Positions 1 through 64,000 of a stretch of DNA of 64,000 nt are shown here, in pieces. The stretch comes from Nemertoderma westbladi. Its lineage: Eukaryota; Animalia; Xenacoelomorpha. Made by a program: the position numbers and the translations under genes. Where the stretch lies: NCBI GenBank assembly GCA_032718475.1, contig JAUCBJ010005855.1, positions 1 through 64,000 on the forward strand. Direction: 5' to 3'. The notes beneath the pieces were generated by a model, which was not told where the DNA came from, made no database searches, and worked only from the letters and a program-made list of their open reading frames with translations. The stretch's first letter is position 1. Each line of letters opens with the position of its first letter.

Positions 1-12
1 CATGGTAGTCCG

Positions 13-2250
13 CTACAGTGGTATACCCTTTTGTATATTTACTAATTTATCGTGTTCTAACGCGATATTCTGCTGCACTTCTTGCAACTCTAACCTACTT
101 TCCCTTACTGTTCCCTTGAACTGTTGAACAGTCTCCTGCATCTGCCCGAGCAGGAGATCCATCCCCCGCCGCCCCTCATCCACCCACTCGACCGCCGAAG
201 CGGGAGCCGCCAACGTAGTAGCGGGTAGACGAGGGACAACGGGAGACAAATCGTTAATATTTCGCTCGGAGTCCAGGACAGGAACTGTCTCAGGGGCGGT
301 TCTGCTGGGCACAGGTAGTTTAGTGCTGTGCAAAGGGAATTTAGAGGTAGGTTCTGGGAATACAGGTGTCTCTATCACCGAAGGGGTGGCTTCAAGAACA
401 GGCCTAATTATTTCAGGCTCATCTACTATAGTAGGGAGTCTTTCTACTCTAATAATTTGGTCTGTGGGTTCTGTACTACCTAACTACCTAAATCCGTGCT
501 AGCTAGTTGTCTTCTCACAGCTGGGGGCAAATCAGGCAATTTCTGACGGTGGGGCATTCTTCTACGCCTGCTTAGACGAGATCTATTTCCTCCGCCTTCA
601 GGATCGATGGTATCGCCTTCATTAGATGATGTAAATCCCTGTTTTTTGGGAGTAGATCGACTTATCATCTGCATCTGACTAGCTGTTAACTGTTTATTTA
701 TGTAGTCTTGCTTCTCTTGAAGATTTTCCAACTCTAGTTGGGTGGTCTCTTCAGACGCTCTCCGTTCTGCTTCTGCCACTGCCTCTGCCGCTTTTCTTTC
801 CGCTTCTGCCGCTGCTCGCTTTCTTTCCGCTTCTACTTCTTTTCTTTCCGCTTCTGCCGCTGCCATTGCCGCTTTCCTTTCCACTTCGGCCGCTTTTCTT
901 TCCGCTTCAGCCGCTTTTCTTTCCGCTTCAGCCGCTTTTCTTTCCGCTTCTGCCGCTGCCATTGCCGCTTTCCTTTCCACTTCGGCCACTTTTCTTTCCG
1001 CTTCGGCCGCTTTTCTTTCAGCCTCTGCCGCTGCCGCTGCCGCTTTTCTTTCAACTTCTGCCGCTGCCGCTGCTGCTGTCTTTCTGTCTTCTATACGTTT
1101 TTTCTTTACCTGTTCTTCTTGGACCCTAGCGATGCGGATGCTTTCATCAAATTTAGCTTGATTCGCAGCTAACATTTCCGCATCTATTGCGTCCAACACA
1201 AGCTTGGCTCCTTCACTATTAGGGCGAAGTCCAGCCAGCCCTCTCCTCAACTCTTCGTCACCTAGAAATCGTTGATAGTCTGACAGATAGATGTCAATAG
1301 CGTCCCTCTTCTGCGGTTTCTCTGCTGTCGCTTCGCTTTCCACTTGAGAAAAGGTAGCGTCTGTTGATTCTCCGAGGGTTGAGCGCTCAGCCAGCTGAAA
1401 TTTCCACTGGGCCGTTCCTTGAACCTTGAGACTCACCCGCTGGAACCAAGTCTTTACGGCAACTTGCAACGACGTGTCTTGTCTTCTTTTCGAAGCTTCC
1501 TCAAAGGCCGATAGGATTAGTCTGATTCTTAGAATTCTTTCTCGAACTTGATAAAGCAGCTCTCCCTGCTCTTGAGGTCCTTGGTGTTGTTGAAACAGTT
1601 GTTCCTCTAATCGCTCCAAAGAGCTGAAGAATCCCTGTACATATCCTGCTGCCGACCTCTTCCACACAGCTGGATCACTAGTGTCCTTCGTCACTCCCAT
1701 CCTGTATAAGTCCTCCCAGGCAGCTTCCGATAAGTTAAACGGGAGTCCGGGTCCGGGGAAGTTCCATTGCGACTCGACAATAGACTTCAGTTCCTCCCTT
1801 GTGAATCCCGCATAACTGTCCTTGGTCGATCGCTTACTTCTCGCCCAATCGATTTGGTGTTCCTCCACCGCAATCAATACCCTAGTGAGTACGGCTGCAG
1901 GAAGAATGAGAAGGGGATCCGAATAAACCGCATCTTCCATCTTTGCTCCGCGCTCGGGTGCCAACTCTACAGTATCTGAACTACTGGAGCTATCGGGCCG
2001 CTGAGAAATAAGTTCTCGGCTCGGGTGTTGCTGCTGTTTAACAGCTGCTTCTTGGTCCCGCTTGACTTGTGCCTATGATAGACCTACGATGTTTGACTAG
2101 CCTAGGGTCTGATACTACTACTGGAGGGATGACCTTTCTTACAGTAGGAGGAGAGTTGAACTTCGGTCTCAAACGTTCAGCACTCCTATCAGGGTCACAG
2201 ATGGTTGTATCTAGGAGACTGTCTGACAGGTTTTGCTTTGTGTCAGACAT
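13..2250 (-). pseudogene. Frameshifted gag-like ORF remnant of a probable third BEL/Pao-type LTR element (runs off the left edge)
   Basis: Three collinear minus-strand ORFs (2038-2250, 480-1964, 13-378) in different frames, with a long AAAEAERK coiled-coil repeat. The N-terminus MSDT...CDPDRS matches the family A gag start (MSDT...CDPDRS). Layout (helical region, coiled coil, Pro-rich) parallels family A gag. No pol is visible in the window. Confidence 0.5.
760..1080 (-). repeat. Coding 21-bp-based tandem repeat (AAEAERK units)
   Basis: Repeated ctttccgcttcwgccgct units. Confidence 0.85.
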
Positions 2251-2384
2251 GTTTGTTCGTACAGTTGAATGCCTACTGCTATATTACAGTTAAAGCAAGT
2301 CTAGTAATTCAGTATCTACTGTTAGCCTAGTAATTAATTACCGATATCGTTACTCTATGTAACGCGATATATATACAATATATT

Positions 2385-2640
2385 AGAATACCGGTATACA
2401 CTTATAGTATATATATAAGTATTATTACAGACTAGGTTTGTCACAGAATACCGGTATATAATTTCAGCACAAATATATATAAATATATAATAAGCCTATC
2501 GTGAATACCGGTATACAACTTACACTTATAGTATATAAGTATAATTATAGTCTAGAATTAATTACAGAATACCGGTATATAATTTCAGCTCAAATTTATA
2601 GAAATAAATATAATAAGCCTATTGTAAATACCGGTATATC
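2385..2640. repeat. Degenerate ~115-bp tandem duplication with recurring AATACCGGTATA, upstream of the gag-like ORF
   Basis: aataccggtata at ~2388, 2447, 2504, 2568, 2627. Confidence 0.65.
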
Positions 2641-5627
2641 AATTATTTTAGAATAATTGAATTTCTGAATTTTAGGGGTTACCTGGTTACTTTACTTTAC
2701 TTTATTACCGTTATTTAAGCAGTAGTCCAACTAATATTAAGACCTAATTGATGTATGACAGGCCTACTGTTTTATAAATCGGTTTGAGTTGATTTATAAT
2801 ATATATATATACCCGTTTAATGGGTTTTGTCAATATTTGAAATAAATGTTATTATTTCTGGGAAGGAGTCACTACACAGAAGCTGTACGCTCTCAGTGAA
2901 GTGCTACTTATTATATTGGACACTAAAACAAATAATTCTAATTTACTAAGTTACTTATTACTACAACTTATGTACAATTGCGGGGTGAGATTACAATCTC
3001 TAAATAAACACAAAAATTACACGTACGAATTTTTAGGGTTAATTTTACAGGGAATCTACAAACCAGCCTAACAAGGAGTTAGAATATCTGGTTATTACAA
3101 ACGGACAGGATACTTCGGTATTTGAAAATTATAAAGCAGTAGTAAATATATTGTGTTGTCTAGATAGGAAAAATACCACCGTCTGACGACTTATAGCCGT
3201 AGCGCTATAAGTACTACGTTATGTATCCGGAGTGTTCCTACCTAGAAGTTAATTACCGCAGCCTACTATAGCTAACGTGCCTATTAACCACTTTACAACA
3301 CAAATATACTGCCTACACACTAATTACCTTCGGAAAGCACTGTACACTAAACCCTAAATTAGGCACAAGTACTTATACAACAAATAACCAGCAGTTAAAT
3401 ATACTTGTACAGCTAAAAGAACCACGGTATCTGCCGGAGTGACCAAAGCATAAAATATCCAGTCTTTACCTACACCAAACAGCCCTGATGTAGTACCGGG
3501 GTTAATTTAACTATAATGGTATGTATAACAAGCATAATTACTGTTGGAATAAACTTGGGGTGGTGTATGTTGCGAATAATCGCATAAACTCTGAATAATA
3601 AATATTACGCTACCCGTACAGACTACACAAACAAAATACAGACCAAATGCTGGCAGACTACTATCAAACCCAAATAAACTACAGTACATGCAGACTCCGA
3701 AATGGTTAGTTAGTATGCGTTCTAACCGAGTAGTACGACTTATTCTTTCGTAGGGGATTTACCTTACAACACTGGATGCCCCCACGTTCCTAACTAGTAT
3801 TTTATCGGACATACACTCTACACACACTGCAATCTCTTCAGACTTAACAACAGTCAGACATCAATCCAGCCTACAAATTATTTATACAATCTGAGCAGGC
3901 TTACACGCCTTCTGCTCAATATTAACTTACAAATAAATAAAACTGACAGAAATAAATAAGCTCCAAAAGAAACAAGGGGTGTACAGTCCCTAATCTCTTA
4001 AACAGCCTACCAATATACAATATCACAATCGAAATAATACTAGTACCTGTACTGCTGTAAGTACCGGTTCGGGTGGTTAGGTAGTTAGGCCTACAGGTTA
4101 CCGGTCGACCGGTACATTCGACTTTATTGCCTACGTTGCAATAAAGAAACTAGTACAACTGTTATTGTTCTTACCAGAACAATAGTAAACTGTATTTATT
4201 GTCTACTGTGCAATAAAGGAAAAATCTATAACTGTTATTGTTCGCGCTTTTAGACCTTTAGCAGTTTAACCTGCCAATTTTAGGTGTCTTCTAGTTTATA
4301 AATCGACTTTAGGCTATAACAAGTATTTGGTGCACATAAAGTTACATTAGCCGAAGCCAGCCTATGCGCGACCATTCACCCACAGTTAAGGGAGACTGGA
4401 TTCGGATGCTCTGACCTTATTGTGGTGTAGACTTACTGTATTATTCGATTGCTCGTTACTATAATATCTCTGACAAATATTATTCACTTTCAGGAAATAT
4501 TAACAGTTCCTTTAGGATGTGGCGCTCTAAATATGTAAACAGAGTTATGACTTACACTAGACACAACGGGATGGCTATTGATTTTCGTATAAAGCGCATT
4601 CTTTAGGAAATGCTTTGTTATCGATCACACTCATGCACACTACCGCACACTGCTGCACACTGGTCTGCCGACCTTCACTAATTTTAATCATATATAAGGA
4701 GAACAGCAACTGACACATGTAGGGTCTATGAAATAGCATTCAATTCACTCCAAAACCACTATGATGTAAGTCGCAATTGCTATATGTAACCGGTCTCTCT
4801 AACCTTCAGTATATCAAGAAGATTGGGGTTTTCTGATTATTTATCGATATTCTCCAAATATAACAACATATCCATCAAATGATAACACTTAATAACCGAC
4901 AGTAAATAACAGTAAAATAATGCGCTGTTCTGAGCCGTGTTGTGTGTCCAGTTTGTACTGGTTTGGTTTGATAACAGTTATACGTTTCTATGATCAAAGC
5001 CGTTCTAATGTTTGGCTAAAGTCTGAAACACAGAATAATTCCACAGCCGATGTTCCGGGCTCAAGGAAAAAAGGTAAACAAAGACCATAATGCATTGTGT
5101 GAGGCTTCTGTGCAAATAAAATGAAAATCGCTCTGATTGGTCGAGTGAGTGAGCCTGAACAAAGAAAGCCAAAAGCTCCACGTCGACATATCAGCTGATA
5201 GATGTCGTCATCTGAACTACACTGTATTAAGAGTATTTTGGTGCATTGCAGCATAAAATTGCTAGTTATGTCCGCTAAAGTACACATACAGAATAATGGC
5301 TTTTTATGTCCGCTAAAACACCTACACAGTAAGAAAAATGGCTTTTTATGTCCACTAAAATACCTACACAGTACTTTGCGGGGAAAATGACTAGCTATAT
5401 CCGCAAAAGCTTTTACACTATCTCTTACTACACTTCTATACCCCTCTTGTGGGGCATTCTCTGCCCCCCCTCTCTCGCCACTAATCTTCTGTGGTGGGGC
5501 GCCCATAGCCCCCCCCCCCCACTCGCCACATCTAACTTCACTATCTCTTACTCCACTACTACACCCCTCTCTAGTCGACACACTAACCTACTGCGGCTGG
5601 GTCTATTCACCCCCTCCTCTCTCTCTA

Positions 5628-5772
5628 CTACTGCGTGGCTTATCAGGCCCACCTCGGGTTTGCTCAACCCCGCTACCTCCTGCCTACCAACTACGTGGCA
5701 TACCAGGCCGCCGTCGGGTTGGCTCAACCCCGCCACTTCCTGCCTAATAACTACGTGGCCTACCAGGCCCCC
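5628..5772. repeat. 60-bp tandem repeat (~2.4 copies)
   Basis: ctacgtggcmtaccaggcc...gctcaaccccgc recurs at a 60-bp period. Confidence 0.75.
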
Positions 5773-6044
5773 GTCTGCCGGGTTATGTACGTCCGACACG
5801 CTCATATTAATAGCACCATTCCCAATATTATTTGTTAAATCAATTAAATTATTAGAATTTGAAACGGGATAATTATTTAAATTATTTAAATTAGAATTAT
5901 TATTATTTTCTAGATTTGAATTATTATTCGAATTATTTGGATTAATATTATTATTTGAATTTAAATTTAAATTACCGGGTAAAATATTTCCTGTAATAAA
6001 GGGATTAGGGTTATCTCCTACGGTACTATTAATACCAACATTTC

Positions 6045-6988
6045 CTAAAGTACTACTAATACCCCCCCCCCGCCCGTACGGTTACTGTACGTGTAACGCG
6101 CGCTCTGTTCTCTTGCCTCACGCTCTTTGCGTTCACTCTCTTGCTCCTTCCTTCCCCTCACTATCCACTCTAATTCTTCCATTCCTAATTTATGTGCCAG
6201 ATTTATCTTCCGCATCCGTCTTTCTTTTGCGGAGGATGTAGTAGACTTATCGGTTGTGACGGATTCCCGCCGCCCCTCCGTCCTACTAACTTTCCCCCGC
6301 CTCCCGGAACTTCCTCCGACCGACGATCCCGAATCCTCGGGTTTAACCTCGGATTCGCCCTCCTCAGGTCTCTTCCAACCCACTAATATTGCTTCCCTGG
6401 AATCGACTGAGTATGGCCCTATGTACACTGCACCAGGCCCCATACCCCTACATTCCTATAGCCCAAACAGTTCGAAGGCAACGCCTCTCGCTCTCTCCCT
6501 GGCTAGTTCTCCCTGCCCAGAACGCACTAGGTAATCAAAGTATCTGTTCGACTCACCTAGTCGCCTTTTCAACTTCACCTGGTCTATCTCGGCCCCTGCT
6601 CTAGCTTCTTTCAGTTGTTCCCGGGTCGCGGCGTAGGCTCGTCGGAGCCGGACAACCCCGACATCCTCGTCGCCGACATCTCCTCTCTCCCTCCGGGTCC
6701 GGCGTCGTACCGGCGGCTCCACCGTTGCCGTTCCGGTGGGCCGTCCGTCGCCCTCGGCCTGTGGCTGGCCGGCGACTTCGGCACGTCGACCGCCGCTGTG
6801 TGTCGACTCGTCTCTCTCTCCTCCCGACTCATCCTCTCGCTGTTGTAGACAGCCCCCTCCATTTGGATTGCCGGATCGTTCGTCGACGGATCCGGCGTCG
6901 TGGGTCGATACCGTCTCGCCGTGGCCTCGTGGATGGTTAGATCGCCGTCCGGGGTCCGCGGCGGTGTCGTCTCTCTCTCTTGACTCAT
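6045..6988 (-). pseudogene. Disrupted ORF of unknown function, repeat-associated; homolog at 50468-50896
   Basis: ORFs 6611-6988, 6456-6722 and 6045-6443 chain together. RRLGESNRYFDYLVRSGQGELARERARGVAFELF...GAVYIGPYSVD...RRESVTT aligns with RRLSECNKHFHYLVRFGQGELASERARGVATELL...GVVYLGPYLVD...RQESVTT. Confidence 0.65.
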
Positions 6989-7719
6989 GTCATCTTGGGC
7001 AACTTTGGATTTCGTTACTGTTAGGGCAGCTGCTTGGTCTTTGTTACTGTGACGGGATCGGTCGACCCCGATTTATCCGGTTTGGTTGTTTGCTTACGCG
7101 TCCCCGCCGTGTGTAAAAGGAGTTATTGTAGTTCTTCCGATGTTATTAATAATATATGTCGGTATGTATATGATAATATGAGATAACTGAGTTAGCACAA
7201 TTGATGATGGTAATAGGCCTAAGTATACAGCAGTACTGATGGATGATGGTGGCGACGACGGTAACAAAGTCACCGCACTGCCCTGACTGCACTGAGATAA
7301 CTGAAGTGAATGAATAGCACAACTGGTAATATATTGCACGGTTGGCCATGTTGCTCTACTCAGTCGATGCTTCCCCCCTATTGGCTAATGACTCACTTCT
7401 CACCCTCCTATTTCCCTGGGTGTGTTTCCCCCTGATGCTGTTACTCTCTCTCTCTCAGGGGTGTAACCCCTGACCCCTATTGTGCGTGTGTTCTCTGGGG
7501 CCTATTGTCCCCGTTTACTGGGGTGACATGAGGTTGATTGGTAATCAACCTCGTGCTCCCAATATTACTTAGAGGCGCTCTTTCCCACTTTATGGGGGTT
7601 TGGTGAGGCGGAATTGAATCCGCTCACAACACCAGTACCTCAAGTGGTGTGAGAATCGAGGCTATCCGCTGGATTTCCTCCTCTCCCTCCATGCGTCGAA
7701 CCCAACACCTCTTGGTCCA

Positions 7720-8394
7720 GTGCCGATCACGCAGCAGCCGTCTTTACCAACGGATGGGGATGGTCCATCAGCACCCCAAAATTTAAATAAGACTACATTG
7801 AGTGGGCCAAAATACACCTCTATATATCTCCCTACGACCCCACAGTTCCTGCCTGTCGTCCGAGCGCCCGTTATCCGCAAATATAATGCTGACTTCGCTA
7901 GGTATTAGTGCCAAACGGTCCCGTGTAACCTCCCATCGTTAGGTAAACTGTTGATCACCAAGTCCGAGCCAACACTGCCTCTTGGTAACCACTCTTGCAA
8001 TGGGCCTCGTTGCAAATGCTGCTCGGCCGTTCTAAACCAGCGCCGGACACCATGGGGTGACCCCATCCATAGGAGATTTAACTGCAAATCATTTAATGTG
8101 ATTTATTTTATCAAATGTAAACTGCATCCACACTTGTGGTATCTCGGCCAGACAGAACAGCGTTTACATGAGCGCCTCCGAGGTCACCGTAATGCCATAA
8201 ATGACGCAGCTGGCAGGGGACTAAGAGTCAATTTATCGAGCCCTGAAGTCTTTCAACTGCAGCACTTTGCTATTTGTGGGATCGATGCGGTAAATATTAC
8301 ATGTTCTAAAAGGTTTACTAACCACGAGCGTAGGATTCATTCTGAAGCGGTTCTAATTAACTTGCATCCCCCCCCCCCCCCCCCCCACACTTAA
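7720..8394 (+). mobile_element. Penelope-like element remnant: Cys-rich linker plus GIY-YIG endonuclease (RT not seen)
   Basis: CNGPRCKCC...FNCKSFNVIYFIKC...YLGQTEQRLHERLRGHR...QHF...E..LIN is the typical PLE GIY-YIG signature. Confidence 0.85.
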
Positions 8395-8891
8395 CACTGT
8401 AGTTCCCCGTATTGGTATGTACTAAAACATGTGAACTTTGTTTTGTATATTCTACTTAGGATTTTGTATTAATCAGTTTGGTTTTATTTTATATCTTATT
8501 GTTTTGCTAACTATCTGGTTCGCCCCACATGCCCGCCTTAATGGTAATTTCAACTCCAGTCATACAGCTGCTATTGGCTTTTTGCATAGCTGGCCCCTCT
8601 GGATATTTACCCTATGGCGCAGTTAGTATTACTCAATCATTTTGTTAGTTTATTTCATTAATTTTAATGATTTTATTACTTCTTTTATTTCTGATGTCTT
8701 TTTTTATATGTTTTTATAGATATTCCACTTAATAGCAGGATAGGGTACACCATTGGTTTAGTTTTTATTTACTATTATTATTTTAAATTTTTTTTTAAAA
8801 GTTTTCAACATTTCAATACTTTTATTTTAAATTTTGATTTGAGTTAGTTTTGGTGCATTATGAATTTCCGATATAATTTCTAACCATGCTC

Positions 8892-9100
8892 AACTTCTAC
8901 CGGTCTGCCACTTTACACAGCTAATATCTGTGTTAATATCTATATTAAAATAGTCCTAACTACTATACAGTATCATAGCCGTATCGGTTTTGTATAACTT
9001 CTACCGGTCTGCCACTTTACACAGCTAATATCTGTGTTAATATCTATATTAAAATAGTCATAACTACTGTACAGTATCATAGCCGTATCGGTTTTGTATA
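8892..9100. repeat. 104-bp direct tandem duplication in the Penelope 3' region
   Basis: aacttctaccggtctgccact...cggttttgtata occurs twice (starts 8892 and 8996). Confidence 0.9.
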
Positions 9101-9162
9101 TATCTTTTTAGGCTTTGAATTGGTTTTTTTAGTTAAATTTTATTATTGTGTTTAAAATAATA

Positions 9163-9203
9163 ACCACTGAAGACGCGCGGGAAGCGTGAAATAGCTATAT
9201 GGT
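9163..9203 (+). ncRNA. Minimal type I hammerhead ribozyme-like motif (Penelope pLTR type)
   Basis: ACCA-CTGAAGA-CGCGCGGGAAGCGT-GAAA-TAGCTA-TA-TGGT. Stem I ACCA/TGGT, core CUGANGA and GAAA, palindromic minimal stem III. Lies downstream of the GIY-YIG ORF. Stem II closure is slightly non-canonical. Confidence 0.65.
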
Positions 9204-9274
9204 AAACTAACAATATTTTATATTAGCCGTGGCTCAAGACCCTTACTCATCGTAAATATTTATATTTTGAGTAT

Positions 9275-10216
9275 ATGCTTACGCCACGAAAGGCATCGTT
9301 CCATTACATTAACTCGCTACCATTGAAGAATACTACAAAAACTCTGACATATTTAAGAACCAGCGGATACCAATATACCAAACAAATCAAATTACAAAAG
9401 AGGGTTCGTCAAGGGTGTGTGCTCTCAGCTCTATTATTTCTACTACATCTCGGATCTTATAGACACGCTCATTGACAGCGGACTAGGTGTTTATATTAAT
9501 ACTTTATCCTACTGCGTAGTATCATATGCCGACGATATAATTTTACTATCCAACATCAAGTCACACTTATACAAATTAATTAACTTAGCTGAAACCTTCT
9601 TCGAGAAACACAACCTCCACATGAACACTACCAAATGTCACTTTTTATCAATAAATTCTAACGGAACCTCATCAACTACAGATGTACTCAATCTCGAACA
9701 TGCTTGTAATTCGGAGAAGAGAACAAAATATATGGGTCTACAACAAAATATATGGGAAATGCGCAGGAGAGCAATGCGTGACATTCTTTGTCTCTCGACA
9801 ATAGAGTTTCAAATAACCTCCTTAGTGACCTATACAACCTGGATGTTGAACAAACAATACGTTTAAACCAATCACGAGTAATCTAAAACATGTCCAACTG
9901 TGGAAATAGGAAAATTCAATATCTAATATTGCACGACCTTGTTAGCCACTGGACAACTAGTGCAGTAGACATGTTTAACTCATACCAAAAAACCAGCTGG
10001 ATGTAAAATTTGCCAACTCTGAACTCCATTGCGATATCAGAATACAGCCTCAAAGCATGTTCCACAAGATCAAAATCATTACAAGTCACCAATCGCACAT
10101 ATAAAGAAAGATTACAGGCCATGTACTGTAAATCCATCATGCAGAATTTTCAATATCCTTTTATACACAGGATTAACCTTATAAAGGACTATAAAGGACT
10201 TATAAAGGAATATTAA
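9275..10216 (+). pseudogene. Degraded non-LTR (LINE) reverse transcriptase fragment
   Basis: VRQGCVLSALLF and YADDIILLS RT motifs in shifted frames. Confidence 0.8.
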
Positions 10217-10789
10217 GTTAACTGTGACTACCTGTATGTCATAATCTTGCGTGTAGCCCAGAATCAATCAATCAATCAATACAGATTTGTAACCAGGTAT
10301 TCAAATTCGTAATTAGAAATCCAAATTCGTAACGTAACAAGGCGCTCAAATTCGAAACTAGTTTAGAGTTGATATCCTGAAAAAAATAGTTAGCGGCTTA
10401 TGGCCTGTAAAAATATCGGTTTGGTTTAACTTCGATTCCTTCACGGCGTCTTGACGCCGACTTTAATGTATTTTTCAATATGTGAAAGTTAATGTCGACA
10501 TCATGTTGAAATTAAACGCTTTGATATTACAGTAGTAATTGCAAATGAACAATAAGGAACAAGGCTTTTAGAGGTCGACAAATCTGATGGGATGGGTTCA
10601 ATATCCTACCCGCGTTTAGTAGAGAAGTTTTATTCATTTAGCTTCATATATATAGCCTTGATGATAAGATGATAAGATCTTTCTACAGTACATTGTATAA
10701 TTGTAAACTTATAATAATATTAATCTACTGTCGTTTAACCTCCACCAAATTTATACAATTTGAGATTGTGGGTATACCATAAACACGTA

Positions 10790-11295
10790 CAAAGCCTACT
10801 GTTCAGTTACAAGCCTACTGATCAGTTGCAAGCCTACTGTTCAGTTACAAGCCTACTGTTCAGTTGCAAGCCTATTGTTCAGTTACAAGCCTACTGTTCA
10901 GTTGCAAGCCTACTGTTCAGTTACAAGCCTACTGTTCAGTTGCAAGCCTACTGTTCAGTTACAAGCCTACTGTTCAGTTACAAGCCTACTGTTCAGTTAC
11001 AAGCATCCTGTTCAGTTACAAGCATCCTGTTCAGTTACAAGCCTACTGTTCAATTACAAGCCTACTGTTCAGTTACAAGCCTACTGTTCAGTTACAAGCC
11101 TACTGTTCAATTACAAGCCTACTGTTCAGTTACAAGCCTACTGTTCAGTTGCAAGCCTACTGTTCAGTTACAAGCCTACTGTTCAATTACAAGCCTACTG
11201 TTCAGTTACAAGCCTACTGTTCAGTTGCAAGCCTACTGTTCAGTTACAAGCCTACTGTTCAGTTACAAGCCTACTGTTCAGTTACAAGCCCACTG
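10790..11295. repeat. 19-bp minisatellite (GTTCAGTTACAAGCCTACT)n, ~26 copies
   Basis: Directly visible head-to-tail array; explains the three overlapping spurious ORFs. Confidence 0.97.
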
Positions 11296-11455
11296 TAATT
11301 CAGTTATAACTTATACATTATGGCCTACTCTGCACACACAGTATAACTATCAGTTCAATGTAATTCTTTGCCTTACACCTAACAGTTTCCTATTCACCAC
11401 AATTAGCAACAATAATCGCAAAAAGCACTTTTGAGTTTATTTTCTTTCTTTTTAT

Positions 11456-14400
11456 CTACGCAGGATAAACTTGCACTTCACACACCGTCAGGTGCTCGTT
11501 TCTTCCTTGATACACCACCACATACCGCCCACTCTTTCCGTGGCAAGATAACGTGGTGACGTCACTACCATCGTTGATTGTACCACAAAGATTATTAGTG
11601 TTGCTAGCGAGACTACGGAGGTATGAATCAGAAAGGCTATCCACCACAAATACCTGTAAAAATGTAATGTAACTAATTACAATAGGTGAGCGGAGAAAGG
11701 TGGGACAAAATTATACATTGATAATAATCAATTATGATCTGCCAATTTTGCCCTAACAAAGATACAAGATTTTTTATTAGAGATTTTTTTATTTAAGAGT
11801 TATATTACAAGATAGAAATGAGCGCTGTAAAACAAATTTATCCACATATAAATTTTAAAAATTGAACGAAAAGTGAAACCTGGTATTCTTCACATCGGGC
11901 GTATTTAAATATCTCAGCTTTCAGAATTTATGGTTTTAGAGGCGTATATTTAATCTTTCTTACAAGTTATAAATCCCTTTCTACCATATTTTTAAAACGA
12001 CGACGATTTTTATATTATTATAAATTGTAAAATAACAGCATATAATTAATTGACAATAATTTTTCTTGTCCGTTTAAATCACACATAATGTCAATTTTTT
12101 TACTTTTTATGTCCGCATGTAGCCTAAACAGTTAAATGAGAGAATGATGGTAATTAATAAACATATTTCAGAATTTTAGTACCGGCTGAACGGCTACCTT
12201 TTAAATAATTAATAAATTTTAGATAATTGATATATATCTGGACAATCATTTAAAATGGATCGACTACTGTAATGTTATGGGTAGCTGTAGTGGTACCTCT
12301 AAATCTATAATGTAGTTCTAAACTAACAGATCAGTCCTCATACAATGTGTTCGAGAAATCTACTTATTCCCATTTGATAGCGAAAACACACTGATATCGA
12401 AAATATCGGGTCGGTTTTAGCTAAAAAGCAAAGAGGTTGTGCCAATATAGGATACTGTATATAGGATACATATGTATATAGGAACATATAGGATACTGTA
12501 TACAACTGTAGCCTACGTAATGTAAAATACTGTAATGACGGGGTAAAATGTTCCTTTTCCCCAATTGGTAAAGTGGTATTTATTGTTTTGGTTAGAAACA
12601 CCCGCTCTGTAACCTGCTACTTTCCATCAATTGGTAATTGTGATCGTTTATTATTGTTTTAGTTAGAAAAGCCCGCCTATATACGGTAACATGCTCCTTT
12701 CCCCCAATACGTAAAGTTTATTGTTATGGTTAGAATAGCCCTTCTATGTAACCTGCACCTTTCCCCCAATAGGTAAAGTGATCGTTTATAGTTTTGGTTA
12801 GGAAAACCCGCCTCTGGAACCTGTTCCGTTGCCTCAATATGCCTGACTCTGGAACCTGCTCCTTTGCCTCAATGGGTATAGTGATCGTTTATTGTTTTTG
12901 TTACAAAAGACCATCTATGTAACCTGTTCCTTTCCTTAATTTGATAAAGTGACTGTTTATTATTTTGGTTAGAAAATACCGCCTCTGTAACCTGCTCCAT
13001 TCCCTCAATTAGTTAATTGATCGTTTATTGTTTTGGTTAGAAAATCCCGCCTCTGTAACCTGATCTTTTCCCTCAATTAGTTAAGAGATCGTTTATTGTT
13101 TTGGTTAGAAAATCCCGCCACTGTAACCTGCTCCTTTCGCTGATTTGGTAAAGTGACCGTTTATTGTTTTGGTTAGAAAGCCCGCCTCTGTAACCTGCTC
13201 CTTTCTTTCATTTGGTAAAATGACTGTTTATTGTTTTGGTTAGAAAATCCCATCTCTGTAACCTGCTCCTTTCCCTCAATTAGTTAAGTGATCGTTTATT
13301 GTTTTGGTTAGAAAAGCGTGCTTCTGAACCTGCTCCTTTCCATCAATTGGTAATTGTTTTTGACTATAAAATTAGTGTTTTGCTACGTCACATGATAATG
13401 GATTATCGACAACAACTACAAACTATTAAACAATTAAAATTACCACAGGCGCATATGGAAATCTTTCTTATAGTCTATAAATCATGGAATTTTGAATGTT
13501 TTGCCACAATTATTGTAAATTAAACTGTCTGACAGTCAATAAATCAACAAATTTTTAATGTTTTGGCACAGGCATAGTGAAATCACCTGTCCGACAGCCC
13601 AGAAATCAGCTATCTGACAGTTTGAAATAATACATACATACTGTAAAAAGTCATTAAACGGACAACAAAAGTCATTATCCACAAATCGTAAAAAAGGCGG
13701 AGAAAAAAAGTCAAATAAACGGACATAAAAAGTCACTGCCTAAGTGATTCCATTACCTTGGCACCGATAATTCTATCACTGCAGCAGTCTTTCCTGTTGT
13801 ACACCTTAACGTATCCAATTTGTTTCGAGTTACCAAGATCAACGTGCCACCACCCTGGGGCGATGTTATCGGAGTGGGTGCACGATTTACCGCCGTTAAA
13901 GTCACCGTTGGTGTTGCCATCGTTACCATGAGAAGCGGCCCCGTTTACATTCGATTGGGTATCCTGCCCAGCTGGTAGACCAACTGCAATGTTACCAGGC
14001 CCGACCTCGACCTATTAATTATTATACTCTATATAATAAAATCTAAGTTAATGGAAGGCAAAATCAACAACTACTTACGTAAATACAACCGATTAGATAT
14101 TTCAGATGGTTAACCTGACATATATAAATATATATGGGCCTCTGGTATTTAAAGAAACTTAAATCGCGTTTTACCTCACACAGAGTAAGATAGTCGGGGC
14201 ATGGTTGGTAGACTACAAGATAACGACCCATGTTACTGTTACAATCAATTCGGATGACACTGTCACCGCAAGTTACTTCACCGCATCGATAAGCTCCAGA
14301 TGACTGGATTCCTCTAAGGTAGCTGTCAGATATATCGTTGGTAAGGTACACCTTGATAATAAATTTAAAAAAAAAAAAGTTATCCAAAAACATACTGCTA

Positions 14401-15253
14401 AACAATATCGGTACGGTACTGTAGTAGTGCTTATTACAAATAACAAGCCCGCAGTTTACATAAAATCAAACCGACCTTTCTAAATTCCAGTTACAAATAT
14501 TAATAACAAACCATATTTTACGGCCAAAAAAAGGGCGAGTACAAAAGAAAGACCCAAGACTTTACTCCCCGTTCTGTACAAGACAAAGAGGTAAATTCGT
14601 GTTAAGGCCCAAAGAGCATTAGCTCCCACTCTGACATTTAAAGGAGCACGTTAGTGAGGAACTGAGTGTTGGAGGAATCAAAACAATAAACGAAAGTTAA
14701 CACATGTTACAAGATTATGCAGGTCTTTATAATTGTGTCTTTGTTTTGTTCTCACCCCCAAGAAGTACTTAAAAGTGTAACGTTTAATATCATTTTTTTT
14801 AAACACTGCACTCAGTATAAAAATATCATCACGAAGTCCAAATTACCTGCGCTCCAATAATCCGGTCAGCGCAGCAGTCCTGTCGATTGTAGATGGTAAC
14901 CATACCAACGGACGGCTGTTTGCCACCTTCTAACAGGTCTACATGCCACCATCCAGGGACTATATTGTCGGTGTGGGTGCACGATTTCCCATCGTAATCC
15001 TGGTCCCTGTTTCCATCCACTGCGTTGCCTGCACCACCGTTGGCGTTGTATGTGGTATCCTGAGAAATTATAATCGTTCTAAATAAAATCGTGGGCGAAT
15101 TCAGAACCGTGATATTTGAGGAAAAAATACAATTTAGAAAATTAAAGGGATATCATGAAATAACTCACTCACCTGCCCAGTTGGTTTCTTGAGAGCAAGA
15201 TTGGTCGCCGAGGCAACGGCCACAAACAGAGTAAAAACTAATAGTGAACGCAT
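11456..15253 (-). CDS. Secreted F-type lectin (fucolectin/FTP family), two tandem domains, ~307 aa; exons 15173-15253, 14847-15059, 14175-14351, 13757-14011, 11456-11653
   Basis: Signal peptide MRSLLVFTLFVAVASA, then NLALKKP, AVDGN, SCTHT..., WWHVDL, NRQDCCADR / NRKDCCSDR (fucose-binding H...RxDxxxxR), GRY, LTLCEV/LTVCEV. All four introns are GT-AG, phase 0, and the frame is open to TAG. Confidence 0.93.
12545..13355. repeat. ~68-bp minisatellite (~12 diverged copies) in lectin intron 4
   Basis: gatcgtttattgttttggttagaaaatcccgcctctgtaacctgctcctttccctcaatt recurs; an inverted fragment lies near 49040-49090. Confidence 0.92.
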
Positions 15254-15357
15254 GTTGGTGGAAATGGGTTGAAATGGTCTAAATGGTCGTGTTGGGAAAA
15301 TAACTTTTGTTACTTTTGTTGAGTAATTGTGAGAATTAAGATAGATAGCACAGCTAT

Positions 15358-15563
15358 AAGTATTATGGATATGCGGGTTAAAGAAGGACTTTAACATAAT
15401 TATCAACCACATGCTGTACATCTATATCCTATTCACTACAATAAATGTTCTGTACAAGTATTATTGATATGCGGCTTAAAGAAGGACTTTAATATATGAT
15501 CAACCACATGCTGTTTCATCTAGAGGCCTATCCATTCACTACACAAATTGTTCTGTACAAGTT
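15358..15563. repeat. ~100-bp tandem duplication upstream of the lectin start
   Basis: aagtattat.gatatgcgg.ttaaagaaggactttaa...tcaaccacatgctgt...gttctgtacaagt occurs twice. Confidence 0.8.
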
Positions 15564-15990
15564 CTGTAGTTATGTTACTAGAATTCCAGGGGTAGTTTTA
15601 CCGTAATCTACTAAATAGCCATATGTTAGAATTTTCAAAATGTAGGCCGGTGTTCGGACACTTCCCCCCCGGCCATTTGGTAAGGTCAACGGACCGCTTG
15701 TATCCAGATAAGTTGTATCCAATTTTCCTTTCGTAGCTCAGAAAGTGATCTTTTGCATCCCGATTTTACATTTTATAACCAAGTTTTATCAATGCAATTA
15801 CATCGTATTGTTTGCTAATCTTTAAACAATTAATTATATTAGATGACCTATATGATGAATTATTTCACTATAAGGTAGCATTTGTAGTTTAACTTTAACG
15901 TAAAAACTTTCGAAAATCCGACGCATTTTGATTAAGTTACAGTAATGTAATATGCCTATTCATATTTGTACACATAAAACCCTTAGGTAC

Positions 15991-16065
15991 TCTCGTGGCG
16001 TAGTGGTCAGATGGTTAAGGCGTTGGTTACATTACATAGGTTACGAGTTCGAATCCCGGTCGGGA
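15991..16065 (+). other. tRNA-like/SINE-head cassette (Pol III A and B boxes) inside the LTR; also at 33284-33358 (+) and ~54507-54583 (-)
   Basis: TGGCGTAGTGG / TGGTCAGATGGTTAAGGC (A-box-like), GTTCGAATCCC (B box), ends TCTCG/CGGGA can pair. Confidence 0.7.
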
Positions 16066-16111
16066 AATTTGTATTTTGGGGCCATTTATTTTCGTTTGGT
16101 GCTAATTGGTA

Positions 16112-16385
16112 GGCCAATGAGAAGCGTACAACGTAGCGAATGATGAGCCAGGCCAATCATAGGGCATAAATTATCTTATTGCTCAAATGTGAGGCAGTGG
16201 AAAATTCTGTTAGGATTCCATGTCCCAGATTAGTGTAAGGGCCGGATTGCGTTGAACGATGAGCTGGGCCAATCATAGGGCACGAAGCACTTTATTGCTC
16301 AAATGTGAAGCTGTGGAAAATTCTGTTTAGTTTCCATGTGCGATATTTAGTATAAAAGGCCGGTTTGCCTTCGGTTATCACTCTT
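16112..16385 (+). promoter_or_regulatory. LTR Pol II promoter: three GGCCAAT boxes, TATAAAA (16351) and Inr-like TCACT (~16380)
   Basis: TATA-to-Inr spacing ~29 nt. Two CCAAT boxes lie in a ~116-bp tandem duplication that is single-copy in the 53724-54707 LTR. Confidence 0.65.
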
Positions 16386-19170
16386 ACTTACTTCTTAGAA
16401 CCTAAATCCTTACTCTTGTAAAAATTAGTTTATTCGGTTTCTTGTTGAAACTTCGTTTGATAATTCCTTTGTAAAACTGTAAATATACTGCAAATTCCTG
16501 AACATGTTTTCTTTTGGTCCAACTTTGGGACAGCCAAACATCAGGAAGATGGCAGCCTAGACCGTTAGGCCGTAAGCAACGCAGGGAAAAGATGTCCACA
16601 ACACGCTAGCGCCCACATTGGATTGACCGCGCACCCCCTTTGCCCCTTCGAAATACTCCACTTGCCATGCAGCGCCCGCTTTGTGAGAAAGGCAAGACTT
16701 TGTTCGACGCCCTTGCCCGCCGTAAGACCTATAGATCAGGGTAAGCGTGACGCCGTCCTGGACGCCGCAAATTTAGGATCAAATAATTATATTCAGACAG
16801 AAACACCCCCCCCCCCCCCCCCCCCCTTTGTCATGTCCTACGAACCCCTGGGTTAACCTGTACTTCCTACAGGTGCGAACTATTGCCATTCGTCAGTATG
16901 CGAGTACATATTAGGTACGGACAGCATATGTTCCATAATTTAGTGATTCGTAGCACTGACTGTTTGGTACCGGTTCGCTTTGTAGAACGTACATTAGTAC
17001 CCCCCCCCCCCCCCCCCCCTGTCTGGAGTTAGCTATTTGATCAGGCAAGGAGCATTTCTGCTACCGGCACACTGCTTGGCCTAGGGAGGTTTTATTAATA
17101 TCCTACCGCGCCTTGCCACGTACTGATAGGTATTGCTGCTAACTACCGCAGCAACAAAGTTCTAGAATTAAATTAGTATACCAGATCAGCTAACGTACGG
17201 TAGCGATTAACCCCTATTTCTTATCTTACAACCAGAATCTGGTATTAGTGCCGATCCGGGTGTAGTTACTAACACCGTGGTTGCCCATTGGGTTGTGGAT
17301 AGGAAGGAGAGAGCTTTGACGTCATTTGTGAGTATAAAGTTCTACAAAACGCGACTAGTTTATTTTAGTAGCTAGCGCATGGTATCATTTCAGTCAGAAA
17401 ATCACTAAAACCTAGTAAAAGGAAATACACGAAATTGTTTTATTTGTAACACACCCACACACACACGCCCTAAAACATATTGCCCTTAGAGTTCTACTAG
17501 CTATAGCGCACTATACATTATTTTAGGTAGAAATTATCTGTATTTGTAAAATTAGGATCTGATTTAGTTGCGGCAAGAGAGAGTATTTCATTTTCGTTAT
17601 TAAACTGTTGATTTCTGTCCAGCAGTATTGTTACATTTAGGCTTGACCCTTTAGACTGATTTCGTACAGGGGGATCAGTTATCGTTACATTTAGGCACGA
17701 CCTTTTAGGCTGATTTAGACAGGGGTAATCAGCATTGTTACACTAGGTCTGTTAACCACCTAGTTCGTATATAAACCATATAAATCACACCGCGGCAAGT
17801 TACTGTATTTAGGACTGTCAGTGATAGTTAGGATTCGCTGCGCGGGGATTGTTTTTCCGTGAGTTTGGTCTGTTACTGTAACTGTACATCTGCCTCACCG
17901 GTTAGAGGACAGGTATCCTTTTGTCTAGTACGTAGGCATTAGACCCGCTCACGTACATAGAATAGATACTAGGCTCTGTTCCTCGCTTTAGTTTAGTAGT
18001 CGTTTGTGTATTGTATCTGTTTGTTTAGATATCCTGGACTGGGATTTGTTGTCAGATACTGTACGAGCCCATATACATTACTAGAGTCTCATAGTAAGAT
18101 ACATCGTTACTAGGATCTGGTAAGCGGTATACTACTGGACCCTTACAGTAGGAAGTATTTTATTAAATATCTCGACCGAAGGTGCGTGCGCATTTTAGGG
18201 TGAGATATATATATAAATATAGTTAGCTATTGTAAGTAAGAAGTACTATATAAATTAGTGTATAGTATAATTTAGATCTGTTAGCTATTGAAAGTAGGAG
18301 ATATTTAAAAATTAAGGTTAGTAAATTTAGTAATTTAGAACGTCCCCTGCTTCAGTAGGCTCTTAGGGTAGCTAGTACTTTCGTATTTAATATTTGACTA
18401 GCTAACAGTTAGTTTGTAGCACTTTGTTTTACGCTGTGTGTGTGCGGTGTTACTTTCGGTACTTGAAAAGGTACATAGGGTTTAAAGACCAATTTGTATC
18501 GGTACCTAGGAAGATTTTTCGTAAGCGTAGAAGTAAAACTCTCACCTTCGACCTTTTCAGGACTCAAGGACTCATTTCTGGACCGCTTCGAGGATTAGAC
18601 CGCTTTTCGCAAAGTTTGGGAGACAATAAATTCGTCCGCGCCGCCGAAAAACGGAAAGACCCACGTCCGGTTTGTATTTGGGAATTTGTACGACTGGAAG
18701 ATCAAAGGAACGTAAGTTTTACGACTCGCGTCGTTCAAACTTAAGAAAGCACAGTAGTACTCAAAATTTGTGGGTTTCACTGTCTATTAGTAGTGTTGTT
18801 TGTACTTATTTTCCCGTTAGACGTTGCTGTTTAGCCTATTATTTGTACTTGTTGATCTATATTTTGTTAACGTATATCGTTATCTCATTTATTCGTACAA
18901 ATTTAGCCGGTAGGCTAGATTACTACTTATTTTATTATATACTTTGTTAGTTTATTTGTACCGGTTAGGATATATATATGATATATATATATATCAAGGT
19001 AAGTTTGACATTTGTACATTTCGACATTTTGACATTTCGACATTCTGACTTGTTGATTTATTTGTACCGGTTAGGGTATATATATACTATATATACCAAG
19101 GTAAGTTTGACACTTCAACATTCAGACACTTTGACATTTTATTACCCGTACTTGACGTATATAATAAGAC

Positions 19171-22100
19171 ATGAGTGACACACCCCATTCGACGAGATAC
19201 CCACCTACCGACTATGACTCGTGCGACCCGGACAGATCGACAGTAGACGAACCAAGAAGGAGAACCCGAGATTCCACCGATGTCACACCGCTTGCGTCAC
19301 CGGTACCCCGAACGGAAATACCGGAAACCGCAACGCGTGGCGACGGCAGAATCGAAGATTTCCTTACCGTCCCGCAGACTAGATCACGGGAACCGGACAT
19401 GGTAAGTTCGACTGGAAGCCAGGAGAACGTTATTAGAAGTATAGGAGGACACATGGCCCAGATTACTCGGATCCTCGGAGAAGGTTTTCGCGTTTTACGC
19501 GAGTTAACCGCCCCGATGTCGAGATATGAGTTCTACACCTTACAGGTAAGGATAGAAAGTAGGGTACATGCCTCCGTAGATAAACTTAAAGGTTTACATG
19601 AACTTGCAGAGTTGCGCGGCGACAACTTTACTCAGGTAAAGATAGTAGATAAATTAGTAAGTGCGAGAGAAAGCATTATCCAGTTTAAGTCAGTAATAAG
19701 ATTGGCTCAACAGGAGCAGTTTGACCAACTGCTAGGTGAGTCAGTTTCGGACGCGTTGTTACAACCCGAAGAGGAAAAAGAACTCTACTGCCTGGACAGA
19801 AGGTTGGAAACGCTTACCAATTTTCTTCGTAGATGTGGCGTACCGATCGACGAACCGGAAGTCGAACCGCGAGGGACGACGGAAGTTCTCACTACGGAAG
19901 GCTCGCGAGCCTACCAACATCCACCACTGGATAGATCGTTCGTTAGCGTACGGAGCGACGTTGGCAACGTTGGCGACGTTAGTAAAACAGCGTCTGTAAT
20001 TACTCGACAACAACAGGAGGTTGCACGCCGACAACAAGTCGCCGAGGAAGAAGCGCAACACCAGATGGCACAGATCGCCATCGAAGGAGAGAAACAACAT
20101 AGAGAGGACGAGGCAAGAATTGCGCAACTCAAGGCGCAAGCCGAATTCGAAGCTTCGGAAATGCGCAGACTGGAGGAGGACTTAGCGCGAGAAGCGGCGG
20201 CAGCAGCCGACGAGTTAGCACGAAAGAAAGCAGCATCCGACGCTCGTGCCAAGTTGGAGGCGCGACAAATAAACGCTCGATTAGCTATACAGGAAGCGGA
20301 GTTAGCGGCACAACAACAAGTAGCGGATCGACGCGAAAGGGAGATGCAACTACAGTTCGAATTGAATCGTAGATCGCGCGAGACAGCGAACGCGCAAGCG
20401 GACCTCGAACTCGACGCGAGAGATAGATCTATAAGATCGCGAACTGGACACGACTTGTCTGCCCTGGATTGTATGGAAGCTCGATATCGCGGAATACAGA
20501 AGCAGATCGAGGAAGGAAGTGTGGGAGCGATAGATCGAGGAGAGGAGTTCGTCGAGGATTACTGTAAACGTTTTCCCCAAGTTATTCCTATGCTCAAACC
20601 CACGACTCCGATAAAACCGGTCTTCGTTACGAAACCTAAGGAAATAACGCCTGTGCGTTCGACGCAAGGCAACAGGTTTGTTGTGACGGAAATACCGCAA
20701 CCTAGGGCGACTTCATCACCAATTTTAGCAGGTAACATAACTAGTCCACCTACAGTAAGTCGTAGTCTACTTGTAGGAAGAGAGGAACCTGCGTTTATGA
20801 CCATTAAACAGGTGAGTAAACCATTACAAGTTAAACCTGTGACGTGCTGTGCAAATCCAGTTATTTACAGACCGACTACGAAACCCGACTATTTCACTCG
20901 ACCGTTGACACAATGTTCGACGCAACCTACGACTTCGTGGAAGGCTTGCGAGCCTACCGAACTACGGAGGAGGATGGATGTGGGTAGTACCCACAGGATC
21001 GGACAACGTATAGCGAGACCTACGACTTCGTGGAAGGCTTGCGAGCCTACCGAACAACGGAGAGCCGTAGATTCCAGACCACAACGGACGAAACCGAGAA
21101 TAATACGCCGGACACGAACCCGCCAGCCACCTTATCCGGACGACAGCGACTCATCTAGTGACTCGGAGTCGACGGAACGGGAAATATTCCGTACTGGAGC
21201 GGCGGAAGATTACAAACGAGAGGAGAGGTCGACGAATCCATACATCGACAATCCACCTCGAGAAACACCCCAACAGAAACCCACGTTGAAACCAGCGGAA
21301 ACGATCAGCGCTAAACAGTTCACCGAGATGACGGACAGAATAGCTCAACTCGAAGAACGACTCGAAGCGCAACCGTCGGATCGATCTCGAACCAGCGTGG
21401 AGTTGGAACAACCTAGACAACATCGACCACCGAGGAGAGAACAGGAGACTAGACGGACTCCGACACATCGAGAAGATGATCCCGTTAATAATTCCTACCG
21501 ACGAACAACGCGCGGAAGGGAGCGACTGGACGACGCCGCCGAACAGGGACGCGGACAGTTGGATTTGGTTAGCGAGATTGCGAAATTCGCGGCTAGACAC
21601 AGATTACCGGCACAGCAACCGCCGAAGTTCTCTGGCAACGCGAAACACTGGCGCACACTGGTAGACTACGTAGAGTCCCAGATCGCTAAGTGTGCTTTCA
21701 CCTCGACGGAGAAGTTTAATTACTTGCTCCAAGTTCTGTCTGGTGAGCCGAAACGATTAGCGGAACCCTTTATTGGAGTTCCCGATGCCTTCGAGTTAGC
21801 ATACGATTGTTTATATTCGATTTACGGAGGTAATGTCGCCATGGCTAAATCCATTATTGAAGACCTCTGCAGAGGAGGCAACATTTCGAGACCGATCGAC
21901 CTTTTACGACTCGCGGACGAAATAAAGAACGCTATAGGGACTTTACGGTCCATTGGACAACTCGAGTACGCTAACGCACCGACGGTTCTCATTCGAATAA
22001 TCGGTCGACTTCACCATCGACTACGACGAGACTGGCGACGCATCGAGTACCAGCGCGAAGAGGCCGGAGGGTTATTAAAACTCACCGATGTCTATCAACT

Positions 22101-22287
22101 GATTTCACGGGAGGCCGTGATCGAGACTCGATCGAACTATACCGATCACCATATCGCGGCGGAAGGGATAGCTATTTCTGCGCCGAATCGGACAAAACCG
22201 TTTCCGACGAACGCGAAAGCCGTTACTTACGCCACCCCTACTGAGACTTCTAAAGTTCTGACGCCTATCGGCACCACGCAGCCATGA
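19171..22287 (+). CDS. BEL/Pao gag (coiled coil plus DUF1759-like capsid region); ends at a premature TGA
   Basis: PKFSGNAKHW...EKFNYLLQVLSGEP motif. The minus-strand copy reads through this point (TKQPQQQLPADFEGC), so the stop and the nearby 2-bp deletion are lesions. Confidence 0.9.
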   Translation: MSDTPHSTRYPPTDYDSCDPDRSTVDEPRRRTRDSTDVTPLASPVPRTEIPETATRGDGRIEDFLTVPQTRSREPDMVSSTGSQENVIRSIGGHMAQITRILGEGFRVLRELTAPMSRYEFYTLQVRIESRVHASVDKLKGLHELAELRGDNFTQVKIVDKLVSARESIIQFKSVIRLAQQEQFDQLLGESVSDALLQPEEEKELYCLDRRLETLTNFLRRCGVPIDEPEVEPRGTTEVLTTEGSRAYQHPPLDRSFVSVRSDVGNVGDVSKTASVITRQQQEVARRQQVAEEEAQHQMAQIAIEGEKQHREDEARIAQLKAQAEFEASEMRRLEEDLAREAAAAADELARKKAASDARAKLEARQINARLAIQEAELAAQQQVADRREREMQLQFELNRRSRETANAQADLELDARDRSIRSRTGHDLSALDCMEARYRGIQKQIEEGSVGAIDRGEEFVEDYCKRFPQVIPMLKPTTPIKPVFVTKPKEITPVRSTQGNRFVVTEIPQPRATSSPILAGNITSPPTVSRSLLVGREEPAFMTIKQVSKPLQVKPVTCCANPVIYRPTTKPDYFTRPLTQCSTQPTTSWKACEPTELRRRMDVGSTHRIGQRIARPTTSWKACEPTEQRRAVDSRPQRTKPRIIRRTRTRQPPYPDDSDSSSDSESTEREIFRTGAAEDYKREERSTNPYIDNPPRETPQQKPTLKPAETISAKQFTEMTDRIAQLEERLEAQPSDRSRTSVELEQPRQHRPPRREQETRRTPTHREDDPVNNSYRRTTRGRERLDDAAEQGRGQLDLVSEIAKFAARHRLPAQQPPKFSGNAKHWRTLVDYVESQIAKCAFTSTEKFNYLLQVLSGEPKRLAEPFIGVPDAFELAYDCLYSIYGGNVAMAKSIIEDLCRGGNISRPIDLLRLADEIKNAIGTLRSIGQLEYANAPTVLIRIIGRLHHRLRRDWRRIEYQREEAGGLLKLTDVYQLISREAVIETRSNYTDHHIAAEGIAISAPNRTKPFPTNAKAVTYATPTETSKVLTPIGTTQP

Positions 22288-22306
22288 CAACAGTTGCCGG
22301 CACTTT

Positions 22307-25174
22307 GTGGGATGCTCATACTGCGAGCGGAACGGCAGAAACCATAGCGGACATAAACTACGTGGATGTCACGCTTTTAAAGAGTTAGGGATCGAGGAGA
22401 GGAGACTCCAAATCCGATCTCTAGATTCCTGTTGGAGATGTATGAAGCCAGGACACGTCCGGAAGGATTGCACAAGCGACGATACATGTTCTCTGTGTGG
22501 ACGTAACCATGACGCGTTGCTTCACACAACCAGTCATACTCTGACCAGACGCTTTCGACGAGAGCATCCAGATAAAGCGGCTAGATGCGACGCTCTTTAT
22601 AAGGAGCGTGCGCCGCGCGAGATCCGTACCTTTTATACCGACTGTATGGATCAGTCAGGATCATCGGACGAGGACGAGGAGGAAGACAACACTTTCTACG
22701 TGCATGCAGGTGAGGAACAGCCATCGATAACGCTCCTCACACAGAACCAATTGAAAGGGTTTAGCGTGATTCCCATAAAGATTACCGGAACCCGAGGGAG
22801 CAAGCGTATATACGCCATCTTAGACTCTGCGTCATCGCATAGCTATGTCGACGAACAAGTAGCCGACGTAGTTACGGACATGAGTCAAGGTAAGACTGCT
22901 CAGCATACAGTAAGTAGCATGCATGGTAAGAGAGCGATCCCTGTGACAAGAGTAAAACTAACTTTAGACACTCTTCTTTCCAAAGCGGAACACAGCAAGG
23001 AGGAGCGCTCATTACTTCCGGTAAGAAATTTGACCTTTGCAGCTACGAAGGACTTTAGTAACTTGCTCGGCCCTGTGCCAGAGCAATCACCGGAAGATCG
23101 TAAGTGTTTCCGACACCTTGGAATACCGGAATGTCCTGTTAATTATCATTCCATTGCGATGTTAATTGGGACAGACCAGTTTAACTTACATCAGGTATGG
23201 GAGACACGCCCATCTGTTATTACAGCGGGCAACCCCTACGCATGTAGAACTCCCATAGGTTGGTATACTAGAGCACCAATACGTTCACTAGAGGTAAGTG
23301 ACCAGGAGGACGACGTTTTGAGTACGTGTAGTTTATTGACTAACACGATAGATAATTCTCCTTCACACTCCTGTGGTCCAATTGTACGGACGGCACTACG
23401 ACAGACTTGCGTCACTAACGCAGACGCCACCGATACTGACGTAACCGATCTGGACACGACCATACGGACCTCTGACTTACAACTACTTGCAGTAGACCAG
23501 GTTGTATTGACTACTGAAGACCAAAGGGTTGTTGCCGTGGATGACTCGATGAACGAGGATTTTGGAAGGCTTGCGAGCCTACCGAAAAATCCGAAGGTCA
23601 TTGACCCCACCCACCAGGCTTCGACACCGGTCGTTGATCTTGGAAGGCTTGCGAGCCTACCGACAGATCAAAAGGTTGTCAAACCGCCGCACGACGATTC
23701 GACGCCGACTAGTGACACCGGAAGGCTTGCGAGCCTACCAGACACCTTGACACTAGCCACCGCAGCGGACGAAGACGTGGACGAGGACCATGGCGCAGTG
23801 CAAGCAGCGCTTGACCGACTGCTGACTGAACGGACCATACAATGGTTGGAACAGGACTCAGCAGAACCCGGTAGTTACGAGACCGCTATGTCAGAACAGG
23901 AAAAACGGTCATTAAATATTATGAGAGATACCATTCGCCAGACCGCGAATGGCCACTATGAGGTTGGTATGTTGTGGCGCAATGGACAACCTAAGCTCGT
24001 TAACAATTACCCGCTTGCTTTGAGGCGACTCAAATCAATAAGGCAGCGATTGTTGCGAGACGAGATGGCCCATATGCAATACAATGCACAACTTCAGACG
24101 TATCTCCAAAAGGGATACGCCATTACGATGTTAAATCCCGAGGTAACCACAGACCAGACATATTACCTGCCACATCATTTTGTTCGACACCCGGACAAAC
24201 CTGGCAAGGTGCGTGTAGTCAACGACTGCGCCGCGCTTTACCAAGGGATGTCTATGAATAGCGAACTGATGGACGGGCCGAATATGAATAATTACCTCAT
24301 GGGAGTCCTAATGCGTTTTAGACAACGCAAAGTGGCTTTCACCTGTGACGTAGAGGCCATGTTTCACCAGGTTAAGGCTTTGGAGCGGGACAGGGACAGT
24401 TTGAGGTTTCTTTGGTATCCGGACGGAAACTTACAACTTCCGCCAGAAACTTACCAAATGCAGGTAAGAGTATTCGGAGCCAGGGACAGCCCCAACTGCA
24501 CCATGTACGCATTAAAGCAGACAGCATTGGACAGACGAGACCAATTTGACCCAGAAGTAGTTCGGACCGTGGAACGAGACTTCTACGTGGATGACGGCCT
24601 CAAGAGTTGTGACACCTTGGAGCGCGCTACAACCGTAGCACACCAACTCCAGGATTGTCTCGATGAGGGCGGATTTCACCTGACGAAGTTCGCTTCCAAC
24701 GAACCCGAGCTGGTGAACTCATTTGACCCGATGGATCGCAGTGGAGGTGACTTGGACTTAGACCTAGAACCTCTGCCGACGACCAAAGTATTAGGACTTA
24801 GTTGGGACCCTAACACCGACAATTTTAGGGTACGTGTAAGGTCCAACGACCAGACTAGACCTCTCACTAAGAGGACTTGCTTATCGACCATGAGTCGATT
24901 GTATGACCCATTGTGTTTCATTAGTCCAGTGATCCTACATGCTAGGATCATACTCCGCAGCATTTGGCAAGCCGGACTGGAATGGGACGATCCCATCCCA
25001 GAAAAGTTAGCTGAGCGATGGAGGGACTGGGAAGCCCAACTGACGTTCCTACAAGATTATACCATACCGAGGGTATACTTTCCTTTGCAAACCACCTTTC
25101 CTGCCGATTTAGAGCTTCACAGCTTTAGTGACGCTAGCAAGGATGGATTGGGGGTTACTTTATACCTTAGATGA
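22307..25174 (+). CDS. Gag zinc knuckles, aspartic protease, reverse transcriptase and start of RNase H
   Basis: CWRCMKPGHVRKDC, CSLCGRNH; AILDSAS; YYLPHH, FTCDVEAMFHQV, FGARDSP, YVDD; LGLSWD, YDPL, FSDAS; in-frame TGA at 25172. Confidence 0.95.
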   Translation: MGCSYCERNGRNHSGHKLRGCHAFKELGIEERRLQIRSLDSCWRCMKPGHVRKDCTSDDTCSLCGRNHDALLHTTSHTLTRRFRREHPDKAARCDALYKERAPREIRTFYTDCMDQSGSSDEDEEEDNTFYVHAGEEQPSITLLTQNQLKGFSVIPIKITGTRGSKRIYAILDSASSHSYVDEQVADVVTDMSQGKTAQHTVSSMHGKRAIPVTRVKLTLDTLLSKAEHSKEERSLLPVRNLTFAATKDFSNLLGPVPEQSPEDRKCFRHLGIPECPVNYHSIAMLIGTDQFNLHQVWETRPSVITAGNPYACRTPIGWYTRAPIRSLEVSDQEDDVLSTCSLLTNTIDNSPSHSCGPIVRTALRQTCVTNADATDTDVTDLDTTIRTSDLQLLAVDQVVLTTEDQRVVAVDDSMNEDFGRLASLPKNPKVIDPTHQASTPVVDLGRLASLPTDQKVVKPPHDDSTPTSDTGRLASLPDTLTLATAADEDVDEDHGAVQAALDRLLTERTIQWLEQDSAEPGSYETAMSEQEKRSLNIMRDTIRQTANGHYEVGMLWRNGQPKLVNNYPLALRRLKSIRQRLLRDEMAHMQYNAQLQTYLQKGYAITMLNPEVTTDQTYYLPHHFVRHPDKPGKVRVVNDCAALYQGMSMNSELMDGPNMNNYLMGVLMRFRQRKVAFTCDVEAMFHQVKALERDRDSLRFLWYPDGNLQLPPETYQMQVRVFGARDSPNCTMYALKQTALDRRDQFDPEVVRTVERDFYVDDGLKSCDTLERATTVAHQLQDCLDEGGFHLTKFASNEPELVNSFDPMDRSGGDLDLDLEPLPTTKVLGLSWDPNTDNFRVRVRSNDQTRPLTKRTCLSTMSRLYDPLCFISPVILHARIILRSIWQAGLEWDDPIPEKLAERWRDWEAQLTFLQDYTIPRVYFPLQTTFPADLELHSFSDASKDGLGVTLYLR

Positions 25175-25177
25175 CAA

Positions 25178-28015
25178 GTGACATTGGACAGCTACGATGT
25201 ATCTCTCGTTACTTCAAGGGCTAGAACGATGCCATTGAAGTATATGACTGTACCTCGTGGGGAGCTGCAAGCCGGGACGATATCCACCGATATTGTCAGT
25301 CTAGTTCAACGCGAGCTGGAGGCTAACTTGAAGGTCACATATTGGACGGATGCGACGTTGGTACTTTGGTACATAAACAACGAAACATTTGAGTTCAAGA
25401 CTTTCGTAGCCAACAGACGGGCTGAAATATTAGACCGGTCGCTCAAACAAGATTGGCGTCACTGTCCAGGGAAGCTGAACCCAGCTGACATCGCGTCAAG
25501 GGGGATGCAACCGCTTGACTTTTGTAAACCGGACAATAAATCCTTTTGGTTTAGAGGACCCGATTTCCTACAGCGACCATCAGACGAATGGCCACCGTTA
25601 TTCGACGCGACAACCAACACCATACCAGAGGGTGCCGAGATAAAACTCGACAAGGTTGTCAAGTCTAAAGCGAAAGCCAACGCCAAGGTCAAGAGGAAAA
25701 AAGGACGGACGAAATCTGATGACCTGGACGCCAGACCTTACATTACGCCAGACGTCTCGCCAGACACTCGACCAGACGCTTGTACGAATCCTTCGCCGGA
25801 TGTTCCGCGGGAGATTTCACCAGACGTTTCGCCGGATTGTTCACCAGATTACTCGCCAGACTATTCACCAGAAGAGACACCAGATTGTTCTCCGGATTGT
25901 TCGCCAGATTGTTTGATGGAACTCTCGACAGAATGTCTACCGGACGTCTCACCAGACTTTCCACCAGACATCTCGACAGACTGTCCACCAGACTTTAGAC
26001 CAGACTTTGAACCAGACTTTCTGACAGAAGTTACGCTAGACAGACTTTGGGACCGACGACAGGACATTTTGCCGGATGTTCCGTGCTATGTCTCACCAGA
26101 CGTCTCACCAGACTGTTCACCAGACGCTTCACCAGACTGTCTACTAGACACTCCATTAGAAGACCCATTGGAGCGGACTTTTAGAGACTTACCAAATTTG
26201 ACTTCTTTGGACGACAAAGGTGTGGCCACAGGGATTACACTCCGCTCGAAGAAGGTACTTGACTTACCTACAGGTAAACGTGTGACTAAGGTTAGGAAGC
26301 TTACAGGCTCACAGGAACACACTGACACTGTAGAGTTGAAACCATTACTGCCAGTCGACACATTAGGTGCGGACGGTAAAGGAAAGACCGTAGAGATTGA
26401 CGTACTTGGGGACTCAGACAAACCTACCGGAAGGCCCGTGGGCCTACCAAGTCCAGACAAGTATCCACACTACGACTACACCTTACCCGATGACGTCACC
26501 AACACTTACGTTGACAGGATAGTGAACCTAACTAGATCATGGACTGACGTGTGCCGCAAGTTAGCATGGCTCAAACGATTGAGACAATATGCCAGAGGCA
26601 AACGCGACTTTCCTAGAAGACTTACCTTAAAGGAAATTGGCCACTGTGAAGTTGATATCATTCGACATTATCAATTGCGATATTTCGCACGAGAGTTCAC
26701 AGCGATCAAACAAGGTAAACAGATTAAGTCTTCACCGATTTTGAGTTGGAGTCCGATTATTTACCGGGGCTTACTTTGTCACAAGTCCAGACTCCAAAAC
26801 ATCGACTTTGCACTTGACTTTAGGTATCCTATCATCATACCGCAACACCATGAGTTACAGCGCGCTATGATACTGGACGCACATGTACAACTCAAACACG
26901 TAGGTAGACACCACTGTCTATCACACTTACGCTCGAGGTTTGTACTGATTAGACCTAGTAAGGCACTGAGTTCGGTAACACGGAACTGTATTATTTGTAA
27001 GAAGGTGCACGCGAGGATAGGACACCAAGAAATGAGTGAACTACCACTAGAAAGATTACAGGCGTTTAGACCCCCTTTCACTGAGACAGGGATAGACTGT
27101 TTTGGACCCATAATCGCGAAACGCGGAAGGGTACAGGTAAAACGTTGGGGATTGATCTTCACTTGCATGGCCAGCAGAGCTGTCCATATAGAACGAGTGA
27201 CAGACTTGACCACCAATGCCTTTATCCTAGCCTTACGGCGATTTATCGCTAGACGTGGATTGGTCAAATCCATATACTGCGACCAAGGGACAAACTTTGT
27301 GGGTGCACGGAACGAAATAACCAGAGCTTTGAGAAAATTGGACCAAAACCAGATTTCCGAGGAACTACGTCCTCACCGTATTGTTTGGTTTTTCAATACT
27401 CCAGACAGTCCGTGGAGAGGCGGCGTTTGGGAAAGGCTGATTGGCTCAATAAAGACAGCTATGGCTAAAGTCGTACCGACGCAACACATCTTGACAGACG
27501 ACCAACTGACGACGTTACTAATAGAAATCGAAGCAATCTTAAATACTAGACCGATCGCTTTGATCCCAGACAATAACGACGTACAGTTTGCCTTGACACC
27601 AGCGCACCTGCTTATGCAGCCGCCGACGACATTGTTGCCCATTTCGGTACCCGTTGATAGTGACGGATACGGCAACAAGGCTTGGAAAATCACTCAATTG
27701 CTTGCAAATAAATTCTGGGAAATATGGCAGAAATATTATTTGCCCTCTATTTCGACCAGAACCTCTTGGTATCTAAATACCCGATGTTTAAGACGTGGTG
27801 ACCATGTTTTATTGGCTGAAGCTAATCTGAAAAGACGGTTTTGGTTGACTGGAGTCATTTTGACCACGCACCCTACATCTGGTGTAGTGAGGACAGTTAC
27901 TGTAAAGACTATCGACGGACGTACCGTAGATAGGCCTGTACAACGTCTCGTACTCCTTGAGGAGACTAGAAACGAGACGGGAGACTACAAATCTCCACCC
28001 AATATTAGTAAATAG
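25178..28015 (+). CDS. Pao RNase H, SPD-repeat linker and integrase
   Basis: TVPRGELQA, YWTDA, NPADIASRG; H..GRHH...CIIC; GIDCFGP, CDQGTNFVG, WRGGVWERL; same frame as the upstream ORF. Confidence 0.95.
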   Translation: MTLDSYDVSLVTSRARTMPLKYMTVPRGELQAGTISTDIVSLVQRELEANLKVTYWTDATLVLWYINNETFEFKTFVANRRAEILDRSLKQDWRHCPGKLNPADIASRGMQPLDFCKPDNKSFWFRGPDFLQRPSDEWPPLFDATTNTIPEGAEIKLDKVVKSKAKANAKVKRKKGRTKSDDLDARPYITPDVSPDTRPDACTNPSPDVPREISPDVSPDCSPDYSPDYSPEETPDCSPDCSPDCLMELSTECLPDVSPDFPPDISTDCPPDFRPDFEPDFLTEVTLDRLWDRRQDILPDVPCYVSPDVSPDCSPDASPDCLLDTPLEDPLERTFRDLPNLTSLDDKGVATGITLRSKKVLDLPTGKRVTKVRKLTGSQEHTDTVELKPLLPVDTLGADGKGKTVEIDVLGDSDKPTGRPVGLPSPDKYPHYDYTLPDDVTNTYVDRIVNLTRSWTDVCRKLAWLKRLRQYARGKRDFPRRLTLKEIGHCEVDIIRHYQLRYFAREFTAIKQGKQIKSSPILSWSPIIYRGLLCHKSRLQNIDFALDFRYPIIIPQHHELQRAMILDAHVQLKHVGRHHCLSHLRSRFVLIRPSKALSSVTRNCIICKKVHARIGHQEMSELPLERLQAFRPPFTETGIDCFGPIIAKRGRVQVKRWGLIFTCMASRAVHIERVTDLTTNAFILALRRFIARRGLVKSIYCDQGTNFVGARNEITRALRKLDQNQISEELRPHRIVWFFNTPDSPWRGGVWERLIGSIKTAMAKVVPTQHILTDDQLTTLLIEIEAILNTRPIALIPDNNDVQFALTPAHLLMQPPTTLLPISVPVDSDGYGNKAWKITQLLANKFWEIWQKYYLPSISTRTSWYLNTRCLRRGDHVLLAEANLKRRFWLTGVILTTHPTSGVVRTVTVKTIDGRTVDRPVQRLVLLEETRNETGDYKSPPNISK

Positions 28016-28752
28016 ATGTGGGACCTTAGTTGGCCGCCACATAGACCTACGGTATTTTAGTTATTTGTATTTGTATTACTGTACGTGCATTTGTAATCCT
28101 CTTCACTGTAGATAGAGACAGCGGTGGAATTCCATTGTCTTTATACGTGAACATGGAGGGTAGTACCCTTATGTATCACATAGGAGCGGGATTGTGTGTA
28201 CAGTAGGAATGGAATTCCACTTGGAACCCACAAGTGAGACAATTTTCAAAAATTATTAGACAAATCCATTTGTTTGGATTTAAATTTAAGAAAAGCGATT
28301 CTCCAGTGAAAGCAAATTCTAGAATACAGCTAGATAAAAATTAAAATTGGGGAGGACAAGAGCGGATGGAAGGCTTGCGAGCCTACCGATAAAATTTTTT
28401 TTGGAAAAAGAAAATCGGCCTTGTTCTACGTAGTCGTGTCTACCATTATTTAGACCAATTAATTCTCAACTGCACTATTTTTCTTGGGAAACGTAGTTTG
28501 GGAAATTAAAAGGTGAGTATTTTAGACTCGCGGCTAGTTTACCCGGAATTCGTTTTTTATCGGCACATTTTTTGGATTAGGAGCCAGTGCGAAATCACGC
28601 GAACCCGAAATCATTAGGCAAAATGGGTTGGGGTTTAGAGCAGAGTTGAGCCAAAAGCCGACAAACTATAAGTCACCTCACATCTAACCTCTATTTTGTG
28701 CTTCATCTAGTAGAAACGTAACGATATGTAACCACATATATATTCGTATACG

Positions 28753-31700
28753 ATGGCGGAGAAGATGTATAAAGAGTTACGTCAAGGGTTTACGCAAGAA
28801 CAAGAGCACCAGCCGCCATTCAATCGTTATGGAGCTAAAAACTTTAGTGTGTTTGGAGTGGAGAGTATGGCTAGGAGTACGGCCAAGCTCGCTAAATCCA
28901 AGGCGGACCCGAATGTTCTGCGACAGCGGTTGGACGCATACAACAAAAGAACAGAGGAATTACGCGCGGAATTCAATGCGTTATATCCTTACGATGCGTT
29001 ATGCGACGCTAGCGACATTTGCGAGGATCCAGACACCGAAATACGCCGATTGTATCATACGCTGCAATATTTGACGGTAAACGAACCCTTACCTGCAGCT
29101 AGAGACGAATTTGAAGGAATGCATCTTTATAGACGCGCTCGAGGAGCGGATCCAGAGACCAAGGACGCGTTCTCCATATACAAACTGTTTTATAAATGTG
29201 GAGCGTGTATGCGCGAGCAAGACAACGCGATTCCTATGCGGTTGAACTCGGAGAACCCCGAGCCGATATTAGCGCGATGTTCACACCACCAAAGTCTACG
29301 TTACCAAGAAGGCGGATACCCTTTGACAAATCCGTATCATTCGTTTAAAATGAGTGGACCGAACGCGGGTGAGATCGTTATTTACGAACCCAAATTAGTC
29401 GAACCAGACGTCTACAGCATGGTAGTGGACAAGTCTAATAAGTCGACACAAGAGAAACGGGAAGCTTTGAGCCTCTACAGGGCGTACAAGGCGTACAAGA
29501 AAGGCGAGATCGAGGAGTTCGGCGGAAGGCTCGCGAGCCTACCATTCTATTGGATATCCCACGATCAAACCGAACCCAAGGAGATGACACCCGAGCTCTT
29601 CGATAGTATCACCTTTGCTCAGCGTTTGTCGCAGAGACTACAGATACCTCATGTCGAGATGACGCGAGAACCTCAGCCCCATTCTACTGGAGCAATAGTA
29701 CCGGTTGCGAGACCAACTAGTTTTCCTATTAGTATACCGACCCGGAAGGAGACAATTTACGAGATCCCTATAGTTGAACACCCGGAGATCATCTCGAACC
29801 TGGATTTCCTCCCATCGGTTACCTTCGGTGATGTGTTAGAATCAACCGAGTTGCGTAAAAATAATAGTTCAAAAAATTGTACGCAACGTGCCTCCACATA
29901 TCACGGACTTTAAGGAAGTGGATCGCGCGGGGACGGATATCGCACCTTGTATCTTGCGAGGATATCTGACGAAAACGATTTGATTATGGATCGGAGTTGG
30001 AACGTTTGAGACCGACACCGATATCGCGACCAATTGGACCGGTAAACCTATTAGTTTCGATGATGAAAAGTCGATCGGGAGAATTTGGAACCCTACCGAC
30101 GATTTACTCGACGATTGGGACGTGACTAGCCGATCTCTGAAAGAGAATGGTTATATGTTTTACGATAATGAAGGAGGAAGCCATCAGCAAAGCCTCACTT
30201 CAAAGACTATACAGATTAGAGCACCAGATGGCGTGTTACATGTCTTCAGCCGACAGAGGAGTGATAGGAAGATGCCTATGCCGGAAGGAACGACGCAAAG
30301 ACACGCGATGATAAAACGGATAGTTAAATCCATGGACCTGGCTTGTAGCATAGAAGCTAGGATGTTGCCAAAGGCCGTGCGAGACGTTGTGTTGGATAAG
30401 AGCATCGTCAAGATCGGATCTGGTGTACGGGATGACCTCATTAGTGACTTTGCAGGGATGCCCACGGAAGAGGACCGATTGCCTACGCCATACGTGGATA
30501 CTAGACCATTGTTGCTTTGGGCTATTGAGCAAGGATATTTTAGGGAGTATAACACGCTAAAAACTGGGACGGGTTATATCTCATATCTAATGTTCAGTTA
30601 GGATTACAAGGAGAGTAAGAGGAACAAATACACGGACGTATACGGAGAGGGAGATACCCCCGGCGTAAACGAGTTCGAGTCACAGTTGAAGTGGCGAGGT
30701 TGCGTGTATTGGGCGATTACTTCACCCCCGCGGATAATCTTGCAATACTATTTAGCGATAGAATCTTCGGTTAACGTTTGTTTCATCGCGGACGTAGTAT
30801 CCAGAACCCTAAAGCGACACCCGTTATGTCTTGGCGAAGGACATACCTTTTACGATGGAGGAAGGACGCATACTGATGTATTCCGACGATTTCTCCAACC
30901 CTTTTATAACACCGATGCGCACTGCGAAGTTTTCACGCGAGCAGGACTTAGCGTTTTCAGGGACGTCTATCTCACTCACGCGGGAAGTCTAGTTGACAGA
31001 CCGTCGATGTTAACGTTAGTACCCTATGACGGGGAATGCCACGTGGAATTCGAACGCCCGGAAGGATCCTGGAAGGCTCGCGAGCCTACCGCCCATCATG
31101 ACGATGTGGATCCGACCGAGTTGACGCTAATAGATGAACCGTTACGGCAACTCATAGAAGTAGAGGAGAACCTTCCGAGGAAGACGCGAACTGAGATACG
31201 CGAGTTGGAGAAAAGCGATGCCATGGTTTGTGTACAACCTACGGAGACGAACATACCGACTGACCCAGATGATGAGAATTATCACGTGGACGGTAGCGCT
31301 CGCCCCATCGGAGATCTCATCTATGAGCGAGTTTGGTATCCTGCCAACACTATTTGTGGCAGATGTGGAGCAACTGGCCATCACGCAAAGAAGTGCGGAG
31401 CGAAGCACATATCTCTACCGGATTTAGTATGCAACTGGTGCGGGGATCAACGTTCGCACACTTTCTACACTTGCTGGCGTTTCGTGGCGCAGTGTACTTA
31501 TTGTAATATTAAGGGCCATAGGGCATCCGAATGTCAACTTAGAGACGTCCCCTATGAGCACATGACAGTTAAAATCGTTCGACAATTATTCGACCATTGG
31601 GAGGATCTAGCAGACGAGCATGTATCGACGCAGCGACGCCGCTTCCCTATGAGAGCACATTTGGGATTTTGGGCCGTAAACCCGCTCATAATGTCAAAGG

Positions 31701-32509
31701 AAGGATATGTATCGGCTATGCCTCAGTACGATGAATTGTTGGAGGTATTGGATATATTGCCATTGGATAGTGGATTCAAAGTTGTGCGGGACTATTTCTT
31801 ACAAGTGCACCCTGACAACAAGAATACTTGGAACTTTCAAACTGTGGTGAACAAGATTACCGCCGGAGAATTCGATAAACTGCGAGTTGAACAGCGGAAT
31901 CGAGGAGCCTGGCATTCGATAGCTTGGGCATACCGGAGCGCATTTTATCACAAACGCGTAACCTCGTGTATTCTAGACGAGACCGACGTTTTGCGTGAGA
32001 CTGGCTTCAAGGCCACGCCATTAGCAGAGAAGACGCGTCACCCACAGGATGATCAGCAATTTCGTATACTCAAAGCCCAGAAGGCCAGACAAGAGATTAA
32101 AAAGATAGTAAATGTCGCCGAGAGGACGACATCGAAGTCGCAAATCTGGATGACTCGGGGCACGGTTTCCCTTGCTAGAGAACCACGCGGAGGGACAGGA
32201 TACGCTTTGAATGAACCCATTAGGATTCAAACGACGTCAGAGAGCGAGGTGTCAACGGACGGAATGGTCCTACCTTTTTGACTTCCTCCTAGCGTTGTAG
32301 AAACTCGATCCGATGTTAAGCCGACAGTTGGAATCGGACGAGGATTTAGAGGATTGAGCGCACGACGGATGTGCGAAACTCCCGTCGTCCCCTTTCCTAG
32401 CGTTTTGGAACCACCGACGACTCGACGCCGAAGTCCGAGCCCAGTTCGACCTCGACCACCCCCCAATCGCACTAGAGGACGTGGACGAGCCCGCTCAGCG
32501 AAGGAATAG
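28753..32509 (+). pseudogene. ORF3 (~1250 aa reconstructed): N-terminal CxxC..CxxH domain, DEDDy 3'-5' exonuclease-like domain, 3 CCHC knuckles, basic tail
   Basis: One +1 frameshift at ~29858 and in-frame stops at 29981, 30599 and 32279. The lesions at ~29858 and 32279 are open in the minus-strand copy; family B has Trp at the 30599 position. Motifs FYDNEG, LPKAVRDVVLDKSIVKIGSGVRDDL..DF, YVDT, QYYLAIE; CGRC..GH....C, CNWC....HT...C, CTYC...GH....C. Confidence 0.8.
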
Positions 32510-33145
32510 GAAGCGAGTGGAAGGAAGGCTTGCGAGCCTACCGATTTGGATATTATATTTGGATATTTATTTTGGATATTTATTTGGATATTATATTTGG
32601 ATATTTATATTGGACATTATGTTTGAATGTTGGGTTTGGAGGAGCGAGATATGGAAAGGAAGGCTTGCGAGCCTACCGTTAGCAATTGGTGCTCAGGAGA
32701 AGATATCCAGACCAGCAGGACGAACTATTTAGATCGTCAGGAGGACATTATTGGAAGTTATTAGCGTATTGTGTTTATTTTATATTTGAACTGATTTAAT
32801 TTGGTGGAAGTTTATTATGTATATTTACAATATATAAAGATTTATCGAAAGAGTTACAATTATTTGTTCGATTTGTTTTGATTTATTTGTTCTGATTTGT
32901 TTAATTTGCTTACCTTGATAACCGAAAGCCTTTTTTGTATTTTAGGCACTAAAGTTGATTAGTAAATTTGTATTTGTATGTACGATCGATTGTATTTACG
33001 CCGTATCTGCAATATTAAGTATGCAATAATTAGATAGTGATTATATTTTATATTTTAGGCCCTACCAGTAGATTTAGAAGTAGTTTGTAAATATTTTATA
33101 TTTCGATTGGTGAAAACAGTCTTACTTACTGTTTTCATGGAGCGG

Positions 33146-34235
33146 TGATGAATTATTTCACTATAAGGTAGCATTTGTAGTTTAACTTTAACGTAAAAAC
33201 TTTCGAAAATCCGACGCATTTTGATTAAGTTACAGTAATGTAATATGCCTATTCATATTTGTACACATAAAACCCTTAGGTACTCTCGTGGCGTAGTGGT
33301 CAGATGGTTAAGGCGTTGGTTACATTACATAGGTTACGAGTTCGAATCCCGGTTGGGAAATTTGTATTTTGGGGCCATTTATTTTCGTTTGGTGCTAATT
33401 GGTAGGCCAATGAGAAGCGTACAACGTAGCGAATGATGAGCCAGGCCAATCATAGGGCATAAATTATCTTATTGCTCAAATGTGAGGCAGTGGAAAATTC
33501 TGTTAGGATTCCATGTCCCAGATTAGTGTAAGGGCCGGATTGCGTTGAACGATGAGCTGGGCCAATCATAGGGCACGAAGCACTTTATTGCTCAAATGTG
33601 AAGCTGTGGAAAATTCTGTTTAGTTTCCATGTGCGATATTTAGTATAAAAGGCCGGTTTGCCTTCGGTTATCACTCTTACTTACTTCTTAGAACCTAAAT
33701 CCTTACTCTTGTAAAAATTAGTTTATTCGGTTTCTTGTTGAAACTTCGTTTGATAATTCCTTTGTAAAACTGTAAATATACTGCAAATTCCTGAACATGT
33801 TTTCTTTTGGTCCAACTTTGGGACAGCCAAACATCAGGAAGATGGCAGCCTAGACCGTTAGGCCGTAAGCAACGCAGGGAAAAGATGTCCACAACACGCT
33901 AGCGCCCACATTGGATTGACCGCGCACCCCCTTTGCCCCTTCGAAATACTCCACTTGCCATGCAGCGCCCGCTTTGTGAGAAAGGTAAGACTTTGTTCGA
34001 CGCCCTTGCCCGCCGTAAGACCTATAGATCAGGGTAAGCGTGACGCCGTCCTGGACGCCGCAAATTTAGGATCAAATAATTATATTCAGACAGAAACACC
34101 CCCCCCCCCCCCCCCCCCCCCCCCCCTTTGTCATGTCCTACGAACCCCTGGGTTAACCTGTACTTCCTACAGGTGCGAACTATTGCCATTCATCAGTACG
34201 CGAGTACATATTAGGTACGGACAGCATATGTTCCA
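33146..34235 (+). repeat. 3' LTR of family A (1090 bp)
   Basis: Direct repeat of 15853-16935. Confidence 0.93.
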
Positions 34236-34395
34236 AACAGTTGCGGTGCAAACAGTGGTGCAGACACTGGTGCAGACAGTGGTGCAGACAGTGGTGCAGA
34301 TAGTGATGCAGACAGTGGTGCAGACAGGGGTGCAGACAGTGGTGCAGGCAGTTTGTGTAGACAGTGGTGCAGACAGTGGTGCAAACACTGGTGCT
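34236..34395. repeat. 12-bp minisatellite (CAGACAGTGGTG)n abutting the 3' LTR
   Basis: ~13 visible units. Confidence 0.92.
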
Positions 34396-35616
34396 GTTAG
34401 CGCTTTTAGTAAATTGTGTTCATTCAATCTCAATTTCGTCTATTTGTGACTTGTAGCATTCAAAGCTGAGAACTCATGCATTTATGGCGTGATATAAACT
34501 GCTGGTCTGACACAATAAACGGGATTGCGCTAGTGTACCTGTCAACAAGGGCCGCTTACTGCATCGGTCGCTTCCCCTTTGCCTTCCTCTCATAAGTTGG
34601 TTTATTCTATAACTTATTTGGTTCAATACGGTATTTGATTATCTATTGTATTTAACTGAGATACGATACCGGGAGGATGTGACAACACAATATAACAAGC
34701 AATTATTGGCTGACTAATTAATTCTATAAGAACTCAAGTGCGGTATTTGTGTTTCTCTTTAGGAGAAACGTATAGTGACTTGCCTTTATGTACAATTATA
34801 TAAATATTTCTATCGTAATTAATTTATGACAACTCTCAATCTTGATACAATTAATAATAAGGGCCTTTCTTATATTAATGGTCTGGTATATCGCCATATA
34901 TTAATTATTTAAAAAGTCAGAGATAGAGCGACACACTTCTATTACAATTGTCCAGATTACCACTGATACTTAATTGCATAGACCCACCTTATAATTGGCG
35001 CGTGTAAAGTCTCCTTGATTACGTAATATCGGCGGTATAATCAACAATAAGAGAGCAAATTATGTTTAACGACAGAACAAATTACAAGTGCTAGTAGAAT
35101 TATTATTAACAAGGCGCGTCTGCATGAGAAGTAATCTCTACAGAACTACAAAATCACATACACAAATTAACAGCTAACAAATATTATATACTCAGGGAAG
35201 ATCAATGTAATTGTTATGAGCCAATAGGGGATCACTTACTCCTTGGATGTTCCCTGTAACAATAAGTTCAAATACAGGCAAACGGTTCAAGTTCGTACAT
35301 AAAAACTAATCTAATAAGTAAATAATTCAGTTATCAACACCAAACTAGAATTATACAGAGCGTACGTAGTTAATCATATATAAAAACATCTCAACTCGTG
35401 AACAAATAATTAAGAGTTACCAAATGCTCATAACTCCTTAAGCAGTTAAGTTGTAGTGCGAGAAAGCGTTCGAAGCATATAAAATGTTTCAGTTTATAAT
35501 AAAAATAAGCTAAATGGATTCTTGGGGACACCTTATTTTACCTATAATATAAAATAAAGATATGAGTCATATAAAGTAAAATAAAGGTAATATAAAGAAG
35601 TGTCGAGAATCAATGT

Positions 35617-38600
35617 TTATTTATGACTTTTCTTCTTTTTAGAAGAGCGTTTGCGTCGCTTTGTCGACGGTGAATGATTATTGGTTGACGAAGGTGGGGA
35701 ACCTCGTACTTGCAGCCCTTCAGCGGCGGAAGGATGAATCTCCAATGAATCCGGATGGGGCGCAACAGCACATAATGCGGGTCCTCCGGTAGAAGTTCCA
35801 GGTTGAGGTTCAGTTGTCGTAGTGGTCACTGAAACGGATTGTCGCAACAACTTTACGCCTTTTCTAAGTACCTTGGCCAGTGAGGACCTGGAGGAAGGCA
35901 CCAGGGTGGATTGTACTGCCTTTTGAAGAATTGCCGCAGTAACTGGTCTTTTGAGAGTTTGCGATGACGTCGCAATGCCTCCTCTGTCGGAAATAAACCT
36001 GGGCGGCTTGACAGTCTCTTCAGCAAGACGCGCCGTATGACGAAGGTAAGCAACTCGATCCGAAGTTTGTAGCAACTCGGGATTAGCGGCGACGAAGTCG
36101 TACCCGTAGTTCGAGTCTTTCCGCATGAATTCAACAAGGTTGTAGGTCGTAACGTCACCGGGGTTCATACGACGGAGAAAGGGCCGCACATACTGAGTGT
36201 TAGTAAGCTCCGAAACGGTTAATAATAACTGGTGGAAGGTGGGATCTTTGCACTTCAATAGCGAAATAATAGGGATTGAATGCAAAGACTCCGCAATACG
36301 AGCGAGCAGACTCGTAGCGTAGGCGCGTGACTTGATTTAAGTCAGTGTAATGTTCCCACAATTTAATATACTTTAAGAGGGATGTATCGTCGTCCCGTTG
36401 TGTCAAGTCAAAGGTGCAAGAGCCCGGGTAATGCCCTTTAAGACGACATTTATCGCATTGTTCAGCGAATTGCGGGCAGTTGAAGAAGGTATGATCGTCG
36501 AACAATCTGCAATATGGACAATGGAGGGGAAGGTCCGAACATTGTAGATAGCTTTGACAAATCTCGCCGGTAGCTGGTGCTTTATGCGCACGGGAACCAC
36601 ATTGAACGCAGCGCTTCCTACCTTGAGACACACCCGAACGAAGCGAATCTCGTCAAAGGTTGTGGTCCAAGGTGCCACGGCATAATAAATTCACCGTCAT
36701 CATCCGACTCAGAAGTGGGATGGATGGATTTAGATTCCAGGACATTATCTGTTGCGGAATCCTTTAGATAAGAAGCCAGCTGTTTGTCCGAAGTTTGGAC
36801 AATCGAGACATAATACCCAGACTTAAGGATGGGGCGTTCTAGAATAGTCGAATGTAGGTTTTTAACACATACATCCTTAAATATAGCGAAACCCTTTAGA
36901 TTTAAATCCTCGAAAGCAGAGAGACGTATATTTACCTGTCCCTTCAGAAGGTGATCACAGAACTGGCTATCAATACCAAAGAAAGGGAATAAAAATCTTT
37001 GAAAACATTCGAAACATTGGAACTTCCCTTCACGGTTGACTTTGGCAAGCTGGGTGCAGAGAATTAAGGGGTGTGACCTCAAAGTTCTACTACAAGTATT
37101 GGCCAACCAACCTGACACAACAGAGTTCTCGTAAATCATATAAATAGCCAAAGAAGGCCAAAGGGGAACACTAATATTTGAATAAACTGCACCCGGAGCG
37201 GTCAAGGGACCATTAAAATAATAATGGGAATAATTATCACCGTACAGATTTAAATAGCGGTTATACCGACCTTCCTTGAAATCCCAACCGAGTTCATGGA
37301 ATGAGATATGTCCGATGCCGGTACGTTCAGCTCTGCGCATTCTGCTTCCCACGCGTTCGTAAATAACGCGGAAAAAGCCACGTTCCTGAGCCCACGGGAG
37401 GATCATTTGCGTGTCCGCAAAGGGGTAAGGAATATCTAACAATGAGTCGAAATCCTTGTATAGGTCGGGATATATTGCTGAACCGAGTTTGCAAATCGTC
37501 TCGTTGAACAACAGGTCAAGGACAGGTTGTGGTAGCATTGAGGGTTTGATAGCGAGCGCAGGGTGCCGCTTGGTTGCAACGACGTAACAGTAGGACTTCT
37601 CGAACTGTCCATGTCGAGGTAACATTTCCTGGAAGGACGGAGGGGTAAAAGATGCGTTAGAGCTATGGGAGGTTTGCGTGAATACATGAGTGGCTCCGGT
37701 GAGACAACGGAAATGTATTAGCGTGTGGTGCCGAGTTCATCATTCAAAACGGAACCTTTGTTGTCGTATAGCATCACACCATACTGCTGGATAATCTCGA
37801 GCATGTTATTAAATTCGAGATACGCAATGGTTTTGTCCACTTCAACTGGTGTCCATAAGCTGTCGAGGGATCCGATGGAGCCTCGGGCGATAACTACCGA
37901 TTTGTGACTTTGGACGTTTTCTACGACGGATTTTTCTTTCATCACCGTAGAGAGTTTGTCTTCCCGAAATCGCACGTCGACGTTCCAGTGAATTAATCGA
38001 TCAATAATGAAATTAGCAAGATTATGGGGAGGTGCGGGTTTGTCTTCTATAGTTTGTGGGGCGAGCCACGAAGTTGGCGGAGCCTTAGCGAATTGACACT
38101 ATTAGGGGGTGGGTCAATTTATGCAAATAGTTGTCGTCGTCGTCGTTGTCGTCGTCGTCGTCATCGTCGTCGTCGTCGTTACGATTTTGACATGCTAATA
38201 ACTTTGTCGGATTTAAAGCTGCCAAGTTGAAAATTTGTAGGTATCAATATGAGCAAAAGTTGAGATTTTTGAGAGACTTTCAGACACCATCAGTGCAATG
38301 GTCTCCCGCTAGAGGGCCACATGTCTAAACATTAAATGCCCTCCCATTTCTTTGCTTTTAATCCGTTTAAGCTGAAACTTGGCAGATATGTATTAGACCA
38401 TTAGCTGTGACTTTCAAAGGAGGCGAATCCATCTGCAGTTCTCCAGTCTGCCGCTAGAGGGCCAAAGGTCTGAAAGTGAAAACAACTAACGACGACAACT
38501 ATTTGCATAAATTGACCCACCCCCTAACAGTGTCAATTCGCTAAGGCTTCGCCAACTTCGTGCTGCGCGAAGGCCCCACTTCGTGTATATTAAAGGGTTT

Positions 38601-40475
38601 ACGGAAGGCGTTCAGTTTAACCATGTGATCGAGATGTTTCTGCAGGGGTTCGATTTCTGTAACATCGAGCAGATTAACTAGAGGTAGAAAATCCATACTG
38701 CAGGCGGGATCCTCAGGTTTCATCACGTACTGTTGAACGAGGAGAATGAAGTCCGGATGGTCCTGAATCCCATAGAACGGGGGATGGAGAGGACGTCTTT
38801 CCAGATTCTTATCTCGGATCAGTGACTTGATTTGGTCAGTTCGGCCAAGGGGAGCGATAATCCACTCGTCGTCAGTTTTGTCGAGAAAGGGCTCAACAAT
38901 GTGGGTTTCCAGCATTGGAGCATCGGCGACCAGGTTAGGGTTGGAGATGTCGGTGTCGAAAGGTATCGTTCGGGTTTGACTGTAAGCGACACCGAAACGC
39001 TTTACAGACCCAGACGGATGAGCTTGCGCATTACCTTGGAACCCTTCCATAAGAGTTTGGACCGCGGGTTGGACCAAGGAAACTAGCTCGCGCTCGTCGT
39101 TTAAACGTTCACGCTCCGTCTGTTCCTCTTCTTCACGAAGACGTTGGCTTTCTTTTAAGGCATCTGCAAGGAAAATAGCCTTTCCTCTTTCGATTTCCTC
39201 TTGGATGAGGCGGACTTTGGACTCAAACTCTGGGAGTCGCATCCGTCGGATGACATCAAGTTTACCGGATAACTTGATTGGGTCATCAACACCGATAGAG
39301 TTTCGTAGGGAGTCCAGAAACTCAGTAACTAGATAGTTACGATTGACGTTGGAGGTCCCGGCGAAGGTGAGGGGGGAGGTCCACATGGATTGCTCACGCT
39401 GTAGCAGACTGCCACGGCCGATACTGATCATAGAGGGTTGGAGTGGGGTCGGCTCTTCCTCTTGGTAGCGGGGAGCTATCTGTTCCTCCATGACAAGGTC
39501 TCGGAAATACATGTACATGGTTTCGGAGAAGCGAGGATCGGTCGGGGATAGTGTCATGGGTTTTACCATGGGTAACATCGGGCCGGGAGAAAACTCCGGA
39601 ACGCGGATCATAGGTTTACGTACTCTCTGTAGACCACGTAACCGTTTCTCATCAACATTAAATCGATTTTCCTCAAACCCACCGTACGAGTACTTGACGT
39701 AACTATGGCGGGGACATCGCCAATGGGGATGGTTCGCAGGCATAGTGGAGACTTGTTGGTTGGGATGCGGGCATTGACCACACAAGTACCAGAGCCAAAA
39801 GCCAGTTTTACTCGGAGATGGGGACTTCACACCAGATTTGCAGTATTCTTCCATGTCGTAGAAGGAGTCGGGGAGGACAGGGAGCGGGCAGCCCTCAGTA
39901 AGGTACATCATGGTGTGATAGAGTCGTTTGATCTCCTTAACTGGATCAGGATGAACGCCTCTGGGGTAGAGAGTTTGTAAATCCTGTTGGCTAGCGACCT
40001 TTAGGTATGTCTCACGAAGGAATATAACATAGTCCTCAAACCGGAAGAGATGAAAAGAGTTCTCTGTATCGTCATCCGCAACATCAACACGAATCTGGTA
40101 GTCGCGTTGAGTTTGAATCTCGTTTCTACATTGCCGCTCAACTTGAAGTTTGAACATCTTCATGTCCCATTCAACGTGTTGGTCATCAATGTCCCGTAAG
40201 TCCATAGGGTGACCAGTAGTGAGGAAGCTGTTATAACTCCCATCGCGTTTGGTGTATTTGAGAATAAACTCACGATATTGTTGTTCGATGTCGCGCTGTT
40301 CGGGGTTCATCAGCGGTTCGATGTAGCTTCCCGAAGGATCCATACGCGGTTCCATACTTTGGGCGAGCTGAGTGGATTCGCCGGTATAGTCAGCTATCAT
40401 CGTATCCATCATCTCCGAATGTTGTCCCCGAGAACGTCGCTTTACGGAGGGGGGTGTCTTTGAAGATCGAGACAT
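35617..40475 (-). pseudogene. Family B ORF3: homolog of family A ORF3 (exonuclease-like plus 3 CCHC), split by a MITE and frameshifts
   Basis: DPVKEIKRLYHTMMYLT..PLP (A: DPDTEIRRLYHTLQYLT..PLP); LYDNKG; MLPQPVLDLLFNETICKLGSAIYPDLYKDF; FADT; YMIYE; CVQC, CPYC..HTFFNC, CDKC...GH; basic tail KRRKRSSKKKK. Confidence 0.82.
38064..38564. mobile_element. ~500-bp MITE with ~75-bp terminal inverted repeats inserted in family B ORF3
   Basis: cacgaagttggcgragccttagcgaattgacactrttagggggtgggtcaatttatgcaaatagttgtcgtcgt is inverted at both ends; internal (GTC)n; possible 3-bp GCG TSD (exact ends uncertain). Confidence 0.88.
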
Positions 40476-43400
40476 TATGAGTTCGAGTAGATGAGTTTAT
40501 ATACGGGGTAGGTGAGCGTCATCGCCCCAAAAGCGCCGAGACACGCCGCGGCGCAGTCCCTGGTCAATCCCTTATGGCGAGAATCGAGTTTGCAACTACC
40601 AGCGGTACCGAAATATCGTGGCTAAATGCTAAACTCTTTTAAAGCCAGGGATACGGGGGACTGGCCCGGAGCCATCACTGATCTACTGCGACTATAGTAT
40701 CTATGGATGGTTGGACAATTGTGTATACCGTAAATCTCACACTATTTATGGGTCTTTCACTCTATTTAGCTTAATTTGGTGCTTATATGTGCACTTTTGG
40801 CTAACATTCGTTCAAAATAGGGTTCAGAAACGCTTAACTTTAAACATTTACCAGAATGTCACTGTTTTATGTATGATAACAATATTACCTCTCCCATACA
40901 AGCTGTGTTAAGCAATTGCATTTACAGTTGTACGAGTTCTAACTATGTTTCCTGGGAAACATGTTGTTTTATTGTTATTTAATTAATTGTTCCGTGACAT
41001 ATTGATAAATAGAAATTAGAATGCTCACCTCTCACACTTATTTCACATTAGTAACTACAGTAATAGTTATTTGGGCATTTATGGCGATATTAAATTTAAT
41101 TGTTATTATTAATTATTATTTATTTGAATTTAATTTCGTAAAATTTTTTGAAAAAATGCATATTTCTATGCCTGTAACGTCGCACAATTCGCTTCCACGA
41201 TTGAGTATTGTCGTTAGTAATTAGTCACTTATTTTGAATTATTTAAGTTTTAAGTCAAATAATTTACTGTTAAATTAAATTGTTGCACATGCAGCTGTTC
41301 ATATACAACGTACAATTAACAGAAGTAGGTTTTGTTGCTACCGTGCACTGTAGTCTAATACTAATACCCACATTATACCAAGTGGTTGATAATAATTACA
41401 CACTCAATCATAACCTACTACAAGACGTTACTCAAGCTTGTATGTTAGACTGCTTGGTCTAACTCTCTGTTGCGCGTAGTTACCAGAACGTTCCCTTGCC
41501 AGTTATAATAAACAAAGGCGTCTGATGGGTCAGTTGAAATAGTGTACCTTTGGTTTAGGTGTAGCTCTCCAAATAGCTAGTTCAACTGAGCGTACCAAAC
41601 CATCATTCCCTTGATGATTTTCTGTTATCAGGCCTGTTTCCCAGTTTTTTCTAGGTTGGTCTTGATCCACTAAGAAAACAATATCGCTGACTGACACATT
41701 TTCCTTCTTAGAAAATCATTTGGTTCTGAGCTGGACCGATGGTAAGTAGTGTCTTTCAAAATGTGTAGCAAATCGACGAGATAATAATTGCATCATTTGC
41801 CAGGTGCGTCTCAGCAGCTCATCACCGTCCTGTGGTGTGGATTTCGGTAACATCGTTAATGGTTTTCTCAGCATAAAATGGGATGGTGTTAGTGGCTCCA
41901 TGGCTTGTGGATTAGATGAAACAGGTAAGAGGGGCCTATCATTTAAATAAATCGCTATTTCCTCTAAGAGAGTTCGGAGTAGCTCATTGGTTAGATAGGC
42001 TTTACATGGAATGATATGGTGGAACGCGATCTTCGTGCTCTTAATTAGTCGTTCCCAACTTCCACCCCACCAAGGCGCATCGGCTGCATTAAACGTCCAT
42101 GTTGATGCCGATACCCTTAGGTGTTCTTCTAGGGCTAGCTGGTGATCGTTCCAATCGGCTATGAATTTAGTGATTTCCTTGTTGGTGCCCATAAAATTCG
42201 TTTCCTGGTCGGATCTCATAGTGCGGCTGGTACCAGTCGACCGATTTGTCTTCTCAGGCAAAGGATAAAACTTTTCATTGACATATCGTTAACCATATCC
42301 AAGTAAATGGCTCGAAAAGTCATGCAAACAAAGATGACACGCCATCTTTTCACCATTGTACGGGCGCGCTTGACTTCGATGGTTCTGAAGAGATCTACGC
42401 CGGTGTGGGTGAACGGGGGTTGGTAACATTTGACTCTTTCCCTAGGGAGCGCCGCTTCTAGTTGAGTCATCAGCTTGCTATAAATCCTTTTGCAAGGTAT
42501 ACAGTTTCGTAATATTTGGTTGAGAGCTGCGCGGGTGTGTACCAGGTAGTATCGCGTTCTGATCTCGCTTAATATGTTCCCTCCCGGCGTGATAGAGACG
42601 GTAGTGAACATCCTGTATCAACTTGATTTGAATTTCCGGGTCGAATATTAGTATGGGAAACATAGTATCTCTAGAGATCGGAGCGTTAGTAAGGCGACCT
42701 CCAACTCGAATAAAACCATTGATCATTATACTGGAGAATTTGTCTGCTAATGGAGTTAGGGGGTCAACACTGAGCTGGTTATATTTCTCAGGCTTCTCCA
42801 GTCTTTGTGAAACTCTTAATAAGTGAAAATTTGATTTATCTACTTCATTAGCAGTTAAGCCTATCATAGGTATGGTCTTAGCTCTGTATCTATAGTGGAA
42901 GAGTTGTTTCAGTATGGTTACAGCCCTACGCATTTTATTCCACGAGCTATAATGGTTCATGGCTCGACATATTAGCAGGGATAAGCCCATGTCCACATTT
43001 GGTAACAGTAGTTGGTCAGTGGATTTTTCAGGGTCATTAACGGCAGTTTTGGGCTGGAAATCAATATTCGGGGGAAGGTTTGGAATTTGACTACCAGTTT
43101 TGTTTACATAGTTGTTGGTTGCTATGTCAACAGGCTTAAAAAGCTTTGACTTAGAGGGCCTGGTTTTTGGCTTAACTATTTCTAGACCCTTGACTTGCCT
43201 CATTTCCTCCGGGGTAATATGAGGAGTCCATTGGTCTTTCGGTTTGGAAAGGAAATCGGGCTCATTCAACCAACATGTTGAATTTAAAAGGTCAGTAGGT
43301 GTCGCACCACGGGAGGGTATGTCAGCCGGGTTTTGAGGTCCGGGGATGTACCTCCATTGGTCTAACTTGGTGCGGTTGAGTATTATTGATACTCGGTTTG

Positions 43401-43995
43401 TAATGTATACGCTAAAACCGCAGACGGTGTCAAATATTCCCACACTATGGCTGCGTCTGTCCATAAAACGGTTCTAGATATTACAAAGACGGTCTCGTCC
43501 AGGATATTTTTGGCAACAGTAGTTGCAAACAGTGCGGCCTTTAGTTCATCTCTCGTCACTGTTAAATCTTTGCTTTTTATCAAAGATTTGGACGCGGCTA
43601 GGGACACCCGAGTATCTTGTGGTGTAGTGACCCTATAATAGGCTATGATACCAATGCCCTTGTCACTAGCGTCCCCGAACATGTGTAATTGGTACATGTG
43701 CGATGGCAGAGCATTAGGGAAATAAGCTCTGGGTACCCGGAAGTTTTCAATGTTGGGTAGGGCATATTCCCACTTGAGCCAGTTATCTAGCAGATCTCCT
43801 GCTAGAGGTTCATCCCACGTGAGATTGTGGTCCCACATAGATTTAACTATCTGCCTAGCTTTCACAATGACAGGAATTATAAAGCCTATAGGGTCAAACA
43901 GAGTACTCAATATATTGAGGCAAATACGTTTGGTACTTATGCCTGGAGGTCTAGTTTGAACTTTAAAGAACATTTCATCCCGTTGTGTGTCCCAT

Positions 43996-45417
43996 GAAAA
44001 CAAATAAGTTGGTGCCAGTTCCCAAGAAGGGCAACCTAACACTCTATGGTTCTTTTCGGGGAATCTCATTGATCTCGATTGCTGCAAAACTATACAATAG
44101 AATTCTATTAAATCGCATCAGGGATCCCATTGAGAGACTGCTACGTGGAAATCAGAATGGGTTCCGTAAAGGTCGTGGGACCATGGAGCCCATTTTGGCA
44201 CTTAGAAGGATAATTGAAGAGTTATCAAAAAAGAAAGACAGGCATCTGGCTGTTATCTTTGTTGACTTCTTCAAGGCCTTTGATTCAGTCTCTCGCTCAC
44301 GTATGTTCAGCATACTTTCATTATATGGGATTCCTGATGAAATTATTGCAGCAATCAGATCAGTATACGATGGTTCGACAACATTTGTGTCTACTGTTGA
44401 TGGTGACACAGAACCATTTGAAGTGTTATGGGGCGTCCTCCAAGGAGACACACTTGCACCATTCTTGTTCATTATTGTGGTTGACTATGTTCTACGCATG
44501 TCCTTAGATCATCATAATGATGATGGGGTGATGATAACTCCACCTACTGGCTCCAGAAGTCGAGGAAATCCTGCCAAGTACCTAACTGATCTAGACTTTG
44601 CTGATGACTTAGGAGTACTCTCAGAATCATTAGAGGGAGCCCAGCGGCTCCTCAGCTCATTAGAACATGCTGCTTCTAGTGTTGGTCTTTTTATTAACTC
44701 CAGAAAGACCAAAATTCTGACAGTTAACTTTGAAAGTCCTCAGCAAGTCTCTGATCGGATGAGCATAAGCTCAAAGGATGGTATGCTTGAGCATGTGGAC
44801 GACTTCTGTTACCTGGGATCATGGATCCGGAAGTCAGGTGAGGACCTTCGAATACGTAAGGGAAAGGCATGGGCAGCCTTGAATAGGCTTTCCAGGATTT
44901 GGAAGTCACCTAGAATTAATCGGAAACTTAAGGTCCGATTATTTAGAGCAGCAGTAGTTCCAGTACTCCTCTACGGGAGTCCATGCTGGGCTCTAACTGC
45001 TGAGGACACCAAATCTCTGGATGGCACATTCACAAGAATGCTACGCCGGGTACATTGTGTCAAGTACAATGCACACATCTCCAACCAGACACTATATAAC
45101 ATTGGAGGTGTCTCATTGGTTCCCCCAAGCTTGACACTAGAACAAAATCGCCTCCGCTTTGCAGGACATTGCTTTCGCCGTGAGGACCAGCCAGTGCATA
45201 ATCTTGTACTTTGGCAGCCTCATGGAGTGAATAAGCATGGTGGACAGCCCATGACTTTCTTGAGACGCATCTTAAAGGACACTGGCCTTAAAGATGCGGA
45301 TGATCTAGCAAATGTCATGGGTGATAGGGAGTTGTGGCGGTGCAATTTTGTTGATAAGCCGGCACAGCATTCTTAAAAATGCAGCTGCAATGCAGCATGC
45401 CGATGCTAGTAGTAGTA
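43996..45417 (+). mobile_element. 5'-truncated RTE-like LINE inserted antisense in family B pol, RT frame still open
   Basis: FRGISL, QNGFRKGR, FVDFFKAFDSV, GVLQGDTLAPFLF, DFADD, YLGS; (TAG)n tail; TSD GTGTCCCAT at 43987-43995 and 45418-45426. Removing it restores LGLRWDTQRD. Confidence 0.95.
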
Positions 45418-48400
45418 GTGTCCCATCTAAGGCCAAGAGTCTTGGTTGCTGGCAAGTCGTCAGTGCTATGGTCTAAGTCGTGGCTGCCTCTTTCCGCTTT
45501 GGGAATGGTGGACAGGAATTCCCGGGAGTTACTGGTGAACTTAGTTTGGCGGAAGCCACCTTTCTTCAGACAATCAACTGTTCCCTTAGCAACGGACACA
45601 GCTTCCTGTACAGTGGGCACGGAATGTAAATTATCGTCCATATAGATGTTTTGTTTAATGTTTTTGATTACTCCAGATTCATATAAATGTCTATTGTCTT
45701 CTGCCGTGCGAGAAACAATATGGCAGGCATTCGAAGGACTGGATATTAGCCCAAAGGCCTGTATATTCATCCAATACTCCTGAGGTGTTTTACTGGTATC
45801 TCCTCCAGGCCACCAGAGGAAACGTAAGCTGTCCTGATCCTCCTGTGTGACCTTGACTTGCAGGAACATTCCCTCAATATCAGGGGCAAAGGCAACATCG
45901 AATTGTTGTAAACGGATCAGTATTCCTGGAAGTGAACGCAGTAGATTGGGGCCGGCTAGTAATTGAGAGTTCAGCGATTGCCCCTTGTACAGAGCTGATC
46001 CGTCAAAAACTACTCGGACCTTGTCTGGTTTATCAGGTCTTTTCACGTAATGATGAGTGACATAATACGTGCGATCAGTATGGGGAGTATCAGGTGGCAC
46101 CTCAGTAGCATATCCTTCACTGATGGTTTTTGACATTTGTTCATTATACATCCTTAAAGCGTTGGGATCACCGTTTAAACGTCTCTTAAGTTGACTTAAA
46201 CGTTTCTCGGCCAAGACGCGGTTGTTCATTAACTTCACCGAGCCCTGTTTCATATCTACCTTCTACAGGGATTTAATGGGTGGTGGCATTTTTGATCTGT
46301 ATGGCTCGTTCTTCTTCGATGGATAGGGCTCTATCGTGAGAATTTTCTTCCATCTTTTGTTGATCCACCCAATTAGATATTTTTTATGTTAAAGCGGCGT
46401 TAGAGATATTTTTTTGCAATAAAATATCCCTATCCTCCTCGGTGTCTGTATAGTAGTTAGTTAATGGGGTCAATTCTGTTAGTAAACAGCGGGTGTAATC
46501 TCTGTATTCTAGCATTGTAATCGCTTCGTCTGTATTGAAGCGAGAGGTCGGTAGATCGTTATCGCTGGAGTCACTTGTATGGTCCGGAAATTTTGAAAAT
46601 TTTGTATTTATTCCAAAATCGGATCCTCCCTCCACGAATCTATCTGCTTCCATGATCCTGACGGGTTGTTGTGAACAGATGTAGTTAATAGAAAGGTCTT
46701 CAGAGTAAATATTATTAGTTAAAGTTTCATCATTGGTTGTTCTTTCATTTAAAGTCTTAATAGAAGGACCGGTACAGAACCATCCTATCCGCATTCTACC
46801 AGCGTATGTGGTCAATGGTGGAGGGGAACTGGGGAACTTTTCCAGAATTTCCATAGCCTCTGGTGCGTTCTGGCCGATCAATAATTGGACTCCTTGGCGG
46901 TCAAGTTTGTATCTCGGTATGTTGTTGTTTTTACAAAGTCGTTGCTGTCCCAATTGCTGCCCCAATCGCTGTCGTTGCTGGTGCCTGGCTTTTGCAAAAT
47001 TCTTTATGGCTACCATTTTAAAGTTATCTAGTTTACCCACATTATAGATGTCTATTGGGTCAGACAGTGAAACCTTGTAATAACGAGTTTGAATAACCGA
47101 TTGCCAAATTTGCATTACGCCCAAAAGATTTAATTTCATAGGGTGTCCATCGTTCTCGTCAAATAGTTCGATGGCAAGATCTTGGTCTATAAATTATCCT
47201 GAACTACCAGTGTCAAGTAAGGCGTTTACTATGATGTTGCAGTTGTTATAATGTAATCTTACTTGCAGAACGGGGAATTTGCGAACACCAATCGATTTTG
47301 GGCCGGATGTTTGCTGTGATATTTGTTCATCTGATGTTTGTTCTGGAGTGGTTGGCGACTCATAGGTGATGGCTTCATACACCATTACATGGTTGCAACT
47401 TTCATTATCGGTCGCAAAATCATCTGTGTCGAATTCTTGTTCCGAATATCCAGAAGAATCGTAGGGTGAATAATCAGTGAACTGAACTTTTGCTTCCATA
47501 TGCGGCACCATGTCTTTCTGATGTAAGATATAATGATGGTTGCCATTACATTTAATGCATTTATAAGTATCCTTTAGATAGCACCTGTTTCTGCTATGTC
47601 CGGGACACAAACATAGGAAACATACTCTGAGTAAACCAGCCGTTTCTCTTCGTTTCTCGAGTTTTAACTTGATGAACTCAGGACATTGTGATAATCTATG
47701 GGACTCTTTACTACATAATGAACAGCCAGCATAAGTTACTGTCTTAATAATTGGTTTAAAAGATTTTACCTCAGTATGCGTTGCGTTTTGGGTTTTAAGA
47801 GTTCAAATCGGGGTACGGTCACGTGAGGGTCTATCTGATTGACCTTTGCGTCTAGGAGATGGAGATCTAGGGTCCATTCGCTGTTGCGTCGTACGTTTAG
47901 TATTATCCGATATATTATAGGAACTCTCATTTTCCTCTGATTCTTCTTCGCATGTGGACAAATCCGTTTGATAGACTCGCTCCCGACGTTTAGTTGTAGG
48001 ATTTTTGTTGACTTTTGGGTCTGTGTTGCGTTCACGGCGTTGAGTAATCATAAGTAACGAGGATTCGTAATCGAGGTATTTTAAGAAGTCCTTCATGCCC
48101 AGAGCTGGTTTGTTATTAAGTTGCGCATTCAATACGTTACGATCCCATTGTGTGGATACACTGCCTTTAGGAAGAGATGTAGAAATCATACCAACAACGA
48201 CCGGGGTATCATAATATTCGTGTTTATCCAGCCAATCAAGTTGTCTGCAGATTTCTTTAATCTCGTCCACAAATTCAATCATTTCAGTACTTATCACACG
48301 ATTGCGATTAACCAACTTTCGATACAGATATTGCGCTACAGATGCCTCATCTCCGTATCTCTCATGCAACAGTTTCCATAATTCTTCTAATCCTTGTGGA

Positions 48401-49889
48401 TGTCCGATATATCTTTGCGCTAATTTCTTTGGACAGCCTTCTAAACAATCAATGAGGAAGCGTAGTTTCTCACTATTTGGTAATGGAGAACTAAATATAC
48501 TATCCTAACTACTAATATTCTCAATCAAATTTCTCAAATCTCAAATCAATTTCCATCAAATTTAATAATTTCACCAACTTTAACAGCTTGATGCGCTTCA
48601 GTATGCGCTAATTGGCGGTTAATGCTATCTTGAACTATAGTACTATTAAACATTGAGTTAAAATAATTTTTTCAGTCTAAATGGATTGTAAATAACAAAG
48701 TTGGAATACTGAGCAATGACTCAACGTACCCGTAAAGATTGAGCCTTTGCTGTAATAGACACCTGTCAGGTTTCAGCTCAAAACGATTAAAAACAACCAA
48801 ATGAGTTCAGGTTTTCTGTATCAGATAATTAGCCCTCTAGCGGCAGATGGGGGAACTTCAGATGGCTCTTAGTATTACGTTGCAACGAGTTACGGCAAGA
48901 CCTTTCTAACAAGCTATAGTAATCAAGATTTCATGGAGATGTGTTTGATTGTATAGCCGATGGAGACAGGGGGGGGGGACTGGACGCAAATCTCATCTTG
49001 TCGAATTAATATCCCGCCTCAATGTTAAATTCTCAATTTAGGGAGAGAAGCAGGTTACAGTGGCATGTTATTTTAACCAAAACAATAAACTAAAACAATA
49101 GAACAGGTTACAGTTTTATTTTTGAGAGTAATCAGCTGTTATTTGCGTCGAATTTCCACTGGAGAGGGATTAATTTTTATTGAGTCGAAAGTCACCCCTA
49201 TCTGAGCCGATGACAAAGTCACACAGACAATAATAATAATACAGAAATAATAATACAGTAAGTGGGCCTACAGAAATAATCACTTTTAATATTCAGAACA
49301 GTAAAACAATAAAAAAACTAAAATGGTATAAACCTCTCCTTCCATGCAGCCATTGAGAAAGCAGAATTAGTCATGGACAGTTCGCAACAGATAACCCATC
49401 CCAATCAACACTCCAGCCTGGCTTGCTACTTATCTGTGTCCAGCTAGCTTCGAGTTCATCCTGTGTAGCGAATACTTACATACTTTTTTACATCTATTTT
49501 ATACACCATTTCATTTTTAATCAATAAATAATCATACATATTTATATTAAACCATCGAATAAAATATAAATTTGTGAGAATGGGAAACGGCAAATCTACT
49601 CATGTTAATTTTATACCAGATGGGATAAATGTTACCCTTCTAAATAATTAATTACCGATAGAAGAACCGAAATAATTCGATAAATTTCGCCCGATCGAAC
49701 ACAAAATACGCATTCCCGCGAATAAACGTGGAAAAATAAAACCCGGAAACAGTGACAGCTGTCTGCATCGTGTTACGCATCGAATGAGCAACAAAGCAAG
49801 GAATGAGAGCGAAATCTGATGACTGTATCGATGGACATACAGTACATACATACATACATATTATATACATACAAACTGAGCAGATTTAT

Positions 49890-50195
49890 TTTGAGATCCT
49901 CTACGGTAAGGGCTATCCTATGGCCTACAAATCTACTAGTACGAAGCTATAGAATATCTCTAACCGTAAAGTCCAGTAGTATACCGCTTACCAGATCCTA
50001 GTAACGATGTATCTTACTGTAAGACTCTAGTAATGAAACGGGCTCGTACAGTATCTGACAACAAATCCCAGTCCAGGGTATCTAAACAAACAGATACAAT
50101 ACACAAACGACTACTGGCGAGGAGCAGAGCCTAGTGTCTATTCTATGTACGTGAGCGGGTCTAATGCCTACGAAACTAGACAAAAGGAAACCTAT
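49890..50195 (-). repeat. Fragment of the family A 5' leader; direct repeat of 51148-51423
   Basis: gagatcctctacggtaagggc...gagcgggtctaatg present twice; reverse complement partly matches ~17905-18140. Confidence 0.85.
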
Positions 50196-50467
50196 CCTCT
50201 ATTTATTATTATATTGTCCGTTATTATTTATATTATTTTGATCATTCGTCGTACCGACATTTCCATTATTATTATTTGTTAAAACATTATTTCCTATAAG
50301 AAATGTGTCATTATTATTAAGGTTATCCACTACGGTATTATTAATATTAACGTTCCCATTAAACGTATTGTCATTTTACATATATTTGTCATTTACACTC
50401 TCTCGCTAGCTCCCTTTCCCTTTCTAATAGCGCAGTCCCCTCATCCAGCTATCTCTCTAATTCCTTT

Positions 50468-50896
50468 TCAGTCTAATGCGACCATGTCTAGCTGACATGG
50501 CAGATCTATCTCTAACACCCTTCTTGCTTTTGCGGAGGATGTAGCGGACTTTTTGGTTGTGACAGACTCCTGTCGCCTGTTCATTCTACTAATTTTGCCA
50601 TGGTTGCTAGCATTTTTACTAACTGACGACACGTCGTGCGGATCCACCCATCCTACAAACTTAATACCCCACGCATCCACTAGATAAGGCCCTAAGTACA
50701 CTACACCAGGTGGCATTATCTCGGATCGCCACAACAGTTCTGTGGCAACCCCCCTCGCCCTCTCACTCGCCAGTTCCCCCTGCCCAAATCGGACTAGGTA
50801 GTGGAAATGTTTATTACACTCACTGAGTCTCCGGTACAACATGGGCTGGTCTACCTTTCCTCCAGTCTTAGCATCTTTGAGTATCTTTCTCGTCAC
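50468..50896 (-). pseudogene. Second diverged copy of the unknown ORF at 6045-6722
   Basis: Protein-level alignment given under the 6045-6988 feature. Confidence 0.65.
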
Positions 50897-51424
50897 GTTG
50901 TATTCATGTCGTAGGCAATTGCTCGTCCCGACATCTTCCTCCTGAACTTGGGCTTATGATGGTGTTGTACCATCGGCCCCACCGTTGACGTTACGGTGGA
51001 TAGTACGCGGTTTTGGATAGTACGCGTCGCCGTGTGCGCTGGCTGCTGAAAGGCTTGTGATATCTGAAAGTCCGGAGGCCGATAGAATAACTGAGTTTTA
51101 GTGGCAGTTGCTCGTAATGTCAGAATGCAATAATAGCACAATCAGTATTTGAGATCCTCTACGGTAAGGGCTATCCTATGGCCTACAAATCTACTAGTAC
51201 GAAGCTATAGAATATCTCTAACCATAAAGTCCAGTAGTATACCGCTTACCAGATCCTAGTAACGATGTATCTTACCGTAAGATCTAGTAATGAAACGAGC
51301 TCGTACAGTATCTGACAACAAATCCCAGTCCAGGGTATCTAAACAAACAGATACAATACACAAACGACTACTGGCGAGGAGCAGAGCCTAGTGTCTATTC
51401 TATGTACGTGAGCGGGTCTAATGT

Positions 51425-53723
51425 TCGTTAAAAGTTTGTGTAAACCTTTAAGTTTATCTACGGAGGCATGAACCCTACTTTCTATCCTTACCTGTAAGGT
51501 GTAGAACTCGTATCTCAATATCGTGGCGGTTAACTCGCGTAAAACGCGAAAACCTTCTCCGAGGTTTCGAGTAATCTGGGCCATGTGTCCTCCTATACTT
51601 CTAATGACATTTTCTTGGCTTCCCGCCAAGCTTACCATGTCTGGTTCCTGTGACCTGGTCTGCGGGACTGTAAGGAAATCCTCGATTCTGCCGTCGCCAC
51701 ACATTGCGGCTTCCAGTATTTCCGTTCGGGGTACCGGCGACGCACGCGGTGTGACATCGGTGGAATCTCGGGTTCTCCTTCTCGGTCCGTCTACTGTCGA
51801 TCTGTCCGGGTCGCACGAGTCATAGTCGGTAGGGGGGTATCGAGTCGAATGTGGTGTGTCACTCATGTCTTATTATATACGTCAAGTACGGGTAATAAAA
51901 TGTCAAAGTATCGGAATGTCGAAATGTCAAACTTACCTTGGTATATATATAGCATATATATACCCTAACCGGTACAAATAAATCAAAGTCAGAATGTCGA
52001 AATGTCAAAATGTCCAAATGTCAAACTTACCTTGATATATATATATATCATATATATACCCTAACCGGTACAAATAAAACTAACAAAGTATATAATAAAA
52101 TATGTAATAATCTAGCCTACCGGCTAAATTTGTAGAAATAAGTGAGATAACGGTATACGTTACCAAAATGTAGATCAACAAGTACAAATAATAGGCAAAA
52201 CAGCAACGTCTACGGAAAAATAAGTACCAACAACACTAATAATTAGACAGTGACACCCACAAATTTTGAGTACTACTGTGCTTTTAAGTTTGAACGACAT
52301 GAGTCGTAAAGCTTACGCTCCTTTGATCTTCCAGTCGTGCAAATTCCCAAATACAAACCGGACGTGGGTCGTTCGATTTTTTGGCGTTGCGGACGAATTT
52401 TGTGTCTCCCAAACTTTGCGAAAAGCGGTCTAATCTACAAAGCGGTCCAGAAATGAGTTCTTGAGTCCTGAAAAGTCGAAGGTGATAGTTTTACTTCTAC
52501 TCTACGAAAAATCTTCCTAGGTACCGATACAACTTGCTCTTTAAACCCTATGTAACTTTTCAAGTACCGAAAGTAACACCGCACACACACGGAGTAAAAC
52601 AAATTGCTACAAACTAACTATTAGCTAGTCAAATATTAAATACGAAACTACTAGCTACCCTAAAGCCTACTGAAGCAGGGGACGTTCTACAAATTACTAA
52701 TTTTACTAACCTTAAATTGTAAATATCTCCTACTTTTACAATAGCTAACAATATATAGTTATATATCTCACTTTTGGGATATATTTACCATTTGCAAATC
52801 GCAACTTGCAAATTTAGCAATATATATACCTCACTTTTGGGATATATTTACCATTTGCAAATTGCAACCTGCAAATTTAGCAATAAATATACCTAAATAC
52901 TGTAACTTGCCGCGGTGTGATTTATATGGTTTATATACGAGCTAGTGGGTTAACAGACCTAGCGTAACAATACTGATTTTCTGTACAAAATCAGTCTAAA
53001 GAGGGTCGTGCCTAATGTAACAATACTGCTGCTCAGACAAACAACAGTTTAATAACGAAATAAATACTCCTTCTTGCCGTAACTAAATATCAGATCCTAA
53101 ATTTACAAATACCAACAGTAAGATATATATATTCTGCCTAAAGTAATCTAAAGTGCGCTATCTAGTAGAACTCTAAGGGTAAATATGTTTTAGGGCATGT
53201 GTGTGTGGGTGTGTTACAATAAAACAATTTTGGTGTATATCATTTTACTAGGTTTTAGTGATTTTCTGACCAAAATAATACCGTGCGCTAGCTACGAAAA
53301 TAAGCTAGTCGCGTTTTGTAGAACTTTATACTTACAAATGCCATCAAAGCTCTCTCCTTCCTATCCACAACTCAACCGGGCAACCATGGTGTTAGTAACT
53401 ACACCCGTGATCGGCACAAATACCAGATTCTGGTTGTAAGATAAGAAATAGGGGTTAATTGCCACCGTACGTTAGCTGATCTGGTATACAAATTTTATTC
53501 TAGAACTTTGTTGCCGCGGTGGTTAGCAGCAATACCTATCAGTACGTGGCAAGGCGCGGTAGGATATTAATAAACCTCCCTAGGCCAAGCGGAGTGCCGG
53601 TAGCAGAAATACTCCTTGCCTGATCAAATAACTAAGGTTCAGACAAGGGGGGGGGGGGGTACTAATGTATATTCTACAAAGCGAACCGGTACCAAACGGT
53701 CAGTAGTACGAATCACTAAATTA
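51425..53723 (-). mobile_element. Family A 5' leader plus truncated gag start, following the 53724-54707 LTR (tandem second unit)
   Basis: Reverse complement of 16936 onward; MSDTPHSTRY at 51866; near-identical to 63325-64000. Confidence 0.9.
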
Positions 53724-54707
53724 TGGAACATATGCTGTCCGTACCTAATATGTACTCACGTACTGACAAACGGCAATAGTTTGTAGCTGTGAGGTATACA
53801 GGTTAACCCAGGGATTTGTAATACTGATGGGGGGGGGGTGGTTATCTGAATCTAACTATTTGATCCTAAATTTTGCGGCATCACAGAACGGCGTCACGCT
53901 TAACCTGATCTATAGGTCTTACGTCGGGGAAGGGCGTCAAACAAAGTCTTATCTTCCTCGGAAATCGGGCGCTGTATGGCAAGGTGGAGTATTTCAAAGG
54001 GCGAAGGGGGTGCGCGGTCTAAGCTAATGTGGAAGGTAGCGTGTTGTGGACATATTTTCCCTGCGTTGCTGACGGCCTAACGGTCTAGGCGGCCATCTTC
54101 CTAATGCTTGGCTGTCCCAAAGGTGGACGTTTAGAAATATACATGTTCAGAAGTTTGCAGTATATTTGCAGTTTAGCAAATGATTATCAAACAGATTTAT
54201 AACAAAACAAATAAAGTAAGCAAGATACAAGTATGACAACTAAAGTATAACGAGAAGTTATACACAAATGATTAGTGTGTGTCATAAGAGTGAAGTGATA
54301 ACCGAAGGCAAACCAGCCTTTATATACTAAATCTGGGACATAGAATCCGCTAGAACCTTCCAGAGCATTCCATGGCCTCACATTGGAGCAATAAGATGTT
54401 CTATGCCCTATGATTGGCCCAACTCATCGTGTTCCATGTGTTGTACGCACCTCATTGGTTTATCTAATTATACCAAATGAAAATAAATTGCCCAAAAATG
54501 CAAATTTCCCGACTGGGATTCGAACTCGTAACCTATCTGTAATGCAACCAAAGCCTTAACCATCTGACCACTACACCATGAGAGGGTTTTATGTGTACCA
54601 ATATGAATAGGCATATTACATTACTGTAATTTAATCAAAATGCGTCGGATTTTAGAAAGTTTTTACGTTAAACTACAAATGCTATCTTATAGTGAAATAA
54701 TCCATCA
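53724..54707 (-). repeat. Family A subfamily LTR (984 bp) shared between two tandem units
   Basis: TGATGGAT...GTTCCA on the minus strand, preceded by the same GGAGCGG tract; visibly diverged from the 15853 LTR. Confidence 0.9.
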
Positions 54708-56995
54708 CCGCTCCATGAAAACAGTAATTAAGACTGTTTTCACCAATCGAAATATAAACTATTTACAAAATATTTCTAGATCTACTGGTGGGGCCTAAAA
54801 TATAAAATAATCACTACCTAATTATTGCATACTTAATATTGCAGGTACGGCGTAAATACAATCCCTCATACATACAAAATACAAATTTACCAATTAACTT
54901 TACGTTACTTTACTTTACTTTACTTTAACTCCTAAAATTAAATTTACCAAATTAAATCAGTATTAAATATAGAATAAACATAATACGATAATATCTTTCA
55001 AATAAGTCTTAAAGTGTCCTCCTGACGAGCTGAAAAGTTCGTCCTGCTGGTCTGGATATCTTCTCCTGAGCACTAATTTCTAACGGTAGGCTCGCAAGCC
55101 TTCCTTCTCTATCTCGCTCCTCCAAAACCAACGTCGAATATAAATACCCAAATATAAATATCAAATATAAATATACAATATACAATATAAAAATATCCAA
55201 TATAACATCAAAATATAATATCCGAATATAATATCCAATCGGTAGGCTCGCAAGCCTTCCTTCCTTCATCTCGCTCTCCTAATCCTTGGCCGAACGGGCT
55301 CGTCTACGCCCTCTAATACGATTGGGTGGTGGTTGGGATCGAACTGGACTTGGACTTCGGTGTCGAGCTGTTGGTGGTTCCAAAACGCTAGGAAAGGGGA
55401 CGACGGGAGTTTCGCACATCCGTCGTGCGCTCAGTCCTCTAAATCCTCGTCCGATTCCAATTGTTGGCTTAACATCGGATCGAGTCTCCACAACGCTAGG
55501 AGGAAGTCGAAAGGGTGGGACTGTTCCGTCCGCTGGCACCTCGCTCTCTGACGTCGTTTGAATTCTAATGGGTTCCGGCAAAGCATATCCTGTCCCTCTG
55601 CGTGGTTCTCTAGCGAGGGAAACCGTGCCCCGAGTCATCCGGATTTGCGACTTCGATGTCGTCCTCTTGGCGACATTTACTACCTTCTTTATCTCTTGTC
55701 CAGCCTTCTGGGCTCTAAGTATACGAAGTTGCGGATCATCCTGTGGGTGATGCGTCCTTTCGGCTAACGGCGTGGCCTTGAAGCCAGTCTCACGCAAAAC
55801 GTCCGTCTCGTCTAGAATACATGAGGTTATGCGTTTGTGATAAAATGCGCTCCGGTATGCCCAAGCTATCGAATGCCAGGCTCCTCAATTCCGCTGTTTG
55901 ACTCGCAATTTGTCGAATTCTCCGGCGGTAATCTTGTTCACCACAGTTTGAAAGTTCCAAGTGTTCTTGTTGTCGGGGTGTACCTGTAGAAAGTAGTCCC
56001 GCACAACCTTAAATCCGCTATCCAGTGGCAATATATCCAGCACCTCCAAAAGTTCATCGTATTGAGGCATAGCTGACACGTATCCTTCTTTCGACATTAT
56101 GAGAGGGTTTACGGCCCAAAATCCCAAGTGTGCTCTCATAGGGAAACGGCGTCGCTGTGTCGATACATGCTCGTCTGCTAGATTCTCCCAATGGTCGAAT
56201 AGCTGTCAAATTATTTTAACTGACATATGCTCATAGGGGATGTCCCTAAGTTGACATTCTGATGCCCTATGACCTTTAATATTACAATACGTGCACTGCG
56301 CCACAAAACGCCAGCAAGTGTAGAAAGTGTGCGAACGTTGATCCCCGCACCAGTTACATACTAAGTCCAGTAGAGATATGTGTTTCGCTCCGCATTTCTT
56401 TGCGTGGTGGCCTGTTGCCCTGCATCTGCCACAAATAGTGTTGGCAGGGTACCAAACTCGCTCCGTCCCCGCGCGATGCACTTCCTTAAAGTCTGTAATA
56501 TGTGGAGGCACATTGCGTACGATTTTCTGTACTATCGTTCTACGCAACTCAGCTGACTCTAACACATCACCAAAGGTAACCGATGGGAGGAAATCCAGGT
56601 TCGAAATGATCTCCGGGTGTTCAACTATAGGAATCTCATAAGTTGTCTCCTCTCGGGTCGGTATACTAATAGGAAAGCTGGTTGGTCTCGCGACCGGTAC
56701 TATTGCTTTAGTAGGATGCGGCTGAGGTTCTCGCGTCATCTCGACATGAGGTATCTGTAGTCTCTGCGACAAACGCTGAGCAAAGGTGATACTATCGAAG
56801 ACCTCGGGTGTCATCTCCTTAGGTTTGGTTTGATCGTGGGATATCCAATAAAATGGTAGGCTCACGAGCCTTCCGCCAAACTCCTCAATCTCGCCTTTCT
56901 CATACGCTAGGTCTAGCGTCCAGGTCATCAGATTTCGTCCATCCTTGTTTCCTCTTGACCTTGGCGTTGGCTTTCAATTTAGATTTGACAACTGT

Positions 56996-58486
56996 TGTTC
57001 GCGGTATTTCAACTTTTCATAACGCGAGTTGAATATTTTTTGTATTTATTTAAAATGATTACTCCGATATCACTACTGGGTGCGGGACCATGGGTTTTGG
57101 GCACATTCAATGAACTGGGGGCGATTTATGGGCGAATATTGGGGCAACTTACAGGGTACGGGAATAATTTCATGTTTATAAGGGCCAGGGGTGGGAGGAA
57201 AAGTTAAGCAGTATTCAGGTTAGCCTGAGTACTATTAGGCCCTGGCCAACTTCCTGCTGCCTGTAGAGGTGGATTTGGTAACGCGCCAGGCCTAAAGGAC
57301 AAGGACTGCCCTTAGCGGTCCCTGGCCAACAGCAGTTATTACGAGACTGAAAAGAACTCGGAACGCCGGCTGCTTGTGTCAGGGATTTGCGACGGGAAAC
57401 GACAGCCCCCTTAGCTAAGCCGTACTGGTTCTCGATGACCGATCCCTTCGGGGTTCGCGAGGGGTAGGACGGACATGCGAAAGGGTTGGCCGACTTACAG
57501 AGGAAGGGTTTGACGAGGACTGCCCTTAGCGGTCTCTGGTCAACAGCAGTTATTACGAGCCTGAAAAGGACATCGGAACGCCGGCTGCTTGTACCAGGGA
57601 TTTGCGACGGGAACCGACGACAGACCCCTTAGCTAAGCCGTACTGGTTCTCGATGATCGTTCCCTTCGGGGTTCGTGAGTGGTGGGACGGACATGCGACG
57701 GGGTCGAAAGACAAAGGACTCGACTCTACTGGTCTACCGACTGTTCGGAGCAGTTTCTCGGCCACCGAAGCGACTATGAGCCTGAATAAGGACTCGGAAA
57801 GCCTAGGTGGTTGGGTCTCTGCGATGAACCGACGGACCCCTAGCCAAGCCGTACTGGTTCTCGATGATCGAACCCTTTGGGGTTCGGGAGGGGTGGGACG
57901 GACACGCGAACGGGTCCACCGACACGACAGACTCCTAGCCAAGCCGTACTGGTTCTCGATGATCAATCCCTTCGGGGTTCGTGAGGGGTGGGACGGATAA
58001 GCGACAGAGTCTACCGACTGGACCGACCCTTAGCCAAGCCGGGCTGGTTCTTGATGATCGAACCCTTCGGGGTTTGGGAGGGGTGGAACGGACACGCAAC
58101 AGGGTCGACCGACACCGACACTACAGCACTACGACTAGGACCGAGGGAAAATCTGGGGAACATTAGGTAGGCTAAAATCTGAGCGAACAGTGGGTAATTA
58201 AATAATATACTGTAGGAATTTATATTGTCGTGTATAATTATTGTGAATATTTGGTGTATATTGATTTGGGGAAGCCCAGTTAATTCTCAATCAGGGTTCA
58301 ACAGAGTTCAGTTACATTAAAGAGTATATCCAACTAATGCAGCTTTTCCTCAACCGCAACCTTGCATCTCAGAAATCATTCCTTCTCCACAATCAATATC
58401 CGGTGACTGGCCGGGACTCTGTGGTCTGTAAAGTCACGTCTCCAGCATCGGCGTTTTTCCCCCCTGGTGTAGGGATAACGGCAACA
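56996..58486. mobile_element. Solo LTR (1491 bp) of another family nested in the deleted copy
   Basis: TGTT...AACA ends with 5-bp TSD ACTGT (56991-56995, 58487-58491). Removing it restores EIKIDTVVK. AATAAA on the minus strand near 57045 suggests minus orientation. Confidence 0.88.
57411..58100. repeat. Five ~70-bp repeats with a CCC-TTCG-GGG hairpin inside the solo LTR
   Basis: tagcyaagccgtactggttctcgatgatcgaacccttcggggttcg.gaggggtgggacgga at ~57411, 57630, 57841, 57936, 58031. Confidence 0.88.
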
Positions 58487-61400
58487 ACTGTGTCTATTTT
58501 TATCTCGGCACCCTCTGGTATGGTATTGGTTGTCGCGTCGAATAATGGTGGCCATTTGTCTGATGGTCGTTGTAGGAAATCGGGTCCTCTAAACCAAAAG
58601 GATTTATTGTCCGGTTTACAAAAGTTGATCGGTAGCATCCCCCGTGACGCGATGTCAGCTGGGTTCAGCTTCCCTGGACAGTGACGCCAATCTTGTTTGA
58701 GCGACTGGTCCAATATTTCAGCCCGTCTGTTGGCTACGAAAGTCTTGAACTCAAATGTTTTGTTGTTTATGTACCAAAGTACCAACGTCGCATCCGTCCA
58801 ATATGTGACCTTCAAGTTAGCCTCCAGTTCGCATTGAACTAAACTGACAATATCGGTGGATATCGGTAATATATCGGTAAGGCGGATTGCATATGGGCCG
58901 TCTCATCACGCAACAATCGCTGCCTTATTGATTTGAGTCGCCTCAAAGCAAGCGGGTAGTTGTCAACGAGCTTAGGTTGTCCATTGCGCCACAACATGCC
59001 AACCTCGTAGTGGCCATTCGCGGTCTGGCGAATGGTATCTCTCATAATATTTAATGACCGTTTTTCCTGTTCTGACATAGCGGTCTCATAACTACCGGGT
59101 TCTGTTGAGTCCTGTTCTAACCATTGAATGGTTCGTTCAGTCAGCAGTCGGTCAAGCGCTGCTTGCACTGCGCCATGGTCCTCGCCCACGTCTTCGTCCG
59201 CTGTGGTGGCTAGTGTCAATGTGTCTGGTAGGCTTGCAAGCCTTCCGGTGTCATTAGTCGGCGTCGAATCGTCGTGCGGCGGTTTGACAACCTTTTGATC
59301 TGTTGGTAGGCTCGCAAGCCTTCCAAAACCCTCATTCATCGAGTCATCCACAGCAACAACCCTTTGGTCTTCGGTAGTCAATACAACCTGGTTTACTGCA
59401 AGTAGTTGTAAGTCAGATGTCCGTGTGGTCGTGTCCAGATCAGTTACGTCAGTATCAGTGGCATCTGCGTTAGCGACGCAAGTCTGTCGTAGTGCAGTCT
59501 GTAAAATTGGACCACAGGAGTGTGAAGGAGAATTATCTATCGTGTTAGTCAATAAACTATATGTACTCAAAACGTCGTCCTCCTGGTCACTTACCTCTAG
59601 TGAACGTACTGGTGCTCTAGTATACCAACCTATGGGAGTTCTACATGCGTAGGGGTTGCCCGCTGTAATAACAGATGGGCATGTCTCCCATACCTGATGT
59701 AAGTTAAACTGGTCTGTCCCAATTAACATCGCGATTGAGCGATAATTAACAGGACATTCCGGTATTCCAAGGTGTTGGAAATACTTACGATCTTCTGGTG
59801 ATTGCTCTGGCACAGGGCCGAGCAAGTTACTAAAGTCCTTTGTAGCTGCAAAGGTCAAATTTCTTACCGGAAGTAATGAGCGCTCCTCCTTGCTGTGTCC
59901 CGCTTTGGAAAGAAGAGTGTCTAAGGTTAGTTTTACTCTCGTCACAGGAATTGCTCTCTTACCATGCATGCTGCTTACAGTATACTGAGCAGTCTTACCT
60001 TGGCTCATGTCCGTAACTACGTCGGCTACTTGTTTGTCGACGTAACTATGCGATGACGCAGAGTCTAAGATAGCGTATATACGCTTGCTCCCTCGGGTTC
60101 CGGTAATCTTTATGGGAATCACGCTAAACCCTTTCAATTGGTTCTATGTGAGGAGTGTTACCGATGGTTGTTCCTCCCCCGCATGCACATAAAAGGTGTC
60201 GTCTTCCTCTTCGTCCTCGTCCGATGATCCCGATTGATCCATACAGACTGAGTAGAAGGTACGAATCTCACGTGGCGCACGCCCTTTATAAAGCGCGTTG
60301 CATCTAGCCGCTTTATCTGGATACTCTCGTCGAAAGCGTTTGGTCGGAGTATGACTGGTTGTGTGAAGTAACGCGTCGTGGTTACGTCCACATAGAGGAC
60401 ATGTATCGTCGCTCGGGCAATCCTTCCAGACGTGTCCTGGCTTCGTACATCTCCAACAAGAATCCAAAGATCGAATTTGGAGTCTCCTCTCTTCAACTCC
60501 CAACTCCCTAAATGCGCGACATCCACGAAGTTTATGTCCGCTATGGTTTCTGCCGTTCTTTTCGCAATATGGGCATCCCTCAAAGTCTGCCGGCAACTGT
60601 TGTTGTGGCTGCTTGGTGCCGATAGGCGTCAGAACTTTAGAAGTTTCAGTTGGGATGGCATAAGTCACGGCCTTAGCGTTTGTCGGAAATGGTTTGGTCC
60701 GATACGGCGCAGCAATAGCTATTCCTTCTGCCGCTATATGGTGATTAGTATAGTTGGATCGAGTCTCAATTACGGCCTCCCACGAAATCAGTTGGTAGAC
60801 GTCGGTGAGTTTCAATAGCCCGCCGGCTTCTTCATGCTGGTACTCAATGCGTCGCCATTCTCGTCGTAGTCGATGGTGAAGTCGACCGATTATTCGAATG
60901 AGAACCGTCAGTGCGTTAGCGTATTCGAGTTGTCCAATGGACCGTCAAGTCCCTATAGCGTTCTTAATTTCGTCCGCGAGTCATAGGAGATTGATTGATT
61001 TCGATATACTGCCTCCTCTGCAAAGGTCTTCAATAATGGATTTAGCCATGGCGACGTTACGGACGTAAATCGAATATAGACAGTTGTACGCCAACTCAAA
61101 GGCATCTGGAACACCAATGAATGTTTCCGCTAATCGTTTCGGCTCACCAGACAGGACTTGGAGCAAGTAATTAAACTTCTCCGTCGAGGTGAAAGCACAC
61201 TTAGCGATCTGGGACTCTACGTAGTCTACCAGTGTATGCCAGTGTTTCGCATTGCCAGAGAACTTCGGCAGTTGTTGTGCCGGTAATCTGTGTCTAGCCG
61301 CGAACTTCACAATCTCGCTAACTAAATCTAACTGTCCGCGTCCCTGTTCGGTTGCGTCGTCCAGTTGTTCCCTTCCGCGCGTTGTTTGTCGGTAGGAAAT

Positions 61401-64000
61401 ATTAACGGGATCTTCTTCTCAATGGGTCGGAGTCTGTCTAGTCTCCTGTTCTCTCCTTGGTGGTCGATGTTGTCTAGGTTGTTCCAACTCCACGCTGGTT
61501 TGTAATCGATCCGACGGTTGCGCTTCGAGTCATTCTTCGAGTTGAGCTAGTCGGTCCATTACAGGTCGCATTATTTTGTCGAGTCTGTTGGTGCTGATTG
61601 CTTCCGCTGGTTGCAACGTGGGTTTCCGCAAAGGTGTTTCTCGTGGAGGATTGTTGATGTATGGATTCGTCGATCTCTCCTCCTGTTTGTAATCCGCTGC
61701 CGCTGCCGCTCCAGTACGGAATATTTCCCGTTCCGTCGACTCCGAGTCGCTAGATGAGTCGCTATCGTCCGGATAAGGTGGTCGGCGGGTTCGAGTTTGG
61801 CGTATTACCTTTTGTCGAGTACGTTGAGGTCTGGAATCTACGGTTCTCCATCGTTCGGTAGGCTCGCAAGCCTTCCACGAAGTCGTAGGTCTCGTTAAAC
61901 ATTGTTCGATCCTGTGGGTACTAGCCACATCCGTCCTCCTCCGTTGTTCGGTAGGCTCGCAAGCCTTCCACGAAGTCGTAGGTCTCGTCGAACATTGTGT
62001 CAAAGGTCGAATAAAACAGTCGGGTTTTGTAGTTGGTCTATAAATAAGTGGGTTTGCACAGCACGTCACAGGTTTAACTGCTAACGTCTTACTTACCTGT
62101 TTAATTGTCATAAACAACAGGTTCCTCTCTTCCTACAAGTAGACTACGACTTACTGTAGGTGGACTAGTTATGTTACCTGCTAAAATTGGCGATGAAGTC
62201 GCCCTAGGTTGCGGTAATTCCGTCACAACAAACCTGTTGCCTTGCGTCGAACGCACAGGCGTTATCTCCTTAGGTTTCGTAACGAAGACCGGTTTTATCG
62301 GAGTCGTGGGTTTGAGCATAGGAATCACTTGTGGAAAACGTTTGCAGTAATCCTTGACAAACTCCTCTCCTCAATCTATCGCTCCCACACTTCCTTCCTC
62401 GATTTGTTTCTGTATCCCGCAATATCGAGTTTTCATGTGATCCAGGGCAGACAAGTCGTGTCCAGCTCGCGATCTTATAGATCTATCTCTCGCGTCGAGT
62501 TCGAGGTCCGCTTGCGCGTTCGCTGCCTTGCGCGATCTTCGATTTAGTTCGAACTGTAGTTGCATCTCCCTTTTGCGTCGATCTGCTACTTGTTGTTGTG
62601 CCGCTAACTCCGCCTCTAGTATAGCCAATCGTGCATTAATTTGTCTCACTTCCAACTTGGCACGCGCGTCAGATGCTGCTTTCTTCCGAGCTAACTCCGC
62701 TGCGTTTACTGTCGCAACTCGTGCTAATTCGTCGGCTGCAGCTTCTTGTGCCAAATCTTCCTCCAATCTTCTTAGTTCCAAAGCTTTGACTTCTGCTTGC
62801 GCTTTGAGTTGCGCAATCCTTGCCTTGTCCTCTCTTTGCTGTTTCTCGCACTCTATGGTGATCTGTGCCATCTGCCATTGCGCTTCTTCCTCGACGACTT
62901 GTTGTCGGCGTGCAACTTCCTGTTGTTGTCGAGTAATTACAGACGCTGTTCTACTAACGTTGCCAACGTCGCTCTGCATGCTAACGAACGATCTATCCAG
63001 TGGTGGATTTTGGTAGGCTTGCGAGTCTTCCGTAGTAAGAACTTCCGTCGTCCCTCGCGGTTCGACTTCCGGTTCTTCGATCGGTACGCTGTTTCTTCGA
63101 AGAAAATTGGTGAGCGTCTCTAACCTCCTGTCTAGGCAATAAAGTTCTTCTTCCTCTTCGGGTTGTAACAACGCATCCGAAACTGACTCACCTAGCAGTT
63201 GGTCGAACTGCTCCTGTTGAGCCAATCTTATTACTGACTTAAACTGGAAAAGGCTTTCCCTCGCACTTACCAACTTATCTATTATCTTTACCTGAGTAAA
63301 GTTGTCGCCACACAACTCTGCAAGTTTGTGTAAACCTTTAAGTTTATCTACGGAGGCATGTACCCTACTTTCTATCCTTACCTGTAAGGTGTAGAACTCA
63401 TATCTCGATATCGGGACGGTTAACTCGCGTAAAACGCAAAAACCTTCTCCGAGGTTTCGAGTAATCTGGGCCATGTGTCCTCCTATACTTCTAATGACAT
63501 TTTCTTGGCTTCCCGCCAAGCTTACCATGTCTGGTTCCTGTGACCTGGTCTGCGGTACTGTAAGGAAATCCTCGATTCTGCCGTCACCACACATTGCGGC
63601 TTCCGGTATTTCCGTTTGGGGTACCGGCGACGCACGCGGTGTGACATCGGTGGAATCTCGGGTTCTCCTTCTCGGTTCGTCTACTGTCGCTCTGTCCGGG
63701 TCGCACGAGTCATAGTCGGTAGGGGGGTATCGAGTCGAATGTGGTGTGTCACTCATGTCTTATTATATACGTCAAGTACGGGTAATAAAATGTCAAAGTA
63801 TCGGAATGTCGAAATGTCAAACTTACCTTGGTATATATATAGCATATATATACCCTAACCGGTACAAATAAATCAAAGTCAGAATGTCGAAATGTCAAAA
63901 TGTCCAAATGTCCAAATGTCAAACTTACCTTGATATATATATATATCATATATATACCCTAACCGGTACAAATAAAACTAACAAAGTATATAATAAAATA

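Follow-up and report, generated by a model that had tools for sequence, protein, structure and literature searches.

Twelve sense-strand copies of a self-complementary 20-nucleotide motif in a Bel/Pao retrotransposon of Nemertoderma westbladi, candidate sites of multivalent RNA pairing

A self-complementary 20-nt motif, GGAAGGCTYGCGAGCCTACC, is present in twelve copies on the sense strand of A1, an 18.4-kb Bel/Pao LTR retrotransposon of Nemertoderma westbladi (15853-34235, plus strand). These copies are likely a sequence signal under selection that acts in the sense RNA. The reading that we prefer, with a probability of roughly 0.45, is that they are multivalent RNA-RNA pairing sites that would compact, dimerize, and package the 17-kb RNA genome. 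A first-pass annotation of this DNA had proposed a distributed cis-signal constrained at the level of nucleotides, with several options for its role. Frame independence, conservation above background, and sharp 20-nt borders uphold the signal, and among the options we lean toward pairing of the sense-strand RNA. All coordinates refer to the window, the whole 64-kb stretch that was analyzed (GCA_032718475.1 JAUCBJ010005855.1:1-64000), and counts of the motif inside and outside the element cover these 64 kb alone.

Architecture of the element and distribution of the motif

A1 has the direct LTR pair with TG...CA ends expected of a Bel/Pao element, although no target-site duplication was seen at its outer ends, where the flanks differ, and a primer-binding site could not be assigned. 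The DUF1759 gag, Peptidase_A17, and DUF5641 domains are found by Pfam above cut-off, and both the order protease-RT-RNase H-integrase and homologues with the same domains agree with membership in Bel/Pao. The main features of the window are as follows.

15853..16935, plus strand: 5' LTR of A1, TG...CA ends, motif-free, with a tRNA-like A box at 15996 and B box at 16047
18901..18920, plus strand: 5' leader hairpin, stem arms swapped relative to the motif, 8-9 nt complementary to the motif 3' arm
19171..22287, plus strand: gag-like ORF of 1038 aa with DUF1759; three motif copies, in the N-terminal and middle non-homologous part
22262..28015, plus strand: zinc knuckle-protease-RT-RNase H-integrase (Peptidase_A17, Integrase_H2C2, DUF5641); four motif copies in two linkers
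28753..32281, plus strand: ORF3, with an N-terminal Cys/His domain, an EXD2/WRN-like DEDDy exonuclease domain, and three zinc knuckles; two motif copies
33146..34235, plus strand: 3' LTR of A1, 99% identical to the 5' LTR, motif-free
35617..48504, minus strand: Bel/Pao element of family B, an internal control: its ORF3 is homologous in N-domain, nuclease, and knuckles, and dispersed copies of the motif are absent
53724..64000, minus strand: A2, a decayed, internally deleted copy about 91% identical to A1; eight motif copies

The pol region of A1 contains an in-frame stop near 25172, and ORF3, whose knuckles lie at 31355, 31430, and 31493, is broken near 29.9 kb and 30.6 kb. Sequencing contigs of runs X3 and X5 include a form from which a deletion (29315-32379) has removed most of ORF3; this shows that some copies have lost ORF3 and is silent on binding. 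Among solved structures, a profile of seven ORF3 sequences matched EXD2 (E=0.0019) and WRN (E=0.8) and nothing else, and the homologue P0007 matched DNA_pol_A_exo1 at E=0.01, below the cut-off. Candidate catalytic acids of a DEDDy-family domain are recognizable by eye in this extra 3' ORF as D-x-E, a second D, and Y-x-x-x-E, the first motif being misaligned by MAFFT. Structure models of ORF3 were poor (pLDDT 30 and 46), fold searches were without significant match, word-based protein searches with ORF3 gave no match, and no Bel/Pao relatives were found in viral contigs. P0005 was dropped as an ORF3 homologue, being an unrelated repeat protein.

The motif copies of A1 are listed below, where the ninth base distinguishes the C9 and T9 forms.

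19896..19915, plus strand: copy 1, C9, gag phase 2
20939..20958, plus strand: copy 2, T9, gag phase 1, in a 93-nt duplication with copy 3
21032..21051, plus strand: copy 3, T9, gag phase 1
23564..23583, plus strand: copy 4, T9, protease-RT linker, 78-nt repeat
23642..23661, plus strand: copy 5, T9, 78-nt repeat, of which A2 has one unit fewer
23720..23739, plus strand: copy 6, T9, 78-nt repeat
26429..26448, plus strand: copy 7, variant with a C8-G13 pair and T11, RNase H-integrase linker
28368..28387, plus strand: copy 8, T9, non-coding pol-ORF3 spacer
29524..29543, plus strand: copy 9, C9, ORF3 phase 0
31071..31090, plus strand: copy 10, C9, ORF3 phase 1, between the nuclease domain and the knuckles
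32523..32542, plus strand: copy 11, T9, 3' UTR
32658..32677, plus strand: copy 12, T9, 3' UTR, 135 nt past copy 11

A scan recovered all twelve plus-strand starts and all eight minus-strand starts of the first-pass annotation, every one in element sense (12/12 in A1, 8/8 in A2), against a chance expectation of 0.00 (100 shuffles). Eleven of the A1 copies are exact to the pattern and the 26429 variant has three mismatches. The A2 copies start at 55085, 55241, 56855, 59227, 59305, 61857, 61950, and 63012; five are exact, two have one mismatch, and one has two. Although the count of twelve stands, the copies are not independent and amount to eight sites, since three groups are local duplications with spacings of 93 nt, 78+78 nt, and 135 nt. 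These eight unrelated sites extend over 12.8 kb, with gaps of about 1.0-2.7 kb between clusters. The claim that all three reading phases are used also held, with nine copies coding and three non-coding, and the three phases lead us to reject a protein-level constraint on the motif. The coding copies sit in protein linkers without counterpart in other Bel/Pao elements, outside the regions common to Bel/Pao proteins (covered by 0-2 of about 80 alignments). Within the window, the motif is absent from the LTRs and from everything outside family A, as had been noted, and also from the 2.2-kb 5' leader of A1. Its borders are sharp at 20 nt, no half-decayed copies exist, the internal region contains no sense-strand near-misses with 4-6 mismatches, and the 5' half-site is found only inside full motifs. 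The leader hairpin is kept in a family fragment near 52114; its tie to the motif was drawn post hoc.

Conservation and predicted pairing

Between A1 and A2 the motif differs at 4/160 positions and the background at 617/7395 (p=0.002). Outside CpG the motif figure is 1/133, compared with 372/6128 in the background (p=0.002) and 22/380 in the 30-nt flanks (p=0.008). G-to-A changes, which break sense pairing, are confined to the decayed A2, where they make up three of the four changes, and the supply of CG>CA and CG>TG changes is equal (65 vs 58).

Each motif can be drawn as a hairpin with a 5-bp stem and a 4-nt YGCG loop. The self-complementarity of TCGCGA, on which the first-pass annotation had based a kissing-loop option, is that of a perfect palindrome in three copies, while the other nine are self-complementary only through G-U pairs. 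The 14-nt core is self-complementary in 12/12 copies in sense and in 3/12 in antisense; in the dimer register all nine core pairs, loop bases included, are standard in 12/12 copies, the changes among them being C-G to U-G, G-C to G-U, and one U-A to C-G. This sense bias goes back to 2-3 independent C-to-U events, two of them at CpG, most copies sharing ancestry. The compensatory change pointed out at 26429 is present, although, as one pair at one site, it is not significant (175/500 shuffles reach it), and the overall covariation score of the copies falls below the shuffled mean. No difference of at least 3% is among those listed at the 20 positions of this variant in DNA runs X1 and X3; one X5 contig has C7>T, giving a G-U pair, and diverged contigs begin aligning at 26426-26429.

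Structure prediction yields both a hairpin and, with a bias to the sense strand, a copy-to-copy duplex. Sense pairing of copy with copy is predicted in all three clusters at all four window sizes, with a probability of 0.99 for both pairs and of 0.99 summed for the copy at 23720, whereas antisense pairing is mostly not predicted (0.02-0.45). Predicted energies are -30.7 to -34.9 kcal/mol for the duplex and -7.6 to -9.6 for each hairpin. The single hairpin is predicted at p>=0.5 in 220-nt windows for 9/12 sense and 8/12 antisense copies, and its stability in context is unexceptional (z +1.2 to -3.7). Any near-palindrome is predicted to self-pair, so the pairing energies are no proof of function. 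Since the loop has only 4 nt, we reject loop-loop kissing as the principal contact, and the data lean instead to an extended copy-to-copy duplex.

In the multivalent pairing that we prefer, each copy would form a small hairpin on its own or, with greater stability, a 20-bp duplex with any of the other copies. Eight sites 1-2.7 kb apart could then compact the 17-kb RNA, copy-to-copy pairing would join two genomes, and the paired genomes would be marked so that the zinc-knuckle proteins of the element package them. We infer that A1 RNA is transcribed, dimerized, chaperoned by the Gag or ORF3 knuckles, and packaged. It is possible, if doubtful, that the twelve self-complementary 20-mers form a multivalent pairing code by which an oversized genome folds, dimerizes, or condenses with members of its own family to the exclusion of sister families; the fixed A-A mismatches would keep any unbroken helix to 14 bp. 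Such a code would be a family-specific self-recognition by RNA alone or by RNA with the element's knuckle proteins.

Alternative readings and family specificity

If pairing were the whole constraint, many compensatory changes would be tolerated, yet 16 of the 20 motif positions never vary, the unpaired A3 and A18 among them, and this invariance suggests either a protein that reads the sequence or recent copying. A rather unlikely alternative is a stand-alone hairpin that serves as an additive tag for export, localization, or self-protection and is read by a protein, be it Gag, a host factor, or the knuckles or nuclease fold of ORF3. Besides the invariance and the hairpins predicted for nine copies, the bases at -1/+1 are consistent with such a tag, being T-G (6), C-A (4), or A-G (2) and never Watson-Crick; U-G and C-A pairs are similar in geometry. 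ORF3, with its EXD2/WRN-like domain and three knuckles, offers a candidate reader, the DEDDy domain of Egalitarian is described in the available part of a preprint as binding a bulged stem-loop (10.1101/2025.08.03.668247), and several CTE copies act additively according to the excerpted account in PMC4829213. Neighboring copies, however, are predicted to give up the hairpin for a mutual duplex, and the signals of the Egalitarian type are bulged stem-loops of 40-65 nt (same preprint, available part), whereas the motif has 20 nt, its conserved unit 20-22 nt, and its flanks are unrelated. Family B retains the entire ORF3 without any repeated motif, and the options of reading by ORF3 in the first-pass annotation have lost some ground on this account. 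That family B is also long, with the same ORF3 architecture, and motif-free also stands against the pairing reading.

The motif could also be a 22-bp palindromic DNA site with YGGWAGGCTYG half-sites, bound by a dimeric element or host protein that acts in anti-silencing or insulation as VANC does for VANDAL, which we judge unlikely. The host appears to methylate family A, with changes at 126/571 CpG vs 44/389 GpC and three of four LTR substitutions at CpG, and CpG remains abundant in the family (o/e 1.0-1.44 vs 0.91 in family B and 0.87 in the left flank). Among independent flanks, Y at -1 (8/9) and R at +1 (9/9) fit dyad symmetry, ORF3 holds an uncharacterized Cys/His domain, and VANC motifs are likewise same-orientation, family-specific, and multiplied by tandem duplication, as excerpted in PMC5735166. 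The option is weakened by the absence of copies from both the LTRs and the 2.2-kb leader and by the coding position of 9/12 copies, VANC motifs being mainly non-coding in the same excerpt. CpG loss near motifs (15/90) is not significantly lower than far from them (108/467, p=0.11), the symmetric T8/A13 change affects the two half-sites of the 26429 copy together, and C9T is common while its mirror G12A is absent in A1.

Functionless or selfish copies, in which a stable palindrome was spread or homogenized by template switching or gene conversion and survived where the protein tolerates it, are quite improbable: the position of every coding copy outside common protein regions, the plain tandem duplications of the three clusters, two flank types (C..A, T..G) suggestive of 22-mer copying, and the ability of inter-copy conversion to mimic conservation are set against the lack of degraded or partial copies (none with 4-6 mismatches), 0 antisense insertions in 20 copies, an A-A mismatch never repaired, a 26429 variant uniform in two runs and not converted back, and deletion joints (best 15 of 198) that lie off motif pairs except for one between the 3' UTR duplicates.

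The motif was missing from 77 other Bel/Pao loci, in 7-kb windows for which an exact k-mer search was powerless (A1 detected in 0/6 windows) and a mismatch-tolerant one detected A1 in 3/6. The latter flagged 4/77 loci, which are terminal-repeat fragments, local arrays, or unrelated near-matches. Collection scans returned one site each in four viral contigs (looser pattern) and two prokaryote genomes, which we read as chance, and a two-copy pattern found nothing in metagenomes. Rfam gave no match at E<=1 over any copy, and ARAGORN reported nothing on the motif. The histone 3' stem-loop has a 6-bp stem and a UUUC-type loop at the RNA 3' end; it was rejected for a motif with a 5-bp stem, a YGCG loop, internal positions, and no Rfam match. 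Mimicry of tRNA ends or primer sites, bacterial REP, and p53-site likeness were considered and dropped for want of a consistent match.

Comparison with known systems

Retroviral dimer-initiation hairpins are self-complementary and convertible to an extended intermolecular duplex. To our knowledge, RNA selection and dimerization of LTR retrotransposons are known in detail only for yeast elements, with signals near the 5' end. In Ty1, the PAL1/PAL2 hairpin is converted into the extended duplex of a dimer (PMC6844567, in excerpt), and the predicted capacity of the A1 motif is alike, a self-complementary hairpin of an LTR element passing into an extended intermolecular duplex with small distortion. 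PAL1/2 are two short 5' UTR sites (same excerpt), while A1 has twelve near-identical 20-mers, mostly coding; instead of one to three sites in a 5' leader, its eight sites lie downstream of the gag start. The proven Ty1 dimer sites are in the 5' leader, where the A1 motif is absent, which speaks against the pairing reading.

In MS2, HBV, and picornaviruses, dispersed packaging signals mediate RNA virus assembly (PMC6281560, in part), and packaging-signal-mediated assembly is apparently also the subject of a coronavirus preprint (10.64898/2026.06.18.733228). A1 resembles these genomes in that many sequence-structure motifs are dispersed over its coding RNA, twelve copies in sense only. The viral signals bind coat protein with differing affinity (PMC6281560, in part), whereas the A1 motifs belong to a retrotransposon, are nearly the same in sequence, and are self-complementary throughout.

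The bdelloid LTR elements Juno and Vesta, along with Athena elements, carry an ORF3 with a DEDDy exonuclease, and A1 shares with them an extra 3' ORF with a DEDDy-like nuclease. Unlike theirs, the A1 nuclease is in a Bel/Pao element and fused to an uncharacterized N-domain and three zinc knuckles, and the available part of their account mentions no repeated cis-motif (PMC5408684).

With VANC/VANDAL, A1 shares a family-specific, same-orientation, part-tandem motif, an extra ORF, and a methylated element, methylation being deduced for A1 from its CpG changes. The VANC motifs are 9-bp, non-palindromic, dense, mainly non-coding, and in DNA transposons (PMC5735166, in excerpt), while the A1 motif is a 20-nt palindrome, sparse, mainly coding, and absent from the promoter region. 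With an identical, countable, coding-embedded signal, multi-site packaging or dimerization could be tested directly in a retrotransposon of an animal, as could the way in which very long elements deal with their length. Should the motif prove to be a DNA site, an animal LTR element would have a VANC-like system. In both cases, the motif-free sister family provides a natural control.

Family A and its surroundings

The motif, a 20-nt near-palindromic repeat, is carried by A1, a Bel/Pao LTR retrotransposon of family A with a unit length of 17,293 nt, and by A2, a second copy of the same family.

Family-A features (coordinates, strand, description)
15853-16935 and 33146-34235, plus strand: A1 LTRs, 99% identical
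About 53.7-64 kb, minus strand: A2, decayed and internally deleted, about 91% identical to A1
15996-16060 and 33289-33352, plus strand: tRNA-like stretch of the LTRs with A box and B box
54520-54578, minus strand: tRNA-like stretch of an LTR with A box and B box

A1 has Pfam matches to DUF1759, Peptidase_A17, Integrase_H2C2, and DUF5641, and the three protein homologues returned for it are all animal retroelement proteins, two of which list these Bel/Pao domains. This copy is no longer intact: its coding region has an in-frame stop near 25.17 kb, and ORF3, an extra 3' ORF, is disrupted twice. The stretch is present in six of the seven listed sequencing runs (four studies; none recorded as RNA). 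Contigs of three DNA runs cover 30 of 30 bins, and the summed depth, which reaches tens of thousands in two of them and is not a copy number, suggests a large family. In the runs X3 and X5, contigs bridge 29315-32379 and leave out most of ORF3, which shows that some members of the family carry this deletion.

The A and B boxes lie 51 nt apart in each family-A LTR; ARAGORN and Rfam made no call on these stretches, which are possibly a Pol III promoter or chromatin barrier. Two consensus splice donors (18996 and 19098, plus strand) in a 102-nt repeat just upstream of the gag start, together with a pyrimidine tract and AG ahead of ORF3 (28690-28713), make a spliced ORF3 mRNA a candidate. Between RNase H and integrase lies an insertion of about 150 aa made of low-complexity Ser-Pro-Asp repeats (25720-26150, plus strand), and A2 contains an unrelated insert of about 1.4 kb with 95- and 218-nt repeats (57050-58480, minus strand). 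Elsewhere in the window, an opposite-strand RVT_1 ORF (43967-45376, plus strand), a nested non-Bel/Pao retroelement, separates the RT of the sister element family B from its RNase H. At 480-2072 (minus strand), a 530-aa ORF contains Ala-Glu-Arg-Lys repeats and matches no Pfam family, and a 19-nt and a 68-nt satellite occupy 10792-11296 and 12540-13353.

Distribution and conservation of the motif

The plus strand has 12 occurrences of the pattern GGAAGGCTYGCGAGCCTACC between 19896 and 32677, of which 11 are exact and one, a variant, has three mismatches; the minus strand has eight, between 55085 and 63031. Every site listed by the first-pass annotation was recovered. The pattern is absent from 100 of 100 dinucleotide shuffles, and a search allowing five mismatches gave no extra sites. 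Since sense-strand matches in the A1 internal region number 11 at zero mismatches, one at three, and none at four to six, the motif has no half-decayed copies. Its proposed independence of reading frame holds, with nine coding copies spanning phases 0, 1, and 2 and three non-coding copies, as does its absence from the LTRs, which extends to the 2.2-kb leader. The 12 A1 copies represent eight sites with unrelated flanks, three of them local duplications (spacing 93, 78+78, and 135 nt); the sites lie 1.0-2.7 kb apart and span 12.8 kb within an internal region of 16.2 kb. The seven gag and pol copies occupy linkers: of the alignments with 77 other Bel/Pao loci, 0-2 extend over them, compared with about 80 at RT.

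Over the eight copies shared by A1 and A2, 4 of 160 places differ versus 617 of 7395 elsewhere (Fisher p=0.002). Outside CpG context, the motif differs at 1/133 places, compared with 372/6128 in the rest (p=0.002) and 22/380 in the 30-nt flanks (p=0.008). Judged from these comparisons the motif is under selection. Neutral copying is a quite improbable account of it. Four runs were compared over 26375-26505, where X1 and X3 list no difference of at least 3% in the 26429 variant copy and two flank places do reach 3%; the single X5 contig over this copy carries C7>T, and several diverged contigs start aligning at 26426-26429. As contigs drop rare variants and X1 is possibly the source of the window, this comparison supports a uniform majority for the variant and does not extend to strict fixation.

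RNA pairing and its alternatives

The 20-mer is predicted to fold as GG-A-AGGCU(YGCG)AGCCU-A-CC at -7.6 kcal/mol, equally on both strands. The compensatory change reported earlier was found again as one covarying pair over the 12 copies, but its covariation is not significant (175 of 500 shuffles reach it). The centre of the motif is more informative. Because the central changes in A1 are all C-to-U opposite G, apart from one double change, the 14-nt core is self-complementary in 12/12 copies in sense, versus 3/12 in antisense, so that same-orientation copies act as an inverted repeat. CG>TG and CG>CA are supplied equally between A1 and A2 (58 and 65), and G-to-A changes in the motif occur only in decayed A2. 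In partition-function folding of the three clusters, repeated with four window sizes, neighbouring copies in sense RNA are predicted to form a duplex with each other (0.99 for both pairs), copy 23720 pairing with one of its neighbours in every window size, while in antisense RNA they mostly stay as separate hairpins. A sense-strand bias to copy-to-copy pairing is thus predicted, from few independent events. A leader hairpin (18901-18920, plus strand; also near 52114) carries the stem arms of the motif in swapped order; its predicted 8-9-bp duplex with the motif 3' arm (-15.7 to -18.1 kcal/mol), found post hoc, could link leader and motifs.

A function at the RNA level is probable overall, and multivalent RNA pairing is the preferred reading, with a probability of roughly 45%. 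The family-A element would be transcribed in sense, its motif copies would form local hairpins or copy-to-copy duplexes, and the Gag or ORF3 knuckles, by analogy with retroviral and Ty1 biology, might chaperone the motif RNA; the 17-kb RNA would then be compacted and dimerised at several points and selectively packaged. Pairing alone would account for near-invariance only if each copy has to pair with all the others, a requirement that would impose a common sequence. A hairpin read by a protein accounts for near-invariance as well, and is an unlikely but serious alternative.

A DNA site is rather doubtful. CpG changes between A1 and A2 (126/571) are twice as frequent as GpC changes (44/389) and three of four LTR substitutions fall at CpG, so the host likely methylates family A, and the flanks, with Y at -1 in 8/9 and R at +1 in 9/9, are compatible with a 22-bp dyad. 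However, CpG loss near motifs is not significantly lower (15/90 versus 108/467 far from them, p=0.11), and no copy lies in the promoter region. The bases at -1/+1, T-G (6), C-A (4), or A-G (2), in no case form a Watson-Crick pair; the division between T-G and C-A over eight independent flanks (p=0.03) possibly goes back to two 22-mer ancestors or reflects a closing pair with wobble shape.

Related elements and known systems

The ORF3 of family B is homologous to that of A1 (N-terminal domain 35% over 99 aa, nuclease region 28% over 304 aa, knuckles present). The N-terminal domain, with CxxC...CxxH, lies at 29020-29320 (plus strand) and 39675-39947 (minus strand) and has no Pfam match. A profile of both ORF3s found four proteins among 1.84 billion; three have the domain in common, one of which, P0006, combines it with three knuckles, and the fourth was dropped as an unrelated repeat protein. 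Against solved structures, a 7-sequence profile matched only EXD2 (E=0.0019) and WRN exonuclease (E=0.8); structure models of ORF3 were poor and fold searches gave no significant match. The proposed look for a motif of family B's own gave nothing: exact, mismatch-tolerant, and structure-only searches found no dispersed repeat. As family B has ORF3 without such a repeat, ORF3 does not need the motif, which is a family-A trait.

Among 77 metagenomic Bel/Pao loci (RT identity 35-45%, 2-15 kb), the motif is absent and no ORF3 homologue was seen. Four were flagged for a comparable motif, none a dispersed palindrome, in a search with a power of 3/6 on 7-kb A1 windows. Hairpins of the motif's shape number at most three per locus versus 15 in A1, and self-complementary 14-mers at most four versus 13. 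One of these loci, L049, has a local array with repeated splice-donor-like words (2050-2840). Single matches in four viral and two prokaryotic contigs, one site each, were attributed to chance. By sequence comparison, the motif is real, selected, and family-A-specific.

A literature search, which covered subscription papers thinly, returned no LTR element, whether Bel/Pao or of another kind, that repeats a palindrome through its coding region, a weak indication that the arrangement lacks precedent. Among related systems, the VANC motifs are 9-bp, same-orientation, and mainly non-coding (PMC5735166), and multiple CTEs act additively (PMC4829213). DEDDy ORF3s are on record in bdelloid LTR elements (PMC5408684), and Egalitarian uses its DEDDy domain to bind stem-loops of 40-65 nt (10.1101/2025.08.03.668247). 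RNA viruses have well-documented dispersed packaging signals (PMC6281560), and Ty1 PAL1/PAL2, in the 5' UTR, convert from hairpin to extended dimer duplex (PMC6844567).

What the first reader, a model, noticed from the sequence alone, without database searches (positions are those of the whole stretch)
28753..32509. BEL/Pao retrotransposon with a DEDDy 3'-5' exonuclease plus triple zinc-knuckle ORF in the env position
Seen: after integrase there is a ~1250-codon ORF with no obvious signal peptide or TM segment. It has, in order, FYDNEG (30161), TIQIRAPDG..HVF, LPKAVRDVVLDKSIVKIGSGVRDDL..DF, YVDT, GTGYISYLMF.(W)DYK and W...P....QYYLAIE (~30745), then three CCHC knuckles (31355-31534) and an Arg/Ser/Pro tail. 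Established: this order matches ExoI (DxE), ExoII (KxG...D) and ExoIII (Yxxx[D]) of DnaQ-like DEDDy nucleases (WRN-exo, RNase D, Mut-7/Nibbler, EXD1/2). Extra ORFs in BEL/Pao elements are usually env-like. Inference: the element encodes an RNA-binding exonuclease. It could trim or destroy piRNA/siRNA/dsRNA (anti-silencing, compare arenavirus NP), or proofread/mature a very large genome (compare nidovirus ExoN). Possible precedents to check before claiming novelty: DEDDy ORFs in bdelloid Terminons, and my unverified recollection of exonuclease-like domains in nematode Cer elements.
Basis: partly seen in the sequence, partly recalled or inferred. Interest (0 to 1): 0.92.

Follow-up and report, generated by a model that had tools for sequence, protein, structure and literature searches.

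The report
BEL/Pao retrotransposon carrying exonuclease–zinc-knuckle gene
An unusually large jumping gene of the BEL/Pao type carries, where related elements keep a viral envelope gene, a long conserved gene that likely encodes an RNA-trimming enzyme with three zinc fingers; similar cargo is known from rotifer elements of another type, and here it is predicted to blunt the host's small-RNA defence.

Summary
Observation confirmed; exonuclease call likely, not proven. An 18.4-kb BEL/Pao element (15853-34235) carries after integrase a 1252-codon ORF3, broken four times in this copy only. ORF3 is a real gene: dN/dS between two in-window copies is 0.04-0.18 (gag/pol 0.14-0.24), and 27 of 36 listed sites that vary among copies in the exonuclease part are third positions. 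A second BEL/Pao family next door (RT 43% identical, sister clade) has the same ORF3 modules at 28-35% identity. Pfam, PDB-sequence and homologue searches missed the domain. A protein-language-model search (PF01612), a profile of WRN/EXD2-like proteins (above all shuffles) and an alignment-guided fold (EXD2, Nibbler, RNase D) point to DEDDy. Only ExoII is strong by itself; ExoIII ends in Glu; the neighbour copy lacks one ExoI acid. DEDDy ORF3s are published for bdelloid Ty3/gypsy elements (2017), and this scan noted Rrp6-like ones in other genomes. I found no BEL/Pao case in print but could not read the nematode Cer papers. Best guess: an RNA exonuclease acting in trans against small-RNA silencing (0.4). 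New variant of a known kind.

The parts
15853..16935 (+). 5' LTR (1083 bp, TG...CA)
   Evidence: 99.0% identical to 33146-34235; no matching target-site duplication at the outer ends
19171..22287 (+). gag, long, with DUF1759
   Evidence: Pfam PF03564 E 5e-9
22262..28015 (+). pol (knuckles, protease, RT, RNase H, integrase); one in-frame stop at 25172
   Evidence: Peptidase_A17 E 1e-26, Integrase_H2C2, DUF5641 E 5e-18; best relatives are BEL/Pao polyproteins at 38-46% identity
28684..28710 (+). Putative 3' splice site for an env-like subgenomic mRNA (branch-point-like CTAAC, pyrimidine tract, AG), 43 nt before an ATG in strong context
   Evidence: Read from the sequence; splicing is inferred, no RNA data
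28753..32509 (+). ORF3, 1252 codons, broken at about 29857, 29981, 30599 and 32279 in this copy
29026..29319 (+). Conserved N-terminal domain with CxxC...C..H (possible zinc site); no known family
   Evidence: 35% identical to family B, E 2e-11; no Pfam hit at cut-off; best Atlas score 0.75
30110..30814 (+). DEDDy-like (WRN/EXD2-type) 3'-5' exonuclease domain with two insertions; candidate catalytic residues D 30164, E 30170, D 30434, Y 30749, E 30761
31355..31534 (+). Three CCHC-type zinc knuckles
   Evidence: Pfam zf-CCHC E 0.0009-0.002, below cut-off; dN/dS 0.04; kept in family B
31535..32509 (+). Conserved post-knuckle region and Arg/Ser/Pro-rich tail
   Evidence: dN/dS 0.12 and 0.18; first part homologous in family B
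33146..34235 (+). 3' LTR
19896..32677 (+). Eleven exact copies of a 20-nt near-palindrome GGAAGGCTYGCGAGCCTACC (19896, 20939, 21032, 23564, 23642, 23720, 28368, 29524, 31071, 32523, 32658), all in one orientation, in three reading frames and in non-coding DNA
   Evidence: 0 expected by chance; the same 5-bp stem with a YGCG loop in the best fold of 9 of 9 copies tested, z from -3.1 to +0.1
53724..64000 (-). Second copy of the same family (about 90% identical), internally deleted; lacks most of pol and the exonuclease part of ORF3
35617..40472 (-). ORF3 of a second, deeply diverged BEL/Pao family (family B), in pieces: N-terminal domain, exonuclease-like domain, three knuckles, basic tail; interrupted by a 496-bp inverted-repeat element at 38067-38562
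   Evidence: tblastn E 2e-11, 5e-28 and 3e-9; alignments
41578..48504 (-). Family B gag-pol, decayed, with a LINE-type RT fragment inserted at 43967-45376 (+)
   Evidence: RT 43% identical to family A; sister to it with support 0.98 in a tree with 120 relatives

Best explanation
A BEL/Pao retrotransposon lineage carries a conserved third gene in the env position, which likely encodes a metal-dependent 3'-5' exonuclease held on RNA by three zinc knuckles and is predicted to act in the host cell, in trans, by trimming or degrading the small RNAs (or their precursors) that would silence the element. Shown: the gene, its position, its purifying selection, its presence across a high-copy family and its homologue in a sister family. 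Inferred: the DEDDy fold (about 0.88), catalytic activity (about 0.65 given the fold), expression from a spliced mRNA, RNA as substrate and the anti-silencing target.
For: Real gene: dN/dS 0.04-0.18 in 5 of 5 ORF3 parts compared, plus two sub-segments, against 0.14-0.24 for gag/pol; 27 of 36 listed intermediate-share sites in the exonuclease part at codon position 3, p 4e-7 (40 of 83 rows were shown); 11 of 11 such sites over all ORF3 (40 of 548 rows shown). Old: the same modules in the same order in family B, RT sister clade. Four of five candidate catalytic residues are identical in family B, against 31% identity overall. RNA: knuckles plus basic tail; Trypanosoma RNase D joins a DEDD domain to a CCHC finger and degrades guide RNAs (PMC7797062, abstract and headings). 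In trans: separate ORF 740 nt after pol; a derivative skipping 29316-32378 stands in 2 of 4 runs at high contig depth.
Against: No hit in Pfam, NCBIfam, PHROGs, PDB sequences or three homologue searches. As ungapped blocks, ExoI, strands 2-3, the helix before the SK motif and ExoIII do not rank in the top four sites in either family; only ExoII (31 vs 2.7; 24 vs 4.4) and, second-ranked, the DT block do. hhalign probability is only 61-63%, and global mode fails. The single-sequence fold failed (pLDDT 34); the guided model is middling (pLDDT 58, pTM 0.58) and was fed DEDDy sequences, so its fold matches are partly circular. ExoIII ends in Glu in both families and the family B copy has Lys at the second ExoI acid. 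Purifying rather than positive selection is not the usual sign of an arms race (general knowledge). Nothing here bears directly on the substrate.
Confidence: 0.4

Rival explanations
1. ORF3 is an active exonuclease that serves the element's own replication: bound to the genomic RNA by its knuckles (perhaps at the repeated hairpins) and co-packaged, it trims RNA primers, mismatched or untemplated cDNA 3' ends, helping strand transfer over an 18-kb genome.
For: Closest profile is the WRN/EXD2 group (37 vs 19 for RNase D and 25 for PolA), whose members act on DNA and hybrids as well as RNA (recalled). Steady purifying selection. The element is nearly twice the 4.2-10 kb given for the family (PMC8742986). 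Eleven conserved hairpin-like sites. PMC5408684 suggests 3'-end processing of element RNA.
Against: ORF3 is not part of Gag-Pol, so it has no built-in route into the particle. 0 of 120 listed nearest polyproteins carry PF01612. No repeated motif was found in the family B copy. Much of the extra length is ORF3 itself, a long gag and a 2.2-kb leader.
Confidence: 0.27
2. The domain has the DEDDy fold but little or no catalysis and works as an RNA-binding adaptor, like Egalitarian or EXD1, for example carrying element RNA into germ cells in place of an envelope, or acting as a decoy for piRNA-pathway partners.
For: Glu for Asp in ExoIII in both families; Lys at the second ExoI acid in the family B copy; two insertions; Egalitarian and EXD1 are among the fold matches (Z 8.6 and 8.5); PMC5408684 notes inactive DEDD derivatives in piRNA biogenesis.
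Against: Family A keeps D, E, D, Y and an acid; none of the 40 listed variable sites changes these residues, and the one in the ExoI Glu codon is at a third position. The family B copy is heavily decayed, so its Lys may be damage.
Confidence: 0.2
3. The segment is not a DEDDy nuclease: ORF3 is a real accessory gene of another fold, with one short look-alike of the ExoII helix-strand-helix.
For: All library searches are negative; only one block scores independently; the fold search is partly circular.
Against: The Atlas search used no alignment and returned PF01612 in 25 of 30 hits; both families match ExoII independently; motif order and spacing, and the residues shared between families, follow the DEDDy pattern.
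Confidence: 0.1
4. ORF3 is a neutrally decaying captured host gene or a nested insertion.
For: Both in-window families are broken in ORF3.
Against: dN/dS and third-position bias; breaks private to this copy; gene shared by sister families.
Confidence: 0.02

Closest known systems
DEDDy ORF3 of bdelloid rotifer LTR retrotransposons Juno and Vesta, and of Athena/Terminons (PMC5408684; main text read)
   Same: DEDDy-type exonuclease as ORF3 downstream of pol, no TM or env features, altered acid set, function untested.
   Different: Those are Juno/Vesta elements (Ty3/gypsy-type, recalled), here BEL/Pao. Their motif is given as DEED, here D-E-D-E. Here the domain sits in a 1252-residue protein with an N-terminal Cys/His domain, three knuckles and a basic tail, and purifying selection is shown; that paper tested only env and GDSL ORFs and found neutral variation. 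Whether the two are related by descent was not tested, as the rotifer sequences were not on hand.
Belpaoviridae (Bel/Pao) elements with an env-like third gene (PMC8742986 whole text; PMC3118150 and PMC13524379 passages)
   Same: LTR-gag-pol-ORF3-LTR, with Pao-type pol domains.
   Different: ORF3 is not env-like; the element is 18.4 kb against the 4.2-10 kb described.
WRN exonuclease / EXD2 / mut-7 (Nibbler) group of DEDDy nucleases (PF01612)
   Same: ExoII block close to the group's pattern; order of motifs; fold matches.
   Different: 12-22% identity to the bacterial members used; two insertions; Glu in ExoIII; below Pfam detection.
Trypanosoma brucei RNase D (PMC7797062; abstract and section headings; PDB 7c42, Z 8.8)
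   Same: DEDD exonuclease followed by a CCHC zinc finger that aids RNA binding; degrades small RNAs.
   Different: A cellular enzyme with one finger domain; no sign of common descent beyond the fold.
Viral DEDD exonucleases: nidovirus ExoN, arenavirus NP (recalled, no call)
   Same: A mobile RNA genome carrying its own 3'-5' exonuclease for fidelity or for removing immune-triggering RNA.
   Different: Those are DEDDh-type enzymes of RNA viruses; functional analogy only.

Membership tests
BEL/Pao (Belpaoviridae) | Flanking LTRs, 0.2-1.2 kb | tested here: met
   1083 and 1090 bp, 99% identical, TG...CA
BEL/Pao (Belpaoviridae) | gag then pol in the order PR-RT-RH-IN with Pao-specific domains | tested here: met
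   DUF1759, Peptidase_A17, Integrase_H2C2, DUF5641
BEL/Pao (Belpaoviridae) | RT closest to BEL/Pao RTs | tested here: met
   1253 hits at E <= 1e-40; 119 of the 120 listed carry PF05380 plus DUF1759, integrase or DUF5641 domains, the other PF05380 and RVT_1; no outgroup from other LTR classes was included in the tree
BEL/Pao (Belpaoviridae) | tRNA-Arg/Gly primer-binding site, polypurine tract, target-site duplication | tested here: inconclusive
   Looked at by eye only: no clear PBS, a short purine-rich run before the 3' LTR, no TSD
DEDDy 3'-5' exonuclease (PF01612, WRN/EXD2 group) | Score above the Pfam cut-off | tested here: inconclusive
   No hit in filtered hmmscan; own profiles score above all shuffles but weakly
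DEDDy 3'-5' exonuclease (PF01612, WRN/EXD2 group) | ExoI D-x-E at the end of strand 1 | tested here: met
   Family A: D 30164, E 30170 on invariant columns, after strand 15-17 of the model. Family B copy keeps D only
DEDDy 3'-5' exonuclease (PF01612, WRN/EXD2 group) | ExoII Asp | tested here: met
   D 30434, kept in both families; strongest block
DEDDy 3'-5' exonuclease (PF01612, WRN/EXD2 group) | ExoIII Y-x-x-x-D | tested here: inconclusive
   Y-x-x-x-E in both families, in a predicted helix; not found by alignment or block score alone
DEDDy 3'-5' exonuclease (PF01612, WRN/EXD2 group) | DnaQ/RNase H-like fold with the acids clustered | tested here: inconclusive
DEDDy 3'-5' exonuclease (PF01612, WRN/EXD2 group) | Two-metal 3'-5' exonuclease activity | not testable with these tools
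   Needs an assay
env-like fusion glycoprotein | Signal peptide, TM anchor, homology to a viral fusogen | tested here: not met
   Highest 19-residue hydropathy 1.48; no fusogen family in Pfam

The most novel reading that the evidence does not exclude
An old BEL/Pao lineage replaced env with a dedicated multidomain ribonuclease (zinc-site domain, WRN/EXD2-type exonuclease, triple knuckle) that works as a transposon-encoded suppressor of piRNA/siRNA silencing, and marks its own RNA with eleven repeated hairpins so that the enzyme or Gag can tell self from target. It would be an enzymatic counter-defence of an animal retrotransposon against small RNAs.
Probability: 0.2. Interest if true: 0.85.

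Novelty: new variant of a known kind. Interest (0 to 1): 0.58.

Why it matters
How animal retrotransposons evade piRNA silencing is largely open, and nuclease ORF3s have had no evidence of function since they were described in rotifers. This case adds a second LTR superfamily, a different source (WRN/EXD2-like), an RNA-binding architecture and clear purifying selection in a high-copy, recently active family with a deep sister lineage. Repeated, independent capture of DEDD nucleases by LTR elements suggests a common selective pressure, and a high-copy family makes small-RNA and expression tests feasible.

Tried and rejected
Library searches for the exonuclease part found nothing: Pfam, NCBIfam, PHROGs (44, only weak unrelated hits), PDB sequences (one gave only chance beta-lactamase hits), homologue database (14: 0 of 646 candidates; 39: 0 of 73), plasmids (45, chance). 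The one hit among 1.84 billion representatives (P0002, E 2e-4) is a repeat protein matching 40 residues of the insertion: rejected. The one metagenome locus (L001) is the antisense frame of a bacterial serine-acetyltransferase-like gene (name recalled): rejected. Prokaryote genomes: 0 of 48 candidates. The single-sequence fold failed. No genome of the host is held. No RNA holder was listed; run X6, guessed RNA from another organism label, covers 15 of 30 bins in short pieces and is not used as evidence. Rfam: two chance matches; ARAGORN: none. The N-terminal domain has no Atlas match above 0.75. No complex was predicted. Literature: searches found no BEL/Pao exonuclease ORF; the word 'exonuclease' has 0 occurrences in the main texts of PMC3118150, PMC2774666 and PMC13524379. 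Malik et al. 2000 and two other older papers on Cer or LTR elements were not held, so the recalled exonuclease in nematode Cer elements is neither confirmed nor excluded. Repbase, Dfam and GyDB could not be searched, and no supplements were read; those of PMC3118150 (all element sequences) could hold unannotated cases.
Full report
The element. Two LTRs of 1083 and 1090 bp, 99.0% identical, bound an 18.4-kb element at 15853-34235; the outer flanks show no target-site duplication. Gag carries DUF1759; pol carries Peptidase_A17, the H2C2 integrase domain and DUF5641. The RT region finds 1253 proteins at E <= 1e-40; the 120 listed are BEL/Pao polyproteins at 38-46% identity, and those with names come from marine invertebrates. 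None of the 120 has PF01612. The host is not known, and no genome is held. The ICTV profile gives 4.2-10 kb and at most an env-like third gene (PMC8742986, whole text).

The observation. 28753-32509 spans 1252 codons, broken by a frame change near 29857 and stops at 29981, 30599 and 32279. Contigs of three DNA runs from three studies cover all 30 bins of 28000-33200 (5878, 169 and 2864 records laid), and at each break 82-100% of the depth differs from this copy. The breaks are therefore private damage in a high-copy family. The second in-window copy reads in one frame across the frame change and the last stop. No hydrophobic window reaches TM level. A branch-point-like motif, pyrimidine tract and AG lie just before the ATG, as expected for an env-like spliced message; this is inference.

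ORF3 is a selected gene. Between the two in-window copies dN/dS is 0.16 (N-terminal part), 0.09 (25 codons past the frame change), 0.10 (knuckles and C-terminal part; 0.04 for the knuckles alone, 0.12 after them) and 0.18 (tail), against 0.14-0.24 for gag and pol; all Fisher p <= 0.003. That copy lacks the exonuclease part, so I used variation among copies in public runs: of 40 rows shown out of 83, 36 had a share under 95% and 27 of these are third positions (p 4e-7). Over all ORF3, 11 of 11 intermediate-share rows are third positions, while the 18 near-fixed rows split 8/5/5 (40 of 548 rows shown, 29 in ORF3). The rows shown are the best supported, not a random sample.

A sister family has the same gene. 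The decayed element on the minus strand at about 35.6-48.5 kb is a second BEL/Pao family: RT 43% and integrase 27% identical, and sister to family A with support 0.98 at a distance of 1.7 substitutions per site in a midpoint-rooted tree with 120 relatives. After its integrase it carries the same modules in the same order: N-terminal Cys/His domain (35%, E 2e-11), exonuclease-like region (28%, E 5e-28), three knuckles (28%, E 3e-9) and a basic tail. ORF3 is thus an old, inherited part of this lineage.

Is the domain a DEDDy exonuclease? Standard searches say nothing. Three other routes agree. (1) The ESM Atlas feature search of the stop-free part gave PF01612-bearing clusters in 25 of 30 hits, top score 0.91, a level shuffled proteins reach 4-10 times in 100. 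(2) I collected stand-alone PF01612 proteins from Bacteroidota genomes; their profile's best structures are WRN exonuclease, mut-7 and EXD2. The HMM scores the ExoII stretch at 8.4 bits, above 2000 of 2000 shuffles (maximum 4.4) and above every other frame of the window and 121 other proteins. hhalign gives 35.9 against a maximum of 24.1 in 150 shuffles and 37.2 against 21.6 in 120 for the two families together; RNase D and PolA profiles score 19.5 and 24.9. (3) AlphaFold2 on an alignment with 26 DEDDy proteins gave pLDDT 58 and pTM 0.58. It put strands on TIQIR and VLHVF and a helix over QYYLAIE although the alignment had these elements elsewhere, and left the insertions disordered. The model matches EXD2 first in Foldseek (E 2e-4), 3'-5' exonucleases first among viral models, and diDNase, Nibbler and RNase D at Z 9.7-10.6 in a full structural scan. 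This third route is partly circular. Against: only the ExoII block stands out on its own in both families, hhalign probabilities are about 60%, and the unguided fold failed. The two families share ExoI Asp, ExoII Asp and ExoIII Tyr and Glu; the second ExoI acid is Glu in family A and Lys in the one family B copy, which may be decay or a lineage trait. I put the fold at about 0.88 and activity at about 0.65 given the fold.

How it likely works. The knuckles (most constrained part) and basic tail point to RNA. Trypanosoma RNase D shows that a DEDD domain with a C-terminal CCHC finger can degrade a class of small RNAs (PMC7797062, abstract and headings). ORF3 is separate from Gag-Pol and an ORF3-less derivative appears to have multiplied, which fits action in trans. 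I therefore favour trimming or destruction of silencing RNAs or their precursors (0.40), ahead of a role in the element's own replication (0.27), a catalytically weak RNA adaptor (0.20), another fold (0.10) and neutral cargo (0.02). No result here addresses the substrate. The eleven exact 20-nt hairpin-like repeats could be a self-recognition signal for Gag or ORF3, but none was found in the family B copy.

Comparison with what is known. PMC5408684 (main text read) describes RNase D-like DEDDy ORF3s in bdelloid Juno and Vesta LTR elements and in Terminons; two reviews repeat it (PMC6431247, PMC5718144; passages). So the kind is known. Eight literature searches found no BEL/Pao case, but the older Cer papers were not held and TE databases could not be searched. 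Earlier notes of this scan report Rrp6-like and DEDDh ORFs in LTR elements, mostly gypsy, of other genomes (unchecked AI notes, used only as context); none matched this sequence or these words.

Verdict. A real, old and constrained accessory gene, likely a WRN/EXD2-type exonuclease fused to three zinc knuckles, in an unusually large BEL/Pao element. New variant of a known kind; interest 0.58.

Noticed in passing
window 19896-32677 (+), 11 sites; 55085-63031 (-), 8 sites: A 20-nt near-palindrome recurs exactly 11 times along the element in one orientation, in three reading frames and in non-coding DNA. The one variable base keeps pairing possible in RNA, so it may be a packaging, dimerisation or protein-binding signal. 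No equivalent was found in the family B copy.
   Followed up: partly
window 33283-33358 and the matching part of each LTR: The LTR contains a tRNA-like segment with A-box and B-box-like motifs (recalled consensus), as in a SINE head; kept in the second copy's LTR. ARAGORN and Rfam do not call it.
   Followed up: partly
window 51432-54707 (-): The second copy's 3' LTR runs directly into another leader and gag start: a tandem array sharing one LTR.
   Followed up: partly
window 38067-38562; related motif at 48811-48865: A 496-bp element with 74-nt terminal inverted repeats is inserted in family B ORF3; it carries two copies of a motif that resembles the CTCF site (recalled).
   Followed up: no
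window 43967-45376 (+): LINE-type RT fragment (RVT_1 E 5e-29, DUF6451) inserted in family B pol.
   Followed up: no
window 25723-26173: A 12-bp tandem repeat encodes a long (S/C)PD-rich insert between RNase H and integrase in family A pol.
   Followed up: no
window 29315-32379: A joint skipping 3063 bases, most of ORF3, stands in contigs of 2 of 4 runs at high depth: an ORF3-less derivative seems to have multiplied.
   Followed up: no
window 480-2072 and 4994-6989 (-): Long ORFs with Ala/Glu/Arg/Lys repeats and no Pfam hit at cut-off (first one scanned), probably pieces of further mobile elements.
   Followed up: no

Follow-up and report, generated by a model that had tools for sequence, protein, structure and literature searches.

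The rotifer LTR retrotransposon lineages that carry a DEDDy exonuclease ORF are Ty3/Gypsy-like. In Juno, Vesta and Athena/Terminon, a DEDDy-type ORF3 encodes an RNase D-like domain in a separate frame after pol, where it replaces env; as described in the report (Rodriguez et al. 2017, PMC5408684), these ORF3s are without transmembrane or env features, some contain a Cys-His-Cys motif, and their function was untested. Their acids are intact (DEED), and the ORF was acquired at least twice, on recent branches (PMC5408684). Dada DNA transposons are likewise mobile elements bearing a DEDDy domain, which in their case lies inside the DDE transposase and keeps all four acids (PMC3706591). Trypanosoma brucei RNase D (TbRND) is a cellular, active enzyme with all four acids, in which the DEDDy domain is followed by a tandem array of four CCHC fingers, which bind the RNA upstream of its 3' end; the ExoIII Asp of the enzyme binds metal A, and the D230A mutant retains trace activity (PMC7797062; PDB 7c42/7c45). 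EXD1 and Maelstrom, host genes of the piRNA pathway acting against transposons, are catalytically inactive DEDD derivatives that lost catalytic residues and retain the fold to bind RNA (PMC5408684).

Here we analyzed a window of 64,000 nucleotides from Nemertoderma westbladi (contig JAUCBJ010005855.1), in which two retrotransposon families, A and B, carry an ORF3. As in rotifers, it is a separate frame after pol with an RNase D-like domain and no env features. In contrast to the rotifer elements, the carrier is BEL/Pao, the ORF is one old gene, and its ExoIII acid is likely absent; compared by description only, it further differs in its length of 1,250-1,440 codons and its several domains, among them three knuckles and an N-terminal orphan block. 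It shares with TbRND the order of DEDDy domain and CCHC fingers; apart from the fold (Z 2.5), sequence does not link the two. It differs from EXD1 and Maelstrom in being transposon-encoded and in keeping three acids. In the main texts of the open-access literature searched, no exonuclease ORF in BEL/Pao was found, and the word "exonuclease" is absent from PMC6238403 and PMC2774666. Within that literature, the DEDDy-derived ORF3 in BEL/Pao appears to be new, while a DEDDy ORF3 in LTR elements was already described for rotifers (PMC5408684).

Two BEL/Pao families with a homologous ORF3

The elements are arranged in the window as follows.

15853-16935 and 33146-34235: paired LTRs of family A, 99% identical
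28750-32509, plus strand: family A ORF3 (copy 1), ~1,250 codons, with one frameshift and three stops
35617-40475, minus strand: family B ORF3, ~1,440 codons without its insertion, no transmembrane segment
41578-48500, minus strand: decayed family B BEL/Pao gag-pol (DUF1759, RT, Peptidase_A17, integrase)
43967-45376, plus strand: non-LTR element (RVT_1 and DUF6451), inserted into the family B RT-RNase H

By domain content and the order PR-RT-RH-IN, both families are BEL/Pao LTR retrotransposons: the Pfam markers are DUF1759, Peptidase_A17 and DUF5641 in family A and DUF1759 and Peptidase_A17 in family B, and PF05380 is present in all of the 120 RT relatives listed. Copy 1 of family A measures 18.4 kb from LTR to LTR and encloses its ORF3, while no LTRs of family B were found within the 64-kb window. 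A preliminary description of this DNA had placed both in a lineage of giant BEL/Pao elements. Large they are, but "giant" is generous for 18.4 kb, which stays below the 20-kb internal cut-off applied to giant elements in PMC6431247, and the lineage is shown for a single host. A second copy of family A has deletions in pol and has lost the nuclease-like domain of ORF3. The gag already bears a knuckle.

Within the family B ORF3, the following parts were distinguished.

39675-39947, minus strand: conserved N-terminal block (RLYHT..YLT..PLP, CxxC...CxxH)
38055-38583, no strand assigned: MITE-like 529-bp high-copy insertion with inverted ends, splitting ORF3
37040-37837, minus strand: DEDDy-derived (RNase D/WRN-like) domain with insertions
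37757-37768, minus strand: ExoI-like motif, YDNK in the window copy, placed by motif and position without a significant alignment
37413-37520, minus strand: ExoII block (LP...I.K.GS....DL..DF...DT), ExoII Asp at 37466, model pLDDT 76-89
37170-37184, minus strand: YSNIS, favored as ExoIII, with the Tyr but without an acid (family A YWAIT, 30707)
37128-37142, minus strand: YMIYE, previously taken as ExoIII, likelier located distally on the ExoIII helix (family A YLAIE, 30749)
36416-36610, minus strand: three Cys/His zinc knuckles (Pfam zf-CCHC in family A only)
35620-35665, minus strand: basic C-terminal tail

The window copy is damaged by frameshifts near 37721, 36640 and 36240 and by the insertion, on all of which the preliminary description was silent. 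Other family B copies join 38054 to 38584 across the insertion (3, 1 and 4 contigs), which itself reaches a depth of ~1e5. Reads of run X5 mostly covered this insertion and, over a short stretch, the N-terminal block.

At the nucleotide level, the ORF3 regions of A and B show no similarity (blastn word 7, best E 0.19), as previously stated. The proteins are nevertheless homologous and collinear, with tblastn matches of the family A N-part to 39947-39675 (E 2.5e-11, 35% identity), of the middle to 37718-36897 (E 1.3e-26, 30%) and of the knuckles to 36610-36233 (E 1e-9, 28%). Conservation is highest in the nuclease-like domain (E ~1e-26), with 93 of 293 aligned residues identical and 19 acidic positions common to both families. 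In a shuffle test on six pairs of pieces, most alignments proved significant: for four of the six, 0/200 shuffles reached the real score, as against 7/200 for the ExoI piece, and 67/200 for the C-terminal piece, which is not significant. Every motif of the preliminary description was present in both translations. Its three CCHC fingers were also recovered in both families, although the first knuckle of family B is non-canonical, at a frameshift, and Pfam reports zf-CCHC in family A only (E 0.003). In copy 1 of family A, a premature stop precedes the basic tail, which copy 2 reads in frame. For the N-terminal block, whose CxxC...CxxH is a possible zinc site, no family match was obtained in Pfam, PHROG or NCBIfam.

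An env-type ORF3 was considered and rejected. The 19-residue hydropathy maximum is 1.29 in the family B ORF3 and 1.48 over eight ORF3 pieces; ORF3 has no transmembrane segment and is therefore not an env, and no env family matched it in Pfam or further family searches.

Inheritance and selection of ORF3

In RT trees, A and B, whose RTs are ~42% identical, were recovered as sisters (FastTree 0.989, SH-aLRT 98, slow sites 0.987). They have 23 rare residues in common; for the 120 database rows, the maxima are 18 and 11. The integrase tree pairs them as well, at SH-aLRT 93, with an off-frame stretch of family B weakening this tree. Both branches are long, so the pairing could be partly an artefact.

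Between copies 1 and 2 of family A, dN/dS was 0.27 for the N-part and 0.10 for the C-part of ORF3, next to 0.20 for gag and 0.18 for pol; the knuckle region was the most constrained part measured (0.04 over 139 codons). Since copy 2 is without the nuclease-like domain, the estimate of selection on the domain itself rests on 20 family B sites. Around ExoI, 14 of these 20 variant sites were synonymous versus 0.33 expected (p 0.0009; two rows at a frameshift dropped).

ExoI reads YDNE in family A (30161), while its third residue is Lys in the window copy of family B. The preliminary description had predicted Glu for the family B consensus, and most contigs of other copies indeed carried an acidic residue there: 481/642 depth in 8 contigs (run X1), 247/319 in 7 contigs (run X2) and 84/170 in 3 contigs (run X3), while run X6 contributed no contig. 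By motif and position, rather than by hhalign, ExoI is placed as D-x-E in both families. Decay of a CpG as the origin of the Lys is possible but was not shown; 6 of 17 window-private transitions stand in CpG context against a background of 0.26 (p 0.26), and the CpG o/e of ORF3 is 1.0-1.3. As a general process, CpG decay is unsupported.

Homologous ORF3s, the ExoI Glu in other copies, selection and the sister placement of the RTs together support an old accessory gene that is under selection and inherited with the element. The earlier view of ORF3 as an old selected feature, not a one-off capture, is thereby upheld (dN/dS 0.10-0.27; 14/20 synonymous).

The DEDDy-derived domain and its ExoIII register

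A profile made from window pieces only (A1) was run against 201 bacterial genomes at E<=0.05. Eight of its 12 weak matches fell inside PF01612 domains of RNase D-type frames of 372-420 aa, so the domain is DEDDy-derived. The same profile run against the PDB had EXD2 among the 3 proteins listed (E 2). Alignment by hhalign to 69 bacterial DEDDy sequences gave P 1.8e-4 (0/150 block shuffles), and hmmsearch with DEDDy profiles placed the A and B tiles at the top of 852, yet at E 1.7-3.4. The ExoI, beta2-beta3, ExoII, DT and GL-like motifs stand in the correct order, and profile alignments and MAFFT set the ExoII Asp on the family Asp. By these comparisons, the ExoII block is homologous to RNase D/WRN, with scores that stay under curated cut-offs. 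Searches of Pfam, NCBIfam, PHROG and PDB sequences returned no significant exonuclease match, the C-terminal half gave only noise against 301 genomes, and no usable alignment came from NrnC-only profiles, PolA-only profiles or any global hhalign run.

A guided model of the domain (pLDDT 54, without the ExoI strand, strand 1) had a best Z of 3.5 and only DEDD proteins among its top 10 structure matches, a fold match that is partly circular because DEDDy homologues had been fed over the model core. Weak fold matches included EXD1 (Z 3.1) and Egalitarian (Z 3.3). Foldseek with the domain model gave 0 matches at E<=0.001, and a single-sequence model was uninformative (pLDDT 34).

No homologue of ORF3 outside N. 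westbladi was found in the protein, phage and viral libraries searched. Phmmer gave 0 matches at E<=0.001 among 1.84 billion representative proteins, a word-index search with residues 40-360 of family A and a comparison of a family B piece with longer proteins found no homologue, phage proteins yielded 3 chance matches only, and viral contigs held no ORF3 homologue. Since these libraries evidently lack even copies from the host itself, finding nothing in them is hardly informative about other animals.

The preliminary description had read Y-x3-E as ExoIII with its Asp changed to Glu, possibly marking a "DEDE" nuclease subfamily. YLAIE (30749) and YMIYE (37142) do exist, but alignments and structure suggest that they are probably not ExoIII. 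YWAIT and YSNIS stand 14 residues upstream. By hhalign, YWAIT falls on Y-A-A-x-D in 3/3 reference sets that reach ExoIII (5 sets tried), and MAFFT likewise sets YWAIT on Y-x3-D. The ungapped score favors the upstream register in 3 of 4 comparisons, with neither register scoring positive. In the guided model, folded without homologue rows over ExoIII (pLDDT 46-58 around it), residue 169 of E. coli RNase D aligns to model residue 197, which puts D155 at ~183-184, within YSNIS; LLPITAKLMV then pairs with LWPSLAIYMI. In the same model, YSNIS is coil and YMIYE helical, an outcome that by itself fits the register proposed earlier.

From these alignments and the model, we consider it quite probable that ExoIII Y-x3-D falls on YWAIT/YSNIS, and YLAIE/YMIYE would then probably be the far end of the ExoIII helix. 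An Asp is present in neither register, the preferred one offering Thr or Ser and the other Glu, and the catalytic site is likely D-E-D plus Ser/Thr. Every alignment that reaches ExoIII picks the acid-free register; therefore a pseudo-nuclease with a missing catalytic acid, the outcome that the preliminary description had itself set against its reading, appears clearly likelier than not.

Proposed role of the ORF3 product

ORF3 is kept by purifying selection in two sister BEL/Pao families, and its product would be soluble and combine an RNase D-derived domain with three zinc knuckles and a basic tail. With the fourth catalytic acid likely absent, the product would hold on to RNA 3' ends and cut them little, if at all; by analogy with TbRND, the knuckles would bind RNA, and most nuclease activity may have been lost, as in D230A. 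Its most likely role would be to shield or escort the RNA of the element against host 3' trimming, decay or small-RNA silencing. As a whole, this account of an old, selected RNA gripper comes just short of an even chance. Against a pseudo-nuclease, the ExoI Asp and Glu, the ExoII Asp and the disputed Glu are kept across ~70% divergence, and a dead enzyme need not keep these acids.

Such retention of the other three acids also favors an active 3'-5' D-E-D-E exonuclease, with YLAIE/YMIYE as ExoIII, that trims RNA or cDNA ends of the element. A and B share the Glu of this motif, in a well conserved stretch, and no proline interrupts the helix predicted for it; rotifer ORF3s change D to E at another position (DEED, PMC5408684). 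However, all alignments reaching ExoIII prefer the upstream register, structural ranges stop at model 194-201, against the distal helix, and ~14 extra inserted residues would be required, with bulky residues where the family has Y-A-A; we regard this enzyme as unlikely. Equally unlikely is an active nuclease with a remodelled site, which combines the upstream register with another acid, e.g., the Asp of the YG..D insert (30653), as fourth ligand. The 19 shared acidic positions include this insert Asp before the ExoIII helix, and the kept ExoI and ExoII acids suggest metal binding, but the proposal is purely inferred, without structural support (loop pLDDT 31-33).

ORF3 might instead be a structural, nucleocapsid-like helper in RNA packaging or chaperoning, unrelated to silencing, with the nuclease fold as mere scaffold. 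The strong constraint on the knuckles (dN/dS 0.04 over 139 codons) and family A copy 2, which keeps knuckles and tail in frame without the nuclease-like domain, would agree with this. Yet that domain is the best conserved A-B block (E 1e-26), gag has its own knuckle, and copy 2, with its pol deletions, may simply be defective, making a helper quite improbable. Most improbable of all is a chance resemblance of an unrelated fold to DEDDy: no curated family matches and every E-value is individually weak, but 8/12 unbiased genome matches hit the same family at the same motif block, and the five motifs keep the right order.

Under either register, the DEDD site departs from the canonical one. With BEL/Pao, nuclease-fold ORF3 cargo, reported for rotifer elements, is now seen in a second LTR superfamily, where selection can maintain it while the RT diverges to ~42% identity. 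Should the ExoIII acid really be absent, a transposon made an RNA binder from an RNA-trimming enzyme, as hosts did with EXD1 and Maelstrom, and ORF3 would offer a candidate, open to testing, for a countermeasure to silencing that the element itself encodes. More tentatively, we may be looking at large elements of a deep BEL/Pao lineage not described before, with its own DEDDy-derived triple-knuckle protein, non-canonical at the fourth catalytic position, acting as a decoy to block the small-RNA or 3'-trimming machinery of the host. If this were true, ORF3 would be the first cargo with a nuclease fold in BEL/Pao and would represent a new DEDD sub-family, with no detectable relatives among 1.84 billion proteins.

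BEL/Pao elements and their ORF3

The window is repeat-rich, animal-type DNA and holds two families of BEL/Pao retrotransposons, A and B, in which a third gene (ORF3) follows pol at a distance of 735 bp and 1,103 bp, respectively.

19168-28015, + strand: family A BEL/Pao gag-pol (Pfam)
about 48500-41578, - strand: family B BEL/Pao gag-pol (Pfam)
about 53700-64000, - strand: family A copy 2, internally deleted

Copy 1 of family A is 18.4 kb long and bounded by LTRs that are 99% identical. Family B is decayed, with its RT-RNase H interrupted by a non-LTR element, and no LTR pair was seen for it within the window. Family A has a leader of ~2.2 kb (16936-19168), a gag frame of more than 1,000 codons (19168-22287) with DUF1759 only near its end and a long unannotated N-terminal part, and an in-frame repeat of 12-bp period between RNase H and integrase in pol (25744-26160). 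At 51432-54900 (-), the 3' LTR of copy 2 is followed directly by the 5' leader and the beginning of gag from another copy, which suggests a tandem with one LTR in common. A 530-codon frame at 13-2072 (-), which contains an alanine/glutamate-rich coiled-coil repeat and matches no family, could represent the beginning of gag in a third element. Two short frames at 6168-6989 and 50471-50953 (-), one upstream of family B gag, are related to each other at 49-60% protein identity. The frame at 7909-8394 (+), judged by eye from its motif, may encode a GIY-YIG endonuclease of the Penelope type.

The ORF3 shared by both families is real. As the preliminary description had stated, the two genes lack nucleotide similarity (best blastn E 0.19) and are collinear, with three tblastn blocks (E 2.5e-11, 1.3e-26 and 1e-9); all motifs it listed were found in both. 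Four of six A/B piece pairs scored above all 200 shuffles, while the short ExoI piece was equalled by 7/200 and the C-terminal piece by 67/200. Within the nuclease-like domain, 93/293 residues are identical, in the range of integrase (27%, B being partly off frame) and gag (23-31%) and lower than RT (43%).

Despite an identity of about 42%, the RTs of A and B form one group in trees (FastTree support 0.989; SH-aLRT 98 in an IQ-TREE mixture model with 44 rows; 0.987 after removal of the fastest 30% of columns). They have 23 rare residues in common, compared to at most 18 (A) or 11 (B) with any other row. The integrase tree joins them at 93, with a long-branch warning. The 120 RT-RNase H relatives among the matches listed are 40-47% identical to A; those with a name are from marine invertebrates, and no exonuclease Pfam domain occurs in any of the 120. 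The simplest account is that ORF3 was inherited vertically; two families are too few to demonstrate congruence.

Other copies of ORF3

Family B ORF3 is covered over its full length by contigs from three DNA runs, which represent two samples and two studies; one of the runs may be the source of the window. Contigs from other copies run continuously across the site of the 529-bp insertion, and length differences occur at no fewer than two frameshifts (among 40 of about 1,250 difference rows). Thus, these breaks belong to the window copy. The Glu predicted for ExoI of family B was recovered: the first base of the third residue differs from the window copy in most contig depth (481/642, 247/319, 84/170), giving the acidic residue of family A. 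CpG decay is a possible origin of the Lys, but the 6/17 transitions that lie in CpG context are no significant excess (p 0.26). With two rows at the frameshift excluded, 14/20 variant sites at 37732-37814 are synonymous, whereas transitions would predict a fraction of 0.33 (p 0.0009). Between the family A copies, dN/dS is 0.27 (139 codons) for the N-part and 0.10 (316 codons) for the C-part of ORF3, compared to 0.20 (1,025 codons) for gag and 0.18 (409 codons) for pol.

In copy 2 of family A (56206-56973, -), an in-frame deletion removes the entire nuclease-like domain (~29937-31325 of copy 1); the N-part, knuckles and tail are retained. Contig depth rises three- to ten-fold at 39750-40085 and 38910-39077, over the conserved N-terminal block. 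A short stretch of the block, 39898-39931, is matched by run X5 (guessed to be RNA, labelled as another organism), so that additional families may share it.

DEDDy ancestry and the ExoIII register

Database searches returned no homologue of ORF3, and no significant exonuclease match was obtained in curated family libraries or a PDB sequence search. In an unbiased reverse search of 201 bacterial genomes with profile A1, built from three window pieces, there were 12 matches at E<=0.05. Eight of these, though not the best one, lay within PF01612 domains in frames of RNase D size, and all eight fell on profile columns 66-132. Against the PDB, A1 listed EXD2 (E 2) as one of three proteins. Alignment of A+B (X at breaks) to 69 bacterial DEDDy sequences by hhalign gave a probability of 48.5 and P 1.8e-4, above 150/150 block shuffles. 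By sequence comparison, the domain is very likely of DEDDy ancestry. ExoI is assigned by its motif and the two strands after it; hhalign did not reach ExoI across a 35-40-residue insert.

For ExoIII, two registers offset by 14 residues are possible. The preliminary description read YLAIE (A)/YMIYE (B) as ExoIII of a 'DEDE' site. In each of the three reference sets (of five) for which hhalign reached the region, the family Y-A-A-x-D fell on the upstream YWAIT (A)/YSNIS (B); MAFFT chose the same register, and ungapped scores, all negative, favoured YWAIT/YSNIS in 3/4 comparisons. For the family B piece, an AlphaFold model supplied with homologue rows for the core alone reached pLDDT 76-89 over residues 61-120 but 46-58 in the ExoIII region, and placed a helix at 187-198. 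A wide structural search returned 40 chains at Z>=2 and 0 at Z 5, the top ten all DEDD; many alignments stop at model residues 194-201. Residue 169 of E. coli RNase D aligned to model residue 197; since its ExoIII Asp is residue 155, the Asp falls at model ~183-184, in YSNIS, with LLPITAKLMV opposite LWPSLAIYMI. Ranges for mouse WRN, NrnC and Klenow presumably give similar offsets. Several points count against this register: the model is poor, strand 1 is missing from it, YSNIS appears in it as coil, and the disputed Glu is conserved. On balance, YWAIT/YSNIS is probably ExoIII and the 'DEDE' label a probable misregistration; the hypothesis to be preferred is a site that lacks the fourth acid.

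A possible role for ORF3

DEDDy ORF3s with intact acids are described from Terminons and from the rotifer elements Juno and Vesta (PMC5408684, PMC6431247, PMC6338049), whereas the fourth acid is probably absent here, and Dada transposases contain a DEDDy domain (PMC3706591). No DEDDy ORF3 in BEL/Pao was found in the open-access article texts searched.

In Trypanosoma brucei RNase D, metal A is bound by the ExoIII Asp, whose loss leaves trace activity, and RNA is held by tandem CCHC fingers (PMC7797062). By analogy, the ORF3 protein, in which no transmembrane segment was found, may bind RNA via its knuckles and basic tail and would hold the RNA 3' end in a pocket of weak or absent cleavage activity. 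The likeliest, putative gain for the element would be that its own RNA is protected or escorted in the face of trimming, decay or small-RNA silencing by the host.
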